DNA of 64,000 nucleotides from a virus (Duplodnaviria > Caudoviricetes): the IMG/VR virus record IMGVR_UViG_3300028832_000100; one strand, written 5' to 3'. The notes below the pieces were generated by a model. It had not been told where the DNA came from. It searched no databases and saw only the letters and a list, made by a program, of their open reading frames with translations. Shown piece by piece: positions 1 to 64,000 of the stretch; within the stretch, counting starts at the first letter, position 1; each line of letters starts with the position of its first letter. Both the position numbers and the translations under genes were made by a program.

Positions 1-90
1 ACCTAACCCTCTATTAATAGCACCAGCAGTACCTTTAATAGCATTTTTTATTGCATTTCCTATTTTACTACCATTTTTCGGTTCTGCCAT
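1..90 (-). CDS. 5' end of a gene running off the window (MAEPKNGSKIGNAIKNAIKG...), structural region
   Basis: ATG at 90-88 immediately after the stop of 92..616; the frame stays open to the window edge. Confidence 0.55.
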   Translation of the reverse strand, partial: MAEPKNGSKIGNAIKNAIKGTAGAINRGLG

Positions 91-91
91 G

Positions 92-616
92 TCAATCTTC
101 CTCATCTAATAGGTTGAAGTTTGTATGCTTATAATTTAACAAGGATGGCTCAAAAACATCCTTATATTCTGGTACAATTTCACAAGCGATAGAAGCAGGA
201 TATATCATCGAAACTTCCATGCTTACTACACGGAATAATCTGTCGGGAGTGTTATCAATACCACTTGGTATTGAAACTAATGCGCCAACTTGAATACCCG
301 GTGTGTCATAAGCAAGATGTATCATAGAAGAATTTTCTTGTAATTCTGCTACCCAACCCATCTTCTTTAATGTCTTCTGCGTTGGATGCTCGTCAAATAT
401 ACAACCAACTCTTATTGGGTCATAATGGGTTGTCTTAATTTCTGTGTAATTTGTGTAGTGCTTTCCGGGTTTTACTTGATAATACAAAATCTGTATTCCA
501 AGCAAATCCACCATTTGCTGAAACCATATTCTATGAAGTTTTATATCAGGGGTGAGTAGTAATCCGAGATTTGGATTATGCTGTTCGTTCAACATCTCAC
601 CCCTCCCCTTCTTCAT
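92..616 (-). CDS. Putative neck/head-closure protein (T4 gp14-like)
   Basis: 174 aa beta-rich ORF in the head-neck gene block; assigned by context and general resemblance. Confidence 0.5.
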   Translation of the reverse strand: MKKGRGEMLNEQHNPNLGLLLTPDIKLHRIWFQQMVDLLGIQILYYQVKPGKHYTNYTEIKTTHYDPIRVGCIFDEHPTQKTLKKMGWVAELQENSSMIHLAYDTPGIQVGALVSIPSGIDNTPDRLFRVVSMEVSMIYPASIACEIVPEYKDVFEPSLLNYKHTNFNLLDEED

Positions 617-1418
617 CTTCTATACTTACTTGATCTGAATCCTTATCCGACTTTCTAAATCTATATGGATTTCCTTTTTGGAACTGTGTAGACTTCTTTC
701 CATACTCATTAGATTTATCAATCTCACCCTTATCAGTTGCAAGAGCATCGTCATCGAAGACATCAAGTTGAATATCTCCTTCATACTCTTTTTCAAACAG
801 AGCAGGATAAATAACAGTTTGATAAAGTTTCTTATAATGAACACTCATGTACTTAATGTAGTTGTTTAGAACACTTGCTACTTTAATAAGCCATGAATGG
901 TTTGATAGCGCAAGCATAATGTGCTTACACCCTGCGCCTAATGTGTTATTTGGGTTTGTTATGTTTGATGGTATATCTTGCCTCTCACCATATATAATGT
1001 TGTCTTTAGACAGGAAAAAACCGAATCTGTAAAAAAAATCGGGGCAGCTGCATCGTAAATAAACATTATCTCCATTAAATGCTCTTACAACAGATCGGAT
1101 AATATCTCTTAATGTTATTACATCTCTTCCGTCAAGTTGTCTGTGGAGTTCCTTTAAGAACCCGCCAAAACTTATGGTAACAACATAATCTGCGGTTTCT
1201 CCTTGAACATCTATCCCAACGGTCAAAATGTCTTCTTTGAAAACCGAGTTCATGTTAATACTGTTAAAGTTTTTTACAGATGTTCCTATTTTGGATTTGA
1301 CACGCTTTTCATATCGTGTCTTCCCATCTTTTTCTTTTTCTGCTCTCCTTGAACGGCTCACAAGTTGTGAACGAGTATCTTCAAGTATTCTTTTCACAAC
1401 TTGCAACCCCCTTGACAA
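597..1418 (-). CDS. SWIM-type zinc finger protein
   Basis: CSCPDF...GCKH (CxC-xn-CxH) motif. Confidence 0.6.
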   Translation of the reverse strand: MSRGLQVVKRILEDTRSQLVSRSRRAEKEKDGKTRYEKRVKSKIGTSVKNFNSINMNSVFKEDILTVGIDVQGETADYVVTISFGGFLKELHRQLDGRDVITLRDIIRSVVRAFNGDNVYLRCSCPDFFYRFGFFLSKDNIIYGERQDIPSNITNPNNTLGAGCKHIMLALSNHSWLIKVASVLNNYIKYMSVHYKKLYQTVIYPALFEKEYEGDIQLDVFDDDALATDKGEIDKSNEYGKKSTQFQKGNPYRFRKSDKDSDQVSIEDEEGEG

Positions 1419-1442
1419 TATATACCGTCCCTAAACAGAATA

Positions 1443-3272
1443 TTATTTCTTTCCAACAAGAACTCTTCCGTAGATTCTCTTTGCGTTTCCGTCCTTGTTT
1501 TCTTTTGCATTGTATTTATAAGTTAAACTTTCTGCAATAAATTTGCTTCCATCTACCTTACCAGTAAATGTAAATGCTCTCTTGCAGTTTGAAATACCTT
1601 TGTTTTCTCCGAGGATCTTAACCTTTCCTGTCTTTGTCTTGCATACTGACTCAAACATAAAGGAAGTATCTCTGTTCTTACCTGACTTAAATCCGATTAC
1701 ACCTTCAACGATGAGTTTTCCATCTTCAAGTTTGCAACTTTTTGACTTGAATGAATTTACATTCTCATAAACTCTCTTCAAATAACTTTCTCCAAGTTCA
1801 TCGATCTGTTCTTCATCAACCTCATCGATGTCATCAAGACTAATTTCATCAGACTTGATTTCCTCAATGGTTTCGTCAGAAGCAGGAACAATCATTTCGT
1901 CTTTTGACTCTCCTTCTTCTTTCTTCTCGGTTTCAATACGGATTTTTTCTTTGTCGGTTTCGACCTCTATTTTTTCAACAGATTCTTCAACCTTCTTATC
2001 TTTTTTAGAACATTTCTCTGACTTGCAACTTTCTTCAAGTGTGCCAATATAAGAGAACACTTCTTCCTTTTCCTCGTCTGTGTCATAAACACCGGCACAT
2101 TCTTTATCTACAAATTCAAGTGCAACATCTGCGCCAGAGCGACCGACCTTTTTCTTGAACTTTTCCCACTCATCTGCAATGGTGGCAAGTTCTCCGTAAG
2201 ACAGACCTTCTTTGATTTCTTTCTTCTCGTCATCTCTTTGAGCATCAGCATCGTCAATCGTTTTCTTCAATGCTTTCCTTGCTTTTTCAACACGGTTGTC
2301 GCGCTTTGCATCAATACGATCTGTTTTAGAAGTCTTATCTTCTTTTACTTTCTTAAATGTTTTCTTTACAGACTTTCCACAGGATTCTTCCATGCTCTGT
2401 GGGTAATCAGAAGCAATTTGATTTCTACTGTCTGCCTTAAACCCATGTTGCTTCAAAAACTCTTTTACATGACGGAGAGTGGTGGCAGACAAATCCCACT
2501 TCGGTAGAAGAGTAACTTCACCCTTTTCAATTATTGCAACTGGTGTATCATAAGAGTAAAGTGTTTCCTTATCCCCTTGAACATCTACCTGTGCTTTCCC
2601 ACCAAAAGACTTTCTGCTATCAAATTGAGTGTTGAGACCATAAATTGGAGATTCTTTAAGACCGTTTTTCTTTAACTGATAGTCTCTATCGGAATCAGCA
2701 TCATCTTTCTTACGCATGAATCTCGCTCTTGCTCTTTCTTTTTTGTTATCTGCAATAGCGTCGATATCGTCACGAGTTCTAGGAGTTACTTTTCTTCCCT
2801 CTTTGAGAGATTCTCCAAGACCTTCTTCATCGGTGAAGTCATCTTCTTTTTCGGAAACCTTGACTTTTTCCTCGTCGCCTTTTTCTCCCTCTTCTGTCTT
2901 GTTTTCAACTTCCAACTCAACATCAGAATAGGGTGCTACTTCACCAATAACTTCAAACCCACCAACATCATGGCAGTAAGGACATTCCACTGAAATATCA
3001 ACAAGGTCAGAATCTTCATCATAAGTAATCTTGTCCTTGTCTGCGTAGTGCATGGTATGGCAAATCGGGCAGTTGAGAATTACTTTTCCAACATAGGAAT
3101 CTTCAATATCCCCTTCGTCATCTGCTTCCATGTCAATGACTTCAACAGTTTCATCTGCAATGTCATCATCAAGAAAATCCTTTAACTTTTCTGTGCCTTC
3201 CTTTGAGAGTTCAAAAAGTTCTTCATCAAGGCAATCAAGTTTTTTGAAGGCTTCAGCTATATAATTAGCCAT
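1443..3272 (-). CDS. Acidic multidomain head-associated protein with Zn ribbon and many LxE sites
   Basis: CPIC/CPYC ribbon; LYSYDTPVA...SATTLRHVKEF module; internal repeat (IDAIADNKKERARA / IDAKRDNRVEKARK); ESLKE, LKES, MEES, IKEG, LEES, VEES motifs. Confidence 0.7.
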   Translation of the reverse strand: MANYIAEAFKKLDCLDEELFELSKEGTEKLKDFLDDDIADETVEVIDMEADDEGDIEDSYVGKVILNCPICHTMHYADKDKITYDEDSDLVDISVECPYCHDVGGFEVIGEVAPYSDVELEVENKTEEGEKGDEEKVKVSEKEDDFTDEEGLGESLKEGRKVTPRTRDDIDAIADNKKERARARFMRKKDDADSDRDYQLKKNGLKESPIYGLNTQFDSRKSFGGKAQVDVQGDKETLYSYDTPVAIIEKGEVTLLPKWDLSATTLRHVKEFLKQHGFKADSRNQIASDYPQSMEESCGKSVKKTFKKVKEDKTSKTDRIDAKRDNRVEKARKALKKTIDDADAQRDDEKKEIKEGLSYGELATIADEWEKFKKKVGRSGADVALEFVDKECAGVYDTDEEKEEVFSYIGTLEESCKSEKCSKKDKKVEESVEKIEVETDKEKIRIETEKKEEGESKDEMIVPASDETIEEIKSDEISLDDIDEVDEEQIDELGESYLKRVYENVNSFKSKSCKLEDGKLIVEGVIGFKSGKNRDTSFMFESVCKTKTGKVKILGENKGISNCKRAFTFTGKVDGSKFIAESLTYKYNAKENKDGNAKRIYGRVLVGKK

Positions 3273-3343
3273 TTTACAAAATACCTCTCTTAAATAAATA
3301 TATTTTCAATGGCTACTATTATAGCCAAAAATGAAGTTCATAA

Positions 3344-4057
3344 TTAGTCTACTGGATATGGTAAAGACATATTGGTATCAAGGAACTCTCTCAATGCCGT
3401 AAGTTCTGTATTTCCTTCTTCCAACATTGTTTCCCCGTCTTGTGTCCATAAAGCATTGGATTGAGTAAATCTTGTTCTTATTCTTCCAAGAGCAATTTTA
3501 CATCTTGCTAATGACATTCTATGAATAATATCAATCCAGAAATCAGATGTAATCTGTGACACATCATCAAATCTCGGTATATATTCTATTGTTATCGCTT
3601 GCGGAAAATCATAAGAGCAATTTACATATAATTTTTCAGAAGGTTTATCATACCGATATGTCAAGTCTGTTGAAATTGTATTTCTTATCTGTAATGCTAT
3701 GTTCCATGCAGCATAGTTCTGTGCAAATGTTTGTATGCCATAAGTACCACCATTACCCGAAAGCATCTGCCATTGAGCAAGATACATGGGATCCATTGGT
3801 GTTCCTAACTCACCTTCTCCACCAACCATATATCCAACGGCACGATAAACGGCTGCAACGGAACTTATCTCATATTTTGAAACATCAATACAAGGACTAT
3901 ATGGGACAGTAACTATTGCTGTTGTATTTATATATCTCTGTACTTCTCTTAATGAGGAAGATATCGCTAAGGCAAGCGCAGAGTCGTCAATCTCTAAGGT
4001 AAGAACACCACCGGATAACTCAAATTTTATTTCTTCCATGAGAGCAGACATATCCAT
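3344..4057 (-). CDS. Neck protein (T4 gp13-like head-tail adaptor)
   Basis: Directly downstream of the capsid gene; C-terminal ALGRIRTRF...DGETMLEEGNTEL resembles gp13-type proteins; strong AGGAGG RBS. Confidence 0.65.
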   Translation of the reverse strand: MDMSALMEEIKFELSGGVLTLEIDDSALALAISSSLREVQRYINTTAIVTVPYSPCIDVSKYEISSVAAVYRAVGYMVGGEGELGTPMDPMYLAQWQMLSGNGGTYGIQTFAQNYAAWNIALQIRNTISTDLTYRYDKPSEKLYVNCSYDFPQAITIEYIPRFDDVSQITSDFWIDIIHRMSLARCKIALGRIRTRFTQSNALWTQDGETMLEEGNTELTALREFLDTNMSLPYPVD

Positions 4058-4085
4058 CGGTAATTCCTCCTTTTAATTATCAGTC

Positions 4086-4117
4086 AGAAGGGCGTTAAAT
4101 GAATAACGCCCTTCTTC
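4086..4117. terminator. Stem-loop downstream of the capsid gene
   Basis: AGAAGGGCGTTA-N6-TAACGCCCTTCT 12-bp inverted repeat; no clear U tract on the minus strand. Confidence 0.45.
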
Positions 4118-4194
4118 ATATTTTTGCTCTACAATTCTATACAATTTTAGCAAGAATATTTCCCTGCTTATTGTATGTTCTGATACAATTTCTA

Positions 4195-7100
4195 TCAGCC
4201 AGCAGTAGCAGTGTATACAGGACTTGCGTTAGTACCATATACACGAGAAGCACCCTCAACCTTACCTGCAACAAGAAGCAGAGGATTGAGAACCTTCAGA
4301 TCGTACATTGTGGACCCAATTGTATTTATTATAAGTCGCTACCTTATAACGGGAATCTTCTTCCCCTCTTACTTTCATAAGAGTTTAGACTATATCTTCA
4401 TCCTTTTCAGGATGCACACCATTTCGGATTTGCTTAAATCCTACTCCCATATTTGGGATAGTCGTTGAACCTTCAGATCAAAGATCAGCTTGGCTGCTGA
4501 TTGCCCATTGCATCTTTCATTTAGGTTTGCGCCTTGTGAAAATCCATTCTATTGTTTCTACTTTCGTAACCATTTAGGTTAGAATGGCTTTAGGGGTTTC
4601 CAGCAATTAAATGTGTTATTTTTACTACACATTACTGTGTAGCAGACCTTTACGCTGACTTCTTATGCAGCGTATTCCAAGCCTTGAGTAGTTCCACCGT
4701 CGCTGTACTGCAACAGCTGAGTGGGAACAACTGGCATATCGTTTATGTTTTATGTGGATCACTACACCACATATTGCTTATTAGCAACTCTATATTTCTA
4801 TAGAGACCAGACTATATTATCATCTTTTCAGATGTGTAACCTTTCGGATTCGTTTGAACCCTACACCGCGCTACCGGTTAGTCGTTGAACCTTTTCCTAT
4901 TCGGAACTTGGCTGCTGATTGCCCAATCCAAATAATTTTCAAACATTCGCACTTATCCTTTCAGATTATGCTGTAGTTTATTTGGCTCTAAGGGTTTTCC
5001 AGCAATTAGTTACATTATCAATTGATTATTTCTAATCAATGCCACTATAGATTGGATTGTTTTTAAGCAACCAATTCTAATGGAGCGTACACAGCTGCAC
5101 TACTCATCATGTCCTCACCGTTAAGACCAAATGCAAACTTACCGGATGCAATGGAAGGAGATACAAAGATCTTGATTCCATTATAGGTCTGTTTTCTTTT
5201 CTATCAATCGTTACTTGATAGAGATAATTTCTTATCCTCTTACTTTCATAAGAGCAGAGACTATATCTTCACCCAACGCATTGGGTGCAACCCATTTCGA
5301 TACCACTTGATATCTACTCCAGATTTGGTCTGGATAGTCGTTGAACCTTTTCCTATTCGGAACTTGGCTGCTGATTACCTAATCATAGCAACTTCTTAAA
5401 ACTATCACAATTTGGCTTGTTTCATCCATTTGTTGTAGTGTACTACGCTCTAAAGGTTTTCCAGCAATTAGAGTTGTCTATTATTCTGCACATCTCTGTG
5501 CAGCCTGGCTATAAAGTTTAACCAGCAAGATATGGACCGTTTACACGGGAGATTCCTTCAGCGGGTTTGAATCCACTAAGGAAGGAAATAACACGAAGAA
5601 CATCAGGAGCGATCAGCATGTAGTTAGGACTGACTATTGTGTTTACTGAAAATCGCTACTTTTCAGCACGATAATATACATGCTTGATATTATCGTCACA
5701 TACTTTCATATGTGTACAGACTATATCTTCACCCTATTTAATAGGGGCAACTCACTTCGATTTCGCTTGAAATCTACTCCATAAAGGATAGTCGTTGGGG
5801 CTGTAACTACTTGAGTTCCCTGCCTGCTGATTTCCCAATCCTCTAACTTTTCAAACCTTCATATCTTCATCGCTGAAATACTGTGGTATAGAGGCTATAA
5901 GGGGTTTCCAGCATATCGAGTTGTTTATTTTTACGCTACATCACTGTAACGAGAAGCTATAAAATTTAACTTCTGAGTTCTGTTGTAAATAATGACACGA
6001 CCTGCTTCGATGATATCTGCAAATGACTCAAAGTGCTGAGCCATAGAAATACCAACAGGAACAGTGCGGTCAAAAGTAAGGGTGGCAAGTTCATCAACAG
6101 ATGTTGCTTCCTCTGCAGTCTTCACAAGAAGATTGACTACTTCAGTGTCAATTTCCAAATATGTTACGAATAAGTCAATTTCGCTTATTCTCTATAACTT
6201 ATGTATTTGTTATAGTTCAGACTATATCATGTACCTATATTGATTTATCCTTTATAGGTACCCATGCACTTCCACCTCTTTGAGGTGTACTCTACTCATT
6301 TATTCATCTGAATATTTCTTTCAGATTATACTTTCGATAGTCGTTGAGCGTTATTTATTTAGATGATACTATGTACCATCCTTGATTTATATAAGCATCA
6401 ATATTAAAATCTTGAATCATTCTGTATTTAGGAAATATCACATCGTGTGACATTTTTCTTCTTCCTAAATGTGAAAGCCTATCAAGAAGTTTCTGATTTT
6501 CTGACTGGGATTTTCCAAACATTCCATTATTTTCACCAGACGACAATGCACTGTGTAGCATCTTTAATTCATCTGACTGATGCCAACGATTTCCATAATT
6601 ACTGTTTTTAGAACCAATTCTTTCGGTTCTAAACTTTTTCTTCGTTTCATCAGAATGTTTGCGACCTTTGAACATCGGTCCTCCCGGTCCACAATCTCCA
6701 CCCTTACGTTTGTTGTATCCAACCAATGGGTTTCTTGAATCTAATTTATCAATCCAGAAGATTTCCTTCTGATTTAATTCATCTAAACTGTCTGCGGAAT
6801 CTATCATCTCAACAGACAATCTTTCTTCAAGTGGTATATTGTCTTGCAAGCATTTCTTTCTTATTCTTGAAATAAGAAGACCACTTCCAACGTACTTAAT
6901 ACCAACAAACTTGCTTGAGTGGTGTTTTCCAACGTAAATTTTTCCGTTAGATAGATCAGTTGTTTTATAAATATATCCAAACATTTTATACCTCCGAAGT
7001 ACAAAACATAATAAAAGTGCGGTAATCTGAAATTTCGGAGATTTCAGAATTGGTAGCTACTCCCTTGTCCCGCACAATATATGATACAATTTTATATTGT

Positions 7101-9190
7101 GCTTTATATCAAGTTTTCAATAAATCTTCGCTGCTGATTGCCATGCAGATGACACTAATCTGCAAGGTTTTCCAGCAATTCACATGGTTTTCACTAATAT
7201 ATTGCTATATTAGGCTACAAAAAGTTTATAGTTCAGTTCTGCAACAGCACGTTCTGCCAGCTGCTCTCCAAGATCAAAACCATAATCCTGCTTTGCCTGC
7301 CATGCAGCAATGTTTGAATAGTACACGGCAATTCTACGCGCTTTTGCAAGCAGAGGCATAGCCTTCATCTCAGCAGTGAGAATAGGAAGATCGTTCTGAG
7401 GAATGACAACATTATTATAGTTGTAATTGAATACAACATTACCAGTGATTCCGCTAGTAAGAGTGATAGCAGGAGTGCCAGTAGAGTAAATCTGTTCAAC
7501 ACCGTTGTAAGCAACACCCTTGGTAGCAGTATTACCATAAACGATAGTACCTGCTTCGGATGCGCCAGTAATGTTCTTCACAAAACGACCAGCGACACCT
7601 TCGAGATGTCCGTTGTTAGGATCAACTGCTTCGGTTACATAGTTAGTAACAACTGTAACAGCTGCTCCATCTGCATAACTGTAGATTTTACCGTTACCAT
7701 CATCAAGGTAGTTAGTGGTGCCAACCTTGAAGGAAACGGTGCCGGGGACTACAGGACCCCAGTTAAGAGCGATTGAGGTAGTAGAATCTGCAAAACTCTT
7801 GGATTCTTCAACCTTAGATGCTGTGAAATCGGTGTCAACCTTTCCACGAGCAAAAGGATTCTCAATCAGATCACCAACGCTTGTCTTACCTTTATTTGAG
7901 CCATATGAGTATTCAAGATAGTTTACCAATTGTGTTACGAATACTTCGCTTATAAAAGTATTCTCTGCATATTTCTATGCAGTTCGGACTATATTATCAG
8001 CCAAGATTGTTTTGTCCTCTCTTGGTTGCCAGCTCTTTCCATTCCACTTGGAATGTACTCTACTCACTTCTTCACAAGAATATTTCTTTCTTGCTATGCT
8101 TTCGATAGTCTCTGAACCTCCCACTATACAATGGTTTGGCTGCTGATTGTCCTTTCGGAGTTTCCAGCAATTTAACTGGTTTTTGTCATTCATGTTACCA
8201 TGAAAGGGTTACGTCATGCTACATAACCACTCATGCTCGACATCGGGTAAGTAATTACCAAATCACATTTATCTTGCGTGTAAATCGTTTCCACTTACAC
8301 TCTTATCATCACTGATAAGATGAGACTATATCATAGTCCAAACTTGATTTATCCTTATTTGGATTCCATGCACTTCGACTTCACTTGAAGCCTACTCTAC
8401 TCATTTATTCTCTATTGTTTTTCTCAATAGATATACTTTCGATAGTCGTTGAACCTTCCTGCCAAATTAGGCAGACTTGGTTGCTGATTGTCTTAATGGC
8501 TAATTTTTAAGACTTCCCAGCAATTCACATGGTTTTTTCTGCAAACATTACTATTTGCAGCCTCTGTTAAAAGGCAATAAGATTTGGTACGGTAATATTT
8601 ACCAAATTTAGTGCAAATTTCTTAACATTTTTATTGCAATATGCACAATTATGCATATTTCTTGATATTACTATCAAGATTAGACTATATCATCATCCAA
8701 TATTGCTTTTACCCTTTATTGGATGCCTCGCGCTTCGGAAACTTTTGCTCCTACTCTACTCATTTACTCATCATCATTTTTCTTGATAACTACATTTTCG
8801 ATAGTCGTTAAACCTTCCGTTCAAAGAACGGCTTGGATTTTTGTTGTCCTACTGATTGCACTATTTCAATAGGAGTTTCAAAAAGTTCACGAGGTTTTCT
8901 ACATAATATGAATTTAAGGGCTAACTTCTTAAATTGTTCTCATATCTGTAGGATCTCAATAAATATTACTATTTATTGCTCCTTTATATGGGAAAGAGTC
9001 CCATGTCGGAACGCTGGGTTCCAACGGAGTTCTCAAACTGCTCAGTGAGAAACTTGGAAGTGTTGTCAAGAAGTCTTGCAACAGCAATCTTCTTGGCTTC
9101 AGTAATGCGAGTACCGTTGTGTGCCTTCATGTGAACACGGTCGGCAACAGCAAGACGGTTCTTGTACTGTTCAAATAGTTTGTTAGCCAT
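4195..9190 (-). CDS. Major capsid protein (T4 gp23-like), split into 9 exons by 8 group I introns; spliced product 527 aa
   Basis: Exons (minus strand): 9190-8995, 8625-8571, 8265-8223, 7926-7228, 6155-5969, 5633-5521, 5188-5080, 4739-4680, 4316-4195 = 1584 nt. They join in one frame: MANKLFEQ...DMGLF|KKFALNLVNITVPNLIAF|DLVITYPMSSMSGY|VNYLEY...AKARR...ELNY|EIDTEVV...TQKF|SPNYML...GPYLAG|TYNGIKIFV...AVYAPY|MPVVP...TQGW|STMYD...ATAG*. gp23-like motifs (PNLIA, AKARR, EID-E, YAPY-P). Lies downstream of terminase-portal-protease. Confidence 0.93.
4317..4679 (-). ncRNA. Group I intron 8 of capsid gene (363 nt, no ORF)
   Basis: Exon ends in U, intron ends in G; P1 AGGCU/GGUCU; core AAUUGCUGGAAA, AAUCAGCAGCCAAG, GGUUCAACGACUA, GAUAUAGUCU. 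Confidence 0.88.
4740..5079 (-). ncRNA. Group I intron 7 of capsid gene (340 nt, no ORF)
   Basis: U|...G boundaries; P1 CCAU/GUGG; P,Q,R,S core motifs present. Confidence 0.88.
5189..5520 (-). ncRNA. Group I intron 6 of capsid gene (332 nt, no ORF)
   Basis: U|...G boundaries; P1 CUGGU/GCCAG; P,Q,R,S core motifs present. Confidence 0.88.
5634..5968 (-). ncRNA. Group I intron 5 of capsid gene (335 nt, no ORF)
   Basis: U|...G boundaries; P1 AGAAGU/GCUUCU; core AUGCUGGAAA, AAUCAGCAGG, CAACGACUA, GAUAUAGUCU. Confidence 0.88.
6156..7227 (-). ncRNA. Group I intron 4 of capsid gene (1072 nt), carries a homing endonuclease
   Basis: U|...G boundaries; P1 CUAU/GUAG; P/Q at ~7130-7180, R/S at ~6220-6350, with the ORF looped out between Q and R. 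Confidence 0.9.
6355..6984 (-). CDS. Intron-encoded GIY-YIG homing endonuclease with NUMOD3-like repeats
   Basis: GYIYKTT...KIYVG, E-x-FWI, GYN motifs; HSDETKKK and NGMFGK NUMOD3-like segments; GGAGG RBS. Confidence 0.9.
   Translation of the reverse strand: MFGYIYKTTDLSNGKIYVGKHHSSKFVGIKYVGSGLLISRIRKKCLQDNIPLEERLSVEMIDSADSLDELNQKEIFWIDKLDSRNPLVGYNKRKGGDCGPGGPMFKGRKHSDETKKKFRTERIGSKNSNYGNRWHQSDELKMLHSALSSGENNGMFGKSQSENQKLLDRLSHLGRRKMSHDVIFPKYRMIQDFNIDAYINQGWYIVSSK
7927..8222 (-). ncRNA. Group I intron 3 of capsid gene (296 nt, no ORF)
   Basis: U|...G boundaries; P1 GGUUAU/GUAACC; core AAUUGCUGGAAA, AAUCAGCAGCC, GGUUCAGAGACUA, AUAUAGUCC. Confidence 0.88.
8266..8570 (-). ncRNA. Group I intron 2 of capsid gene (305 nt, no ORF)
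   Basis: U|...G boundaries; P1 GCCUU/GAGGC; P,Q,R,S motifs present. Confidence 0.88.
8626..8994 (-). ncRNA. Group I intron 1 of capsid gene (369 nt, no ORF, variant P4)
   Basis: U|...G boundaries; P1 CUCU/GGAG; R (UUAACGACUA) and S (GAUAUAGUCU) present; P/Q diverged but still complementary (UUUUG/CAAAA). Confidence 0.82.
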
Positions 9191-9212
9191 AGTTTTAGTT
9201 TTTCCTTTTTTG

Positions 9213-10805
9213 TTATTGAATAAATTTTTGCACGAATGACTCATCAATCATGTCATCAGAAGAAATATTATTTGCTTCTCTTTCAATCATGCTGTCATTC
9301 GATTCGGAAATTCTCATCCTCTTTTGAGTTAATGAGAAGGGCAACTTGCTAACATTCAATGCGTGTTGCTCTACACTTTCACAAATTCTATCAATATCAT
9401 TGAAGGAATAATTTTGGGGTAACTGTCTCTTAATTTCAGAATCAGACACCCCTAAATGTAGTGCCTTCATACTGATGTACTTGTTTACGGCAGTCTTTGC
9501 TACACGCTTGTACTGTTCAACAAGTTGTGTTTGTTCGTTGATTTTTTTCTCGTACTTCTCTTGAAGTTGAGATAGGTTTTCTTGGTATTCTTTGTTCTTA
9601 ATGGAAGAATTCTTTTTCATATCAGAAATACTCTCCACAAGGGACTTCTTCTCTCTTTCAAAAGATTCCTTCAAAGAAATATTCTCTTTCCTTGCTTCAT
9701 TCAACCTGCAATGAAGTTCGTTTGAAGATTCTTTCTTTTCATCCAAACTTTCTTGAATACGCTTTGCGGAAGCTCTTTGCATGCGAATTTGACCTTCAAG
9801 ATCACGAGAACTGTTTTCCAATTTTCTAATCTCTTGGTCTTTTTCTTGCAAATCTTCTGTAAGTTTCTGAACCTCTGCTTTTAACTTTGATTCAGATTTT
9901 TTGGAATCACTCAATGTAACTACTGCACTCTTGTACCGACTAACTTCTTCTACAAGTTTGGTTTCTTTTGCATAGCAAACTGATAACTGCTCTTGGAGAG
10001 AAATTATCTGTTCCTTAAGTTTTTCGTTAGCACCCAATGCTTCCTGCAATTCCTTGACTGTTGTTGCCATGACATCATCACCTGCAACGACTTCTTCAGA
10101 ATCGTTTTCTTTATTACTGTCTTCCTCTATATTATCGACGTTTTCGGTGTCGTTAATATCAATATCCAATTCTTTTAGTTGCTCTTCCATAACCCTCTTA
10201 TCATCAGCACTTGCATGTTCCAACGATTCTTTAAGAGCTTGTTTGAGTGACTTCTTATTTGATAAAGACTCTGTTACATATTTCAGTCTTGCTTCTTTCA
10301 CTGCTGGAACAAGAACGGCATCCCAACACTCACACTCAAAAGTAGATGGCTCAACAGATTCAGATCCGTCCATCTCCTCATAAGTATCTCCTGTCCCTCT
10401 GCTTGAAACACCGATGTGGCTTCCATAATCACAAAGAGTTTTCAAAATTCTTCCACAAGGAGTGTCAAGAATATCAAAAACACCATGAATTTTTCCATCA
10501 CTACCCTTTTTAGGCATCTCTGCCATACAGATAGCAATCTTTTCCGGATCAACTTCGGTTCTTTCTGCTGGATGACCAAATTCACCTACAAAGACTTTTT
10601 CTCTGATTTTCTCTTCTGTAAGTGGATCACTGAAAAACTTTTCCCACAATTTCTCGCTATAAAAACGATTGTTTCTTGTGGGGTTTTTCATATCAGCAAT
10701 AACACCTACAAGTCTACCTAAAATTCCTCTGCTAGCCTGTTCTTCGGCTGACAGTTTATTGTATTCCATTTCTTTTACTGCATTGTAACTTTCTAACATC
10801 TGCAA
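9213..10805 (-). CDS. Prohead core protease (T4 gp21-like) fused to a long coiled-coil scaffold
   Basis: NPTRNNRFY, GEFGHP, GVSSRGTG, WDAVLVPA protease motifs, followed by ~330 aa of coiled coil rich in LxE sites. Confidence 0.88.
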   Translation of the reverse strand: MQMLESYNAVKEMEYNKLSAEEQASRGILGRLVGVIADMKNPTRNNRFYSEKLWEKFFSDPLTEEKIREKVFVGEFGHPAERTEVDPEKIAICMAEMPKKGSDGKIHGVFDILDTPCGRILKTLCDYGSHIGVSSRGTGDTYEEMDGSESVEPSTFECECWDAVLVPAVKEARLKYVTESLSNKKSLKQALKESLEHASADDKRVMEEQLKELDIDINDTENVDNIEEDSNKENDSEEVVAGDDVMATTVKELQEALGANEKLKEQIISLQEQLSVCYAKETKLVEEVSRYKSAVVTLSDSKKSESKLKAEVQKLTEDLQEKDQEIRKLENSSRDLEGQIRMQRASAKRIQESLDEKKESSNELHCRLNEARKENISLKESFEREKKSLVESISDMKKNSSIKNKEYQENLSQLQEKYEKKINEQTQLVEQYKRVAKTAVNKYISMKALHLGVSDSEIKRQLPQNYSFNDIDRICESVEQHALNVSKLPFSLTQKRMRISESNDSMIEREANNISSDDMIDESFVQKFIQ

Positions 10806-10884
10806 TACTCCTGTACCGTTTTTTAGTCGAACCGACTATTTTAGAATTTTTTTGTCAGACAAAAATCTGAACAGTGTCTATATA

Positions 10885-10895
10885 ATAATTTAGCA
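10885..10895 (-). promoter_or_regulatory. Candidate phage late promoter motif TGCTAAATTAT
   Basis: Recurs upstream of genes at 4143-4152, 10885-10895, 40639-40650, 54744-54754 (minus) and 60676-60686 (plus). Confidence 0.5.
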
Positions 10896-10929
10896 GAAAA
10901 TTTTTTCGCAAATTCTTATATTTTTCTGA

Positions 10930-11250
10930 AATATGAACAAAATATGAATGAAATTTTCAAAATGTTAAAAAATCGCTTTAATAACTAGATACTATCTATA
11001 TATACAATTATTTTTACTAGATATTATATAATATATATTATAATATATTTATTATTTACTAGTATATGCGTACACAAGAAATTTGTGAACAAATTGTGAA
11101 CAAATTATTAAAAATCTATGAATAGTGAACATTCTATTACAAATTTGTGAATAAATTATTAACAGTCCGTTATGAACAGATTTCTAAATTGTGAACAAAT
11201 TATGAATAATATATGAAAAATTTATGAATCATGAACAAATTGTGAACAAA
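10930..11250. repeat. Array of (T/A)(G/A)TGAA(C/T)AA repeats, often 11 bp apart, flanking an AT-rich tract
   Basis: TGTGAACAA at ~11085, 11096, 11190, 11241; TGTGAATAA at ~11146; several TATGAA variants; AT-rich tract ~10975-11065. Confidence 0.7.
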
Positions 11251-11251
11251 A

Positions 11252-11782
11252 TTAAACTCTGTATATACTCTCGATTGCTTTTAGATCCGCTTTTATAAGG
11301 TTAAGCAATCGTACACAATTCGTAAGGTCATAGTTTTTGAAATAAAGACTTAACACCATACTGATCTCATCTGCTCTTGCATGTCTTAAAAACATTTGTC
11401 TGTTGGATGCCTTCTTACTGAAAAGAAGTATCTGTAAGAGCATTGAAGAAAGTGTTGTTAATATTTCTTCTGGTGATGAATCTTCCTTTACAATATTTCC
11501 ATAAAGTTTTGATTTTTTACTGTTATAACTTTTTCTTATCTTTTTATAAAATTCAGTTACATCTAACTGTCTGTTGTCATTTATAAATTTCAGACAACTC
11601 AAATCAACATCTCTGCTAACAACGGCTCTTGACAGAACTTCTTTTGTGTCAATTCCTTTATCAGCAAGATCTTTAAGCAACAATAAACAATCTGACTTTG
11701 TAATCATATCTATATTTCTCCATTTCGCATTGCAAACTTGGTTTTTCATTTTAATAACTACCACAGACAGCAAATTTGCCAC
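11252..11782 (-). CDS. Hypothetical protein between portal and protease (start probably ~11707, MITKSD)
   Basis: Open frame in the head module. Confidence 0.6.
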   Translation of the reverse strand: MANLLSVVVIKMKNQVCNAKWRNIDMITKSDCLLLLKDLADKGIDTKEVLSRAVVSRDVDLSCLKFINDNRQLDVTEFYKKIRKSYNSKKSKLYGNIVKEDSSPEEILTTLSSMLLQILLFSKKASNRQMFLRHARADEISMVLSLYFKNYDLTNCVRLLNLIKADLKAIESIYRV

Positions 11783-11845
11783 CCTGTTGGCATTTTCTTG
11801 TGTTGGGGGTACAAGTATGTACCCCCAATCATTTAATCGCTAAAA

Positions 11846-13825
11846 TCAGCCAAATTCAGGGCTGTTATTATTGGTGAAGTCAATACCTATTTCTTCTCCG
11901 CTTGGAAGAATGGTTTCTTCTGCTGAAACAGTAGGTTCTTCAGCCGTGCTTGCTTCTTGTGGCTCTGTTTCTTCCGGAGTCACACCACCACCTATTTCAT
12001 CTGCAAGACTCATTGGAGCGGATTCTTCATTATCAAGACCAAGACCCTCTTCATCTCCAATTTCATCTTGAGGTGTTTCATTTTCTTGTTGTGGGTTTTC
12101 TTCTTCCTGCTTTTCTAATTTGTCTATCTGTTCTTGAATAAGCGAAATAACTTCATCATCCACCATTGCAGTAGAAAGAAGTGCTTTCACAATATTCAGT
12201 TTTATAGCAGGATCTTCAATATCACTAACAAGATCAACTGTATCTCTAATGACACCCAACCTACTTGACATATTTTCTCTTCTATCAAGTTCTTCTTGTG
12301 TAATAGGAGGCATCATTCTAATTTGGAACTTGTTGATATAATTATCCATTTCTTTATCAAGAAGCATAAGATTTACCATGTCGGTTAATGCTTGAATCAT
12401 TGCATTTTGCAAAGATTTAACAGTTTTTGCATATCTTGAAGAAAGAATGGTCAAAGATGCACCGCCATTAAATCCGGCACCATCTTCGGTAAATCCAAAA
12501 TACTGTTTGAGAACCGACAGAGATCCAAAAAGTCTATCTCTGAAATATTCAATGTCAATCAGATTTTTAGGATCATATTCACCACCAATATTTTGAATAT
12601 TGATAGCACCAACATTGTTCTTTGTAGTCCAATAAACATTATTGTCAATAGGACCTGCATTTGTATACTCTTGTAAATACTTTCCTGTGTTAAGAGCGGT
12701 TTTCTGCTCTAACATATTCTTCAAACGAATAAGGAGCGGTTGAGCCGTTTCTTTTGGCATCGATCCAACATCAACAGTAATCAGCTTGATTAGCTGTGAC
12801 TTTGTAACACGGTTGAGCATAAGAGAGTTTTCAAGCAACGAAAGAGTTCTCCATGCAGGATAGGCATCGTAAAGAATTGATTTTCCTCGCTTTACAATAT
12901 AACTTGCATTAGCTTCTGGATTGTCAGTATCTTCCAAGAAAATCTTTACTTCTTCAGGAACACGACTGCTATCATAATCAAGACAAGCATGAACAAAATC
13001 CGTTGCTTCATGTACTGTCACATCCGACTTCTTAAACCCGTATCTCATTTGGTTTGATAAAACAGGGTTATCGTTCTTATAAACAGAGGTAGAAACATCT
13101 GCTTTAATAAAGCCACAAGTCTTACCAAAACGATCCAATTCAAACATTTCTGCCGGATTTGGAACAAGTTCTACATAGTGACTATAATGGTCTTCTTTTG
13201 AGTATGCTTTTATTCTTACATCCTCATTAAGATTTTTCTTTTTCTTTCTTTCTTCCTCTTTTTGAAGTTCTACAAAAGCATTGAAAGAATCTAATTCATC
13301 TTCTTTGTTTATGCTCTTGAATAGAGGATCTTCATGGTCGGATTCTCTATAAAGTCGAAGATAAGCATCTCCATATTTACAAAGATTTATTATCCACTTT
13401 GTAACAAACTTATCTACATTGATTGTATCAAGCAAATAGGAAACCATCTTTGCACAATTTGCATCAGACGATTCTGCCCACACAATTTTTCCTTGATCGT
13501 TCGGTTCTGTTGCATCTTCTGCATAAGTACGAACAATGGAAGCAATAATTGGATCTTCGCACATTGTATCGAGCATTTGATACAGTTGATCTCGTCTTTG
13601 AGAAAGTTGGGTGAAAGATTGTAGAGCACCAGTATCAAGCTTTCCACCCTCGTTAGCAATAATAATGTCATTGAAAAAATCACTGTCTAAATCTACACCA
13701 ATATTTATTGGGTCAGTAGGTTCTGTTACAATCTTTTTCCCATAAATATTTTGATTTTCATTTTCAATATCATCTTGCTTATTTAGTTGTTTTTGTTCAA
13801 ATTCAACATTTATGTTTGAGTCCAT
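11846..13825 (-). CDS. Portal protein (T4 gp20-like)
   Basis: CKYGDAYL, GKSIL, LENSLMLNRVTKS, VDVGSMPK, DIEYFRDRLFGSL motifs; acidic C-terminal tail. Confidence 0.88.
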   Translation of the reverse strand: MDSNINVEFEQKQLNKQDDIENENQNIYGKKIVTEPTDPINIGVDLDSDFFNDIIIANEGGKLDTGALQSFTQLSQRRDQLYQMLDTMCEDPIIASIVRTYAEDATEPNDQGKIVWAESSDANCAKMVSYLLDTINVDKFVTKWIINLCKYGDAYLRLYRESDHEDPLFKSINKEDELDSFNAFVELQKEEERKKKKNLNEDVRIKAYSKEDHYSHYVELVPNPAEMFELDRFGKTCGFIKADVSTSVYKNDNPVLSNQMRYGFKKSDVTVHEATDFVHACLDYDSSRVPEEVKIFLEDTDNPEANASYIVKRGKSILYDAYPAWRTLSLLENSLMLNRVTKSQLIKLITVDVGSMPKETAQPLLIRLKNMLEQKTALNTGKYLQEYTNAGPIDNNVYWTTKNNVGAINIQNIGGEYDPKNLIDIEYFRDRLFGSLSVLKQYFGFTEDGAGFNGGASLTILSSRYAKTVKSLQNAMIQALTDMVNLMLLDKEMDNYINKFQIRMMPPITQEELDRRENMSSRLGVIRDTVDLVSDIEDPAIKLNIVKALLSTAMVDDEVISLIQEQIDKLEKQEEENPQQENETPQDEIGDEEGLGLDNEESAPMSLADEIGGGVTPEETEPQEASTAEEPTVSAEETILPSGEEIGIDFTNNNSPEFG

Positions 13826-13859
13826 TCAAAATACCCCCATACATAATATATATACAATA

Positions 13860-15932
13860 TCACCAAACGAAAATTCCATCACTTCCGAATGTTGTTTGAA
13901 CAGGTTGTGCAATACCCATTCCAAAATCAGTAAAATTAGAATTATTATTATTCTTATTCCTATTACTGTCTTGTTTGAATTTACTCATTGGATCATTCAA
14001 TCTTATAAGTTCTCTTTCAAAAGCAGCATTTATGTCTTCTTGGGTTAAAATTGATTTACTCTCACTTATTCCAATAGAAAGATCCATGTTCTCTCCATAG
14101 TTATAAGCAAATTCATCACCATTTTTAGAAGCATTCCACAATGCACCAACAACAGAGTCAATTGCGTCTTTGCTCCCCTTGGTACCGGAATCTTGATGAT
14201 TTATGTGACCGTCTGACTGCCTTTCAAGACCTAATACTTCTTCCGTCAGAAAGGGGCAATCATCATAAACTTCAAGTCTTCTTTCATATAATGTAGATTT
14301 GAAATAAGCATAAGGCAAGCATTGCTTTGTTTCAGAATCCAATCGGTCAACAGATATTATACTGGAATTGAAATTATCTGCCAACAACTGTTGCTGTAAC
14401 TGTGCACTCTGGTATGTGTCGCTTGAAACACCAACAACATTAAATCCTTGCTCTCTTAGCCATCTTACAAAAGATCTGTTTTTATCAAAACTTATTTCAT
14501 ACCCTTTTGGAGCAGCAACGCTTACAGTAAAAGCAACTCTAAAAAACAATTCTCTTGAAGTTTCTTCTCCGTCTACCTTGGGCTTTTTACCCGTTATATA
14601 CACACCACCAATACCTGTTTTGTCACCAGATTTTGACATATCAAGGTGAATAAATAATGGTAGTGATTTCATCTTGTCAGTAACTTTACTTAAATCAAAG
14701 AAATCATAGTATTGAACTAAATCATCTTTTGCATTACCAACTGTTATAATTTCTTTTGTAAATGGATTTTTATAAGAATTATTCTTAATCTCATTCCATC
14801 TAACACCAGAAATAAATTTCAATGTGGATGCCGTTGCAATACCGGCAATATCCATCAATGCACCATCTATATTTTCAAAGAAGTTATCCCAATACCCTAT
14901 TGGCACAGGTAAGATAGAATATCCCCTCGCTCTGTATTCATTAATTAATTCATCACTACATTTTCTTGGTAGCACTTCATTAGCCAAAAATTTATTTCCG
15001 ATTGCAACATAGAATTTTTCTTTGCTGTCTTTTCTACTATCTACAATCCATTGTGGCTCATCTACAATCAGTGTCTTGCTATTTTCATTCTTTTTCTTTG
15101 TTTCTATATAATCTTCCAAAAAAGACTGCTCATTATTTTTTGAAGAAACAATAATATTCAATGTTGGTAAATATGTTTCATCTCCGCGCTGTCTCATATA
15201 TCTTGATTTCATACGAGCGTCAATTTGTGAAACAAGTTGCTTATATTTTTTCTTCAATTTTTCAGTGTCATTGGTTAATCCCCAGTTCACTTCATCACTT
15301 AGATTTCCGAATAGGGCACGACCAATGACTTGATTATTACTTGAAGCAACAATCAATTCAATATGTTTATCTGGTACAAACATTAGATTGGTTGATCCTG
15401 TCATCTTGCCATGACTCATAAACCACTCGCTTGACAGAATCATTTGATTCATCTTATCAAGAGCAACGCCTTTAGCATTCTCTATCGTGATATTCATAAG
15501 AGAAATACTTATTTTATCAATCGGTTGCATCCCATAATACAAATATGGGTCTTTTAAGCAAAGCAATCTATAAAGCAAATATAATAAACAAACTACTCCA
15601 ATTAATGTTTTACCTATACCGATAGCACCAGTGAGTATTAAAGTGTTATATGCCGTTGTTAGATTGTCCGGAAATATTTCTTTTAACTTTTCTTCCCAGT
15701 AAGGAAACAATGTAAATCTTCCTTCCGGGTCATATAAGCCATTTCCTAAATATTTTTTATCATGTAAGAAAGTAACAACATCAACAGGTATTTCTTCAAA
15801 ATCAGAATATTTCAAATCATTCATCAATGAAGAATTTCCAGTTTCGCTTAATTGCTTTAATATTTCTAATGCGACTTTTTGTTCTTCCTCTGATAAATTT
15901 TTTAGTTCTTGTAAATCATTTGTCATAGGCAA
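13860..15932 (-). CDS. terL: Terminase large subunit
   Basis: Walker A TGAIGIGKT, Walker B LSDE, RNase H-like nuclease HLDMS...KDAIDS. Confidence 0.9.
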   Translation of the reverse strand: MPMTNDLQELKNLSEEEQKVALEILKQLSETGNSSLMNDLKYSDFEEIPVDVVTFLHDKKYLGNGLYDPEGRFTLFPYWEEKLKEIFPDNLTTAYNTLILTGAIGIGKTLIGVVCLLYLLYRLLCLKDPYLYYGMQPIDKISISLMNITIENAKGVALDKMNQMILSSEWFMSHGKMTGSTNLMFVPDKHIELIVASSNNQVIGRALFGNLSDEVNWGLTNDTEKLKKKYKQLVSQIDARMKSRYMRQRGDETYLPTLNIIVSSKNNEQSFLEDYIETKKKNENSKTLIVDEPQWIVDSRKDSKEKFYVAIGNKFLANEVLPRKCSDELINEYRARGYSILPVPIGYWDNFFENIDGALMDIAGIATASTLKFISGVRWNEIKNNSYKNPFTKEIITVGNAKDDLVQYYDFFDLSKVTDKMKSLPLFIHLDMSKSGDKTGIGGVYITGKKPKVDGEETSRELFFRVAFTVSVAAPKGYEISFDKNRSFVRWLREQGFNVVGVSSDTYQSAQLQQQLLADNFNSSIISVDRLDSETKQCLPYAYFKSTLYERRLEVYDDCPFLTEEVLGLERQSDGHINHQDSGTKGSKDAIDSVVGALWNASKNGDEFAYNYGENMDLSIGISESKSILTQEDINAAFERELIRLNDPMSKFKQDSNRNKNNNNSNFTDFGMGIAQPVQTTFGSDGIFVW

Positions 15933-15997
15933 CTTGATTTTCCTTTATATGCAAAACAGGACAAGAAGTGAATCTCGCCCTGTCAGGTCATTTGTTT

Positions 15998-17272
15998 TTA
16001 GTCGTTTATATACAGATAGTCAGAAAGTTCATCTACTGCTTTTTCTTCAAAACTATCCATAATCTCTTTATAATATTTTTTTGATAAATTTTCTATATTG
16101 TCATAAACATAGGAAACTTCATCATATAAACTGTATGCTTTTTTTCCTACTTCTCCCCAATCTTCTTCGGTCATAAAATCCATAAGGATATTTACAACAT
16201 CATCTTCTGTTGTTTCAAGATCCCAATCGTATGTTTTTTCATCGTAGTTATTGTCAATTTTATCGTAGTGAACAAAAACTTTCCCGTCACCAGAAAAGGT
16301 AATCGGCGGGTTTTCATCATCCCACTCTACTCTATTCCATTTGTCGTGAAAATCTTCTTCAACATCTGTATCTTTCATATATTTATTTCTGAACATTTTT
16401 TCAGCTTCAATATCAAAATCACATTCAAAAGGCTCTTCTTCTACATCTTCTGCAACAGATTGTTGATTTCCAACCCCATTTCCATGATATTGCATAGAGT
16501 TAAAGATTGCGTTACCTATCTCGCAGTTTCCTGCATCTTTCTTTACAAAGATTTTTTTATCTTTTACAGATTCCACTGTAAGTTCTTTGTCTTGAATTTC
16601 TCTTTTATGATCTTTCAATTTTTCTAACATCCCATTATTTCTGAATTCTTTGAATACGAGGTTTCCTTCTCCAAACTCCCCATCGGTGGAAAGTGCGGAC
16701 TTCCTTAACAAGTAAAGGTCATCTATTGTTTTCTGAACCTCTTCCGAACTATCAGACTCAATAGCAGAAGTCACTTCCTCAAATTTTTCTTTATATAGTT
16801 CGTTTGTGTCTGGATCAAAATCAATATCAATATTTATCTTCTCTGGGAATTTAACCCATTCATTATTCATTAGTGAATAAATACCATTCGTAATTGCAGA
16901 AGAACTTCTGCTTTCAATATAAACCTCTACAGGAATACCTTTAACTGTAATCTTATGCTTTTTGTTAAAATCAGACTTTGCATAATTATATACAATTGTC
17001 AGAAGACCATTGCAATCAATATCATCCATATTTGCAATAATATGAACATCTATATCACTGTTGTCCGAATAGTTATAAGAAGCATTTGATCCTACAAGCC
17101 ATAAGTCCATCACTTCAATAGGAATATCATTTTCTTTAATGTCCTCTATGAAAGTATTTGCAATGTCAATAAGACCTTCTCTTACATCTTCTTTTAACAG
17201 ATCTTGTTCATCAAATAGTTTTGGATTTAATGTGTTGTGCGTTTCTAATGACTCATTCAAATTTTCTTCCAT
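15998..17272 (-). CDS. Pol-beta-superfamily nucleotidyltransferase domain plus acidic C-terminal domain, with LxE sites
   Basis: LVGSNASYNY...SDIDVH...PVEVY (GS, DxD, third acidic residue); N-terminal LNESLE. Confidence 0.7.
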   Translation of the reverse strand: MEENLNESLETHNTLNPKLFDEQDLLKEDVREGLIDIANTFIEDIKENDIPIEVMDLWLVGSNASYNYSDNSDIDVHIIANMDDIDCNGLLTIVYNYAKSDFNKKHKITVKGIPVEVYIESRSSSAITNGIYSLMNNEWVKFPEKINIDIDFDPDTNELYKEKFEEVTSAIESDSSEEVQKTIDDLYLLRKSALSTDGEFGEGNLVFKEFRNNGMLEKLKDHKREIQDKELTVESVKDKKIFVKKDAGNCEIGNAIFNSMQYHGNGVGNQQSVAEDVEEEPFECDFDIEAEKMFRNKYMKDTDVEEDFHDKWNRVEWDDENPPITFSGDGKVFVHYDKIDNNYDEKTYDWDLETTEDDVVNILMDFMTEEDWGEVGKKAYSLYDEVSYVYDNIENLSKKYYKEIMDSFEEKAVDELSDYLYIND

Positions 17273-17304
17273 TCTGTTGTCTGATATACTCCTTTTTGAA
17301 ATAA

Positions 17305-17455
17305 GTCAACTACCAACTACCTAAAGATAGATTGGCTTGCAACATGGTTGCAATTTTTCTCGCTCAATGCACCTAATGGCGCAAGTATCAACGAGCTATC
17401 CCCACCGTTGCAGTGGTTCTCTGGCGACTAAAGTCACCAGATATCTTTGTTGAGG
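17305..17455 (-). mobile_element. 151-bp non-autonomous IS200/IS605 derivative (left end fused to omegaRNA/right end), copy 1
   Basis: Nearly identical to 60586-60632 joined to ~62257-62371; preceded by TATAA; ends GGTAGTTGAC. Confidence 0.88.
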
Positions 17456-17480
17456 TTATATAGACATAATGTTATTCTTA

Positions 17481-17514
17481 TATTAGGCTGTGAGTGTTTC
17501 ATCACAGCCTAATA
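17481..17514. terminator. Intrinsic terminator-like hairpin after 17524..18006
   Basis: TATTAGGCTGTGA-N8-TCACAGCCTAATA. Confidence 0.6.
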
Positions 17515-17523
17515 TTCTGTTTC

Positions 17524-18006
17524 TTATCTTTGATATACTCCAACCCTACCGGCTGAATGAAATGTAGCTGACCAAGTTGGTGATCCTCCGGAGTATGACA
17601 CTGTTTGTGATGAAACATCCCCATCTTGATTGCTAAAGGTGGATTCTGACATAGATTGAATTCTTGGTTCAGCAAAATCTAAGGTGATAGAAGCTTCTAA
17701 ACCCGGTATAATCTGCACACTTCCTAAAAATACAGGATCTTCACCCCCTGCCGAATCAAAAGAGAAGGATTGATCTTCCTGCCCCTGTTGTTGCACAATT
17801 ATTCTTCCATCTGGTACATTAGATTGTTCATCTGTAAAGAATTTTATAGAAATCTTTGCGTTAGACAGAACGGTATTAAGTGCTTGCTTTTGTGTTTGAA
17901 GTGCTTCTACCTGTTCCTCTGTAGTAGCAGCCTGTTCTTTAAGACCACTGAGAAGATCAGCCATATTTTTTGTAAGTGATCCATTATTCTTCTTTGTTAT
18001 AGCCAT
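17524..18006 (-). CDS. Hypothetical virion-region protein, paralog of 18028..18513
   Basis: The two proteins align over their full length (MAI-KK, NAK-S, VP-G-I, PTW-T). Confidence 0.7.
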   Translation of the reverse strand: MAITKKNNGSLTKNMADLLSGLKEQAATTEEQVEALQTQKQALNTVLSNAKISIKFFTDEQSNVPDGRIIVQQQGQEDQSFSFDSAGGEDPVFLGSVQIIPGLEASITLDFAEPRIQSMSESTFSNQDGDVSSQTVSYSGGSPTWSATFHSAGRVGVYQR

Positions 18007-18027
18007 TTTTACTTACCTCACAATGAA

Positions 18028-18513
18028 TCAAATTTGGTATATTGAAACTCTACCATTTGAGTTAATGGTGGTTGCCCATGTTGGTTCGGATCCAGTGAAC
18101 TCTACCATCTGAAAATCTACGTCTCCAGTTATTTCTTCGTAGATGCTTTCCTCGACTGCGCCTACTCTACTATCTTGAAAGTCAATTGTAAAGCTAAATG
18201 GTTGTCCGCACACAACAGACACAGAACCAAGGACACTAAACGGGTCCTGACCGGTGGTTAAGGGGAAAGAAATTGTTTGATCTTCTTGACTCTCTTGACT
18301 TACTGTAATTTGACCTTCAGGAACGGATCTGCCATCCTCAACGGCAAATATAACACTTACTTTTGCATTGGAAACGGTTGTGCTAAGGGCTTGCACTTCT
18401 TCTGTTAATGTTTCTACCTGTTGTTCTGCGGTAGAAGCTTCTTCTTTAAGACTGAAAATAAGGTCTGCTGTGTTTTTGTTAATAGGACCGCCACATTTTT
18501 TAATAATTGCCAT
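18028..18513 (-). CDS. Hypothetical virion-region protein, paralog of 17524..18006
   Basis: Tandem duplicate with clear RBS. Confidence 0.7.
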   Translation of the reverse strand: MAIIKKCGGPINKNTADLIFSLKEEASTAEQQVETLTEEVQALSTTVSNAKVSVIFAVEDGRSVPEGQITVSQESQEDQTISFPLTTGQDPFSVLGSVSVVCGQPFSFTIDFQDSRVGAVEESIYEEITGDVDFQMVEFTGSEPTWATTINSNGRVSIYQI

Positions 18514-18525
18514 TTTATTTACCCC

Positions 18526-18849
18526 TCACTTGTTTAATGCTGATACACCTAATTGCATCAGCAAATCATTCTCTTGTGCTTGACACTTCATTGCTTCATC
18601 TAAAGCTGCTTTCATGTCACCATTGCATTTAGCATCTGGTATTCTTTGAACTGCTTTTGCTGTTGCTGTTGCTAGTGCGTTTGTAGATCTTTGTGAAGAT
18701 AGAATTGCAAGAAGAAAACTCTCCACTCTTTTTTCTCTTGCTTCAATACTTTCCTCTCTTTTGTTTAGTTTCTTATTGAAAAATACCATAAACAAAGAAA
18801 CAAGGAGAGAAGGAACTCCTGCTGAACATAATACTTGCCACCACGACAT
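18526..18849 (-). CDS. Holin-like single-pass membrane protein
   Basis: N-terminal TM helix, charged coil, CNGDM-AL motif. Confidence 0.5.
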   Translation of the reverse strand: MSWWQVLCSAGVPSLLVSLFMVFFNKKLNKREESIEAREKRVESFLLAILSSQRSTNALATATAKAVQRIPDAKCNGDMKAALDEAMKCQAQENDLLMQLGVSALNK

Positions 18850-18887
18850 TTTTGGTTTACATCACCTTTCTGTTTATTAAATAGTTT

Positions 18888-19038
18888 GTCAACTACCAAC
18901 TACCTAAGGGTAGATTGGCTTCCAAATTTGTTGCAATTTTTCTCGCTCAATGCACCTAACGGTGCAAGTATCAACGAGCTATCCCCACCGTTGCAGTGGT
19001 TCTCTGACGACTAAAGTCACCAGATATCTTTTTTGAGG
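18888..19038 (-). mobile_element. 151-bp non-autonomous IS200/IS605 derivative, copy 2
   Basis: Same structure as 17305-17455 with a few substitutions; preceded by TATAA; ends GGTAGTTGAC. Confidence 0.88.
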
Positions 19039-19071
19039 TTATATGTTAAAGAGTTTTGACTCTGTTGTTTT

Positions 19072-21180
19072 TTATGAAGTAGCGGTACATCTGCAGTATA
19101 TCTCGTTCCCGTTCCCGACCGTTATAGGGTTTGTTTGGGTCTTTGCATCTGCGATTGTGGCATACCACACAGCGTTGTAAGTTCCGGAAGTATCCGTTGT
19201 TGGAAGTGCATCACCTACTGGATATGTTGCAAATCCTATTTTATATGCCATTGACGAAAACGGTGATCCGGTATAGTTTGCAAACGATTGAAAAGGTAAT
19301 AAATATGCACACCCGCTATCAACACCAGAAAAAGTATCTGGAAATACTACAATTGGGTTAGCCCAATTGAATCTCACTATTTGTAAGCCATAGCAGTATT
19401 CAAATTGTCTATTACCAGTAACTGTACCCATGCTGGTTACTGAACTTGGAATATTTATTGAATATAGATTTGTGCAGTTAGAAAAAGCTTGTGTTCCTAT
19501 AGAAGTTAGCCCGTCTGGAAGTTCTATGTTTGTCAACGAAATGCAGTTCGTGAAAGCACCTTGTCCGATAATCCGTAGTGATTGTGGTAGATGTATCGAA
19601 TGCAGTTTTAAGCAATCGTAAAAGGTATTTTGTTGAATAAAATCAATGCCTGTACCGAGCGTTACCTCCTCCAGTGAAGTATTTCCATAAAATGTGCTCG
19701 GAAGTATGGATGTTGTGTTGTTTGTAATTGACACACTTCTTATCTTTCTGCTATTTGTAAAAGCAGCCGGAAGAGATGTTACCCCACTCGGAACTTGTAT
19801 ATCTGCACTTATATTTGTTCCATTGAATGAACTCGACTCTATATTTGTGCATCCACTATTTATTGAGAAATTATCTACACCATCTAACGGGCAACCCTGC
19901 AGACATGAAGTACCAAAATTTGTGATATTATTTAATCCAACAATGTTGGAAAGTTGTGTGCAACCTGAAAACATACCGGTTGGCAAAACAGAGGTTAACG
20001 GCTTTAATACAGCATATATTAGAGATGTGCATGAACTGAAAGCGTTACTACCGTAAGTGGTGGATTGATAAGTAGACACATAGAATAAACAAGAACTTCT
20101 AAGTGATCTACAACCTGAGGCAATGCCTGTCGCTAATCCTTGTGCAGATACCCTTGACGAAAATGTTATATATTTTAGGTTTATACATCTACTGAAGCAG
20201 TAAGACGAGTACATATCGACCCAGTTATCTGTCCCAATGGAAACATATTTCACCCCGCTGTTATAAAAGCAATATTCCGCTATACGACCTGTTTGTCTCT
20301 TGCATACAAATGCTTTCAATGCATAACAATTATAAAAGGTATTTTTAGGAGTTGCTGTGCTGTCATACTGTGGACAAATAACCTCGCTTACACTTACTGC
20401 ATTGGCAAGTCCATAGTCACTATAGTAAATATATTGTCCGAAATAGACTTTTTTCAGAGATGATAAATAAACAGAGTTTGCATCCGTGTCTCCAGAATAC
20501 CTGGTGAACAGACCACATCTATGTCCACTACTAGATAAAGACACTGCACCGTTCAGAATCTTAACAGATATTATATAATCTCCAGTAGAGCTATATTCAT
20601 GTGTGTTTGAGAATGTAATGCTTGACCCCGTGCTATTCTCTATTACTACCTGTTGTGACCCGTCTCCCCAGTCCAAATATCCTTGCGTGTTCGGATATAC
20701 GTTTAGATAAATTGTCGGTGTTAATGCTTGACTCTCTGTAAGACTTATATAAAACCTACTTGCTCCATCATCGGTTGTGTATAATTGACCAACCACAACC
20801 ATAGCATCGGGGCAGTCAGTTAAATAATCTTTTATCTCTTGTAATGTCCAGTTCCAACCAAGAGCAGTCAAACCTGTATGAGACGGGTTGGCTGGCAATT
20901 CGGTCAGAGCAAGTGCTTGTGCTGTTGTGTATTGGTACAACTCTGTTCCTTCGTAGTCTATAAAAAGGCAACCAGAATCTTCTGACGAAACATATGCAAG
21001 AGAACCTGTTATTTTTTGTCCATTAACATAAGCGGTTTTTCCAGATAATATATCAGCAGAACTCGCGTTTGCATCACTTGTATCTACAAAATCGACATAT
21101 TGATCTGTATCGGTATCTATGGCTTCTATTTTTTGAACATCCGTATATTGAACGCCATCTATGGTTAGATTCTTGCTCAT
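19072..21180 (-). CDS. BspA-type leucine-rich-repeat adhesin / tail fibre
   Basis: DANASSADILSGKTAYVNG fibre motif, PKD-like segment (DWGDG), many IG-AF-C-L-I-IP repeats. Confidence 0.8.
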   Translation of the reverse strand: MSKNLTIDGVQYTDVQKIEAIDTDTDQYVDFVDTSDANASSADILSGKTAYVNGQKITGSLAYVSSEDSGCLFIDYEGTELYQYTTAQALALTELPANPSHTGLTALGWNWTLQEIKDYLTDCPDAMVVVGQLYTTDDGASRFYISLTESQALTPTIYLNVYPNTQGYLDWGDGSQQVVIENSTGSSITFSNTHEYSSTGDYIISVKILNGAVSLSSSGHRCGLFTRYSGDTDANSVYLSSLKKVYFGQYIYYSDYGLANAVSVSEVICPQYDSTATPKNTFYNCYALKAFVCKRQTGRIAEYCFYNSGVKYVSIGTDNWVDMYSSYCFSRCINLKYITFSSRVSAQGLATGIASGCRSLRSSCLFYVSTYQSTTYGSNAFSSCTSLIYAVLKPLTSVLPTGMFSGCTQLSNIVGLNNITNFGTSCLQGCPLDGVDNFSINSGCTNIESSSFNGTNISADIQVPSGVTSLPAAFTNSRKIRSVSITNNTTSILPSTFYGNTSLEEVTLGTGIDFIQQNTFYDCLKLHSIHLPQSLRIIGQGAFTNCISLTNIELPDGLTSIGTQAFSNCTNLYSINIPSSVTSMGTVTGNRQFEYCYGLQIVRFNWANPIVVFPDTFSGVDSGCAYLLPFQSFANYTGSPFSSMAYKIGFATYPVGDALPTTDTSGTYNAVWYATIADAKTQTNPITVGNGNEIYCRCTATS

Positions 21181-21334
21181 GCTTGGTTACCTCTTGATAG
21201 TCTAAGTACATTACCTGTTTGTGTTGTTTTTCTTCCTCTACCTTTATCGTTAAGTGTTATTGTGTGATTTTGAAATTTTATAACCAGCTTGCCAAGAGCT
21301 AATCTCACCATTAATAATGATCGTCTAAAAACAC

Positions 21335-21760
21335 TCATGTTCCTACTATTATTCCTATATTGTTGAGTATACTAAACTGATAAGTTTTGTTTATTTCAAT
21401 GGTTGGAAACTCATCGATCCATGTTATTCCATTTGGGAATGTGACTGTCGGAGCGGTTGAGCCGGATAAAAATTGACCCTTGTACTCACACTCACGACCC
21501 GAAATTGCATTGCCAAAAGTTATGGTAAGGCTTGTGATTGTCCCTGTAAAATTATAAAACACATTTGGAGACAATGCTTGTGAAACCACACCATTGTCGG
21601 AGATGGTAACTAACCTACTATTATCTGATTCGCTTGCCCAACTATCAATAATTTGTGCATTTGATGTTGGGTCACTGCTGTTCATTGCTTCTCTCCAATC
21701 TTGAAAGATTGTAGAAGAGCTATCTGTTAATTCTAGATTTAGATAGGAAGATTTAGGCAT
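21335..21760 (-). CDS. Tail fibre-associated protein
   Basis: C-terminal PTVTFPNGITW...PTIEINKTY fibre-type segment. Confidence 0.55.
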   Translation of the reverse strand: MPKSSYLNLELTDSSSTIFQDWREAMNSSDPTSNAQIIDSWASESDNSRLVTISDNGVVSQALSPNVFYNFTGTITSLTITFGNAISGRECEYKGQFLSGSTAPTVTFPNGITWIDEFPTIEINKTYQFSILNNIGIIVGT

Positions 21761-21781
21761 AGCCCTTAATTTCTCCTTTTA

Positions 21782-22213
21782 TCATGTAATTGAGAAATCC
21801 AGTGACCCTACTTTTAACACAACAACACTGTTTGCTGTCGGAGTAATTGATGTCTCAGCCCCACCGCTATTTAATATCCTACCAGATGCTAACAAAGTCC
21901 CACCCGTAGCTGCATCATATACCACGGCATAAGTGAGTATTCCCCATGAACCTGTAGCCGCGTTGAAGTGTATCTCTTTGTCATTTGTGATCTTTGATTC
22001 GGACGGGTTTCCCATCATTTGTGTAGCAGATTGACCCGCGATTCCTACCAAAACTCTTGCATACCCATTTCCGGAAGGTTCTGTTACGTTTCCCCCCGAC
22101 TTGTTTGGTTGAGTTGATGATAGACCCAAGTAACAGGTGGATCCGATTTGTGCACTACTTGTTTTTCCAAACATTGCGCTTAATATACGGTTTGCTGCAT
22201 AATCTGTGATCAT
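21782..22213 (-). CDS. Conserved phage tail/baseplate-associated protein
   Basis: YLGLS...EPSGNGYARV...F-AATGSWG...YDAATGG motif. Confidence 0.65.
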   Translation of the reverse strand: MITDYAANRILSAMFGKTSSAQIGSTCYLGLSSTQPNKSGGNVTEPSGNGYARVLVGIAGQSATQMMGNPSESKITNDKEIHFNAATGSWGILTYAVVYDAATGGTLLASGRILNSGGAETSITPTANSVVVLKVGSLDFSIT

Positions 22214-22216
22214 TTA

Positions 22217-23143
22217 TTATTCCTCCACTAATCTTAATTGTTGAAGTGTACTTTCATCCATATTATACAAGTAAAGAGAATCAAAATCTCCTAACTCGCT
22301 CAATCTATACATGGTTACTTTCCCAAGTCCTTGCAGTTGTTGATCTGTTGAATTTATTGATGTAAACAAGCCAGCAGCTTTCAAACAATTTGCATATGCA
22401 GAAATGGATTCAAACTGGTTTATGGATATCTTTAATATGTTACCCAATTCCACATAGACGCTATCACTGAAGTTCATACTAGACACCGATCTTGCAAGTA
22501 TAGCCTCTGTAATAATGACTTTGATAGCATCTTGAACATTACTAATGGCGTTCAGGTTCGGTATGTAACAAACTTCACACAGTTGGATATTAACATTTTC
22601 AGAAAAGTTTAGCGTATCTTTCACCGCTATATATGCGTTAGTATCTAACGATACTACGATGGATGATTTTAAGTTAAATTTAGAATCTATATTTATATTG
22701 GCAGGACTTATGACTTGAGGAGTTGCCGACCCGTTGAGAAAAAAGACATCATTTATAGCGTTGTTAATACCGTCCATATCTATCATAACAGCGGTTCCAT
22801 CTAAGAGATTTACCTCTTGTACCACTGCTATTTTTGCCTCCATGAGATCGGCAATCATATTCCCAATGGAATCTGACTCCCCTTGTATCTCAACCATTAA
22901 ACCACCGCAAGATTCTGGTGTTGTTGAAGCTATTAAATTTGAAAGTGCATCAATATTTATCACTTCACCTGTCATCGCATAAATGCTATCAATGACAGAT
23001 CCTAAATTTGATAGATCATTTATCCACATATAAACACGCTTATGTGTTGGTTTTTCCCATAGAAGGTCACTTCCTTCGTAGAGTTTGAATAACTCCATAC
23101 CGTCTTTATACATGGCAATAATTGTACTATAATCGTAACTCAT
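22217..23143 (-). CDS. Putative tail structural protein
   Basis: 308 aa beta-rich ORF coupled within the tail operon. Confidence 0.55.
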   Translation of the reverse strand: MSYDYSTIIAMYKDGMELFKLYEGSDLLWEKPTHKRVYMWINDLSNLGSVIDSIYAMTGEVINIDALSNLIASTTPESCGGLMVEIQGESDSIGNMIADLMEAKIAVVQEVNLLDGTAVMIDMDGINNAINDVFFLNGSATPQVISPANINIDSKFNLKSSIVVSLDTNAYIAVKDTLNFSENVNIQLCEVCYIPNLNAISNVQDAIKVIITEAILARSVSSMNFSDSVYVELGNILKISINQFESISAYANCLKAAGLFTSINSTDQQLQGLGKVTMYRLSELGDFDSLYLYNMDESTLQQLRLVEE

Positions 23144-23382
23144 GCTAATGGATCATATATATAGTAGAAATCAGAGCCGGGGTCTACCAATGCATCATAT
23201 TCTTCTTGTGTTACAAGATGTATTGGTATTCCACTCCCACTGGTCTGAATACTATCTATTTTATCAGCGTAGGAACGGAAGGTATCTTCTGTAGAAACGA
23301 GGACATTCTTGTGTATAATAGCTTGTCGAATATCCTCTTTTGTTTGTTCTAGATAGTCTAATTTCTGCTTAATTGTTGACAT
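23140..23382 (-). CDS. Small fibre-like protein
   Basis: KLDYLEQTKEDIRQAI...FRSYADKI and TQEEYDAL...YYI fibre motifs. Confidence 0.6.
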   Translation of the reverse strand: MSTIKQKLDYLEQTKEDIRQAIIHKNVLVSTEDTFRSYADKIDSIQTSGSGIPIHLVTQEEYDALVDPGSDFYYIYDPLA

Positions 23383-23388
23383 AACTTA

Positions 23389-23946
23389 TTAGATGTTAAT
23401 CTCTTTTACGTAAAGTGTTATAATTGTTGTGAGATCACTGCCATCGAATGGACCGTCGATTATATTACTTCTTTGCGCTGGATCAGATATTCTCAATGTG
23501 TCTTCTGCAACAGTATCATTATAAATAATGTCAAAATCTATTACATTGTCACCAGCATCAATAACAGAAGTTGGCAGTCTTACTGACCCGTATTCACCGC
23601 TTTGCCAAGACGATTGGAAAATACCATAGAAATATTGAATTGGACAATTGTAAAGTTGCATCTCTGCCCAAACAACATACATAGTGCTGTCTTTGAATGT
23701 GAATGACTCGTTATCTGTCCACTGCCACTCGCCAAGGCTTTCATTGTATCTGTACTGAGCGACCTGTATGAATTGATGTTGAATAATTCCTGATACTTCT
23801 AGTGCATTATTGTTGGAAACAGCAAGAAATGCCTTACATTTATCTGTACCATCTACTGGTACAAAGTAGATACTACCTTCCTCCAGGTTGTTTGAAGGAA
23901 GGCTATCTACCTTATGAAAAATTACTTTTGGATTATTGTTCGCCAT
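23389..23946 (-). CDS. Hypothetical tail-region protein
   Basis: Open frame; EGSIYFV fibre-type start. Confidence 0.55.
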   Translation of the reverse strand: MANNNPKVIFHKVDSLPSNNLEEGSIYFVPVDGTDKCKAFLAVSNNNALEVSGIIQHQFIQVAQYRYNESLGEWQWTDNESFTFKDSTMYVVWAEMQLYNCPIQYFYGIFQSSWQSGEYGSVRLPTSVIDAGDNVIDFDIIYNDTVAEDTLRISDPAQRSNIIDGPFDGSDLTTIITLYVKEINI

Positions 23947-24148
23947 TTTCTATTTCCTTTTCTGGATCAAAAATAGGCTCATCAGTTTCTTCATAGCTAT
24001 ATCTGCAAGGATAAATGTCAATCGGTTTGTCGTAAAGTGTGCCGGTTTCGACTTGAAGCAATTTTACACCTTTGTCAGAGTATTGCTGAATCAAATTCTC
24101 ATGCTCAACCCCTTTGTCATCTGTCCAAGGATAAATCGGTTTAATCAT
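23933..24148 (-). CDS. Small protein accompanying LRR fibres (possible assembly chaperone)
   Basis: YSDKG...QVETG-LY...YEETDEPI motif; directly downstream of an LRR gene. Confidence 0.55.
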   Translation of the reverse strand: MIKPIYPWTDDKGVEHENLIQQYSDKGVKLLQVETGTLYDKPIDIYPCRYSYEETDEPIFDPEKEIENGEQ

Positions 24149-24163
24149 AGTGTTTTATCTCCT

Positions 24164-25822
24164 TTATTGAATTGCTTGAATCCTGCTTGCAAGAGATGCC
24201 CAGTTCGTAGCTGCTTGATATGTTGCTACAGAATCTGCCGGAACGTAAATAGGGCAGTCATTTGTACTGTCAAAAGCATTGGCTTCAGCGAGAGTAGGAG
24301 GGGTCGTAGCCCTAATGGTTATCCCTGTAAGAGATGTACAATTCTTAAATGCTTGGCTTTTGATTTGGGAAATTCCGGTTCCGATGTCAATACTTGTAAG
24401 CTGTCCATTCTGAAGGAATGCAGCAGTGCCTATGCTTGTTACGGTATTCGGAATCTTCAACTCCACAGCAAGCCTTTGACAGACCGAAAAAGAATAATCT
24501 CCTATTGTTACAAGTCCTTCAGATAATGTTAAAGATGTCATGTACTGGCAGCTATAAAATGCGTATTGACCAATAGAAATTATGCTTGACGGAATAAATA
24601 GACTTGTTATCGAATTATTATTTGTAAAACTGGAATTTCCAATATACTTAACAGGATTACCATCTATGCTGCTCGGGATTGCTATGGCAGTATCAGTACA
24701 AGTTCCGATTCCTGTAATGGTTGCTTCATTGCTGGAAACAGTGTACGCCAAACCTTCCGACGGAATTGGGAAAATTCTGCTTGCTATTGCGCTCCAGTTA
24801 GTCGCGGTTTTATAAGCGTTTAATGATGCTGCAGGGACATAGATTGGGCAGTTATTATTGAGATCAAATGCATTGGCGTTGTCCAGTGCAGGCGGTGTCG
24901 TTGCATGAATTGTTACGGAAGATACCCTACTGTATCTAAAAGCATAATATGCTATTGATGTAACACCGGTTCCAATCTCTACGGTTCTTGCTGAAGTATT
25001 TACACCATTTGCAAATGCATGACCTTCGATAGTCGTTACGCTATTCGGAATCTTAACATTTATGATAGCAGTTCCTCTAAATGCGCTGCTGTTTATTGTT
25101 TGTACCCCTTCAGAAATGATTGCTTCAGAAAGATTACTACAACCATCAAAAGCACGTATATACACGTCAGAAATTGTTGATGGGATATAAACTCCTGTAA
25201 TGGCTGTATTATACTGAAGGCACTCATCTCGCATGCTTGTAACAGGATATCCATTATAAGTGCTTGGAATAACTATAAATGTATCGGTACATGTTCCAAT
25301 CCCCTGTAGTATGGCTTTGTTGCTTGTAACAGTAAAGGAGAGACCTTCTGATGGAATCGGTTGAATACGAGAAGCAAGAGATGACCAGTTTGTTGCCGTT
25401 TTATAAGCGTCAAGAGATTGAACTGGTACATAGATTGGACAATTATTGGTACTATCAAAAGCGTTTGCATTACCAAGTGTCGGAGGATTCGTCGCATGAA
25501 TCGTGATGCTCGTAAGCCCTATACAACCGGTGAACGCCAAATTCTCAATGCTCGTGACGCTGTTCGGTATCGTGACGCTTGTCAGCCCTGTACAACCATA
25601 GAACGCAGAACTTCCAATGCTCGTAACTCCTGTCAAATCTTCTGCTGTAACAGTTGTAATACTGCGGTCAACAAGCTGTTGCAATTTATTATACGTACCT
25701 GTAACTTTTCCGTCAGCAGTATATGCTGTTTTACCGAGAAGAATATCAGCAGCCGTTGCTGTTGCGTCAGATGTATCGACTCCTGCTTTTAATGGAAGTG
25801 TTTTAGTTTTTAGTAAAGTCAT
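24164..25822 (-). CDS. BspA-type LRR adhesin / tail fibre with three repeated LRR-cap modules
   Basis: DATATAADILLGKTAY motif; three copies of TI-AT-PP-L...NCPIYVP...ATNW...ASRI. Confidence 0.8.
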   Translation of the reverse strand: MTLLKTKTLPLKAGVDTSDATATAADILLGKTAYTADGKVTGTYNKLQQLVDRSITTVTAEDLTGVTSIGSSAFYGCTGLTSVTIPNSVTSIENLAFTGCIGLTSITIHATNPPTLGNANAFDSTNNCPIYVPVQSLDAYKTATNWSSLASRIQPIPSEGLSFTVTSNKAILQGIGTCTDTFIVIPSTYNGYPVTSMRDECLQYNTAITGVYIPSTISDVYIRAFDGCSNLSEAIISEGVQTINSSAFRGTAIINVKIPNSVTTIEGHAFANGVNTSARTVEIGTGVTSIAYYAFRYSRVSSVTIHATTPPALDNANAFDLNNNCPIYVPAASLNAYKTATNWSAIASRIFPIPSEGLAYTVSSNEATITGIGTCTDTAIAIPSSIDGNPVKYIGNSSFTNNNSITSLFIPSSIISIGQYAFYSCQYMTSLTLSEGLVTIGDYSFSVCQRLAVELKIPNTVTSIGTAAFLQNGQLTSIDIGTGISQIKSQAFKNCTSLTGITIRATTPPTLAEANAFDSTNDCPIYVPADSVATYQAATNWASLASRIQAIQ

Positions 25823-25839
25823 GTAAAATCACCTCACCA

Positions 25840-26136
25840 TTAATACTCAATAGCTTCTACTTCTACCTCACCGGTTCCTTTTACATAAATAGTATCTACG
25901 AAATAAATACCATTCAGTGTATAGCCCGCATTAATGAAGCATATTTCTCCCATGTCTGGAAGAATTTTAATAGACTCATTTTCTTCATCATTGTCTTCAA
26001 AAGAAACATATATTTCAGCTTCTGAGAAATTTTTTACGAAGAATGACTTTGATCTTACATCAAATGTAAATGGTTCCCAGTTTCCTGTTAGTGTTTTTCT
26101 TATTACTTTTTGTTTTATAGTAGGTTGTGTTGACAT
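25840..26136 (-). CDS. Hypothetical virion protein
   Basis: Open frame with RBS. Confidence 0.55.
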   Translation of the reverse strand: MSTQPTIKQKVIRKTLTGNWEPFTFDVRSKSFFVKNFSEAEIYVSFEDNDEENESIKILPDMGEICFINAGYTLNGIYFVDTIYVKGTGEVEVEAIEY

Positions 26137-26158
26137 TTGTTGTTATGTTTCCTTTCCT

Positions 26159-27412
26159 TTAATATGTAAACAGCATTCTTGCTCTCAATGGTTTTGCAGC
26201 AATATCGTTGTAGCGTTGAATTGTATGAGTTCCGAGACTACTATTATAGACTACATCAAGGAAGAAAGAGTGGAAAGTGTCAGTGGTTTCTTGGAATGTA
26301 ACTATCTCTGAACGTGTATCACCCGCATACTCAAATTCAACAAGGCATATCCCCCCGACATTTGTAAAGGTGATTGTGCGGTCATTATCACTACTACTGC
26401 CATCAACGTGGACTGAATCTACCCAAAAATAGTCTGTGAAGTATGACGGAGAATGAATACTGCCGTCTCTGTGAACCCAGAACGGGTACGAGGTGGATTG
26501 GGAAGCTTTACTTTGATTTATCAGCACCAGTTCTGGATAATTTATTCCATCACTTGAGCCACCAAGAGACCACTCATATACTGTTCCACTGTTTGGGTTA
26601 TCGGGTGTGTCGTCGTAAATTACTGTAAAATCAGAAGCATAAATGCTACCGGTTGAAGATACCTTTTCTGCATCTATATTTAATGTTTTTGATTCGGGTC
26701 CGGATGATACTGGACACCCTATTTTAGGGGTGGTGTTACCGAAAGTGATTTCACCGTTTTTTATTGTTATGTTCTGCCCCTGACCGACTACCCCGGGAAT
26801 ATATATTGTGGATCCGTTTGCACCGGTCAGACTTGTAAAGTAGATATTTGGATAATTTGTAGAACCTGAAGTATTACTACCGATTTGTCTAACCTTTAGA
26901 ATACCGTTAGTAGAATCAGTTGCTGTAATATTTCCAGCGGTATCAATGTTTCCAGTGGTAGTAATGTTTCCAACGGTATCAATGTTTCCATTGTAGCCAT
27001 TTAGCGAGATAGTGGGGGATTCTACCTCTGTATCTGTTCCCTCGTACAGTTTTATGCTACCCTGGTCCACTACTTGAATTGTGTCTGTATATCCAAAATC
27101 TTGATTACCCAAAAATGTAGCAGTTTTTGAAAAAGTGGAAAATCCTTGTATTGCAGCATTCCCTTTTAGGTAGGAATCTCCATAAACATGAAGTTTATCA
27201 AGACTTTCACCAATGTTGAAATATTGGTCTGAATCGGCTTTGAAGTAAAATCTTCCCTCATTAGGACTAACCGATGTATTTGTTACAAATATAATACTGC
27301 CTATATCTGCTTTATTTCCGTCTGTGATTGAAGGTGGAGTGGATGATGTGTTAAGCGAACCAGTACGGAATTTTATCTGCGTATTGTCATATACATTTGG
27401 CATACTGTGCAC
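26159..27412 (-). CDS. Tail fibre/spike-like protein
   Basis: GNIDTVGNITTTGNIDTAGNITA repeats, Thr/Ser/Gly-rich. Confidence 0.6.
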   Translation of the reverse strand: MHSMPNVYDNTQIKFRTGSLNTSSTPPSITDGNKADIGSIIFVTNTSVSPNEGRFYFKADSDQYFNIGESLDKLHVYGDSYLKGNAAIQGFSTFSKTATFLGNQDFGYTDTIQVVDQGSIKLYEGTDTEVESPTISLNGYNGNIDTVGNITTTGNIDTAGNITATDSTNGILKVRQIGSNTSGSTNYPNIYFTSLTGANGSTIYIPGVVGQGQNITIKNGEITFGNTTPKIGCPVSSGPESKTLNIDAEKVSSTGSIYASDFTVIYDDTPDNPNSGTVYEWSLGGSSDGINYPELVLINQSKASQSTSYPFWVHRDGSIHSPSYFTDYFWVDSVHVDGSSSDNDRTITFTNVGGICLVEFEYAGDTRSEIVTFQETTDTFHSFFLDVVYNSSLGTHTIQRYNDIAAKPLRARMLFTY

Positions 27413-27418
27413 CTCCTA

Positions 27419-27580
27419 TTAAGACCATGTTCCCCAATAAGGAAATATGTTTTCTTCTTTTACATTAACTGAAATAGTACATTTTTTGTTATCCACTGTA
27501 ACTGATGCTGTGTCTGTATCCTTACCCTCGTAGTAGACTTTTTCTATCTCGTTATTCAGTTTTCCATATAAGTAATCCAT
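27419..27580 (-). CDS. 53-aa hypothetical protein (not in ORF track)
   Basis: MDYLYGKLNNEIEK...PYWGTWS*; GAGGA RBS; fills the gap between neighbours. Confidence 0.55.
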   Translation of the reverse strand: MDYLYGKLNNEIEKVYYEGKDTDTASVTVDNKKCTISVNVKEENIFPYWGTWS

Positions 27581-27584
27581 TTGT

Positions 27585-27956
27585 TTAGTCCTCTATGTAA
27601 AACTTTCTTTTTGGAATGATTGTGTCAATTATCTCTTCTCCACTATCATTCAGTCTTCTTAATTTAACTATATAATAATAGAGACCGTTTTCAAGGTGCT
27701 CAGTATCTTTAGTGTTAAAAGTAACTACCAAGTCCCCATGCTCGTTGATCTCTCTGTTATCTTTGTCATAAACCTTCCTTACAATCGCTGTTTCAAAAGG
27801 TTGACCAGGTTCACATATCCCAAGATACACGATATCATCGTCTTGTAAAGTATATCTTACGGGCGATATTTCTGTGCCTGCATTGATGAATAGAGGGATA
27901 GAAATATTGTCACCCCTTGATAGAGTTACTATCCCATCTTTTGAAATACTAAACAT
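27585..27956 (-). CDS. BppU-like Ig-fold structural protein
   Basis: LSRGD...DTEHL-G-YYY-VKL pattern. Confidence 0.55.
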   Translation of the reverse strand: MFSISKDGIVTLSRGDNISIPLFINAGTEISPVRYTLQDDDIVYLGICEPGQPFETAIVRKVYDKDNREINEHGDLVVTFNTKDTEHLENGLYYYIVKLRRLNDSGEEIIDTIIPKRKFYIED

Positions 27957-27972
27957 TTCTATCCCCTCTCTG

Positions 27973-28479
27973 TTAATAACTAGTACGAATAAGAAATTTA
28001 TAATCTCCTACGGACAAACCACTTACCGAGTAGCAAAAATATGATTCTTCATCATATGAAAGAAGTCCTTGCTCTGTAATGCTTACTGGAATATTTCCTT
28101 CCAGATAAACCACACTGGCAATCGGTTTCCGGATGCAAATCCACAGTGTTTTTTCAGAATCATCGTTGGATACCTGTGCAAGTGCCTCTCGTCCAGCAAA
28201 CCCTATCTGACTTAATGACAAGAACTCATTGTAATCATGCTCTGTAAGACCTGATATGTCCGAAGCGAATGAGAATCCTACTCGAAGTACCTCATATTCC
28301 TGTGATAACTCTACCCATTGACCTTTCGATCTACCAAAAACAGCATTTGGAATATCAACATCTTTTACATAATCTTTGAATAGGGAAGGAGATACTTCCG
28401 GTGTTACTGTTAGACTTGTTTTTACTTCTGAAAAATTAAACATTTCTTTCTCCTTCCTTATTTCACCAAGACAACACAT
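27973..28479 (-). CDS. Hypothetical virion-region protein
   Basis: Open frame; likely start at MFNFSE. Confidence 0.55.
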   Translation of the reverse strand: MCCLGEIRKEKEMFNFSEVKTSLTVTPEVSPSLFKDYVKDVDIPNAVFGRSKGQWVELSQEYEVLRVGFSFASDISGLTEHDYNEFLSLSQIGFAGREALAQVSNDDSEKTLWICIRKPIASVVYLEGNIPVSITEQGLLSYDEESYFCYSVSGLSVGDYKFLIRTSY

Positions 28480-29000
28480 TCGTCTGGCTTAAAGATTGTT
28501 TGTTTGATCGTTATTTCTTTCTTACTGTTAGAATCATTTTCATCATAAAGAGGATTGTCAAGTGTTCCTACAATAGAAAGGTCAATAAAGTATCTTCCTT
28601 TTGCCATTGCTTTTGAAAGGTCATCATAAATGAAGATTGCAACATTTACTGTTCCATCTTCATTGCAATGATAAACAGGATTGGCAGTATAGATACATTC
28701 ATATCTGAAATTGTAGATATGGAAATGTAATTCTTGCTTGCCATTACTCATATATGTTGCGATTGATTCTCTATAAGCAGAACTGTCATAAGTAACATCT
28801 CCGCTCAAAGTAAAATTCAGTACAACATTATCACCATACATCCAAGAATAACCAATCAACTCACCCTTTGCATTATACTCTTCAAGAGGTTTTACAGGCG
28901 GATAAGTGCCAAGTTGAGGTGGCTTCTTATTGATATTATTTGGAATGTAAGTGCTTGGAGTTGCATTAAAATTTGTAAACATATCCATTATATTATACAA
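28458..29000 (-). CDS. Hypothetical virion-region protein
   Basis: Open frame coupled to neighbours. Confidence 0.55.
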   Translation of the reverse strand: MYNIMDMFTNFNATPSTYIPNNINKKPPQLGTYPPVKPLEEYNAKGELIGYSWMYGDNVVLNFTLSGDVTYDSSAYRESIATYMSNGKQELHFHIYNFRYECIYTANPVYHCNEDGTVNVAIFIYDDLSKAMAKGRYFIDLSIVGTLDNPLYDENDSNSKKEITIKQTIFKPDECVVLVK

Positions 29001-30675
29001 ACTCCTTATCTATTTTTTCTTTGCCTACATCAATTTCTTCATAAGTTGGATTTAATTGAATTAGTAGACCTTCAAGTGTTCCGACATTTGCAGTTTCATC
29101 TGCAATGGTATTTTTCAAAGGTTCAAGGTATTCATCAAACCCTTCAAAATCAAATGTAGCCAGAGCACTGTTATATTGGTCAATTAAATTCCATTGCTGT
29201 TGGATTAGATCATGCAATACGGATGAAAGACCGCGAACTCTATCTTCTTCTGTTGGCTCTGTTTGTTTTACTTCCATTTCTTCCATATCTTCCTTTAATG
29301 ATTCATCTTTCCTGTCCCAATAAGAAAGTGCAACTGCATATCTTTGTTTTCTGTCTGGATATTCATCTTTTGTTACAGACATAAATCTGCTAATAAAATC
29401 TTTTTTAGATTCACCCTTATTAGGATATACTTCTGTAATGACACTTTCTTGGAGCGATTCATTAGACTGTTTTGGAATATCTCCGTCTGTGCAGTGGATT
29501 GTGTAGTTGCCGGTATCGTAGTTCCAATACGACCCACTTCTGATCGTGTTCCATTGATCAATTGTGCCTTGATAGGTGATGCTCATAAGCCCTGTACAAT
29601 AGTAGAACGCCAGACCGCCAATGATCATAATGCTATCCGGGATCGTTACGCTCGTAAGCTCTGTACAAACGGCGAATGCAGAAACTCCAATGCTCGTGAC
29701 ACTATCCGGGATTGTGACGTTTGTAAGCCCTGTACAACCGGGGAACGCACGCTCTCCAATGCTCGTGACGCCATCCGGAATCACCAAATCGGTTACCAAT
29801 TCCCCATTGAGATAGAGATTATGTGCATAATACAATGGGTTTGCAGAGGAGTTTCCAAACGAAATGCCGCACCATGCCGCAAGATCGGTAATATAAACGC
29901 TCGTAAGCCCTGTACAACCGGAGAACGCATCATATCCAATGCTAACAACACTGCTTGGGATTGTGATGCTCTCAAGCCCTGTGCAACCAGAGAATGCACC
30001 TTGACTTATTGCTGTGACGCTGTCCGGGATTTCAGCATTTTTTACATCCTTACTACACTTAATTAAAACATTATCTTTAATATAAAGACCATTGGTGTAT
30101 GAAATTGGCTTATATACACCCTTTATTTCAACCCCGTCAGGAATATAGTCTACCTCTTTATCTGTCTCGTCAAAGATTTCGTAATTCTTTCTATTTTCAG
30201 GATCGCTTGCGAGTGCGTATTTACGGTTATCTTTCTTGCTAATGAAAAAGTAAAACTCTATTCCTTTGTCTGTGTATTGTTTCCAATACTTATTTTCATT
30301 TTCGTCTTGAATCCAACCGGATTCTTTACCGGTGATGCACCATTTTGTGTTAGAACCGTACTTTTTAGCCGCTTCAAATGTGTTTATCTTATAAACTTTG
30401 TAATAATCGTTTTCAGCAACTAAATCAGCACCCTTTTTGGCTTCTTTATCTATTTGGGAGCGTGTCGGTGTTTCTTCGAGGGCATCCAATGCTTTTGTAA
30501 GCTCTTCCGGCTCTTTCTTTATCCAATAGTAGAGGTCTTTTTCCGCTCCCTTAAGACGGTCTTTTAATTTTAAGAATCTGTTTGCTTCTTCTTCACCAAC
30601 ATGAGCAATTAGTTTGTCTGTATCTGCTTTTGCTTCTGTTAGTAAATCTTCTTGAAGTAATTTTTTTATTTTCAA
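28993..30675 (-). CDS. Mosaic protein: N-terminal domain (GSNTKWCIT...YFFI), BspA LRRs, small basic domain, ferritin-like helix pair; LxE-delimited
   Basis: LQE/LTE at the N-terminus; NESLQESVITE and DESLKE at domain junctions. Confidence 0.75.
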   Translation of the reverse strand: MKIKKLLQEDLLTEAKADTDKLIAHVGEEEANRFLKLKDRLKGAEKDLYYWIKKEPEELTKALDALEETPTRSQIDKEAKKGADLVAENDYYKVYKINTFEAAKKYGSNTKWCITGKESGWIQDENENKYWKQYTDKGIEFYFFISKKDNRKYALASDPENRKNYEIFDETDKEVDYIPDGVEIKGVYKPISYTNGLYIKDNVLIKCSKDVKNAEIPDSVTAISQGAFSGCTGLESITIPSSVVSIGYDAFSGCTGLTSVYITDLAAWCGISFGNSSANPLYYAHNLYLNGELVTDLVIPDGVTSIGERAFPGCTGLTNVTIPDSVTSIGVSAFAVCTELTSVTIPDSIMIIGGLAFYYCTGLMSITYQGTIDQWNTIRSGSYWNYDTGNYTIHCTDGDIPKQSNESLQESVITEVYPNKGESKKDFISRFMSVTKDEYPDRKQRYAVALSYWDRKDESLKEDMEEMEVKQTEPTEEDRVRGLSSVLHDLIQQQWNLIDQYNSALATFDFEGFDEYLEPLKNTIADETANVGTLEGLLIQLNPTYEEIDVGKEKIDKEFV

Positions 30676-30774
30676 GGTTGTCTTCTCCTTGTCAATCTTA
30701 TGTGAATATGAACAGATAGGTTTCCACCCAATTTATGCTGAATGGAAACCTATATTTAGAATAATTCTTATTCT

Positions 30775-32553
30775 TTATTTAAGCAATCCCCAAGGATCGT
30801 CTTTAGTTCTTTTTCCTTCGTCTTTTGAAATATCTACAATGGTGTAATGATCTTTCCAAGTCTTATCTTTTCCATTGTCAGAAATAAAAGTTTCTGCTTC
30901 TTCTTCTGTTTCAAAAGTTGCTGCTCTATCAAAAGAACCTACATTATAATCTTTTGAAACATATTTTCCGTTTTCGTGCTTTACAGCATACTTACCTTTT
31001 TTAGCTTCTTCTTTGAGAGATTCTTCTTGAAAATCCTTGAAAATATGTCTGTAATAGGGTTCTCTTTTAAAGTTTGAAATCAATTCTTTAATAGAGGGAA
31101 ATAGATCAATAGTCCATTCCTTGAACCATTTATCTGGGTCTTGAGAAGCTCTTTCAAATTCGGACTTACCCATTAAAGCATATTTATTCTTGTACTTTGC
31201 AACAACCCAATTACCAGGCACCTTGACATTTGTTGCTTTCAAAACTGACTTTTCATCAGATTCTTTGAGAGATTCATTGGTGTCATCTTCGTCCTCATCA
31301 TCGTCTTCGTGACCTTCAAAGTGCTTACTATCAAAGTCATTCATACGACAGATAAATTCAAGGTACTCTCCAAGTTCATCTGTACCCATGGCTTGAACGA
31401 TCTGCTTGTTTACATCGTCTTCACCCCATGCTTCACACAATTCTTCATACAGATCCATTTCTTCACCGGGCTTTACTTGCCACCCATAGTTATCTTCTGT
31501 GAGTTTCTTTGATTCAGTTACTTTATCTTTCTTGTTAGGAGTGACCAAGAAGATAAGGTTTCCTTTTTCACCGACAACTTCATATCCTTTATTCACTAAT
31601 TCTCTAAGCTTTTTAAGATATCCCTTTTGTGATTTGTCAATGGTTTCCTTTTTATAGTAACCCTTGTTTTCTCCGCTCCCGCCACGCTTGTTGGCAACAG
31701 GTCTGCCAGTTTCGTCGTAAGTAACTCTTACATCTTTCAGAGGAGCTGGTTTATTAGGGACAGTGATTACAAGAACATCTGCATCCTTATCTTTTCTTTG
31801 AGAATAAGTAACACCCTCATCTGCATATCTACTAATAATGCTAATAGCAGGATCAAATGTAGTAATATATCTTGTTCTTTTTGCTTTTGCTTGTGATGCC
31901 TTTTCTGGATCAACAGTAATAGTAATGATGTTTTCATCAGAACCACCAACAGAACCAATTTGATTTACTGCATATCCAACACCACTGTTGCTAGAGAACT
32001 TTCCCCAAATATCATACTTGTCACCGTCAGCAGTCAACTGCGCGTAGATTTCATCAAAGAGGTCGTGATAAGTTTTACTGTCTGATGCTTTTCTTCTTGT
32101 CGGAGCGGTAATCTCTATATAATCATCTTTGATTTCTACGCTTGCTTCTGGATATTTTTTAGCCATTGAAACAGCAGTCTTTTTGTCTTCTTCATCATCA
32201 ATATAGAATTTCACAATACCGACAGTTTCATCTCTATTGTATGAAGTCTTTCTTTGATAATCTGGAAATTCGTGAGCGATTTCCCTGTACACATCAGTAA
32301 ACTCATCTACATACTCTTCTGTGTCTTCTTCAAGAGATTCAGACATATGTAATTTCTTCTTCGTAATGGATTTTACTTCTTTGTTTAATTTTTCGGTATC
32401 TTTAACAAAGTCTTCTGCTTCCTTGTCAAGTTCTTTGTTCACTTTGTCAGATTGCTCTTTGTGTGCTTCAGTTGCTTCAATAGTTTTCATAACATCTGGT
32501 GTAACAGTGCTATAAATTTCTTCTGCAAGTGTTTTACCTTTGCTTATTTTCAT
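30775..32553 (-). CDS. Acidic mosaic protein with LxE-delimited domains
   Basis: LAEE, MSESLEE, VTESKKLTE, NESLKES, EESLKEE. Confidence 0.75.
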   Translation of the reverse strand: MKISKGKTLAEEIYSTVTPDVMKTIEATEAHKEQSDKVNKELDKEAEDFVKDTEKLNKEVKSITKKKLHMSESLEEDTEEYVDEFTDVYREIAHEFPDYQRKTSYNRDETVGIVKFYIDDEEDKKTAVSMAKKYPEASVEIKDDYIEITAPTRRKASDSKTYHDLFDEIYAQLTADGDKYDIWGKFSSNSGVGYAVNQIGSVGGSDENIITITVDPEKASQAKAKRTRYITTFDPAISIISRYADEGVTYSQRKDKDADVLVITVPNKPAPLKDVRVTYDETGRPVANKRGGSGENKGYYKKETIDKSQKGYLKKLRELVNKGYEVVGEKGNLIFLVTPNKKDKVTESKKLTEDNYGWQVKPGEEMDLYEELCEAWGEDDVNKQIVQAMGTDELGEYLEFICRMNDFDSKHFEGHEDDDEDEDDTNESLKESDEKSVLKATNVKVPGNWVVAKYKNKYALMGKSEFERASQDPDKWFKEWTIDLFPSIKELISNFKREPYYRHIFKDFQEESLKEEAKKGKYAVKHENGKYVSKDYNVGSFDRAATFETEEEAETFISDNGKDKTWKDHYTIVDISKDEGKRTKDDPWGLLK

Positions 32554-32559
32554 TTGTAA

Positions 32560-35391
32560 TCAAATCCCCTTTATATCAACTTCATCATCTTCCGCAGAAC
32601 CATAAACAGTATCATCTACTTTATTCGTTCCATCATTAACAGAAACATTTACAGATACGCTTGACTCATCAAGTTTCTTTTCTTCTTCGACAGGTTCTTC
32701 TGGTGTGTCTACTAACTCAATGTCAACACCATCAGGAAGATCGTCTTCACAAGAGCAGTTTTTCTTGTCACCAAGTTTTACAACTCCATCAAGCATTTCA
32801 TCAGGTGTCTTTTCAAGAACATAGTCAACAATATCATCATCGTCAATAGAACCGTTTTCTAATGACTTTCTGATTTTTCTTTCGTTCTCTCTGTCTTCTT
32901 TAGTAGGCTTTCTAACAGGCTCTCTATCAATATTTACAAGTCTTCTTTGAATATTTCTTCTGCGAACAGGATTTACAGAATCATCCGTAGGATATTCGTC
33001 GTCAATAGAATCGGTAGGATATTCATCATCTGTAATTTCTTCCCCATACCAAGAAATGTCATCATCTACATGATATGACTCTCCGAGGTCACTATCAAAA
33101 TACTCTTTTGATCTTTCCTTGTCAAGTTTTCTCCGCTCCTGCGCTAATGACCATGCACTTTCACCACATTTCGAGCAATATTGATCTCCATCCTCTGTGT
33201 ACTCTAATCTCTTTCCACAAATAGGACAATAAGTCATATCACCGCCGTAAATACCTGCAAGTTCAAAATCATCATATTCATCATCCCATGATTCATTGAC
33301 TTTTTGTTTCGACTCAACAACAGCATTCTCTATTTCTCCAATGCTTTCTTCTTCGCCTTTTTCAAGTTGACCTTGTGCTTCAACTTCACCAGATTTAATC
33401 TTTACAGTGTCGGAAGAAAGAGTTTCAAGTGCTTTCTGAAGTTGTCCTACATGAACGTTTTCTTCCTCAACAATGTCTTGAATGACAGGAATAATATCTT
33501 TATACTTATCACCAGATTCATTAGAAAGAATGGTAATGATATTGTTATAAAGAGAAATCGTCTTCCACTCATCCTCAATCGCTGTAATGATGTTATCAGC
33601 AACGAAGTTTTCTTCACCATTTTCAGGAGTTAAACTTTCTTTCAAGTTATTTTCAAATCTCCTCTCCACCTCAGCAGCTACCCTATCAAAGACTTGATTG
33701 TCGAGGTTTTTACCTAGGAGCGAACCAATGTCACTATTATTCGATAGAGCGTTTCTTACCTTACCAAATGTTACTTCTTTGTCAATATCTTCTACTTGGT
33801 AATCATCCGGGTAGGTCTTTTTGTACCAAGAGTAAATCGTTTCGTCCGCACGGTTCTTGCTTTCTTCAAGGGATTCTCCCCACTTCGCTCCACGCTTTTT
33901 ATTTGCAAACATTGCCTTTCTCTGTGCGTCTGCTTCTTTCTTTGTTTTGAAAGTACCGTGAGTACCTTCTTTACCTTTATTAGTCCATTTACCAGACTTT
34001 GTTTTTACAGTGTCTTCTTTAACAGATTTATTGATGGACTCCTCAATTATTTCACCAGTTTTATTGTTAAACTTGTATGTTTCTCCATCAATTTTTACTA
34101 AATCTACATCAGCAGCCATGCCAATCCACTCATACTTACGTGGCGATCTTCTGAATTTTTTATTATAAGATGCAAGGTACTTCTTCATTTCTTGTGGAAC
34201 GAATGGTTTTCTGCCATACTCCACTATCTTTATATCATCATACAAGGATGAGTCTACTTCTTTTGCATATTCTTCGGCATCTTCTTTTGAATTATCGTTG
34301 TTCAAGGAAGAAAATCTCTTGATAGTTTTATAGGTATTATCACTTAAATCCCTACCATAAACAGAATATCCAAAATCTTCTTTGAGAGAATCTTTTGTTA
34401 ATGTGGATTCGTCAGAAGCGTTGTCTACAAAATCTAAATTGTTTGGATGTGCCAGAAATGAATTATCTTTGAATCCCATAAAATCTCTGGTGTCATCTGC
34501 TTCAATATCAAACACCTCTAAAGTACCCTGCCACCCTTTGTCTTTAATGATGCCGGTTCTTCCAATGTTTCTCTCACCGCCAGATGTCCATCCGTCATTG
34601 TTTACATATTTTACTCTATCCCCTTTAATAAAAACCCTATATGGTTTCCTCTGACTAAGTGGTGCACTCTCTGATACATTCTTTCTTCTCTCTTTAATCT
34701 TATCAAGAAGATGATCCTTTGTCAGTGGTTTTGCTTTCTTTAAGAAGACAAGATTTTTATCATCATTATACATATTGTGTATAATTTCATCAAAAGACGC
34801 AACATCAAAACCAGATTCACCTACTGTTGATTTGTCATATCCCCAAGCATTTCTTCCACCGTTAGAAATGAAAATGGGTTCTCCGGCATCATAAAGTTTT
34901 CTTGCCTCTTCTTTATCTATTTTGCGAAGGTCTTCTTTTATATTTCTATTTCTCATCATTTTTGAATTTCCTCTACTTAATACTTCCTCTATCAGTTTTT
35001 CTTTCAACTCTATTCCTTCTTCATCTTGCTTTATGTTAAGAAGATTTAATGAAATATTCGTTTTAGACGGATTTACTATTTCTTTGTACTTCAAACTCTT
35101 AAACACATCAATGGCATTTGCATTTATAAGTTCTTTTACATATTCGTCATTATTCATATTCATTTCACTACTTTTGAACTTTTTGTGAATTGAACTATTC
35201 CAGTTTTTCTTACTAATATAATTTGGAAGAAGAATTATGTTTCTAACTCTGTTGTCTTCGTGAACACCATTTTTGTGATGAATAATAAATTCGGTACTAT
35301 CTGGATAATATTTACAGTATAAACCTAATAGGTCACAAATAAACTGCCGAAGAGATGTTTCCCCTCTATATTTAGATTCGTTAAGAAACAT
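32560..35391 (-). CDS. Large mosaic protein (HNH-like, SH3/KOW-like, ferritin-like, Zn-ribbon modules), LxE-delimited; probable start MFLNE at 35391
   Basis: HHKNG-H-DN-N; FIKGDRVKYV; EDEW...EEENVH; CPIC...CSKC; more than 10 (L/I/V)xE(S/D) junction motifs; ORF track extends the start to 35466. Confidence 0.75.
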   Translation of the reverse strand: MFLNESKYRGETSLRQFICDLLGLYCKYYPDSTEFIIHHKNGVHEDNRVRNIILLPNYISKKNWNSSIHKKFKSSEMNMNNDEYVKELINANAIDVFKSLKYKEIVNPSKTNISLNLLNIKQDEEGIELKEKLIEEVLSRGNSKMMRNRNIKEDLRKIDKEEARKLYDAGEPIFISNGGRNAWGYDKSTVGESGFDVASFDEIIHNMYNDDKNLVFLKKAKPLTKDHLLDKIKERRKNVSESAPLSQRKPYRVFIKGDRVKYVNNDGWTSGGERNIGRTGIIKDKGWQGTLEVFDIEADDTRDFMGFKDNSFLAHPNNLDFVDNASDESTLTKDSLKEDFGYSVYGRDLSDNTYKTIKRFSSLNNDNSKEDAEEYAKEVDSSLYDDIKIVEYGRKPFVPQEMKKYLASYNKKFRRSPRKYEWIGMAADVDLVKIDGETYKFNNKTGEIIEESINKSVKEDTVKTKSGKWTNKGKEGTHGTFKTKKEADAQRKAMFANKKRGAKWGESLEESKNRADETIYSWYKKTYPDDYQVEDIDKEVTFGKVRNALSNNSDIGSLLGKNLDNQVFDRVAAEVERRFENNLKESLTPENGEENFVADNIITAIEDEWKTISLYNNIITILSNESGDKYKDIIPVIQDIVEEENVHVGQLQKALETLSSDTVKIKSGEVEAQGQLEKGEEESIGEIENAVVESKQKVNESWDDEYDDFELAGIYGGDMTYCPICGKRLEYTEDGDQYCSKCGESAWSLAQERRKLDKERSKEYFDSDLGESYHVDDDISWYGEEITDDEYPTDSIDDEYPTDDSVNPVRRRNIQRRLVNIDREPVRKPTKEDRENERKIRKSLENGSIDDDDIVDYVLEKTPDEMLDGVVKLGDKKNCSCEDDLPDGVDIELVDTPEEPVEEEKKLDESSVSVNVSVNDGTNKVDDTVYGSAEDDEVDIKGI

Positions 35392-35419
35392 CTCTTCCTG
35401 TTCCAATAAATATTCTGTA

Positions 35420-37504
35420 TTATTTTGCAAGGTTGTACTCTTTGTAAAGTTGCTTCTTTTCTGCATAGTCTATTAAATGATATTTATATTGTGTGTCTAT
35501 AAAAGCTTTAATATAGTCAATATTTGTCACATTTTTCAAGTGTGTTCTTATTTCATTGACCATATTATCAGAATCTAAATTGGTATAAATTTTTGTGTCT
35601 TCTTTGAGAGATGGTTTTACAGCAAATGTCCAATGTGAAGTATTCACTCCATCAAGCCCATCCCCATCATCCGAGGTCACAAACTCATGGTCTGGGTCTT
35701 CCGCGACACCAACTTCATAAATTCTATATCCTTCTTGATTAGGCTTTCTATTGATGCTTACAACAGTACCTTTTTTGAAAGAATCACCGATTCTTGGAAA
35801 TTCATTTATACTGATTATTTGTGCATTTCCAATAAATTTAAGGTCATCTGTTTCCTCTTTCAAGGCACCTTTTTCCATCTTATTAAGCCTATCATAATAA
35901 TCAGGAATTTCAAAGAGGTGGTCAAGAGCAATTCTTTCTGCTTTCTTTTCATCATCAGTATGCTCTTTCTCTACTTTAATACCTTTTTGAAGTTGTGCTT
36001 TAATATCTTCTACTGATACATTATGCTTTTTAGCAATATCTTCAACAGACATATTATTGGAGATTCCTTCTTTCATAGAATCAGTAACTACACCTTTTCT
36101 GGTCTTATTTCTTAAAGAACGATAATCAGAAGGGACTTCTGTATAGCCAGCATCCTTGATTAAGTCAACAATGTCCTCATACTCTTGACGATTCTTTAAT
36201 TCAATATCCGCTCTACCCATAGAGAATTCACCACGTTCAAATGTCTTATCTCTATTGTTAATGCGAAGTTCTTGAATAGTATAATTATAAGGATTTCTTA
36301 CAATCATATTTTGAATGTCATGTGAACCGAGTTTGAATCCACGAGGAAATTTTGTTCTTTTTTCTTCTTTTAGAGCATCATTTATAATAGACCAATCATA
36401 TCCACCTATAAGCCAACCGCCTACTTCATCAGAAACCGCATCTGAAATTTTGTCATGGAAGTATTCATCATCATCCTGTGGATCATCGGATGGAATATGA
36501 TCTGTTTTGATTTCTACAACAATCTCATTTGGGAGCGATTCTTCAATTTCTTCAATCTTTTTCTCGCAGGCTTCTATATAGTCAGCGTGATTAGCAAAAT
36601 CTTCTTCATTAAAATATTCTGCTACATCCTCATCTGTGATGTCCCAATCCATATTGAATACTTTTACTTTTACGGTGTCGTCTTCTATTCTATTTGCATC
36701 TTCTTCAATAGCAAACTTATCCTCTACAACATCATCGATGATATATTTTCTGTCAGAAATCTTTTCTGCTTTATCCCCATATTTTTTAAGGATTCTTTCT
36801 GTTTCTTTTCTGTTCTTTGCAATATATGGGTTTGATCCAGACTTAAATCTGAAAAGAACCCACTTATCTTCTACTGACTCACCAATAGGTTTAGGATCTC
36901 TGTGCATATAAAGAACAGCAATGGCATCATTACCATTACTCATAATCTTATAGTAATCAGTCATATGCTTCCAATCAGCATCTTCTGGAAGGAAGTGTTC
37001 AAACCACATTCCCCATCCTTCATATTCAGGATCATTCTTGAAGTCTTCAAAACTTCCTTTATAAATATCAAAAGTTCCGCGAGGAGTTCTTAATTTTTCT
37101 TGTGTGATCTTTTCGCCAACAGACTCATTCGTATCTTCACATTTATTTGCTTCATCAAGACCAATGTTGGAATCTTCTTCCTCATCTTCTAATGAATAGG
37201 AATCAAACCACTCTTGTGCGCTTTCTTCTGACTCTGATTCCCAGTCATAATATTCAGGATCTCCGTAGTCTACATCGGAAGAGAAGTAGAATCTATGCAA
37301 ACCTTTTTTTGGATTCTTATACCACATATATGCATCTCTGAAACCGTCCTTGTCATAGACATCCTTGCTTGCCACATATTCCCATCCATGACTTTCAAGA
37401 GTTTCATTGTCAAAGTCATCTTCGGTCATGTCAAAATGATCTGCTGCTTCTTCCTCACCGGGAATATCAAAATCTTCATTTAATATATATTTCTCTTTAC
37501 TCAT
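35420..37504 (-). CDS. Acidic mosaic protein with DUF5661-like domain, LxE-delimited; probable start MSKEK at 37504
   Basis: GIKVEKEHT...IALDHL-EIPDYY; ILNED, LDEA, IGES, IEED, LKEE, MKEG, LKEE, LKED; GAGG RBS. Confidence 0.75.
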   Translation of the reverse strand: MSKEKYILNEDFDIPGEEEAADHFDMTEDDFDNETLESHGWEYVASKDVYDKDGFRDAYMWYKNPKKGLHRFYFSSDVDYGDPEYYDWESESEESAQEWFDSYSLEDEEEDSNIGLDEANKCEDTNESVGEKITQEKLRTPRGTFDIYKGSFEDFKNDPEYEGWGMWFEHFLPEDADWKHMTDYYKIMSNGNDAIAVLYMHRDPKPIGESVEDKWVLFRFKSGSNPYIAKNRKETERILKKYGDKAEKISDRKYIIDDVVEDKFAIEEDANRIEDDTVKVKVFNMDWDITDEDVAEYFNEEDFANHADYIEACEKKIEEIEESLPNEIVVEIKTDHIPSDDPQDDDEYFHDKISDAVSDEVGGWLIGGYDWSIINDALKEEKRTKFPRGFKLGSHDIQNMIVRNPYNYTIQELRINNRDKTFERGEFSMGRADIELKNRQEYEDIVDLIKDAGYTEVPSDYRSLRNKTRKGVVTDSMKEGISNNMSVEDIAKKHNVSVEDIKAQLQKGIKVEKEHTDDEKKAERIALDHLFEIPDYYDRLNKMEKGALKEETDDLKFIGNAQIISINEFPRIGDSFKKGTVVSINRKPNQEGYRIYEVGVAEDPDHEFVTSDDGDGLDGVNTSHWTFAVKPSLKEDTKIYTNLDSDNMVNEIRTHLKNVTNIDYIKAFIDTQYKYHLIDYAEKKQLYKEYNLAK

Positions 37505-37516
37505 TTTATACCTCAA

Positions 37517-38149
37517 TCAGTTTGTTTGATAAGCATAGTATTCAATGTAGCCATCTTCGTCTGCAAGTTCATGCTCCGCTCCATCATAACCTGCAAGGAA
37601 GTGACCGCGACCATCCCATTTGATACATTCATCTACGATCTTTTGAATATCATAAGAATTGGTTTCTTTAACAAGTCTTGCTACTTCTTCTTTGCCAAAA
37701 TTGTCCTCAATATATCCAACATAGTCATCTACTTCATCGAAGAGTTTTTCTGCAAGTTCATCTTGAATACTACTATAAAGATCATCATTTTCCAGATCTT
37801 CACCAGTTGTTCCTTCTTCTACAATATCAAGACGAATCGCTTCTTCTGCCATGCGATCTTTATCATAGTCAAGAGTATCATAGACATAATTTTCTATATC
37901 TTCTTTTACAATATCATAAAAGAAATCTTCATCAACAGCATTTTCATAAATCCAATCTTGAAATTCTGGGGTGAACCCTTCGATCCCAGCATCATCAATA
38001 AAAGATTCAATATAATCTTTTGTAGCTTCGTCTGCTTCTGCTTCCGTAAATACTTTATACTCTGCATCTTCGGTTTCAAAGGTATCATCGTCATACCCTT
38101 GTTTAACTTCAACTCCGAGGTATTTTTCAAGTGCTTCTTGTTTAGTCAT
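37517..38149 (-). CDS. Highly acidic protein, possible DNA mimic/anti-restriction
   Basis: Very D/E-rich; DGRGHFLAGYDG motif; own sigmaA promoter. Confidence 0.55.
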   Translation of the reverse strand: MTKQEALEKYLGVEVKQGYDDDTFETEDAEYKVFTEAEADEATKDYIESFIDDAGIEGFTPEFQDWIYENAVDEDFFYDIVKEDIENYVYDTLDYDKDRMAEEAIRLDIVEEGTTGEDLENDDLYSSIQDELAEKLFDEVDDYVGYIEDNFGKEEVARLVKETNSYDIQKIVDECIKWDGRGHFLAGYDGAEHELADEDGYIEYYAYQTN

Positions 38150-38179
38150 TTTTATAAATCTCCTTTGTGATTTTTATAT

Positions 38180-38208
38180 ATTATATCACAAGTTTTTTCT
38201 TTTGTCAA
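38180..38208 (-). promoter_or_regulatory. sigma70/sigmaA promoter
   Basis: TTGACA-17bp-TATAAT with TG extension. Confidence 0.8.
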
Positions 38209-38236
38209 TAGTTTTGTAAATTTTTTCAAAACATTT

Positions 38237-38833
38237 TTAATCATCGTCACAGAACAAGAATTTATAAATGTCTGCTTTTGTCAGCCAACTTATACCAAAA
38301 AAGAATAAGGCAACGGCTTCAATAAGCCATGTCTTAATGTAAAAATCTGGCAATAAAAATAATAGGAATGATCCTAACATTCCAATACCGCAAACTATAT
38401 AAATAATATTTCTGATTTTCTTTTTCTTTGTAGGATATCCGTCAGACTTTGTAAATAAGAACAAGGAACTGAGTGATAACAGCGCAAAGAAACATGCTGC
38501 ACAAACATTGTGAATAATTCCACTAACTTCTACTGGAAGATTGAATGTACCCACTCTTACAAATAATTCTGTCTCACAAGGGAACAAACAAATACCAATG
38601 CCAAAAATACCAGAAGCAGTAAATATAATGTCATCAAGAACAGAATACCCCTTATAACAAATAAGGAGTATTCCGGCTGATCCAAGAACTATCATAAATA
38701 CTGCAACGGCATTGGTGTAATATGTGGAAGAAATCGAAGGTGGAAATCCACCTGTAATAAGAACAACCAACCAAGGAAGAAAAATACCAAGCCAACCAAG
38801 AGTTGCTCTAAGTCTTTTTGTATTTACACCCAT
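38237..38833 (-). CDS. Multi-pass membrane protein (DUF998-like)
   Basis: About six hydrophobic helices; SISSTYY, H, E motifs. Confidence 0.6.
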   Translation of the reverse strand: MGVNTKRLRATLGWLGIFLPWLVVLITGGFPPSISSTYYTNAVAVFMIVLGSAGILLICYKGYSVLDDIIFTASGIFGIGICLFPCETELFVRVGTFNLPVEVSGIIHNVCAACFFALLSLSSLFLFTKSDGYPTKKKKIRNIIYIVCGIGMLGSFLLFLLPDFYIKTWLIEAVALFFFGISWLTKADIYKFLFCDDD

Positions 38834-38854
38834 AATAGTTACATCTTCTTTCTA

Positions 38855-39898
38855 TTATTCTTTTCCTTTATTGGCATTATTGTACCATTTCTCATAAATA
38901 TCATCATAAGAAATTCCAGTAATATCAGAAAGTTTATCAAACAGTCTTTCTCTTATAATAGAATCCTTAACACCGATGACTTCATACACATCCGCTCCGT
39001 CATTGATTGCTTTCAGAAGATCATCAAAGGTTGCTTCTTCATTGATTTCATATCCGGCTTCATCGTTGGGAAAAGCATCAACATACCAAGTTCTTAATTT
39101 GATTGTTGTTGGAGCGGTTTGTTCCTGCTCATCTGCCTCAACCTCAATTTCATCTGCCTCATTCAGAGATTCATCTACATCATCTTTTTCATAGATAACT
39201 TCTCTTTCGGTATCAAAACTGTCAATGTCGAAGTCTCCGTTGGAATCATAGTAGTATTTTGCTTTCTCTACATAAGAACCAACACCGTGCTCTTTACACT
39301 CTTTCACAGCTTCTTCTTCTGTGTCATATTCATCTACAAGGTCGCTATCTTCATCATAGACAATATATTGAGTATCAAAGTTTTCACCTTGTACTGCTTT
39401 ATCTACATACTTGATGATTCTTTCGTCTGTAACTTCTGCATCGATAGCAGCAACAAAGTTTGCATTATCGATATAGAAATAATTGTAATCAGTTCTCTTT
39501 GCATTCTTCAAAGAATCTTCAACAGAGCAAATTGAACCGTCCCAAGTAGTATGTGACCAACCGCCACCATAGATAAAATCAATAGATCCACCATTAAGAT
39601 CATCAATAACAATTTCTGTAAGTGCATCCAGATCTTTTACAAGTTTATCTGCACTGATATCATAATAGTTATTATATGTAAGAAGTGCTTTCTTAACAAC
39701 AAAGTCAACATCTTCAATTTCTTCTGTACTATACATATAAGAAGATGCTCTTAATGAACCTGCCTTACCTCTCATGTCGCAATCACAAAGAATAAGAGGA
39801 TCTCCGAGATAATCTTTTCCGACAACCTCTGCTTTTGTAACTTTACCTTCTACATAAATATCTTTTGATGTAATTTTATATCCTGCTCCTGCACCCAT
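38855..39898 (-). CDS. Acidic two-part protein; C-terminal domain shared with 32560..35391
   Basis: DESLNEA junction; WY-x3-P-D...I-x2-E-x-TF domain also present in 32560..35391. Confidence 0.7.
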   Translation of the reverse strand: MGAGAGYKITSKDIYVEGKVTKAEVVGKDYLGDPLILCDCDMRGKAGSLRASSYMYSTEEIEDVDFVVKKALLTYNNYYDISADKLVKDLDALTEIVIDDLNGGSIDFIYGGGWSHTTWDGSICSVEDSLKNAKRTDYNYFYIDNANFVAAIDAEVTDERIIKYVDKAVQGENFDTQYIVYDEDSDLVDEYDTEEEAVKECKEHGVGSYVEKAKYYYDSNGDFDIDSFDTEREVIYEKDDVDESLNEADEIEVEADEQEQTAPTTIKLRTWYVDAFPNDEAGYEINEEATFDDLLKAINDGADVYEVIGVKDSIIRERLFDKLSDITGISYDDIYEKWYNNANKGKE

Positions 39899-39928
39899 CT
39901 TTTATATACCTCCAAGTAATAATCAATC

Positions 39929-40303
39929 TTATTCTTCCTCTGCAAAGATGTCAAATAATTCATCAGGAATATCAAGTTGATTGTAGTCGTCTTCCATTGC
40001 ATCTACAATCTCATCTGCATAATCTCTACAATCCATTGCAAGTCCGATTGTATCTCTGGATTCCAGATTTCCGTAAGCATTGAAGTGAATATAATCATCT
40101 CCCCAATTTCTAATATCTCCGAAGAATGTTGCTCTTGCTGCTTCATAGGGATCAGTAAAATAAACATGGAAGAATTCTTCATCAAAAGGTTGATAGTCAA
40201 GATTATCTAAATTTCCATTGTAAGAATTGATCTCTTGAACTAACGAGATAATGTCTTCATCATCCATATTCTTGATAAATTCGATTGCTTTTTCCTTATT
40301 CAT
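39929..40303 (-). CDS. Small acidic protein, possible DNA mimic
   Basis: P-EAARA-FFG...DDYIHFNAYGNLES; strongly acidic. Confidence 0.6.
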   Translation of the reverse strand: MNKEKAIEFIKNMDDEDIISLVQEINSYNGNLDNLDYQPFDEEFFHVYFTDPYEAARATFFGDIRNWGDDYIHFNAYGNLESRDTIGLAMDCRDYADEIVDAMEDDYNQLDIPDELFDIFAEEE

Positions 40304-40324
40304 TTTTTCTGTTTTCCTTCCTAA

Positions 40325-40633
40325 TTAAAATTGAATTGTTAATTGTTCTTCTACAATATTTGATACAATCTTTTTTGATTTCTTTGTTGTTTGTTTTTCT
40401 GTTACTCCGAAATCATTTATTCCTTCATCGTCAATATCTATTTGATAATCTTTTAATTTCATATCTTTTGATATTTTCTGTATTAACAGGAATCTTGCTT
40501 GTTCTTTTGTGTATGCTTCTACTTGATAATAATGATATGTTTTCTTTATTGGTTTGTAGAAGTATGTTTCTCTTATGTATCCAGAGTATGAATATTTATG
40601 CTTCATCTTTTTCCTATCTGCATAGAAAAACAA
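40325..40633 (-). CDS. Hypothetical protein
   Basis: Open frame downstream of a TGCTAAA motif. Confidence 0.5.
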   Translation of the reverse strand: MFFYADRKKMKHKYSYSGYIRETYFYKPIKKTYHYYQVEAYTKEQARFLLIQKISKDMKLKDYQIDIDDEGINDFGVTEKQTTKKSKKIVSNIVEEQLTIQF

Positions 40634-40678
40634 TTCATATAATTTTAGCAGATTAAATTTATTCTTATTTTAATAAAT

Positions 40679-41017
40679 TTAATTTTTCCTTTCTGAATTA
40701 TAGTAGTTCTTTTCTAACGGCACTAAAACTATAATGTTATCATAGTCATATTTTAATAATTGATAATTACCTTCTCTCATTCTATCTACATATTTATAGA
40801 CAGAATTCATTATAGCCGTTCCGGGATATTGAAACAGTACAAGAGATACTTCTTTTGGTCTTTCTTCTAAAAACTCTATCTTTCTCCGCAACAGTTCCTT
40901 TCTCATTACTTCTTGTAATGAATAGTTTGCTATGAAGATAATTTCTCTTTTTAGCATACAATGTCTGAAAATGGATCGTGAATCATTATCCCTTGTAACA
41001 TAAACTTTTACTCTCAT
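40679..41017 (-). CDS. Hypothetical protein
   Basis: Open frame with AAGGA RBS. Confidence 0.55.
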   Translation of the reverse strand: MRVKVYVTRDNDSRSIFRHCMLKREIIFIANYSLQEVMRKELLRRKIEFLEERPKEVSLVLFQYPGTAIMNSVYKYVDRMREGNYQLLKYDYDNIIVLVPLEKNYYNSERKN

Positions 41018-41077
41018 ATCTTTTTCCTTTCTGAAAGATCTTTCTCACTCAATACTACTTGATACTATTTCATCGAG

Positions 41078-41260
41078 TCACTTGACAAAATAATATCTAT
41101 CCGCACATTCTTTTATATCTCTTACCCCATCGCATCTTCCCTTTTTATAATGGTAGCATTCTTCACATGGTTTTCCTTCTTTATATCTGTTCTGGCAAAC
41201 TACCAGTGCTCTCAAGAATTCTGGTAAGGATAAATTTTCCCAATACTCTTTATCAATCAT
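41078..41260 (-). CDS. Small Cys-rich protein
   Basis: AGGAG RBS; C-x9-CxxC-x7-C. Confidence 0.5.
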   Translation of the reverse strand: MIDKEYWENLSLPEFLRALVVCQNRYKEGKPCEECYHYKKGRCDGVRDIKECADRYYFVK

Positions 41261-41325
41261 TTCCTGTTCTCCTTTTGTAGCGTATCCTGTATATTATTTC
41301 CGACCAATTCTTGGATCATTTTTAT

Positions 41326-42090
41326 TTGTGAACATTTCTTCACTTTTTGTTCACATTATGTTCACATTTATACTTATCATTTTTTGTATATATTGCACAA
41401 ATTGAACTTTGCAAAAATGAAATTAAGCATTTTTTGAACTTTTCTCTATAAGTATTGTATCACCTTTTTCTAATTTTGTCAACTATGAATTTTTAGACTC
41501 ATTTTTCAGATCTGTAAAAATTGATGATCTTCATAGATGCACCTAAAACGCTCTACAATCAATTTCTGTGAAAAAATGTATCGGTAATCGTCATTTTCTG
41601 TAAAATCGTCTTGTAGGTGGCAAATTTTGCGTCTGTGATGTGTTGTTGATTTTCTGCCATTATTCAAGGTGTGCATATACCCATACATACGCGCATACGC
41701 GAATTCCTATTATATATCGGCAGAAAATTTTGGTATATAATATGTATCTTATTGATATTCGTAAGAATATATACATTAGACTACTTATTTATTTTTCTAT
41801 TAGATTATTTATTTGTTTTATAAATTTAATAATTTTGACTATTTATTGGAGTATGAAAAAATACGGAGTATTTTTTCTTTTGTTCCTATTATATACCAAC
41901 AATGATTTTGATTTTTGTAATTTCAATGGAAATTCAGCAATTCCCTTCTTATAAATTATATAATGGCTCGTTAAAAAATTATCAATTTTGTGCATTTTGA
42001 CAAAAATGTGAACATTGTGTGAACATTGTGTGAATTTTTGATGAATATAAGATATTTTATGAACAAATTATGAACAAATTGTGAACGACA
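41326..42090. repeat. Non-coding origin-like region with TGTGAAC/TATGAAC repeat clusters at both ends
   Basis: Repeats at 41326-41370 (mixed orientation) and 42007-42088 (direct, 11-bp spacing); AT-rich interior. Confidence 0.6.
41454..41482 (-). promoter_or_regulatory. sigmaA promoter
   Basis: TAGTTGACA-17bp-TACAAT with TG extension. Confidence 0.7.
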
Positions 42091-42122
42091 AAAATAAAGG
42101 GCTGTTGACTTACAACAGCCCG
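42090..42122 (-). terminator. Intrinsic terminator
   Basis: GGGCTGTTG-N5-CAACAGCCC followed by TTTTATTTT on the minus strand. Confidence 0.75.
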
Positions 42123-42126
42123 CTGT

Positions 42127-42648
42127 TCATTCTTCCTCTTTATCGTCAAATAGATCAGAATATTCTTTATTTGTATCTGTAACTGGGCGAATATTATCAA
42201 CCCTTAATTCTTTTATTGTTTTCTGTGCTTGACTAAGTACTTTTATTAGATATTCCTTAATATCATCAAAAAGTTTTTCCATCATCTCATCTTGGTTTTT
42301 AATAACTTTTTGAGATACTTCATGATAGACTTGATCGTAGATTTCTTTTCTTACTTTTTCTTCAATTTCTTGCCTTTTTTCTTCTGTAATACTTCTTATC
42401 ACACGATCTTCAATTTCTTTCCCAAATTCTTCTTGTGCTTTCTTTTTAGCAAGTCTTTCTACTTCTTTGAAATGTTTTTCACATTTTTCAGAAGCAATTT
42501 CAGTTGCTTTTCTTTCAATTCTTGCTGTTTCTGACTCTTCTAATTGTCTGATTCTTCTTAAAAGGTCATCTGTTCTGGGATCAGTGATGTATTCTGTCCT
42601 ACATTCACAATTACAAGCCCCACAGTTACTTCCATCACAGCTCGGCAT
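42127..42648 (-). CDS. Protein with Cys-rich N-terminal peptide (MPSCDGSNCGACNCEC) and coiled coil; candidate radical SAM substrate
   Basis: Overlaps the radical SAM gene; 5 Cys in the first 16 aa. Confidence 0.65.
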   Translation of the reverse strand: MPSCDGSNCGACNCECRTEYITDPRTDDLLRRIRQLEESETARIERKATEIASEKCEKHFKEVERLAKKKAQEEFGKEIEDRVIRSITEEKRQEIEEKVRKEIYDQVYHEVSQKVIKNQDEMMEKLFDDIKEYLIKVLSQAQKTIKELRVDNIRPVTDTNKEYSDLFDDKEEE

Positions 42649-43699
42649 TTTCTTTTTTCTCCTTAATTTCTAATGTTTTTCTATACATATATAATAGAAC
42701 TTTTCTAATGATGTCACAAGTATATTTCATGTTTTCTTCCTTGTTGTGCAGTTTACACCCGCCACCACAAATGTCTGAAACAGGACAATCTTTACATTTT
42801 TCAGGCAAAGAATAGTTATAACCAATCTTGTATGATTTTTGCTTTTTAAAAGTATCAATAATGTTATTGCAAGAGAATAGATTTCCTATCGGCTGTTCAT
42901 TTATCATAGTCTGACATGGAAATAGATTACCTTCCACATCAATAGTAATGAGTTTTTCTCCTGCAGTACATCCATCATAATTTGTGTCTAACTTTATGTT
43001 GTTAAACTTAAAAGAGTGATAAATGTCAAATCCGTTATACCCGATAACATCAATTACTCTCTTCATTTTATTGCAAATTGTATCATATTCCATTTCACCG
43101 CAGAAAAAATGATCCAAGTAAATACCCCACCCAAGTTTTCTATCTGAAATCCACTTTGCCAAAATGTCTACATCATCAAAACTGTTTTTATCTACAACTG
43201 TTGAAATATCAATATTCCTTATGCCAATAGACAAAAGTTTATCGATATTCCTTTTTACAATTTCAGCAGAGCTTTCTCCATTTATAAACGGCTTTGAGTA
43301 AGAGTATCCATCCAATGAAATTCCAAAACCAATCTTGTCTTTATATTTACTGAAAAAAGATAGCATATTGTCTGTTAAAATTGTTAAATTTGTGATAATA
43401 CTTATAAATCCTTTTTCACCACATTCAGATATAAATTCTTCTGCAAATGGTTTCCAATCATCGAATACAAGAGTTGGTTCCCCGCCAGCAAGTCTATAAA
43501 CTACAAAATCCAATTCACCACTATTAAGCATTTTTAGAAAGGTATCATTAATTTTTTCATAAGTAGTTTTAGACATTTTGCGATCATCCCATTTTACATA
43601 GCAATATGGGCATCTAAGATTGCATTGATTTGTGGTAAAAATCCATGGGGACATGTATCTCATACTACTCAACTCACCTCGTTTTCTGCTTCTCTGCAA
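42635..43699 (-). CDS. Radical SAM/SPASM-domain protein
   Basis: CNLRCPYC (CxxxCxxC), GGEP, ISLDG; SPASM CTAG...PC...CKDC...CGGGC...C. Confidence 0.9.
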   Translation of the reverse strand: MQRSRKRGELSSMRYMSPWIFTTNQCNLRCPYCYVKWDDRKMSKTTYEKINDTFLKMLNSGELDFVVYRLAGGEPTLVFDDWKPFAEEFISECGEKGFISIITNLTILTDNMLSFFSKYKDKIGFGISLDGYSYSKPFINGESSAEIVKRNIDKLLSIGIRNIDISTVVDKNSFDDVDILAKWISDRKLGWGIYLDHFFCGEMEYDTICNKMKRVIDVIGYNGFDIYHSFKFNNIKLDTNYDGCTAGEKLITIDVEGNLFPCQTMINEQPIGNLFSCNNIIDTFKKQKSYKIGYNYSLPEKCKDCPVSDICGGGCKLHNKEENMKYTCDIIRKVLLYMYRKTLEIKEKKENAEL

Positions 43700-44139
43700 G
43701 GAATAAGATCATCCACAGATTTAGCATTTTTCAAAATTTCTTCCAGTCGATCTATTTTGTTAATGTGTATAGTGCTTCCTCCTACAACCATAAGACTTTC
43801 CACCTTATCTGGATTTCTACTAATGAGAATGATCGGTTTATTCAAAGCACAAGCATATCCACACTCCCAAGCAGATCCGTTTCCACTTTCATGTCTTCCG
43901 TTTGATACAGCAACAACAATATCACAAATAGTAAGTTCTGAAATATCCATCCCATATACAGCATTACCCCAATCTTTATTGGACATATTCCAAGCATTGG
44001 GAATCTTATGTTCATACGGTTTGAATACCGTGTTTCCATTCTCCTCGCAGATAGACGCTACAGCGGAGAGAAATATTTTCTTATTTTCTGCTACTTCTTT
44101 ATTTGCATCCGCGAAAGATCCAGCAAGATAGATTTTCAT
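43669..44139 (-). CDS. Nucleoside 2-deoxyribosyltransferase-family protein
   Basis: KIYLAGSF...D...CDIVVA...GSAWECGYA...KPII. Confidence 0.8.
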   Translation of the reverse strand: MKIYLAGSFADANKEVAENKKIFLSAVASICEENGNTVFKPYEHKIPNAWNMSNKDWGNAVYGMDISELTICDIVVAVSNGRHESGNGSAWECGYACALNKPIILISRNPDKVESLMVVGGSTIHINKIDRLEEILKNAKSVDDLIPCREAENEVS

Positions 44140-44973
44140 TTTGTTTTTACCTTTCTTCTATCCTTGTAGTCCAAAATCAAACAAATCAGAGCATATACAA
44201 TTATCACAGGTAAGCACAGAACAAATACAACCATTGTAAATACTGCAACAGCAATAATTTCTATAAGGTAGATAATGCAAAATAGGATAGTTTCTAAAAA
44301 ATACAAAATGCCTTTCATTTTTCTTCCTCAGAGTTCAGTGCTTCTTGCAGTTCTTCCTTCAATTCTTCTATCTCTTGATCTTTCTCATAGATTTCACCTT
44401 GGAGATCGCAGATGTCTTCTTCAAGATCATCAATTTTATTCTTATAATCTTCTATCTCTTCTTCGACAAAGGTATTAATATCTTCTCTCTCCATAGAGTT
44501 TTCTAAATATTGCAATATCTTATTTGCAATATATCCATACTCTGTTTCATCACCTTCAGAAATGTGGTTTTTAGAGAATGCTTCTAACGCTTCTCTCATC
44601 GACATTCCATTATATAGGCTAAAATATTGTTTACTCATATCTTACAAACCTCCCGACGAAGAAACTCCAAAAGTTCCGAATCCCACCTTCTATAAGAATC
44701 TCCCCATTCTGTTTTAGGGTATTGAGTGGTTTTTCCATTTAATGACACTGTTGCTTCTGTAAATATTCTTTCATTTTCAATGTAAATGATAAATTTCCAC
44801 TCCTCGGTTGTATTTTGGTCACTAATTTTTGCATTTACAGTTATTTTTCGTTTTCTTTTTGAAAATCTATCCTCTTCTTCTTTTTTTATTTCTCTACATA
44901 ATTTTAAAAAATCTTTTATGAATTGATTTTTATTATCATATTCTCTTTTAATGCTTTCACAAATATCTATCAT
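44136..44973 (-). other. Three coupled small hypothetical genes (44136..44318 TM peptide, 44315..44638 acidic coil, 44635..44973)
   Basis: ATGA overlaps and RBSs. Confidence 0.55.
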
Positions 44974-44985
44974 GTATTTTACTCC

Positions 44986-45519
44986 TTATAAGTTATTAGT
45001 CATATAATTCTTTTCTACCAAACAGTAAGATTGCGGTGGTCTTTTAATGGGTTTAGGAACATAGCAATCATTGTCATAGATACATGAAGACGATTCATAC
45101 CCACTAACTTTGCAGGAATGACATTTTTCATCGTGGAAAAAGTCACTTAACGGTTTCGGTTTGTCATAACGCTTAAAATCAGAAATGTGCCAACAGTAAA
45201 TTGTTTTGCCATTTGCATAGATATTTATATCAACCCGGTCAAGCATAGTCTCAAGTAGCAAATCATCGTCTATTCTGCACCCATCGAAATCATACCCAAT
45301 CGAGAATATTTTATCGCAAGTAAATTCACCGATTACACTTCCTGTTCCATACGCTGTTCCAAGCAGGTTCTTTCTACCGGATTTCGTACAGTAAATATAG
45401 CAAGTAAACGGTGGTTTCAACCTCGGCTTTGTTTTTCTTACTTCGTAAGTTTTTAGTCCGTCCTCAATCAAAAAACACCACTGTGGTTTAATGCTTATCA
45501 GAACCGCATTGTTCATCAT
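44986..45519 (-). CDS. ASCH-domain protein
   Basis: LISIKPQW...GLKTYEVRK...YIY...VIGEF...PPQSYC. Confidence 0.8.
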   Translation of the reverse strand: MMNNAVLISIKPQWCFLIEDGLKTYEVRKTKPRLKPPFTCYIYCTKSGRKNLLGTAYGTGSVIGEFTCDKIFSIGYDFDGCRIDDDLLLETMLDRVDINIYANGKTIYCWHISDFKRYDKPKPLSDFFHDEKCHSCKVSGYESSSCIYDNDCYVPKPIKRPPQSYCLVEKNYMTNNL

Positions 45520-45797
45520 AGTATCTCCTTATTTCATACAAGTATTTTACAGCATCCGTATTTCTGCTGTACAAGTTGTCAAGTAGCTGTTTGTCTATTG
45601 CTGTTATGATTTTGCAAATAAGATTCTCATCATTTTTTGGTTGATTGTATTCTTCTCCAACCTGCATTTTATCGGTCTTAATAACCCCTTGTTTCATATA
45701 TGATTTACAAGTCATTTCTTCTTTATTTTATGACACGAATTTCTTTGCAAACAAATTTTAGAACTTTGACGTTTGGTTAGATCGCCGATTTTAATTT

Positions 45798-46247
45798 TCA
45801 TAGCAATTCACTCTTTCTTGACTCGCACCATTGTCTATATTCATTTCTCAACCGCTTCCCGATACTTTCGTATGCGTCATCAAACGCGCCTGTATCACCT
45901 GAACAGTATCTTTCAAGATTGTCTGCAGAAAATGCGTAGTTCATCCAGTCAGTAAGTTCTTCATCTTGTAGATTGTATGATCTTTCCAGAGTATTTACAA
46001 ATAACGCTTCTTTGTCCTTATTGGTTATCCAGATACTATCTTTATTTATTGTAACACCATTCTCAATAAGATGATCTTCTGTATTGGCATTTACATCCAT
46101 GCCAATATCCCACTCGGCTGGGTCTGTTTTTCCATCAAATCTACACATCATCGGAGCATTGGCATTATAAAAAGGACATAAATGACAACGTTCCTTTCCT
46201 TTGCAAATTTCTGCAATTTGCTTAATAGTCATATCACCGAATTTCAT
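45798..46247 (-). CDS. Hypothetical protein with Cys cluster
   Basis: Open frame coupled by ATGA overlap. Confidence 0.55.
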   Translation of the reverse strand: MKFGDMTIKQIAEICKGKERCHLCPFYNANAPMMCRFDGKTDPAEWDIGMDVNANTEDHLIENGVTINKDSIWITNKDKEALFVNTLERSYNLQDEELTDWMNYAFSADNLERYCSGDTGAFDDAYESIGKRLRNEYRQWCESRKSELL

Positions 46248-46648
46248 AACAATTCCCTTTCAATTTTTTCAAAATCCATCGGCGCGTTCCTCTGTTTGAG
46301 TAAGTTGATACACTCAATCAAATAAGACCGATCATGTTCAGGATACCAACAAATATCGTTATAACGTTCCATACACCACGCAGGATCAATGGTAATCGCA
46401 GAAGTAGTATATCTCGGATAATTACTGTTAAGCCAGTTTTTATTCGCTTTATACCCACGGTTTTCCATTTCACGAATAACTGCCATGTGATAAGCGAACA
46501 GCACCTCTCTGCCGTGCTTAAACACATAATCAACAGTTGCGTGCTTTCGTCCCCAACCTTTACCACGAAGAGCGCAAACTTCCCTATGTTGAGAAAGTAA
46601 TCTTTGTCTGTCTAGATATGGAATTAACGATTGGTGCCATAATCTCAT
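46244..46648 (-). CDS. Pyrimidine dimer DNA glycosylase/endonuclease V-like protein
   Basis: MRLWH-L-L-RQ-LL-QHRE-CALRG-GWG-KHATVDYVF...YH-EM-RGY. Confidence 0.8.
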   Translation of the reverse strand: MRLWHQSLIPYLDRQRLLSQHREVCALRGKGWGRKHATVDYVFKHGREVLFAYHMAVIREMENRGYKANKNWLNSNYPRYTTSAITIDPAWCMERYNDICWYPEHDRSYLIECINLLKQRNAPMDFEKIERELL

Positions 46649-47313
46649 AAAATATTAACCTCTTCTTTTATTTTTTTCGCTAATAATTCTTTTAAAGTCA
46701 TATTTTGTTCTAAACATTTGTTTTGTAGAATTTCTATTTCTGTTGGAGATAATCCTAATTGATTTAAATCTAAATGCTTCATATTATTTTCTTTTCGAGA
46801 AACAATTTCTAAATTATATAAAGCATTATTTTCTTTATTTCCATCAATATGATTGACTTCTTCTCCATCTTGCAGCGGGCGTAAAAAAGTTAATGCCATT
46901 AAAGAGTGAATTCTACATAATTTCCTATTGGCTTTTCCAGTTTCTTTTTGTAGAACAATTATTGGATAACCATTTGTATCTTTTGATGGTTGTAATATTT
47001 TACCTTGGTACTGTCCTAGAGTAGATTGAATTTTTCCTTCTTTATTAATGATATATCTATTGTTAAATCCAGGGATGTATTTCCATTCTCCACTAAGCAA
47101 ATTTTCTTCTATTGTATCTTTATAAGGTTTTTTAAATTTCTCTTTAGATACATAATATTTTTCTCTAATTTGCTCAACGCCATCTTCATATTGAATAGTA
47201 ACAATAGATTTTTTACCGTCTGTGTGTTGGTCTATAATAATACCTTTTTCATTATTACAATCATAAACCTCTTGTCCAATACACTCTTTTCCTCTTTTTA
47301 ATTGGTTTTCCAT
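46645..47313 (-). CDS. Free-standing NUMOD4-HNH homing endonuclease
   Basis: EWKYIPGF-Y-I-G (NUMOD4); IH-LMA-TF...VNHIDGNK-NN-NLE...N-H. Confidence 0.85.
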   Translation of the reverse strand: MENQLKRGKECIGQEVYDCNNEKGIIIDQHTDGKKSIVTIQYEDGVEQIREKYYVSKEKFKKPYKDTIEENLLSGEWKYIPGFNNRYIINKEGKIQSTLGQYQGKILQPSKDTNGYPIIVLQKETGKANRKLCRIHSLMALTFLRPLQDGEEVNHIDGNKENNALYNLEIVSRKENNMKHLDLNQLGLSPTEIEILQNKCLEQNMTLKELLAKKIKEEVNIL

Positions 47314-49863
47314 TTTTTATCCTCCTTTTATTTTTATTTTTTCTATTATATATAAAAAATCTAACAGGACAACAAATAAAAAATGTCCAAGAAATATTTT
47401 TATTTTGCGAGTAAATGTTGACGATCCAGATATGGGATCAACGATTGATTCCAGAGCCTCATTTATTTTTATCCTCCAACTCTTTAATACGATTTTCGAG
47501 TAATTTGGTCTTGCTTTCAAGTTCATTGATCTTGCTTTCAAGTTCAGAAGAGTCTTTTATATCTGCAATAAAACCTGCAATGATCCAGATACTGATACAA
47601 ATCAAGAACTCGATTGCAGATGGTTTATCAAGAGGCTCGCCAGTAAATACTGGTGCAACGATTGCACAAATAATAAATACTATCGTCATAAATTTGCATA
47701 CAGTAGAATTGCCACTCATTTTAATACCACTTCCTTATATTTAGACCGAGCGTAAGAAACGCTTCCATAGCATTAGTATGCTTAATGTCTTCCTCGATGT
47801 ATTTACGAACTGTTTCTTCAGTAAGATTTTTTCCCTCAAGAAGTTTGTCCACCATTGCTTGCAAAATTAGCCCTTCTTTTTCAAGACTTTCTACTTCTGC
47901 CTTATATTTATTTACTTCTCCTTCAAGAGTATGGATATACTCAGCAAGACGCTTATTTTCTTTTACAAGTTTGAGATTATCATTGTAGAAGCACTTCTCA
48001 CGAGCTGTAAGTCCTTTTTTAGACACTATTAAATGATCTCCTTTATATTCCATTTACTTAGCAAATTACTTTAAAATATTTAAGAGTTTTATAATTCCAG
48101 CCTCTATTGATAGCTTCCGCTTGAGCAAGAATCAGAGCCTCCTCATAACTAAAAGCACTAGTATAAATCGATCCTGATTCAAAAGCAAATTCATAATGAG
48201 TCATTTTCATAAATCTTCATTTCCTTTCTGCCTTCTTCAATTCTTTAATCTTTCTTTCAAGTTCCTCGACACGATCCTCGAATGAACTTGCAATCATTGC
48301 TGCAACTCCTCCAAGGACTGTTGCAATTACCGAGAGAACGATACCCAAAACACCGTGTTCGTGAAGCACACATTCCCAAGATAACGCATAAATAACCGCT
48401 GCGATAAAGAAAAGCACTACAGATTTCATTTTATCTCTCCTTATTTCTTCAAGAGTTTTTGTCATTCTTCTGCTCTTCAGTCCTTGGGTAGCACACTCTG
48501 TCTTCCCATCCATCTTTCGACAGAACCCGATATCTTAATTCCCATCTCTGTTCTTTCATTTTTTCTTTCTTCCTTTCCTTAGCATAACAATCAATTGAGC
48601 TATTGACATAACGAGAATGAGGAAGGAAAAATTTCCCCTCTCCACCATCTCTTTTAGAATCATGCGAAAGAACTCAGTCACTACTTTCTACTTCCTTACT
48701 TCTTCATAAACCAGTCTTTTGATGTGTGATCCATGATCTTACTTTCAAATGCATCATAGACTGCCTTGCTTATGTACTGCCAATACCCTTCATCGTATAC
48801 TGTGATATAAATATTGTCAGTGCCGTCATATATACGCTCTCTCACGCCAAAATATTTCAACCCATCTTTGAAAACACGAGGATCATTCAGAAACTTTTCC
48901 GTAGGTTCACTCGGATCCACATGGATGAAACTGTATGTGGTAAGAAATTTATCCTCGTTATAACTTTTATGAAAATTAGGATCGTAAGCTTCCATGATAT
49001 ATACTCCTATCAATAAAGAATTCCTTTAATAGAGTTTCTCAGTTCCTCAACATCCTCACTGGTCATGTTAGTTTCGTAGTGACCGTTAGGAAGATAATTC
49101 AAGGTGCCTTCCACATCTAACTGACTACGAAGATCCTCGTATTCAGAAGGTGCGGTATCTCTGAAATCATATGGATGATTTTCCATTTTGGAGTCCCAGT
49201 CGATAAACTGACTGGAATACTGAGTAGCAGGTTCTCCTGTCTTCATGTAGACCTTAACACCATCTGTAACGATGAGCTTGTAGCACTTCTTCATCTGTTC
49301 AGGTGTAAAGACCTTATCTCGAATCTCATAAGAGTAGCACTGCCAGTACTCTCCATCCCATGTAGCTCCGAATGCATGAGCGTATCCTCCAGACCATCCA
49401 CCGCAGAATACCCAGATCTCTTGACCATTCTCAATAGCCTTATCGAAGTCTTCTTCTTTGATAAGAACGACTCGACCGTTCTCAAATACCTCAGGAATGT
49501 ACTTACTCATTTTTCTTTCTCCTTCTTACACTTATTTGTATTGTTCAAACTTTGTGATAACAGAAAACACGAGAACAGGTTCCCCGTCAATAATTTCAAT
49601 ATTGACATAATGTACTTCTGCTTCGGTTTCGCGTGAGAATTGATATCCAATCAGATCACTTACTTTACCGAAGAATTTCTCTTTGCCATTCTGCTTTTGA
49701 CTAAGATCATAATCGTTGTCATAGTCAACGATCTTAACCTTTGATTTCGGATTGGTGGCATAAAGGATAGTCTGTACTGCTACTGCATTTGCGATTCTTT
49801 TCATTTTCTTTTCCCCTTTTCTTTTTTTGGTTTTCAGAGGTCTCCTTCCTCGATTACAATAAT

Positions 49864-49892
49864 ATTATAACATATTTTACCCGATTTGTCAA
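49864..49892 (-). promoter_or_regulatory. sigmaA promoter
   Basis: TAGTTGACA-17bp-TATAAT with TG extension. Confidence 0.8.
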
Positions 49893-49897
49893 CTATA

Positions 49898-49936
49898 AAA
49901 AAAGAAAAAGGGTGAGAAAAATATTCTCACCCTTTT
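49898..49936 (-). terminator. Intrinsic terminator
   Basis: AAAAGGGTGAGAA-N6-TTCTCACCCTTTT followed by a T run. Confidence 0.7.
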
Positions 49937-50815
49937 GTAAAGCACTCTCTGATGTCAAGCCATTTGTCTGTAAGGATATTTCCAATAATATGGATCGTGG
50001 CGTTCCTGCTTTCTTTCTTAACCCGAATGTATTTACCGACAAGATCATCCCAATCGGAAACTCCAACCAAATCCATGATACGCATCATAGCAACAAGACC
50101 GTTACCATTACTTTCAAAGGTATCTTTATCCGCGCCGACATAACCATGCCCGATACACCATCCACCAAGTCCTTGACATGATCCACCATAGTCAAGAAAT
50201 ATCCAGAAAGTCAAGCATCCATGGTCTGCCATCGATATTTTAACACTTGTTATTTTTGCGTTCTCAATAATGTAAGTGTCTTCCATTTCCATCACCTTTC
50301 CATTACCGTGTATCCAAAAGGAACTTTTCCGTCAACAATACTCTCCCAATGCTTTAAAACATCCGGGTGAACATACTCCTTTGTATTAAGAAGTTCTTTT
50401 GCTTTTTTCTGGAGATTACTCCATGTATTGCTGGAAATTACTTTTTCAAAGTCGTGTTCATATTGTGGGTAAAGCATTTTTTCATAGTTTACAAGTCTTG
50501 CCCCCACTTCAAATTTATTTTGTTCCCAACCCTGTATGAAATCCCACTTGACAAGCGATCCCTGAAATCCTGTGATGCCACCCTGCGAACTGCGTTCAAC
50601 TGCCCAAGCAGCCCCACAGGCAGCCGCAGCGATTGCCCTGACGATAGTTCCATAGTCGTGAGTATAATCATTGATTAAATGATTAATGAACGCACCTATT
50701 GTTTCCGGCGTTTGCTTTCCTGCTTCTTCAAGCCATTCATCTCGAAGTTTCAGTTCCATTTCTTGTTCTTTTTCTGTTGCTTCAATATTAGCCATTACTA
50801 CACTCCTTTACATAC

Positions 50816-51886
50816 TTACTGTACGATTTTTACATTATCGCCGTCGAAAGAATCATATAGTTTTATGGTATGGTTTTTTAGATAATCCCATATTACCGTC
50901 CATTCATTTATGTCCTTCAATAACTTCTTAATGAGGTATTCATTTGGTTTATCTGGAAGCTCTGTTTTTTCTCCTGCCACTTGAAGACGGTTTTCATACT
51001 CTCTTATCATCTCCATGAATTCATTTGTCGGTGTTGTTTCATCTTTCAGATATTTTCCATTACGAATATCCATGAGAAGGTCATGATCTTTTTCTCTGTA
51101 GGTAATAATTTCTCCCTTTTCGAGAATATCGAAAGCCATCAAATACAGACGGACAAGATGCATCATGTGTTTTGCCAGTTTTCCGTGCTCTATTGCGTGA
51201 TCGTTTCGGAAACTTCTTTTATAATCAGAGTGAACATCCAAAACAACCTGCGATAATTTTACAAAACTTTCCAGACCGAGATTCCCATTCAGTTCAAAAT
51301 GGGTTTCACCGCCTTGATTTTCTACTCTGACCTCATCTTTGATATATCCATCTCTACGGAGAGCAATTACTGCCTTCTGAACGGATCTTGTTTCATTATT
51401 GAGGGATTCATCCAACTCCCGACCGCTTTTGTTGCACAGTCTGTTTAACTGCGCCCTTGCATATCCACCGAAAGACCCAATGGCTCTCTTTGACAAGAAC
51501 AAATGTTTGTTGTTCAAGAGAATTTGCCCCTCTTCGGATATTTTAATATATTGATCCTTACGAAGACCAAGCATTTCGATTGTGTTTGGATTACAAGACA
51601 TAAGAAGTTTGATGATCTTGTCAAGAGAGTAGATCACCGTATCAGTTTCAGTATTGACAGACTGTTCCCAATCTCTACCTGTCAAGATATCGAATGAATC
51701 TCTTATCGCAATACCGCGAATATCAATATCAGATCCTTCAACATTCGTCCCATAGGCATGACTTCCACCCAATCCAAGAAGAATGATGTTGTCTCCAAGA
51801 ATGGGGTTAGTTTTCAGGAAATCATATTCTTTTGAGTCAATAAGTTTTTTGAAATCAACCATTTTTTGTTTCGTCGTCGTATCCAA
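50816..51886 (-). CDS. Pol-beta-family nucleotidyltransferase (YcgL/RlaP-like)
   Basis: GGSHAYGT-SDIDIRG...NPNTIE...K-MMHLVRL...IRNG. Confidence 0.8.
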   Translation of the reverse strand: MDTTTKQKMVDFKKLIDSKEYDFLKTNPILGDNIILLGLGGSHAYGTNVEGSDIDIRGIAIRDSFDILTGRDWEQSVNTETDTVIYSLDKIIKLLMSCNPNTIEMLGLRKDQYIKISEEGQILLNNKHLFLSKRAIGSFGGYARAQLNRLCNKSGRELDESLNNETRSVQKAVIALRRDGYIKDEVRVENQGGETHFELNGNLGLESFVKLSQVVLDVHSDYKRSFRNDHAIEHGKLAKHMMHLVRLYLMAFDILEKGEIITYREKDHDLLMDIRNGKYLKDETTPTNEFMEMIREYENRLQVAGEKTELPDKPNEYLIKKLLKDINEWTVIWDYLKNHTIKLYDSFDGDNVKIVQ

Positions 51887-52223
51887 TGCGGGAATCGATG
51901 GTTTTTAAAATTTCATTTGCTTCTCTGGCAACTGATACACATTGATTTACAATATCGTGGATGCATTTTGGTTCAACCATTTCTTCTCTTTGTTCAATTT
52001 CATCTCCAAAAAGTTTGGCACGGATCAATTCAGCAGAATATTGAATATGAAGCAAACAAGAAAGAAGAATACTTGCATCACATTCAAGAGGGAGCATTTT
52101 TACATCACAGATGTCTTCCTCGTTATCTTCTGTAATGCTGTTTCCAGCATATTCACATGAATTAAGATTTTTTGTTGATTGCATATCTTCGTTACGGTAA
52201 TTCGTTACATGTCCATAAATCAT
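51855..52223 (-). CDS. Hypothetical protein
   Basis: Open frame, GGAGG RBS. Confidence 0.55.
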   Translation of the reverse strand: MIYGHVTNYRNEDMQSTKNLNSCEYAGNSITEDNEEDICDVKMLPLECDASILLSCLLHIQYSAELIRAKLFGDEIEQREEMVEPKCIHDIVNQCVSVAREANEILKTIDSRIGYDDETKNG

Positions 52224-52453
52224 TTATTAACATCCTCCTCGACTACAAAATATTTGATTTTGTTATAGATATCCTCTTTGCAGACACAGTACAGTTCTTC
52301 AAATTCTGTTGCATGAGCAACACCGAGGAACGATTTTGCGTCTACTCTCTTGTTACGATTATCCTCGATGTAAACAGGTGTTTTCACATCTGCAACAGCA
52401 AGAATGAAGTGACCGATGTCACTTACTGTATCAATTCTGATTCTTACTCTCAT
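52220..52453 (-). CDS. HPr-like small protein
   Basis: RVDAKSFLGV (HPr Ser46 motif); no His15 equivalent evident. Confidence 0.65.
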   Translation of the reverse strand: MRVRIRIDTVSDIGHFILAVADVKTPVYIEDNRNKRVDAKSFLGVAHATEFEELYCVCKEDIYNKIKYFVVEEDVNK

Positions 52454-52925
52454 TCTTTTTCATCCTCTTTCCCATCTTCCTTGATCGCGTCCATTGCGGC
52501 ACTATATGCTATTTGATAGAACCAAGCAACGATCCACCAGTAAATCTTCTCTAATACAAGAAGACTGATATAGATCCATGAAGGTGAAATCACCAACCCC
52601 CAAGACCAGTTAATGAATCCAACCATCCGTAATGCTACAAAAAGTGTCGTCAACAAAATAGACAATACTCCGAAATAATGTGGATATTTTAAGGTCATTC
52701 TTCAAGTTCCCCCTTAACAGAAATTTCATAGCGATGGCTATATCTACTCGGATAAACATTGATAGTTAATTTAACATTTGGATCATCTATGTAACCTAAA
52801 AGTTCATCTACCACAAAATAGATCTCATTGCAGACTTGTGTGTTGGCAATAGCGTAATTATTACCACTTTTTACCAAACCCGATTTCGGTACCTTTACAT
52901 AGTGAACAATTTCAAATTCTTTCAT
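52450..52925 (-). other. Two small hypothetical genes (52450..52698 membrane protein; 52695..52925)
   Basis: ATGA-coupled ORFs. Confidence 0.55.
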
Positions 52926-53351
52926 AATCGCTTTTCCTTATTCAAAATATTATTTAGTTCTTGTTCCGCTTCTTCTGCTGTTTCCGAATTGATGAGAATT
53001 CTCATAAGATCGAAATCGTCAATTTTAGAATTACAGTGTGCCAAGAAAACATTTTTGTACTTTATCAAGTATTTCTTCACTTCTGAAAAGTTAGGAATGT
53101 TTACTCTATCCATATTTTTCAAGACACTTTTGGGAATAGAGGGATTATCAGAAATTTCGATTGGTATTAAATTCCCATCTATATCAATCTTTATTCTGTT
53201 AGAACTATGTTTGTTTTTTCTGTTAGATCCGTTACTATCCACCCAGATATCATAAGGTAGTCCAGTTCTCGCCTTACGGATGTTAGCCATCTCAAACAGC
53301 ATTTCCTCTTCATCCAATCTATTAAGTTCTTCAAAAACAGAACTGTATTCC
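52922..53351 (-). pseudogene. Gene (…LFEMANIRKARTGLP…) whose ATG is split by the IS1341-like element; may still be expressed from an internal start
   Basis: Removing 53352-54848 joins AT+G into an ATG downstream of a GGGGGA RBS, in frame: MEYSSVFEELNRLDEEEMLFEMANI. Confidence 0.65.
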
Positions 53352-53477
53352 GTGAACTACCTTATGACTAAAGTCATAAAAGGCTTCCTACTTCACAGAC
53401 AGTTGCTTATAATATGTAAGTCTTATACCGTCTCCATAGGCTTAAATTCCCGTAGTTCCTACGGTACTAATTTATCT

Positions 53478-54581
53478 TTATATTCTTAATAGTCCTTCAT
53501 TGAGAATATTTGTTGCAGCGTTTATATCTCTATCATGCAAACAACCACAAGATGGACAATTCCAATGTCTTACAGATAAATTCTTCACTTCTATGTTTTT
53601 ATAACCACAATTAGAACAGATTTGGCTACTTGGAAAGAACTTATCAATTTTTATAATCTTTCTATTATGCCATTCTGCTTTATAAGATAACATTCTGACA
53701 AATTCAGACCAAGAAACATCCGAGATACTTTTTGCAAGTTTATGATTCATAACCATATTCGATACAGAAAGATCTTCTAAACAAATAATGCTGTTTTCTT
53801 TTATTAAATTTGTTGATAGTTTTTGTAAGAAATCATTTCTTTGATTGGAAATTTTTTCGTGCAGTCTTGCAACAAGAATTCTTGCCTTATTTCTATTTTT
53901 ACTTCCAATTGATTTTCTTGAAAGTCTTTTTTGAAGTAATGCAAGTTTCTTCTGTGACTTGTTAAAATATTTTGGGTTGCTTACTTTATCACCATCAGAT
54001 GTTATCAAAAAGTCTTTAAGTCCTAAATCAACGCCAATAGCAGACCCGGTATTCTCGTATTCTTCAATAATAGAGTTCTTACAATTTAGAGAAACAAAGT
54101 ATTTCCCACTACAGGTTCTTGATATTGTTGCTGAAAGTATTTTGCCACTTATTGGTAGGTTGTTTTTAGTCTTAACAAGACCTAATTTGGGCAATTTTAT
54201 ATGGCTGTCTAAATATGCTATTGAGTTTGAATTGTTGGTAGATGTGTATGATTGTTTACTATTCTTTTTACTCTTGAATTTAGGAAATCTTCCGTTTTTT
54301 GAAAAGAAGTTCTTATAATCGGAATCTAAATTTTTAAGAGAGTGCTGATAAGCAGTAGAGTCACAATCTTTCAACCAAGTCAGTTCGGATTTTAGCACCG
54401 TTAAGTCATTAGCGCACCTGTAATAATTAAATGACTCTCCATTTTCTTTGTATATATTTATCCTTTTATTGAGATAATAGTTATAAACAAATCTACAGCA
54501 CCCAAACATACATTCTATCTTTTGCTGCTGCTCTTTTTTTGGATAAATTCTATACTTAAAAGATTTTGTAACCTCTTTCAT
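53478..54581 (-). CDS. tnpB: TnpB RNA-guided nuclease
   Basis: [15 protein letters not shown]; RuvC GVDLG, CLEDL, RDINAA intact; CSNC/CPSC zinc finger. Confidence 0.92.
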
Positions 54582-54715
54582 TTTTCTATGTTTTTAAGAT
54601 AATTCATAATTATGTTTCTGACGAAAGATGCAAGAGGTCTGCAATCCTCTTTAGCGAGTTCATTTAACTTTTCAATAATTTCTTCTTCGAGTTGAAGACC
54701 AATCATTTTTTTCAT
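54578..54715 (-). CDS. 45-aa ribbon-helix-helix (CopG/Arc-like) protein (not in ORF track)
   Basis: [45 protein letters not shown]; AAGGAG RBS; ATGA overlap with tnpB. Confidence 0.75.
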
Positions 54716-54882
54716 AATATTATGCTCCTTTTTATATACTATTATAATTTAGCAGTATTTTTTACATAATATTATACAATTTTAATTTTTGCTTTTCAAA
54801 ACAAATTCATCACACGACTAAAGTCATGTGTCTTCTTTGATGAAAAGGATAAAATATTCCCCCAGTTGATATTTCTACACAT

Positions 54883-54911
54883 ATTATAGCACAAAAAAGT
54901 TAATTTGTCAA
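54883..54911 (-). promoter_or_regulatory. sigmaA promoter
   Basis: GTAGTTGACA-17bp-TATAAT with TG extension. Confidence 0.8.
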
Positions 54912-54956
54912 CTACGAAAAGAAAAATCCCCAAACATTTCTGTAAGGGGATCTATA

Positions 54957-55494
54957 TTAACTTTCCAAGAGTCTCTTTTTCGGCTTTTCTTCTTCGGTTT
55001 CTTTTGCTTTACAGTCTTCCGAATTTTCTTGTGTCTTTTTAAGATCTTCAACCTCTTTTTCAAGTGCTTCAAGTTTCTTCGATTTTTCTTGGCGGTCTTT
55101 AATAAGAGATTGAAGTCCATCAATAAGTTGGTTTGCGAGAGCGGGTGCACCGTTCTGAATAATCGCTACCATCGTGTCATACATCCATTGATTCATTTTC
55201 ATCTTCTCCTTGTGATTCGGCATTTAGCCATAATTTTATTACATCCAGATTATTTGGTGTCTTTTCAATATTGGGAAAGTAAATGCACTTATCGTTTATT
55301 TCACAATGAGTACATAGAACAGGTTCTCCATGAAATCCAAGTCCTTCAATCTTTTTCTCGATTGGCTCACAGTTATCACAATATTTATGTGAGAAATAGA
55401 TATTCCACGGAGCGGTATCAAAAGCACCGTATTGATCTAACCAATTAGCAAGTTCATCAATAGGTAAACTCTTCAGTCTTTCATAATTTGTCAT
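54957..55494 (-). other. Two small hypothetical genes (54957..~55196 coiled coil; 55177..55494 Cys-containing, MTNYERLK)
   Basis: Coupled ORFs with RBSs. Confidence 0.55.
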
Positions 55495-55506
55495 AGAACA
55501 ATCCTC

Positions 55507-56097
55507 TTACAAAGATTTCAGATATGAAATGAAATCATCCAATAATTCCTTGTCAAAATCAGACGCATACCCATATTTAGTAAGATCAGAATAATCTCTT
55601 TCTATACAGGAGAGTAAACCGATTGCATCCTTTTTTGTAATGGTAGCATTATTTGTTGTTCTTACATCATCATTGACATTTCTTACAAAATGGTCATAGT
55701 TAATGTAGGATTGTTGTCTAAGACCGATTTCTCTCCAATCCTCCATCTTGTACCTAAATTTAGACCTAAACCCATCCCCACCTGGAACAGTAGTGATTTG
55801 CATACCAATTACTTGTGGCTTTTCATTTGTGCCGGATTTGTATGCTACTACAATAGGTCTTCTTTTTGTTTTCTCTGCTTCATGCTGTACAGATGATTCA
55901 GCGTATATAACACTGCAAGGATATATCTTCCCCCAATTAACCGCGTCTATCCCCTCATTCAATTTTTTCTCATTAACCCAAGGATCAAGAATATCATCTT
56001 CTTCACGGATAATAAACCCATACTCATTTGGAATTTGATCCCCAAAATCTTCAATGAGGTTTAACTGTCGTAACGCTTCATGTGTATAATTCACCAT
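55507..56097 (-). CDS. PemK/MazF-like nuclease domain with N-terminal leader
   Basis: KTKRRPIVV...IGMQITT...GLRQQSYI pattern; leader MVNYTHEALRQLNLIED and KLNEG site. Confidence 0.6.
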   Translation of the reverse strand: MVNYTHEALRQLNLIEDFGDQIPNEYGFIIREEDDILDPWVNEKKLNEGIDAVNWGKIYPCSVIYAESSVQHEAEKTKRRPIVVAYKSGTNEKPQVIGMQITTVPGGDGFRSKFRYKMEDWREIGLRQQSYINYDHFVRNVNDDVRTTNNATITKKDAIGLLSCIERDYSDLTKYGYASDFDKELLDDFISYLKSL

Positions 56098-56119
56098 GAC
56101 ACTTCCTTTCTAAAAAGTG

Positions 56120-56194
56120 TGGAGCGAGTAGAGGGAATCGAACCCTCATCCGAGGTTTGGAAAACCCCTATAATAGCCATTATACGATACCCGC
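56120..56194 (-). tRNA. tRNA-Gly(TCC)
   Basis: Cloverleaf, encoded CCA. Confidence 0.9.
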
Positions 56195-56354
56195 GAGTAA
56201 GAGGTTTTTACATTGCCATCCCATGATTCAGAATGATTATCATCATACCTATTAAAGCTCTTACGGCTTATACAATGTCTGACGTAGGTAAAACCAGAAA
56301 AATCCTCGATTTCAAGCTACAATTTACTCCACAGCCCGTTCCGTGGACGAACGA

Positions 56355-56429
56355 TGGTTCCCCACAGAGGAGTCGGACCTCCGTCACAAGAGCCACAATC
56401 TTGGGTTCTACCGTTGAACTAGTGAGGGA
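56355..56429 (-). tRNA. tRNA-His(GTG), atypical acceptor end
   Basis: CAAGA-TTGTGGC-TCTTG anticodon arm; CCA; lacks G-1/C73. Confidence 0.75.
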
Positions 56430-56600
56430 ATATTGAAAGCTGTTTGGTCGCCTTACTACGGATTGGTACCTACCCGTTTTCACCTCTGATTATAACTTAA
56501 CCAGAACTCCCTTTACTTCTCGTTTCTAGGTTGAGATACGCATTCCTCTTTCTCTATACCGATTTCAGGCTTTAATGTCGTGGGAATGTTCTGCGAAAGC

Positions 56601-56676
56601 TGGTGTGCTCTCGGGGAGTCGAACCCCGGACACACGGATTAAAAATCCGCTGCTCTACCATCTGAGCTAATGGCAC
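56601..56676 (-). tRNA. tRNA-Lys(TTT)
   Basis: Cloverleaf, CCA; two acceptor-stem mismatches. Confidence 0.85.
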
Positions 56677-56683
56677 AAGGGAT

Positions 56684-56758
56684 TGGCACGGCGTACAGGA
56701 CTCGAACCCGTATTAGTAGGTCCGTAGCCTACTGTCCTCTCCGTTAGACGAACTCCGC
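56684..56758 (-). tRNA. tRNA-Arg(ACG)
   Basis: Cloverleaf, CCA. Confidence 0.88.
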
Positions 56759-56760
56759 AT

Positions 56761-56837
56761 TGGTGCTCGGTGTTGGTGTCGGACCAACATCCTCAGGTTT
56801 TTCAGACCTGCGCTCAGACCGCTTAAGCTAACCGAGC
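56761..56837 (-). tRNA. tRNA-Phe(GAA)
   Basis: Cloverleaf, CCA; T-loop TCCGACA variant. Confidence 0.85.
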
Positions 56838-56840
56838 AAG

Positions 56841-56914
56841 TGGCGGGGAATAAGAGAATTGAACTCCTGTAGCGAGGTTAACAGCCCCGTGCTAAACCAC
56901 TTAGCGAATTCCCC
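56841..56914 (-). tRNA. tRNA-Asn(GTT)
   Basis: Cloverleaf, CCA. Confidence 0.88.
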
Positions 56915-56998
56915 AACTAGCGCTTTTTCCTGCCGCGCTTCGCAGGCATTATTGGATAGTAGCGTTACACACTGACCATATCTTCAATAGAAGATGAA

Positions 56999-57086
56999 TG
57001 GCGGGGGATGAGGGACTCGAACCCCCACATCCGTTAGGATGAACGGTTTTCAGGACCGCTGCAGTACCAATTATGCTTAATCCCCC
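56999..57086 (-). tRNA. tRNA-Ser(TGA)
   Basis: Long variable arm, G73, CCA. Confidence 0.88.
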
Positions 57087-57089
57087 GTA

Positions 57090-57166
57090 TGGCGATCCGG
57101 ATGGGGGTCGAACCCACGACCTCTAGCGTGACAGGCTAGCGCTCTAACCAACTGAGCTACCGGACC
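57090..57166 (-). tRNA. tRNA-Asp(GTC)
   Basis: Canonical cloverleaf, CCA. Confidence 0.93.
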
Positions 57167-57170
57167 ATTA

Positions 57171-57246
57171 TGGTGGGGGCAATAGGACTTGAACCTATAG
57201 CCTTCTGTTTGTAGGACAGATGCTCTCCCAGCTGAGCTATACCCCC
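57171..57246 (-). tRNA. tRNA-Val(TAC)
   Basis: Cloverleaf, CCA. Confidence 0.9.
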
Positions 57247-57252
57247 CTTATA

Positions 57253-57329
57253 TGGCACGCCATGAGGGACTCAAACCCCCGGTCTGGTGCTTAGAAGGCA
57301 CCTGCATTATTCATCTATGCTAATGGCGC
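57253..57329 (-). tRNA. tRNA-Arg(TCT)
   Basis: Cloverleaf, CCA. Confidence 0.88.
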
Positions 57330-57333
57330 AAAT

Positions 57334-57410
57334 TGGTGTTCTCGGGTGGAATCGAACCACCACTCTCACGATTATCAGTCGCGAATTTTAGCCGATTAAA
57401 CTACGAGAAC
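57334..57410 (-). tRNA. tRNA-Ile(GAT)
   Basis: Cloverleaf, CCA. Confidence 0.88.
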
Positions 57411-57654
57411 ATCTGTATAGTGATTCATATAGATTAGTGGATCTGACCGTCTTTTTCCGGGATAGAAATAACCTCTGGTAAAAGTAAATCATATACACAA
57501 AAAGTCCCATTCCAATAGGGACAGTTGGTATTCGGTGCTTTACAAAACCTACATTCTAACATATTATGTCTCTCTTATCATATATACAATTAGATTACAT
57601 ACTTTTTTGTCAACAAAGATCATATTCATCTTACATTACTTTATGCAGATAATT

Positions 57655-57731
57655 TGGTGCCCCGTCGAGGTCTCGAACCTCGGACCTTCCGGTTATGAGC
57701 CGGTGGCTCTGACCAACTGAGCTAACGGGGC
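57655..57731 (-). tRNA. tRNA with CAT anticodon (elongator Met or Ile2)
   Basis: Cloverleaf, CCA; G1-C72 paired so not an initiator. Confidence 0.9.
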
Positions 57732-57734
57732 TTG

Positions 57735-58605
57735 GTCGCACCGGGGTTCCCCAACACACCCTATATGAACGGGCATGTCACGTCGGTGCATTTGGAGGTA
57801 TCTGGCTCTCTCTCCTCCGGTACACAATTCGCCTCCCATTATTGCGGTCGTGCTCCATAAATTGTGGATGTTCATCTCACTCCATTTACTACAGCTCTTG
57901 TTTACGCCATTGCCCGCCTTGTTCTCATATCACGCATGCGGTATTCATGCAGCACTGATGAGTTTGGGATGGTAAGCTAATAACTTACTCGCTGGACTTC
58001 GTAGCACCACAATTTGTATTAACGAGGGCTTAGTAGGATCATCCCTCTACGCACTTCCCTACTACCGTTATCTACGACGCTTCGACAAATCTACGTCGGT
58101 CGGGGAACATCCCCAGCCGCTGGCGTTTACGATAATAACTCGGTCTGCGCTTTTTAGTTGACCGGAATAGGAGGTCACCGATCTATACGCCGTCATCCCT
58201 AAGCGCTTCGGACAGAATTATCTGCCGTCGTTGCACCATTCCTACACGTGGTACACGGGTGTGCCGTTGCTTTCCGTAGTTTTATTTGGAGTACGCCGTA
58301 CCTTGTCGCAACAGATTCGCAAGGTCAACCCCGTACTTTTGGCGATTGGCAGTTCGCCTCAACCTATCTGCCAATAGGATTTGTTTTGATCTAAAGTGAC
58401 CATTACCGGAATCGAACCGGGCTTCGCAGAGGCGTCGGCGCGACCGAGCGCATGCTTGTGCAACCCTGACACTATCTGGTCATATAATACATGGTATTTA
58501 TCTGTCGCGCCATGTACGCGACCCACTACCACCTCAAAACAAGTCATTACCTCGATTTTGGGGATGTTATATATCTGTCAAGGTGTGCTTAGTAGCACCA
58601 CATTG
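57735..58605 (-). ncRNA. Putative large structured ncRNA(s), ~0.87 kb, including a tRNA-like element
   Basis: GC-enriched, no credible ORF, many hairpins, starts just after the promoter at 58614-58642, runs into the tRNA array. Confidence 0.55.
58396..58482 (-). ncRNA. tRNA-like element with elongated anticodon arm
   Basis: Acceptor GACCA/UGGUC, D stem GUGU/GCAC, T arm CCGG-UUCGAUU-CCGG; no CCA. Confidence 0.55.
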
Positions 58606-58613
58606 CATTATAT

Positions 58614-58642
58614 ATTATAACATATCATGTACTATTTGTCAA
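58614..58642 (-). promoter_or_regulatory. sigmaA promoter
   Basis: GTAGTTGACA-17bp-TATAAT with TG extension. Confidence 0.82.
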
Positions 58643-58646
58643 CTAC

Positions 58647-60075
58647 TCGTGTAACTTTCAAATCAGAAAACTCTTCGAGTGGAAACCACACCGCATCTAC
58701 TTGCAAGAGCTTCTTTCGAAAATCATCTTGCTCCGCAAATACTCCTCAATCCACCACAGTGCTTCGGCAGTCTCCACCTTTGATTTTTAGAAGGGTACAC
58801 TTACTCCCGCAACTAAAATCGTTTCCTCGATGTTGGGTTGATTTTCGCTTACCTTTTCCCTTTGTCCACAAGAGGTACCATTCAGGTCGCTTATTTTATA
58901 AACCACTCGAAGAGTTGCACGAATACTCAAGATAGCCTTGGACTTCCGCACCAAACCTGTACCGAATCTTTCATACCGTGACTTTCACATTGTAAATCAT
59001 ATACCTTTTTAAGTCCGTCGGATGACTACATCTCATCACGTAGTATGCTGGGTTTTACCTTTAAGCAGTGACGTTTTACACAGACGTGACGGATCGAGAT
59101 TTCTCCCAATCTATATCGTTTCAAGATGCCTAAATTTATTATCCAAGTTTACTTTGTTTTCTACTTAGTTTTGGGAGAAACTTGGACTAAGCTCATCTCT
59201 ATGTCCTCTCGGATTGGTTACCGACGGTGATAAAGCAAGTGCTTATAAAAAGACTAAGCAGGCATAAATACCTGACCCGATGAAGAGGGAAAGAATACTG
59301 AAGATCCCCTATTTTGCTATTTCACAGTATTCTACCTCCAAGTTTACTTTCTTCCTTACCATATAGGTTAGGAAAGAGTTTGTGTAGGGAGAAACTTGGA
59401 TGAAACCTATCTTGATGTCCTCTTGGGTTGGCTACCAACGGTGATCAAGCCAATAGATTTCTGTAAAGACTCCGCAGTACTAAGTACTACCCTTAGCGTA
59501 TGATTGGATGGATTCTATACCCTCGCCTTAACCATCCTTATCTGACCACGACCACTATTGTCGTGAGGACGAAGTTTTAATTTTGGGTGCCCAACCACTG
59601 TCTTCGCTACTTCTTGTCTGTTCCTGCCTTGCTCGATCCCGTCCCTACGAGATCGGGTTTCTTCTGGCTTTTCGGCATCGTAGTCCCAAATTTTCTTAGG
59701 GTCATGACAGCGACCCGCAACCTACTGTGATTTTGAGAATATAAATTTGAGCCATGGGACTTTCACCCATAGGAGCGATGTCTTGACAGTGTTGCAATCA
59801 CTAATCAAGAAGTTCTTTCCAAACAATCTTATTAAATGTAACCGCATCGCTTTTTCACATCTTGTAATTTTAAGAGATTTTCTTTTTAGTCGGGATATTG
59901 TCGGATTCTCACCGCACCACCGCCCTTAAAACGGGCAGTATGCTGCTTACTTACACCATCACCCTAATCTCTGCCACACTATCAACAGCATTGTACGGAT
60001 GCTATTGTCGATAGTTTGTACATTGTGGCAAACTCAATGTGGATCTGTACTCACTACTCAAATATTCTTCACTGT
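58647..60075 (-). ncRNA. Putative giant structured ncRNA (~1.4 kb; GOLLD/ROOL-like context)
   Basis: ORF-free, own promoter, 14-bp long-range helix 58669-58682/58903-58916, duplicated covarying module, GGGUGAAAGUCCC and CGGUGAGAAUCCG hairpins. Confidence 0.65.
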
Positions 60076-60081
60076 ACTTAT

Positions 60082-60110
60082 ATTATAGCATACTTAAGTG
60101 AATTTGTCAA
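60082..60110 (-). promoter_or_regulatory. sigmaA promoter
   Basis: GTAGTTGACA-17bp-TATAAT with TG extension. Confidence 0.82.
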
Positions 60111-60119
60111 CTACAATTT

Positions 60120-60327
60120 TGAAGATTTGTCAAGGGCTTTCTGGAAAAAGTTGAATTGCTCTCCAACTCCTTCCAGAAAATTGTGCGGAACGAATTTGTC
60201 AATCGCACTTTCCGCTTGGCGATTGCCCTGATCGGTTTATACGAGTTTTCTCTCACCCCTGACTTTTGCAACCAGATACTTTGAATAGCCCTTCAGTGCC
60301 CTGTCGGGATTCGCTTCTCTTGATTAC
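60120..60327 (-). ncRNA. Putative ~200-nt structured small RNA
   Basis: Lies between two promoters, no ORF; AAGGGC/GCCCUU closing helix and UUCUGGAA/UUCCAGAA internal helix. Confidence 0.45.
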
Positions 60328-60333
60328 ACCACT

Positions 60334-60362
60334 ATTATAACACACTTTATAGCATTTGTCAA
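60334..60362 (-). promoter_or_regulatory. sigmaA promoter
   Basis: GTAGTTGACA-17bp-TATAAT with TG extension. Confidence 0.82.
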
Positions 60363-60372
60363 CTACAATTTT

Positions 60373-60585
60373 TCATTTTTTAGAAATTCTTATAATAATT
60401 TTTTTGAAATCGACGTTAAGTCTGCTATCGTAAAGATCAATCTCGGGACAATTATTAATGTAGTCCACTATTTCATTTTCCAGACAGTGGGGTACTAAGA
60501 TATCCATCCAGTACGTGTCCGGGTGAGTGTGGTGAATAAACTCATAAATACCCTCCTTTATGCTCTGTTTAGTTTCATAGTATAA
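60373..60585 (-). pseudogene. 3' part of a small gene interrupted near its start by the IS605 element
   Basis: Removing 60586-62371 gives an in-frame GTG-GAA-TAT-GAT|TTA-TAC-TAT-GAA (MEYDLYYETKQ...) after an AAGGA RBS. Confidence 0.55.
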
Positions 60586-60726
60586 CCTCAACAAAGATAT
60601 CTGGTGACTTTAGTCGTCAGAAAATGTAATGTTTAAGAAAAAAATTAAAATTACTTAATTTTCTAATTTTTATTCTGCTAAATTATAGTGTAGTTAATTT
60701 TTAGCAATAATAAAAGGAGAATTATT

Positions 60727-61143
60727 ATGTATGAATTAGACAGAGGGACAAATGGAGTTTACTCTTTGCACTATCACTTCATAACCTGCGTTAAGTACAG
60801 AAGGAAAGTTTTTGTTAGAGATGATATTGTAGAAGATCTCAAACAAATCACAGAGCAGGTAGCATCAGAATATGATGTTCAAATAGTAGAACAAGAGTGT
60901 GGAGAAGACCACATTCACATTCTATTTAGGTGTAAGCCAACTTTAATATTTAAGGATTTTATACAAGCAGTAAAGGGTAGAAGTGCAAGACTGTTAAGAT
61001 CAAAATATTCTGATTATCTACAGGGTATGTTGTGGGGGAAGCATTTTTGGTCGCCATCGTACTTTCTTGCAACAACAGGAAATGTAACAATAGATATTCT
61101 GAAACAATATATAGAAAATCAAAGGAATGAGATGGAAGTATGA
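60727..61143 (+). CDS. tnpA: Y1 HUH transposase TnpA
   Basis: LHYHFITCVKYRR, DHIHIL (HUH), FWSPSYF, QYIENQ. Confidence 0.93.
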   Translation: MYELDRGTNGVYSLHYHFITCVKYRRKVFVRDDIVEDLKQITEQVASEYDVQIVEQECGEDHIHILFRCKPTLIFKDFIQAVKGRSARLLRSKYSDYLQGMLWGKHFWSPSYFLATTGNVTIDILKQYIENQRNEMEV

Positions 61144-62243
61144 AGCTTAATAAAGCGTTTAAGTATAGATTGCTTCCATCTTATGAACAAAAGATTTTAA
61201 TCGAGAAGACTTTCGGATGTTGTAGATTTATCTATAATAAGATGCTTGCAGATAAGATTGAATACTACAATGAAAATGGAAGTATGTTGAAAAACACACC
61301 AGCTCAATATAAGCAAGAGTTTGAATGGCTTAAAGAAGTTGATAGCTTTGCTTTGTGTAATGAGCAAATGAACCTACAAGCATCTTACAAAAATTTCTTT
61401 AGAGATAAGAAGATGGGTTTTCCTAAATTTAAGAATAAGAAAAACGACAAACAATCATATACCACAAGTAATGTAAATGGAATTATTCGAATAGCTAATA
61501 AAAATCATTTGAATCTTCCTAAACTTGGGAGTATAAGATTTATAGAACATAGAAGAATTCCATCAAACCACAAAATAAAATCTGCAACTGTTTCACGGAA
61601 TGGGTCATATAAATACTATATTTCCATATTAACAGAATATGAGCATGAAATACCAACTATTTCTTTATATAAAGAAAAATCTATAGGGCTTGATTATAGT
61701 TCTCATGACTTTTATGTTGATAGTCAAAACAAAAGCCCAGAGAACTATAAACACTTATATAGACTATCAGAATCTAAATTGGCAAAAGAACAAAGAAAAC
61801 TTTACCGCATGAAATTTAATAGCAATAATTATAATAAACAAAAAATAAAAATTGCTAAAGTTCATGAAAGAATTGCTAATCAAAGAAAGAACTTTATAGA
61901 AACACTATCTACGCATTTGTCAAGAAATTATGATATTATTTGTTTAGAAGATATTGACATGAAAAATATTTCAAGATCATTAAGATTGGGAAAATCAACC
62001 ATGGATAATGGTTTTGGTATTTTCAGAACAAAACTTCAACAAAAATTAGAATTACTTGGCAAGACACTTGTTAAAATTGACAGGTGGTTTCCATCTTCTA
62101 AAATGTGCAGGTTTTGTGGAACTGTGAATTCTGATCTTAAGCTATCTGATAGAGAGTGGGATTGTTGTTGCGGAAAGCATCTCTTAAGAGATGAAAATGC
62201 TGCAATAAATATTTTGAATGAGGGATTGAAACTTTTAGCTTAA
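61140..62243 (+). CDS. tnpB: TnpB RNA-guided nuclease
   Basis: RuvC GLDYS, CLEDI, RDENAA; zinc finger CRFC...CCC. Confidence 0.92.
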   Translation: MKLNKAFKYRLLPSYEQKILIEKTFGCCRFIYNKMLADKIEYYNENGSMLKNTPAQYKQEFEWLKEVDSFALCNEQMNLQASYKNFFRDKKMGFPKFKNKKNDKQSYTTSNVNGIIRIANKNHLNLPKLGSIRFIEHRRIPSNHKIKSATVSRNGSYKYYISILTEYEHEIPTISLYKEKSIGLDYSSHDFYVDSQNKSPENYKHLYRLSESKLAKEQRKLYRMKFNSNNYNKQKIKIAKVHERIANQRKNFIETLSTHLSRNYDIICLEDIDMKNISRSLRLGKSTMDNGFGIFRTKLQQKLELLGKTLVKIDRWFPSSKMCRFCGTVNSDLKLSDREWDCCCGKHLLRDENAAINILNEGLKLLA

Positions 62244-62417
62244 CCTTTTAATAAAGGAACCACTGCAACGGTGGGGATAGCTCGTTGATACTTGCACCGT
62301 TAGGTGCATTGAGCGAGAAAAATTGCGACCATGTTGCAAGCCAATCTACCTTTAGGTAGTTGGTAGTTGACATCATATTCCACATCTTTTGTATCCTTTA
62401 CGAAATTTATTGAGTTA

Positions 62418-62456
62418 AAAAGAAGACACACTCTTATGCATAGGTGTGCCTTCTTT
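62418..62456 (-). terminator. Intrinsic terminator after the Gln-Trp-Pro tRNAs
   Basis: GAAGGCACAC...GTGTGTCTTC followed by TTTTT on the minus strand. Confidence 0.7.
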
Positions 62457-62462
62457 GTAAAA

Positions 62463-62537
62463 TGGTCGGAGTGGAGAGAGTTGAACTCCCGACTTCGTGA
62501 TCCCAAATCACGCGCCATACCGCTTGGCTACACCCCG
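62463..62537 (-). tRNA. tRNA-Pro(TGG)
   Basis: Cloverleaf, CCA. Confidence 0.9.
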
Positions 62538-62548
62538 ATTGTATGTGT

Positions 62549-62623
62549 TGGCAGGGGCGCAGGGACTTGAACCCCAATAAGTGGTTTTGGAGACCACCGT
62601 CCTACCATTGTAACGACACCCCT
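62549..62623 (-). tRNA. tRNA-Trp(CCA)
   Basis: Cloverleaf, CCA. Confidence 0.9.
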
Positions 62624-62629
62624 GTATTG

Positions 62630-62706
62630 TGGCTGGGGAGGTTGGAGTCGAACCAACGAAGTGATGCGGTCAAAGCGCATTGCCTTAACCTCTTGGCTAC
62701 TCCCCA
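62630..62706 (-). tRNA. tRNA-Gln(TTG)
   Basis: Cloverleaf, U1-A72, CCA. Confidence 0.9.
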
Positions 62707-62715
62707 ATCTTCAGG

Positions 62716-62958
62716 TCAATATAGAATCCACCAAAAATCAGCTATTCGTCTATACTTTCCATGATTACCTGCATGGTTGCTTCTCCGTACTTTTCTGTTG
62801 CAGTATGCTTTCACCCATTTTACAGGAGCACCAGAACTTCTATATGTACGGATGTATCTGCCTTTTGAGTTATCAAAATAAACACCACCGCGCCAATCAC
62901 TGGAATAATACAATTTTTTCAGTCTTTTATTTCTCTCTTGGCTTCTTCTATATGACAT
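62716..62958 (-). CDS. Small basic hypothetical protein
   Basis: GAGG RBS; R/K-rich; CNRKVRR...YRRI-DFWW. Confidence 0.6.
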   Translation of the reverse strand: MSYRRSQERNKRLKKLYYSSDWRGGVYFDNSKGRYIRTYRSSGAPVKWVKAYCNRKVRRSNHAGNHGKYRRIADFWWILY

Positions 62959-62968
62959 TGTTTTTACC

Positions 62969-63721
62969 TCAAAATAGATTTTCAGTGCTTCCTGTGTTTT
63001 CTATTCTTTTTGAAGCAATCTTGAAATATTCATCGTCCTTCTCTATTCCTATGAAATTTCTTCCGTTTTTAACAGCAGCAACACCCGTAGTGCCACTTCC
63101 CATGAAAGGATCCAATATAATATCATCTTTGTTAGTATGAATTTTTACAAAATGCTCCATTAGTGATAGTGGCTTTTCAGTTGGATGTTCTGTTTCTCCA
63201 TACACACTTGAATTTGGTGTTTCAAAAAAGTTGTGCATATCTTTTTGATATCCAAAATTGAACGTCCAAGATTTATCCCCTTTACTTCCTATATAAGCAA
63301 ATTCACAAGAAGATATATAATTTACCTTTCTGAAAGAAGGTACAGGGTTGGATTTGTGCCAAACAAATGTTGTTCTATTTCTAACATCAATTTGATTACC
63401 AAGTACAGTTAGAAAAGATATATCCTCTTTGTTAAAAAATGATATGATAGTTCCACCGTTCTTTAATTTATTACAACATTTGAAAAACCAATCTCTGGTA
63501 AAGTTTAGAAATTCTTCTCTTTCCATGTTGTCCCAATATCCAAAATCATAATTGACAGCCTTATCTCTACGCATTATCGGGCTGTTAAGCTTGCTTCTGT
63601 CACGAGCATTATTCTCAACAGAAATATTGTATGGGGGATCTGTAATAATACAATCAATGCTATTATCTTCTATTTTGTCAAGAAGCTCTAAACAATCACC
63701 GTGATATAATTCAATACTCAA
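62969..63721 (-). CDS. DNA N4-cytosine/N6-adenine methyltransferase (beta class)
   Basis: ITDPPY, HPTEKP, LDPFMGSGTTG. Confidence 0.92.
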   Translation of the reverse strand: MSIELYHGDCLELLDKIEDNSIDCIITDPPYNISVENNARDRSKLNSPIMRRDKAVNYDFGYWDNMEREEFLNFTRDWFFKCCNKLKNGGTIISFFNKEDISFLTVLGNQIDVRNRTTFVWHKSNPVPSFRKVNYISSCEFAYIGSKGDKSWTFNFGYQKDMHNFFETPNSSVYGETEHPTEKPLSLMEHFVKIHTNKDDIILDPFMGSGTTGVAAVKNGRNFIGIEKDDEYFKIASKRIENTGSTENLF

Positions 63722-64000
63722 AACAATTCCTCTTTATTTGAAAGCAGTTTATGCTCTTCACCTACAATATTAGGCTTCAAAACAGTTCCCAAAACATAAT
63801 TGCTGTTATCACCTTTTGGATATGGCAAAATTTCATATTTTAACGCTTTTATCATCTTCTTTTTTGATGAATTACTTTTAGCACAAAAATACACATACCT
63901 ATGTTTTGAGGATCTAACTTTTCTCACACCGGTTTGGTCGCATTCTTTGTAATGTCTACTGTGCTTATTCCCACTTGTATACTTATCTGTTCTCTCTTTC
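63718..64000 (-). CDS. 3' part of a probable Mom-like DNA modification protein (starts beyond the window)
   Basis: Frame open to the window edge: KERTDKYT-GNKHSRHY...RSSKHRYVYF...LPYPKGDN. Confidence 0.55.
   Translation of the reverse strand, partial: KERTDKYTSGNKHSRHYKECDQTGVRKVRSSKHRYVYFCAKSNSSKKKMIKALKYEILPYPKGDNSNYVLGTVLKPNIVGEEHKLLSNKEELF

Follow-up and report, generated by a model that had tools for sequence, protein, structure and literature searches.

A predicted gp23-type major capsid gene divided by eight group I introns in a large cattle-gut phage

Introduction

The fungal mitochondrial gene cox1 is a conserved gene that acts as a sink for many group I homing introns, which lie at distinct conserved sites and vary in presence or absence by strain. 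It is carried on an organelle genome, and many of its introns are maturase-dependent.

The preliminary description of the locus studied here held that phage group I introns usually occur as one to a few per gene, mostly in genes of DNA metabolism. This picture is dated, given the multi-intron capsid genes of crAss-like phages (PMC7886860) and the intron-dense phages of the gut (PMC12880540). The capsid gene of the crAss-like Zeta group (cMAG OLRF01000054; Yutin et al. 2021) is divided into five fragments by group I introns (PMC7886860). Jumbo gut (Jug) phages have a mean of 18.5 group I introns per genome, located in essential genes, and metatranscriptome reads confirmed the splicing of 37 of 76 predicted introns (PMC12880540). 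For orf142 of Staphylococcus phage Twort, three ORF-less group I introns are on record (Landthaler and Shub 1999, as cited in PMC11878797).

Here we describe a locus in a 64-kb window (the whole stretch of DNA analyzed) from a phage of ~146 kb. We consider it very probable that the locus is a functional gp23-type (HK97-fold) capsid gene of a large cattle-gut phage, and that its eight IA-like group I introns accumulated by selfish homing.

Gene architecture

The gene is encoded on the minus strand (9190-4195); the preliminary description gave these ends exactly and did not mention the strand. Arrangements were judged by the exon sizes noted previously, exon-final U and intron-final G, absence of an internal stop, and homology to a relative, and a single arrangement over 9190-4195 combines these features. 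Joined, its nine exons comprise 1584 nt (527 codons plus a stop), and the eight introns, with the lengths given below, sum to 3412 of the 4996 nt. With the exon sizes put forward earlier, the open frame and the intron share were reproduced. The features are as follows, in the direction of transcription (exon identities are with the relative L001, discussed below).

9213-10805, minus strand: upstream neighbor, prohead protease (Peptidase_S77) carrying a fused scaffold-like tail of coiled-coil type; PF03420, 48 bits; PHROG 207, head maturation protease
8995-9190, minus strand: exon 1, 196 nt, codons 1-65 plus 1 nt; 93% identity with L001 exon A
8626-8994, minus strand: intron 1, 369 nt, phase 1, ORF-less; Rfam 63.3 bits at 8941-8661; P1 CUCU/UU with AAGGAG (the slash marks the cut site)
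8571-8625, minus strand: exon 2, 55 nt
8266-8570, minus strand: intron 2, 305 nt, phase 2, ORF-less; Rfam 83 bits at 8581-8302; P1 GCCUU/U with AGAGGC
8223-8265, minus strand: exon 3, 43 nt
7927-8222, minus strand: intron 3, 296 nt, phase 0, ORF-less; Rfam 74.7 bits at 8234-7965; P1 GGUUAU/GU with ACGUAACC
7228-7926, minus strand: exon 4, 699 nt, codons 99-331; 82% identity with L001
6156-7227, minus strand: intron 4, 1072 nt, phase 0, with an endonuclease ORF interrupting the ribozyme; P1 CUAU/AAA with UUUGUAG
6355-6984, minus strand: ORF in intron 4, 209 aa, predicted homing endonuclease with a GIY-x10-YVG motif and NUMOD3
5969-6155, minus strand: exon 5, 187 nt
5634-5968, minus strand: intron 5, 335 nt, phase 1, ORF-less; Rfam 55.7 bits at 5978-5697; P1 AGAAGU/UA with UAGCUUCU
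5521-5633, minus strand: exon 6, 113 nt
5189-5520, minus strand: intron 6, 332 nt, phase 0, ORF-less; Rfam 85.8 bits at 5530-5237; P1 CUGGU/UA with UAGCCAG
5080-5188, minus strand: exon 7, 109 nt
4740-5079, minus strand: intron 7, 340 nt, phase 1, ORF-less; Rfam 78.9 bits at 5063-4788; P1 CCAU/UA with UAGUGG
4680-4739, minus strand: exon 8, 60 nt
4317-4679, minus strand: intron 8, 363 nt, phase 1, ORF-less; Rfam 87.5 bits at 4677-4366; P1 AGGCU/U with AGGUCU
4195-4316, minus strand: exon 9, 122 nt, stop codon included

Exon 1 begins with an ATG at 9190, preceded by AAGGA ~13 nt upstream. The genomic context is that of head genes: the S77 protease is directly upstream of the capsid gene, and in relatives the order is Portal_T4, S77 protease, capsid, gp13. 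In-frame stop codons occur 1-36 nt inside each of the eight introns. As had been anticipated, gene callers miss the gene and report fragments only; in the public protein collection it is represented solely by the 239-aa ORF of exon 4 (P0121), which has no Pfam domain. ORF-based annotation fails to see the structural protein that is most abundant in this phage, and methods of detection, classification and proteomics that rely on the capsid will therefore overlook or mis-size phages of this type.

Identity of the capsid protein

Exon 4 matches capsid genes of Bacillus phage vB_BceM-HSE3 and Listeria phage LIS04; by itself it has no match in Pfam or PHROG. Family and fold were evaluated by proxy, using a full-length intron-free homologue that is 66% identical (P0003) and the L001 ORF. 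Both proxies match Pfam Gp23 (PF07068) with scores well above the cut-off of 24.4 bits (89.1 bits for P0003 and 72.1 bits for the L001 ORF), and phmmer recovered T4 gp23 chains at E 3e-5. An AlphaFold2 model of P0003 (pLDDT 78.5) matches the phage P1 head protein (E 1e-18), phage S6, T4 gp23 (E 2e-13), T4 gp24 and HK97. The spliced 527-aa product aligns with intron-free homologues of 517-529 aa with zero gaps at the junctions. The expected likeness to T4 gp23 and the HK97 fold consequently stands by way of these two proxies (Pfam Gp23 for both, and a T4- and P1-like model for P0003), and assignment as a T4 gp23-type major capsid gene with a predicted HK97 fold is supported. No second gp23-family gene was identified within the 64-kb window of the ~146-kb phage, and the nine-exon gene is the only recognizable major capsid gene in the window.

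Group I introns

We identified group I introns with the Rfam covariance model RF00028, which has a gathering score of 50 bits. Seven of the eight inserts exceed this score (55.7-87.5 bits, E 1e-11 to 6e-21), intron 5 by a small margin. The exception is intron 4, whose halves, taken separately, score 21.2 bits (5' half) and 14.3 bits (3' half); both halves also match sibling introns, and the 3' core is 78% identical to intron 2 over 133 nt (E 1e-22). The covariance search proposed in the preliminary description thus bears out the group I assignment for seven introns at the cut-off. No further RF00028 matches were found in the 64-kb window beyond the introns of this gene.

Splice-site anatomy is also as originally described. 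The exon-final U and intron-final G are present at all eight junctions, and all eight introns can form a P1 helix, 6-8 bp long, in which a U.G pair occupies the cut site. Each guide pairs better with its own exon (4.88 exon-side pairs, versus 2.96 for mismatched combinations), a value equalled in 4 of 20,000 permutations. The claim that P, Q, R and S core motifs occur throughout holds for most introns, in which AAUUGCNGGAAA, GCAGCCAA, GUUCAACGACUA and AAGAUAUAGUC were found with at most two substitutions; at that threshold intron 1 lacks AAUUGCNGGAAA and intron 5 lacks GUUCAACGACUA. By sequence analysis, seven inserts are confirmed as group I introns and intron 4 is a probable one, and the anatomy of the splice sites is correct in all eight. 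In the RF00028 alignments, introns 1, 2, 3, 5, 6 and 8 have inserts of 35-70 nt after GACUA, where the P7.1/P7.2 hairpins that subgroup IA has between P7 and P3' might lie, and the introns look like members of this subgroup.

An internal copy of the ligated junction was observed inside intron 1 (z 5.1). An apparent copy of this kind in intron 5 overlaps the conserved ribozyme core and was attributed to chance.

The ORF in intron 4 probably encodes a homing endonuclease. It matches PHROG 314 (homing endonuclease, E 1e-22) and NUMOD3 (23.4 bits), and its residues 3-19 display a GYIY-x10-YVG motif. Of the GIY-YIG profiles only SegE_GIY-YIG was matched, at 12.9 bits, under the cut-off of 25. An ORF in the relative L084 shares 43% identity with it (E 9e-43) and carries both GIY-YIG (PF01541) and NUMOD3 domains; this L084 ORF is located in the interrupted 309-332 region of that phage's capsid gene, between the exons for 310-332 and 332-431.

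Assembly and gene integrity

The window is of metagenomic origin, and the possibility that there is no working gene at this locus was considered. Repeated intron cores could have produced an assembly chimera, or the locus could be a capsid pseudogene decaying in a defective phage. Intron cores do recur and reach high abundance in samples of this kind, with 10-40x the exon depth in the cattle gut, and some contigs connect different intron copies. These joints, seen in contigs at 80% likeness, were taken as cross-matches of an abundant intron family and not as rearrangements. Two runs from the source sample contain 99% and 94% of the window's words (among the public runs listed for this stretch, none was an RNA run), and contigs from three other studies span the exon-intron-exon boundaries of introns 2, 3 and 5-8, as well as the 3' boundary of intron 4. 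We rejected the chimera on the basis of these bridging contigs. Pairwise identity among the window introns is only 66-79%, and collapse during assembly is unlikely because they are too diverged. As for decay, none of the nine exons is broken or out of frame, and the spliced window and L001 genes have a dN/dS of 0.09 (527 codons), from which we conclude that the gene is under selection and on which basis we rejected the pseudogene. Overall, we regard the absence of a working gene as extremely improbable.

Relatives and intron distribution

The L001 capsid protein is 85.6% identical to the spliced window product. Its gene is uninterrupted at all eight window junctions and carries two introns at other sites, both of which are contiguous in the window gene. 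Comparison with intron-less relatives, suggested at the outset as a check, agrees with the exon joins, given the contiguity of L001 and the gap-free alignment of the homologues mentioned above. In a bovine-gut contig, the counterparts of window positions 7591 and 5185 are separated by 666 nt, the exact spacing expected without introns 4-6, and this contig is a natural intron-free allele at these three sites. A scan of JGI metagenomes recovered only the L001 phage again (L082 and L083).

Among IMG/VR relatives, 71 of 79 have zero introns in the capsid gene. Relatives of the window gene have 0-6 introns, some at common sites; counting both Rfam matches and endonuclease-bearing interruptions, intron number by phage is 0, 1, 2, 5-6 or 8. 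There are ~14 distinct insertion sites across the gene family. The intron sites of the window gene fall in the most conserved peptide blocks of the capsid protein, and those of introns 1, 3, 4 and 6 have interruptions too in phages with capsid proteins of only ~45-50% identity: the intron 4 site in L084 and L085, the intron 6 site in L084, and the intron 3 position in L068, there without an Rfam match. For the intron 1 site, the relatives of relevance are L001 and L072. Intron 7 is 75% identical to an L084 intron, and in the phylogeny introns 5 and 7 cluster with introns of L086 and L084, not with their window neighbors. From this distribution we infer a history of selfish accumulation.

The same observations bear on whether the introns benefit the phage. 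Each intron would destroy the recognition site of a competitor's homing endonuclease, and a filled gene could be immune to cleavage, while the predicted intron 4 endonuclease would cut the intron-free alleles of co-infecting relatives, a form of interference competition. Many related phages with differing intron sets co-occur in cattle-gut samples, where intron cores greatly exceed exons in depth, and sites are common to distant relatives. There is also precedent, in that harm to a competing phage by an intron endonuclease is documented for PhiPA3 gp210 (PMC11620839), and the authors of the Bastillevirinae study discuss the idea of a weapon (PMC11878797). Against such an adaptive role, seven of the eight introns are without an endonuclease, most IMG/VR relatives are intron-free in this gene, and the sequence does not distinguish adaptation from neutral persistence after homing. 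We consider adaptive introns possible though unlikely. Its fullest form, an arms race inside the capsid gene in which ORF-less introns fill all target sites and confer immunity while the phage attacks its intron-free relatives with the intron 4 endonuclease, is rather improbable.

A regulatory role was raised in the preliminary description, in which eight GTP-dependent splicing steps would act as a timing checkpoint that delays or gates capsid synthesis, or exon skipping would generate capsid isoforms. The checkpoint found no support. Relatives both near and far produce this protein from genes with 0-2 introns placed elsewhere, so the introns appear unneeded for regulation. Productive skipping fares no better: exons 4 and 8 can be skipped in frame, but they encode highly conserved segments of the capsid protein, and loss of exon 2, 3, 5, 6 or 7 shifts the frame. 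We judge introns with a regulatory function to be very unlikely.

Expression and origin of the split gene

In the favored reading, that of a functional gene with introns acquired by selfish homing, the late transcript would undergo eight ribozyme-catalyzed splicing events. In each intron, the guide sequence would pair with the last 4-6 exon bases, with the U.G pair marking the cut. Exogenous guanosine would attack at this position, and the freed exon end would then attack after the intron-terminal G. Ribosomes running into introns would be released at the in-frame stops close to the splice sites, and the ligated exons would yield the 527-aa capsid protein.

The introns are probably selfish mobile elements that entered conserved capsid sites by endonuclease-driven homing, likely during co-infection among related phages. 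Seven may since have lost their endonuclease gene, and intron 4 appears to retain one. Their persistence could be explained by sufficiently efficient splicing, together with the rarity of precise loss.

If the capsid gene, the most heavily expressed late gene, depends on eight ribozyme reactions across exons down to 43 nt, this would place high demands on splicing fidelity, and the window gene represents a demanding test of the efficiency and order of group I splicing in a bacterial cell. The series of genes with 0-8 introns could serve for study of homing, endonuclease loss and the spread of introns to new sites.

Comparison with known systems

Searches of the literature on phage genes with eight introns and on rumen phage introns returned nothing closer than the Zeta, Jug, Twort and T4/SPO1/Bastillevirinae systems. 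The Zeta gene is similar in being a major capsid gene in several fragments, in an intron-dense gut phage, that defeats gene callers (PMC7886860). However, Zeta phages belong to another order (Crassvirales) and do not have a gp23-type capsid. Three of the four intervening segments in Zeta have intron protein domains, by which the introns were detected, whereas the window gene has nine exons and eight introns, seven of them ORF-less. Jug phages are likewise gut phages with many group I introns, but the fragments reported per gene number 2-3 (terL), their hosts are Bacteroides and Phocaeicola, and their capsid gene is not described as intron-rich (PMC12880540). Twort orf142, as cited in the Bastillevirinae study, also has several ORF-less group I introns within one phage gene; it has three, with splicing and exon skipping reported from experiments, compared with eight, with predicted splicing, in the window.

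The introns of T4 td, nrdB and nrdD and of SPO1 and Bastillevirinae polymerase genes are ribozymes of the same class as those described here (PMC2988022, PMC11878797). Shared features include insertion at conserved codons, in-frame stops just inside the intron and an endonuclease ORF housed in a peripheral loop, and the long inserts found in six window introns may correspond to the P7.1/P7.2 region that typifies subgroup IA. Those phages have 1-3 introns per gene, in DNA-metabolism or terminase genes, whereas the window has eight in a structural late gene, with exons of 43-60 nt between some of them. This predicted architecture resembles that of an intron-rich organelle gene. Unlike cox1, however, the window gene belongs to a lytic-type phage and must be massively expressed within one infection cycle.

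The eight introns exceed the published counts that we found (Twort and Bastillevirinae genes with three each, and a crAss-like capsid gene with its five fragments), although the principle is already established. The intron load of this capsid gene is real and unusually heavy, yet comparable cases have been reported before from gut phages.

Intron content and exon structure

A covariance-model scan of the 64 kb with RF00028, the Rfam group I intron model, identified seven introns above the gathering score (55.7-87.5 bits, E 1e-11 to 6e-21), all on the minus strand; there were no RF00028 matches elsewhere in the 64 kb beyond those in the capsid gene. [quoted passage not shown] The remaining one, I4, is a 1072-nt insert that is split by a 209-aa ORF (6984-6355) and is detected as weaker halves. 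Its 5' half is a weak eighth match (7237-7060, 21 bits). Its 3' half, scanned separately, aligns to model positions 124-253 (14 bits) and is 78% identical to the I2 core over 133 nt (E 1e-22).

The exon map was built from the exon lengths first proposed, with U at exon ends, G at intron ends, no stops and homology to a relative. A single arrangement combines all of these.

Exons of the capsid gene and RF00028 matches above the gathering score
9190-8995, minus, exon E1
8941-8661, minus, RF00028 match
8625-8571, minus, exon E2
8581-8302, minus, RF00028 match
8265-8223, minus, exon E3
8234-7965, minus, RF00028 match
7926-7228, minus, exon E4
6155-5969, minus, exon E5
5978-5697, minus, RF00028 match
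5633-5521, minus, exon E6
5530-5237, minus, RF00028 match
5188-5080, minus, exon E7
5063-4788, minus, RF00028 match
4739-4680, minus, exon E8
4677-4366, minus, RF00028 match
4316-4195, minus, exon E9

I1-I8 are 369, 305, 296, 1072, 335, 332, 340 and 363 nt long, and the map reproduces the intron share reported earlier (3412 of 4996 nt). The RF00028 matches end at the P9 hairpin, and the terminal G lies tens of bases further in each intron (49 in I8).

Splice sites and ribozyme core

The exon map and a P1 search bear out the splice-site anatomy proposed for all eight junctions: an exon-terminal U, an intron-terminal G and a P1 helix (6-8 bp) in which the exon U lies opposite a G of the guide sequence as a U.G pair. 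Guide sequences are located 7-35 nt inside the introns and match their own exons specifically. On the exon side, own exon-guide pairs average 4.88 bp and mismatched exon-intron pairs 2.96; the own-pair mean is matched in only 4 of 20,000 permutations. The core strands AAUUGCUGGAAA, GCAGCCAA, GUUCAACGACUA and AAGAUAUAGUC are visible in the model alignments, and divergence is greatest in I1 and I5. A 35-70-nt insert 3' of GACUA is at the location of P7.1/P7.2 in subgroup IA introns. In all introns, an in-frame stop lies 1-36 nt beyond the 5' splice site.

I1 also holds a degenerate ~36-nt copy of its own ligated exon1-exon2 junction (8947-8911, minus; z 5.1 versus shuffles), which a shifted splice site or co-conversion could have left behind.

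Capsid protein and neighboring genes

E4 alone matches capsid genes of Bacillus phage vB_BceM-HSE3 and Listeria phage LIS04. Pfam Gp23 (cut-off 24.4) matches the intron-free homologue P0003 (89 bits) and the ORF of L001, a related IMG/VR contig (72 bits), and a sequence search with P0003 finds T4 gp23 structures (E 3e-5). The expected HK97/gp23 fold is supported by modeling P0003 in place of the spliced product: the AlphaFold2 model (pLDDT 78.5) resembles the phage P1 head (E 1e-18), and also Staphylococcus phage S6, T4 gp23 (E 2e-13), T4 gp24 and HK97. The gene 22 nt upstream of the capsid gene encodes a prohead protease (Peptidase_S77) that has a coiled-coil tail, and there is no second gp23-like gene within the 64-kb window.

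GC content is 0.22-0.24 directly upstream of the protease gene (10800-11400), versus about 0.36 elsewhere. Downstream of the head genes is a gene for a very acidic 609-aa protein (1443-3272, minus), in which only an 84-residue stretch matches phrog_4264 (PHROG, unknown function; E 2e-20); a Pfam search with this protein gave no match. Fifteen tRNA genes form two minus-strand arrays (56123-57731 and 62466-62706).

Junctions in relatives and in independent DNA

The capsid protein of L001, a contig from a different sample, and the spliced window protein share 85.6% identity. The L001 gene is uninterrupted across all eight window junctions. The two introns that it does carry follow codons 71 and 91, where the window gene is uninterrupted. 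Thus, each validates the splice junctions of the other. Intron-free homologues (P0003, P0004, P0005, P0007, P0008 and P0015; 517-529 aa) have no gap at any junction relative to the spliced product. All introns are placed within highly conserved peptide blocks. The interrupted gene is under strong purifying selection, with a dN/dS of 0.09 (dS 1.3) between the spliced window and L001 genes.

Two runs from the source sample contain 99% and 94% of sampled words. Three other cattle-gut studies contain contigs that span the exon-intron-exon boundaries of I2, I3, I5, I6, I7 and I8; for I4, the 3' boundary is spanned. In one contig of the cattle-gut run X4 (record 9), window positions 7591 and 5185 lie exactly 666 nt apart, the distance expected with introns 4, 5 and 6 precisely missing; this contig retains intron-7-like sequence.

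Summed contig depth in runs X3 and X4 is 70-200 on intron cores (4362-4528, 4863-5029, 5698-5864, 8036-8202 and 8370-8536) versus about 5-20 on exons. The intron family is far commoner than the window phage in these communities.

Intron load and history

The capsid gene is uninterrupted in 71 of 79 distinct IMG/VR relatives; in the other eight it is interrupted once or twice, always between codons 63 and 98. More heavily split genes were reached via fragment-sized ORFs in a large protein collection. L084 has four Rfam introns and, in the codon 309-332 region, a further interruption with a GIY-YIG/NUMOD3 gene, whose product is 43% identical to the I4 endonuclease (E 9e-43). L086 has five Rfam introns, and one to three interruptions occur in each of L085 and L087. 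Several window sites are interrupted again in phages that share only about 45-50% capsid protein identity: I1 in L072, I3 in L068 (where the interruption has no Rfam match), I4 in L084 and L085, and I6 in L084.

In L084 (6061-6519) and L086 (8619-9373), a group I intron scoring 57-66 bits in Rfam begins at or just past the capsid stop codon. A further copy of the C-terminal exon, which has a separate stop codon, lies 3' of this intron, an arrangement resembling an intron with a duplicated or alternative terminal exon. Stop-codon recoding seems to occur in some relatives: capsid fragments of L085 (65-kb contig) and L086 (235-kb contig) give the database proteins only if TAG is translated as Q.

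A tree of the intron cores places I1-I4 with N-terminal introns of relatives. I5-I8 fall in one clade with L084 and L086 introns (support 0.996), the partner of I7 being an L084 intron with 75% identity and that of I5 an L086 intron. Since no pair of window introns exceeds about 79% identity, the load appears to reflect old, horizontally spread acquisitions and not a recent expansion within the gene. The two L001 introns (4384-4660 and 5706-5980), 20 codons apart, are 92.8% identical over 276 nt, suggesting that one of them recently moved to a second position within the gene; judged by this identity, intragenic spread to new sites evidently does occur.

Predicted splicing and its possible roles

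Ribozyme cores and splice-site anatomy are present in the gene, its junctions are exact, its coding sequence is conserved and under selection, and one intron encodes an endonuclease. We infer that all eight introns would leave the late transcript through the usual two-step, guanosine-initiated reaction. The introns probably came in by endonuclease-driven homing during co-infection, with endonuclease genes later lost from seven of them. Two roles put forward in the preliminary description, a timing checkpoint and exon skipping that would be useful, find no support. Skipping would keep the frame for exons 4 and 8 only, both of which are strongly conserved, and relatives produce the same protein with few or zero introns.

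Comparison with known systems

In crAss-like Zeta phages, too, several introns interrupt the capsid gene, which is in five fragments, and a genome may contain as many as 14 introns (PMC7886860). Jug phages have a mean of 18.5 group I introns per genome, with splicing confirmed by metatranscriptomes (PMC12880540). Bastillevirinae have at most three introns per gene (PMC11878797), and Twort is cited in that paper for three introns within one gene. With eight, the window capsid gene exceeds the counts for the Zeta capsid gene, Bastillevirinae and Twort; it is the same kind of gene as these published intron-split phage genes, with an unusually high load.

Follow-up and report, generated by a model that had tools for sequence, protein, structure and literature searches.

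In phage T4, the prohead protease gp21 cuts after L/I-x-E, and the internal proteins IPI, IPII, IPIII and Alt carry a capsid-targeting sequence and are processed by gp21 (PMC9026906, PMC3012670). In the giant phages phiKZ, 201phi2-1 and SPN3US, ejection or inner-body proteins are processed at A/S/G-x-E (PMC10052503, PMC5694885, PMC7411985), and SPN3US has long N-terminal propeptides with several protease motifs that are repeatedly cut and are mostly gone from the head (PMC10052503). Polyvalent proteins, which are encoded by mobile elements such as phages and conjugative elements, combine unrelated domains in one polypeptide and are predicted to enter the host with the DNA; proteolytic release has been proposed for them (Iyer et al. 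2017, PMC5512222). They are defined by domains such as MPTase, ArdA/ArdC, methylases, SNF2 and ParB, together with built-in peptidases (PMC5512222).

The window considered here is a 64,000-nucleotide stretch of viral DNA (IMG/VR record IMGVR_UViG_3300028832_000100). It belongs to a distant T4-like myophage of the cattle gut, whose portal is of the gp20 type and whose prohead protease is of the gp21 type (S77); neither megablast of the region nor tblastn of protein C (below) against cultured phages found a cultured relative. The protease gene is the following (slashes in motifs mark the bond expected to be cut).

9213–10805, minus strand: prohead protease; N-domain (residues 34–180) homologous to T4 gp21, then a coiled-coil scaffold-like tail of about 350 residues

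This protein matches Pfam PF03420 (Peptidase_S77, E 1.4e-12), PHROG 207 (E 1.9e-30) and the T4 gp21 structure 5jbl (E 2.5e-6), with the His of GEFGHP and the Ser of GVSSRG at the aligned catalytic positions. Its scaffold-like C-terminal tail is dense in [LIVM]xE/S sites, in agreement with an earlier note on this DNA, according to which the same motif riddles the scaffold. A site also lies near the N-terminus of the MCP, as ITE/A in the window's exon 1 and as VAE/S in the relative L024. Since the scaffold-like tail and the MCP are obligate substrates, these sites count in favor of the proposal that the proteins described next are cargo of the head, with the 9213–10805 protease as the presumed cutting enzyme.

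The array lies within the virion gene block and on the same strand. Its five ORFs, A, B, C, D and G, are present as first described, all on the minus strand, and two candidates, X1 and X2, lie elsewhere in the window.

28993–30675, minus strand: protein A, 560 aa
30649–30675, minus strand: N-terminal leader of A, M-KIKKLLQE
residues 32–175 of A: N-domain, phrog_28193
residues ~200–400 of A: BspA-type LRR
29446–29457, minus strand: A site ESLQE/S, then a 52-aa basic module
29290–29301, minus strand: A site ESLKE/D, between the 52-aa basic module and the EncFtn-like module
28996–29289, minus strand: degenerate EncFtn-like module, the last of A
30775–32553, minus strand: protein B, 592 aa; leader MKISKGKTLAE, then a coiled N-segment
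32326–32337, minus strand: B doubled site MSE/SLEE/D, then a 271-aa module and an acidic module
31261–31272, minus strand: B site ESLKE/S, then an 84-aa module
31009–31020, minus strand: B site ESLKE/E, then the last module
32560–35391, minus strand: protein C, 943 aa from the Met at 35391; open from 35466 (968 aa)
N-terminus of C: leader MFLNE/S, then an HNH-like module and further modules without assignment
34378–34389, minus strand: C site DSLKE/D
34015–34026, minus strand: C site KSVKE/D, preceding the basic DTVK module
33862–34014, minus strand: basic DTVK module of C, then ESLEE/S and a 75-aa module
33313–33636, minus strand: EncFtn-like module, C residues 611–718
33079–33291, minus strand: Zn-ribbon module of C
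35420–37504 or 37516, minus strand: protein D, 694 or 698 aa
37475–37504, minus strand: D leader MSKEKYILNE/D
37151–37504, minus strand: conserved acidic 'lead' domain of D, which heads polyproteins in relatives; five more modules follow
35855–36067, minus strand: DUF5661 module of D, framed exactly by two sites
36068–36079 and 35855–35866, minus strand: the D sites framing DUF5661, DSMKE/G and GALKE/E
35600–35611, minus strand: D site PSLKE/D
38855–39898, minus strand: protein G, 347 aa; two acidic modules, without N-terminal leader
39158–39169, minus strand: G doubled site VDE/SLNE/A, joining the two acidic modules
37517–38149, minus strand: protein E, 210 aa; very acidic, no strict site
38237–38833, minus strand: membrane protein F, 198 aa; weak DUF998/DUF7103 match
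1443–3272, minus strand: protein X1, 609 aa; leader MANYIAE/A, doubled LGE/SLKE/G, many [LIVM]xE/S sites
15998–17272, minus strand: protein X2, 424 aa, phrog_36119; N-terminal LNE/S, acidic, few internal sites

Proteins A, B, C and D, with X1 probably and G less clearly among them, are likely to be internal head protein precursors of a T4-like phage, concatenated and cut by the prohead protease. The computed evidence consists of motif enrichment, sites at module edges, cassette exchange, a shared leader and the family of the protease; from it we infer cleavage, packaging, ejection and function of the modules. X1 lies in the head module, has a syntenic counterpart in L024 and is a probable further substrate of the protease, and X2 is a weaker candidate. 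Protein E, which is also next to D in the relative L022, is a neighbor of the array and itself no polyprotein. F is missing from the syntenic L022 and is thus an insertion into the array rather than cargo.

Several of the domain labels first given to the array hold, namely LRR (LRR_5, E 1e-36), DUF5661 (E 8e-19) and the very acidic domains, and the ferritin-like label is resolved as EncFtn-like by Foldseek and profile comparison. The Zn-ribbon label falls below the Pfam cut-off but has its CPxC...CxxC, and the HNH-like label (HNH_3, E 6e-4) is likewise below the cut-off. The last module of B ends in a conserved tail, KRTKDDPWGLL, and the acidic tail of C in DDEVDIKGI. The Protein Atlas yielded no usable match to the lead domain of D, and phmmer of C and D against PDB sequences returned nothing useful.

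Evidence for a repeated site came from 2000 composition-preserving shuffles of the five proteins A, B, C, D and G. The motif [DE]S[LIVM].E was observed 11 times against 0.9 expected (z 10, 12-fold), S[LIVM].E 16 times against 4.3 and [LIVM].ES 17 times against 4.4, while control motifs were flat (reversed E.[LIVM]S, 5 against 4.3; T[LIVM].E, 3 against 3.6; S[LIVM].K, 6 against 4.1). These motifs were picked after inspection of the sequences, so the p-values are optimistic; the effect is nonetheless large. Per 1000 aa, the five proteins have 3.5 copies of [DE]S[LIVM].E and 63 other proteins of the window have 0.25, a 14-fold difference. In 149 independent homologues, the doubled form [LIVM].ES[LIVM].E occurs 77 times against 2.1 expected, with 5 each for the reversed and Asp controls. 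Doubling, which had been called frequent, is typical of the relatives but applies to only 2 of the 16 sites in the window's five proteins (B MSESLEE and G VDESLNE).

The sites also lie at the edges of modules. Shift tests scored, for each protein, the share of homology end-points within 8 aa of a strict site, which was 0.59 against a null of 0.08 for A, 0.50 against 0.14 for B and 0.58 against 0.19 for C (p ≤ 0.011); for D, the share near relaxed-motif sites was 0.61 against 0.30 (p 0.04). An AF2 model of C, in which pLDDT is below 50 over the N-terminal half, places the sites at ORF residues 484, 535, 610, 718/725 and 796 in pLDDT dips between confident domains. In the homologue set the signal is lower: a pooled breakpoint test of all BLAST end-points gave only about 1.8-fold enrichment, and a cassette test of the whole set put 15–24% of junctions within 3–8 aa of a strict site, 2–3 times the null. 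Either many junctions in more distant phages have other linkers, or the BLAST end-points are blurred. This low share counts against head cargo.

The proteins are strings of independent modules with a gp21-type site at the junctions, as computation supports. The description of them as strings of unrelated modules is confirmed by module-wise homology, which for C extends to 1095 proteins, and by the shuffled orders in relatives: P0002–P0012 carry modules of B, C and D in different orders, and homologues of B differ by whole site-bounded modules. In the close relative L022, the homologue of G shares 72% identity with it as far as DESLxE; one additional module follows exactly at the site. The suggested comparison of module order, in metagenomic relatives, found the same modules reordered and whole modules swapped at sites. 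With D as query, 21 viral contigs match the DUF5661 module only; viral-contig scans with H and with B as queries gave no match.

Modules of three types also occur singly behind a leader. A leader ending in [LIVM]-x-Glu is present in A, B, C and D, and in X1 and X2, so the claim that most of these proteins have LxE within the first 10–15 residues stands for these six and fails for G. With C counted from the Met at 35391, 6 of 7 candidates have a site at the N-terminus; among the window's other proteins, 14 of 64 do. Among homologues such a site is found in 80 of 154, compared with 16% of internal windows, with the P1 peak at residue 6–7. Where homologues of the HNH-like, DTVK or EncFtn-like module stand alone, they open with M-[KR]-x-x-[LIV]-x-E right before the module, and in those of the HNH-like module leader and site directly precede a conserved YRGETSLRQ start. 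An accidentally fused homing endonuclease was considered for the HNH-like start of C and rejected as the main reading, given that these stand-alone homologues carry the cargo leader; an ancestral D+C gene may have split at this start.

Judged by sequence, the leader resembles the T4 capsid-targeting sequence. As for the T4 internal proteins, there is a gp21-family protease, a leader of about 10 residues ends in hydrophobic-x-Glu on otherwise unrelated cargo, the cargo genes lie outside the core head operon and cleavage after Glu would be expected inside the prohead. One T4 gene gives one mature protein by one cut, whereas in this array a single chain joins up to about ten modules, each junction having an internal site; that site is longer, with Glu at P5 and Ser at P4, and in relatives it is often doubled. 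No Pfam or PHROG match to IPI, IPII, IPIII or Alt was found. Three observations count against head cargo: G lacks a leader and that of C has only 5 residues; the modules are mostly acidic, in contrast to the basic T4 internal proteins; and TATAAATA, the T4 late promoter, shows no enrichment (12 against 7 expected). The missing leader of G would also fit polyproteins that are cut in the cytoplasm by another protease, of host or phage, and never packaged. This is highly improbable, given the likeness of the other leaders to the T4 signal and the position of the array among virion genes, and searches of the array and its neighbors revealed no further peptidase domain.

At the DNA level, one 12-mer, TCTCTCAAAGAR, recurs unchanged at five junctions in the window (expected 0.05), and 6 of 13 sites have CTC, a rare Leu codon with a share of 7.8% overall (p 2e-4). 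The identical 12-mer shows that some DNA-level process is at work in this genome too, and it counts against head cargo. It would suit a motif that is a conserved flexible linker or recombination joint rather than a cleavage site, in proteins that act intact as multidomain (polyvalent) proteins. Across the ten metagenome loci covered by the DNA-level junction analysis, however, relatives encode the sites with both TCN and AGY Ser codons and five different Leu codons, which indicates selection on the peptide, and the 12-mer occurs in 0 of 31 loci of relatives. Moreover, the motif also closes the leaders of proteins with a single module, which have no need of a joint. It agrees with the specificity known for the family of the phage's prohead protease, and it is dense in the scaffold-like tail of that protease. 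A mere linker or joint is therefore quite improbable. The array does resemble polyvalent proteins, with their two to 15 domains, in having unrelated domains per polypeptide encoded with virion genes; Pfam searches of the whole proteins and 20 modules found no MPTase, ArdA/ArdC, methylase, SNF2, ParB or ART domain and no built-in peptidase, and release here would instead be by a trans-acting prohead protease at a repeated linker.

Under the proposal of concatenated head-protein precursors, the leader (M, basic residues, [LIVM]-x-E) would carry the precursor into the prohead scaffolding core, as does the CTS of T4 IPI–III. During head maturation, the gp21-family serine protease would cut after Glu in the linker E-S-L-K-E/D/S/A, removing the leader and separating some 25–30 modules of ~50–400 residues in the four leader-bearing proteins. 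Freed modules would either remain with the DNA and be ejected into the host, or exit the head; the role as anti-defense or host-takeover effectors that the earlier note proposed is one that they may have. Because the same short linker bounds each module, cargo genes could acquire, drop or exchange modules while loading and release continue as before, which would explain the shuffled architectures in relatives. Internal-protein targeting and gp21 cleavage are already known; the new element is the concatenated polyprotein form, and no paper describing this architecture was found in the literature searched.

One module of the array, C 611–718, is probably a homologue of encapsulated ferritin that retains its metal ligands. 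Its AF2 model is a two-helix half-ferritin fold with pLDDT above 90 over the hairpin, and the predicted dimer puts the metal ligands at the interface. The top Foldseek matches are 5n5e (prob 1.00, TM 0.67–0.71), 7s8t and 5da5/6suw; their E-values are weak, the best being 0.035. The module profile matches 5n5e (E 4.8e-4) and 2e0z (E 7e-4), and the HMM alignment to 5n5e sets EE-x-HVG on EE-x-HVG. EncFtn cargo of encapsulins is known from P. furiosus (5n5e/2e0z), R. rubrum (5da5) and M. xanthus (EncB/EncC). Pfam gave a weak Rubrerythrin match (E 0.017), and no EncFtn-specific model at E ≤ 0.5. In the pattern Glu...Tyr(+7)...Glu-x-x-His, E34, Y41, E70 and H73 are invariant or nearly so across 34 sequences; in protein A the ligands are lost, with Gln and Asn in their place. 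Predicted fold and ligand pattern are shared with the EncFtn of encapsulins, and the C module is presumably bound for the interior of an HK97-fold shell. Unlike encapsulin EncFtn, it has no C-terminal encapsulin targeting peptide, is internal in a polyprotein between protease sites, followed by the Zn-ribbon module, and in other phages is headed by an N-terminal phage leader. The window has no encapsulin gene, the phage capsid being its only HK97-type shell.

A broader possibility, tentative and on balance doubtful, is that a universal grammar of leader plus repeated protease linker loads swappable enzyme or binding modules, EncFtn included, as polyproteins into capsids of T4-like anaerobic-gut phages, that such heads are encapsulin-like cargo compartments, and that encapsulin and viral internal-protein loading share ancestry or cargo. 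Were an encapsulin-type ferritin to reside inside a true viral capsid, this would bear on how HK97-fold viruses and encapsulins are related in evolution. Confirmation of cleavage and packaging would mean that phage heads contain much more protein cargo than the T4 model implies, and that this cargo is much more readily exchanged. Metagenomes could then be screened for virion cargo by the leader and E-S-L-K-E grammar, which could also serve to direct foreign proteins into capsids; the specificity of a gp21-type protease from an uncultured phage would be defined, and the array would be a source of new small folds acting at the first moments of infection.

The giant phages offer a further parallel: there a protease related to gp21 processes many head proteins, some of which it cuts at several sites, and a large mass of protein is packaged and ejected, as would be the case for this array. 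The P3 preference is Leu here and Ala there, and the substrates are without homology. Multiple cuts in giant phages destroy long N-terminal propeptides and leave one mature C-terminal protein, whereas here every inter-site segment is a conserved, independently occurring module. As an alternative reading, the array proteins would be loaded and cut but yield mostly assembly aids (core filler, size or pressure modulators, propeptides) that are degraded or expelled at DNA entry, as are T4 gp22 and the SPN3US propeptides, with few or no delivered effectors. Most modules are strongly acidic, like scaffold fragments, and Pfam searches of the whole proteins and 20 single modules matched no known anti-defense or host-takeover domain, both of which fit such a role. 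Nevertheless, the modules are conserved folded units that stand alone with a leader in many phages, one is the probable EncFtn homologue with intact ligands, and plain filler needs no such diverse, conserved folds; assembly aids are therefore an unlikely, though not negligible, account. As a separate observation, an ArdA gene, the sole anti-defense hint, adjoins a related array in another phage, L028, as a gene of its own.

The phage genome is AT-rich (~35% G+C), and its minus strand carries every gene of the array region. Two head genes of T4 type were found in the window:

11846-13825, minus strand, portal of the T4 gp20 type (Pfam Portal_T4, E 3e-36)
9213-10805, minus strand, prohead protease (first 180 residues: Peptidase_S77, E 1.4e-12; PHROG 207, E 2e-30)

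The N-terminal 180 residues of the protease match the T4 gp21 crystal structure 5jbl (E 2.5e-6), with the His in GEFGHP and the Ser in GVSSRG both present, and the remaining ~350 residues encoded by the gene form a coiled-coil, scaffold-like tail. This protease-scaffold fusion replaces a separate gp22-type scaffold gene, as it does in the related locus L024 (754-2340). Among cultured phages, the closest (Streptococcus vB_SagM-GXN1, Listeria LIS04 and Bacillus SP-15) have portals that are only ~30% identical. The major capsid gene is fragmented (8984-9247, 7210-7929 and 5931-6158, within 4195-9247) and a GIY-YIG endonuclease ORF lies at 6355-6984; the L024 counterpart is intact (440 aa). An array of 15 tRNA genes occupies the minus strand at 56120-57731 and 62463-62706, and no suppressor tRNA was seen among them.

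The five large ORFs that the earlier note had described as strings of modules are present:

28993-30675, minus strand, protein A
30775-32553, minus strand, protein B
32560-35391/35466, minus strand, protein C
35420-37504/37516, minus strand, protein D
38855-39898, minus strand, protein G

These polyproteins are probably concatenated internal head proteins of the T4 type, a predicted cargo with strong computational support. A leader would load the precursors into the prohead core, where cleavage after the Glu of each linker, by the gp21-type protease, would free the modules; these may then stay with the DNA and be ejected. Listing every [LIVM]-x-E in the five proteins gave a longer recurrent word, E-S-L-K-E, with D, S, E or A as the next residue. 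Relative to 2000 composition-preserving shuffles, [DE]S[LIVM].E was found 11 times (0.9 expected), S[LIVM].E 16 times (4.3 expected) and [LIVM].ES 17 times (4.4 expected), while reversed or substituted control words matched expectation. Motif density is 3.5 per 1000 residues, as against 0.25 in the window's 63 other proteins. The enrichment is shared by the scaffold-like tail of the protease and by X1 (1443-3272), a further candidate substrate, and is weaker in another, X2 (15998-17272). The doubled form, [LIVM].ES[LIVM].E, does exist in B, G, X1 and the protease tail, but it is rare in the window and not "often doubled" as had been proposed. Since the motif was defined post hoc, after inspection of the data, the count was repeated on 149 independent homologues; these contain 77 doubled sites versus 2.1 expected, and five occurrences of each of two control words.

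Additional evidence came from the position of the sites relative to module borders. A phmmer search with C as query, covering 1.84 billion representatives, found 1095 matches, nearly all spanning just one or a few segments, and many being stand-alone proteins of 65-160 residues. The matches define these segments (residues of C, minus strand):

~22-139, HNH-like
221-356
358-475
475/481-525/537, very common basic 50-residue module beginning DTVK
605-705, ferritin-like
724-790, Zn ribbon
800-938

Using a per-protein circular shift as the null, homology end-points lay no more than 8 residues from a strict site in 59% of cases for A (null 8%, p <0.001), 50% for B (null 14%, p 0.011) and 58% for C (null 19%, p <0.001); for D, the relaxed motif gave 61% (null 30%, p 0.04). 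The claim that the motifs mark domain boundaries is supported by computation for A, B and C, and for D with the relaxed motif. The DUF5661 domain of D (Pfam E 8e-19), which alone is matched by 21 viral contigs, is framed exactly by DSMKE/G and GALKE/E (slashes mark predicted cuts). An AlphaFold model of C (84 sequences) has confident blocks at ORF residues 465-555, 595-715, 745-795 and 845-895, the N-terminal half being poorly modelled; between the blocks lie dips or loops, and sites 484, 535, 610, 718/725 and 796 are located there. In a wider, more distant homologue set the signal is weaker than in the per-protein tests: a strict site within 3-8 residues is seen at only 15-24% of cassette junctions, two to three times the null.

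Comparison with relatives showed that modules are reordered, gained or lost as whole units. Modules of B, C and D recur in altered order and combination in the closest metagenomic homologues (P0002-P0012; 45-60% identity in shared parts), with junctions such as LDE/SLKE/, VDE/SLKE/, VRE/SLKE/, MEE/SLKE/ and LDE/SINE/. P0010, for example, combines DUF5661 from D with the C 243-356, B 440-500 and DTVK modules. Differences between B and its homologues are whole modules bounded by sites, with a C-terminal tail common to all. The G homologue of the syntenic locus L022 is 72% identical over residues 1-248, stopping at DESLxE, after which it has one additional module and then the last module in common with G. 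A gene for a membrane protein of four to six helices (38237-38833, minus strand, weak DUF998/DUF7103 match), between G and the acidic protein E, is missing from the otherwise syntenic L022 and is therefore a likely moron insertion. In relatives such as P0006, D-type and C-type modules are united with the lead domain of D and the C tail in a single ORF; D and C appear to have arisen by the splitting of one ancestral gene. The split (35391-35520) falls at the HNH-like module opening C. The ORF of C and the end of D have 47 nt in common, and TATAAATA lies at 35481-35488.

The sites could instead be uncut linkers or recombination joints, a rather improbable reading that would fit an exact 12-mer, TCTCTCAAAGAR, coding S-L-K-E and shared by five sites in the window (0.05 expected) with unrelated flanks:

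2799-2810, TCTCTCAAAGAR
31009-31020, TCTCTCAAAGAR
31261-31272, TCTCTCAAAGAR
34378-34389, TCTCTCAAAGAR
35600-35611, TCTCTCAAAGAR

The 12-mer uses the rare Leu codon CTC, which is found at 6 of 13 sites versus 7.8% overall (p 2e-4). In relatives, however, the same linker peptide is encoded variably: Ser by either codon family, Leu by any of five codons. The 12-mer was absent from the 31 loci of relatives searched. Together, these sequence comparisons argue that selection acts on the linker at the peptide level. The identity within the genome suggests linker duplication or gene conversion; it may help module shuffling, and could be a remnant of duplicated linkers or of module exchange through microhomology. 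Uncut linkers or joints are also hard to reconcile with the same motif in the protease's scaffold-like tail and with leaders on single-module proteins.

Such leaders are found on stand-alone homologues of three unrelated modules: EncFtn-like (M-K-x-I-L-N-E-D-L-F-D-D), DTVK (MKIIKE/DTVK and MKLIRE/DTVK) and HNH-like (MRFRLVE/..LDE/AHYRGETSLRQ). The polyproteins begin similarly, with M-KIKKLLQE in A, MKISKGKTLAE in B, MSKEKYILNE in D and, counting from the first in-frame Met past the D stop, MFLNE in C. An N-terminal site is present in six of the seven candidate substrates (C from the Met at 35391) versus 14 of the window's 64 other proteins. Among 154 homologues, 80 have a leader-type site within the first 16 residues, versus 16% of internal windows, and the P1 position peaks at residue 6-7. 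The T4 capsid-targeting sequence (CTS) is likewise one short cleavable leader on unrelated cargo. Residues 5-122 of D form a conserved acidic "lead" domain that opens several polyproteins in relatives and in L024 is also found within a gene adjoining head genes. Conserved tails end B and its homologues (30778-30813, KRTKDDPWGLL(K/M), preceded by LDE/S in P0152/P0153) and C, P0003 and P0006 (32563-32589 in C, DD(E)VDIKGI); these tails could serve as a second address or as anchoring peptides.

The main rival reading keeps cleavage but takes most fragments as disposable assembly material. This is unlikely, though it has a parallel in the long propeptides of SPN3US, which are cut at multiple points (PMC10052503). 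Cytoplasmic processing with no packaging is highly improbable; nothing specific supports it. The principle proposed for packaged, cleaved cargo is the one established for T4 IPI-III and Alt. In phiKZ-like phages, too, extensive proteolysis of the head is known. Polyvalent proteins are known multidomain delivered proteins (PMC5512222). None of these is described as a string of independent modules with prohead-protease sites between them, and literature searches found no description of independently occurring modules separated in this way. While the underlying principle is already known, such strings would be the new element.

Several module labels were also assessed. The BspA-type LRR in A and DUF5661 in D were confirmed, whereas the HNH-like and Zn-ribbon labels stand only as weak matches (HNH_3, E 6e-4, under the cut-off; Zn ribbon, 23.7 bits where the cut-off is 25, with the CPxC...CxxC pattern in place). 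The predicted fragments are mostly acidic; the DTVK module is strongly basic, with a weak DUF2188 match (E 0.11). The ferritin-like module of C (33313-33636, minus strand) is probably a homologue of encapsulated ferritin (EncFtn). A profile built from 34 sequences matches two solved structures: 5n5e, an EncFtn domain from P. furiosus (E 4.8e-4), and 2e0z, in which EncFtn is fused to encapsulin (E 7e-4). In the alignment, EE-x-HVG falls on EE-x-HVG. Glu34, Tyr41, Glu70 and His73 (the Glu/Tyr/Glu-x-x-His ligands) are conserved. With both structure models, Foldseek ranks 5n5e, M. xanthus EncB/EncC and R. rubrum EncFtn highest, at prob 0.96-1.00 but with E-values of 0.035 or worse. Two-copy prediction scored 0.44 versus 0.16 for the best control, passing a mark that 20 of 30 solved homo-pairs, and one of 23 single chains, also reach, but since EncFtn dimers are already solved this pass may reflect mere likeness. 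The runs had at least 86% of contacts in common and a partner pLDDT of at least 67, with the ligand residues within the interface. A second copy forms the C-terminus of A (28996-29289), where Gln and Asn replace ligands, and dozens of stand-alone homologues with a CTS-like leader occur in other phages.

No known anti-defence domain was found in the modules. The related 70-kb contig L028 has a bona fide ArdA gene for antirestriction (8600-9325; Pfam E 4e-34), placed directly upstream of the lead-domain cargo gene of a related array and without the cargo leader. Two large proteins of the window (19072-21180 and 24164-25822) have in common a phrog_38337 segment at the N-terminus and BspA-type LRR_5 repeats at the C-terminus; they probably act as tail fibres or in receptor binding. 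Their BspA-type LRR also occurs inside the predicted cargo protein A.
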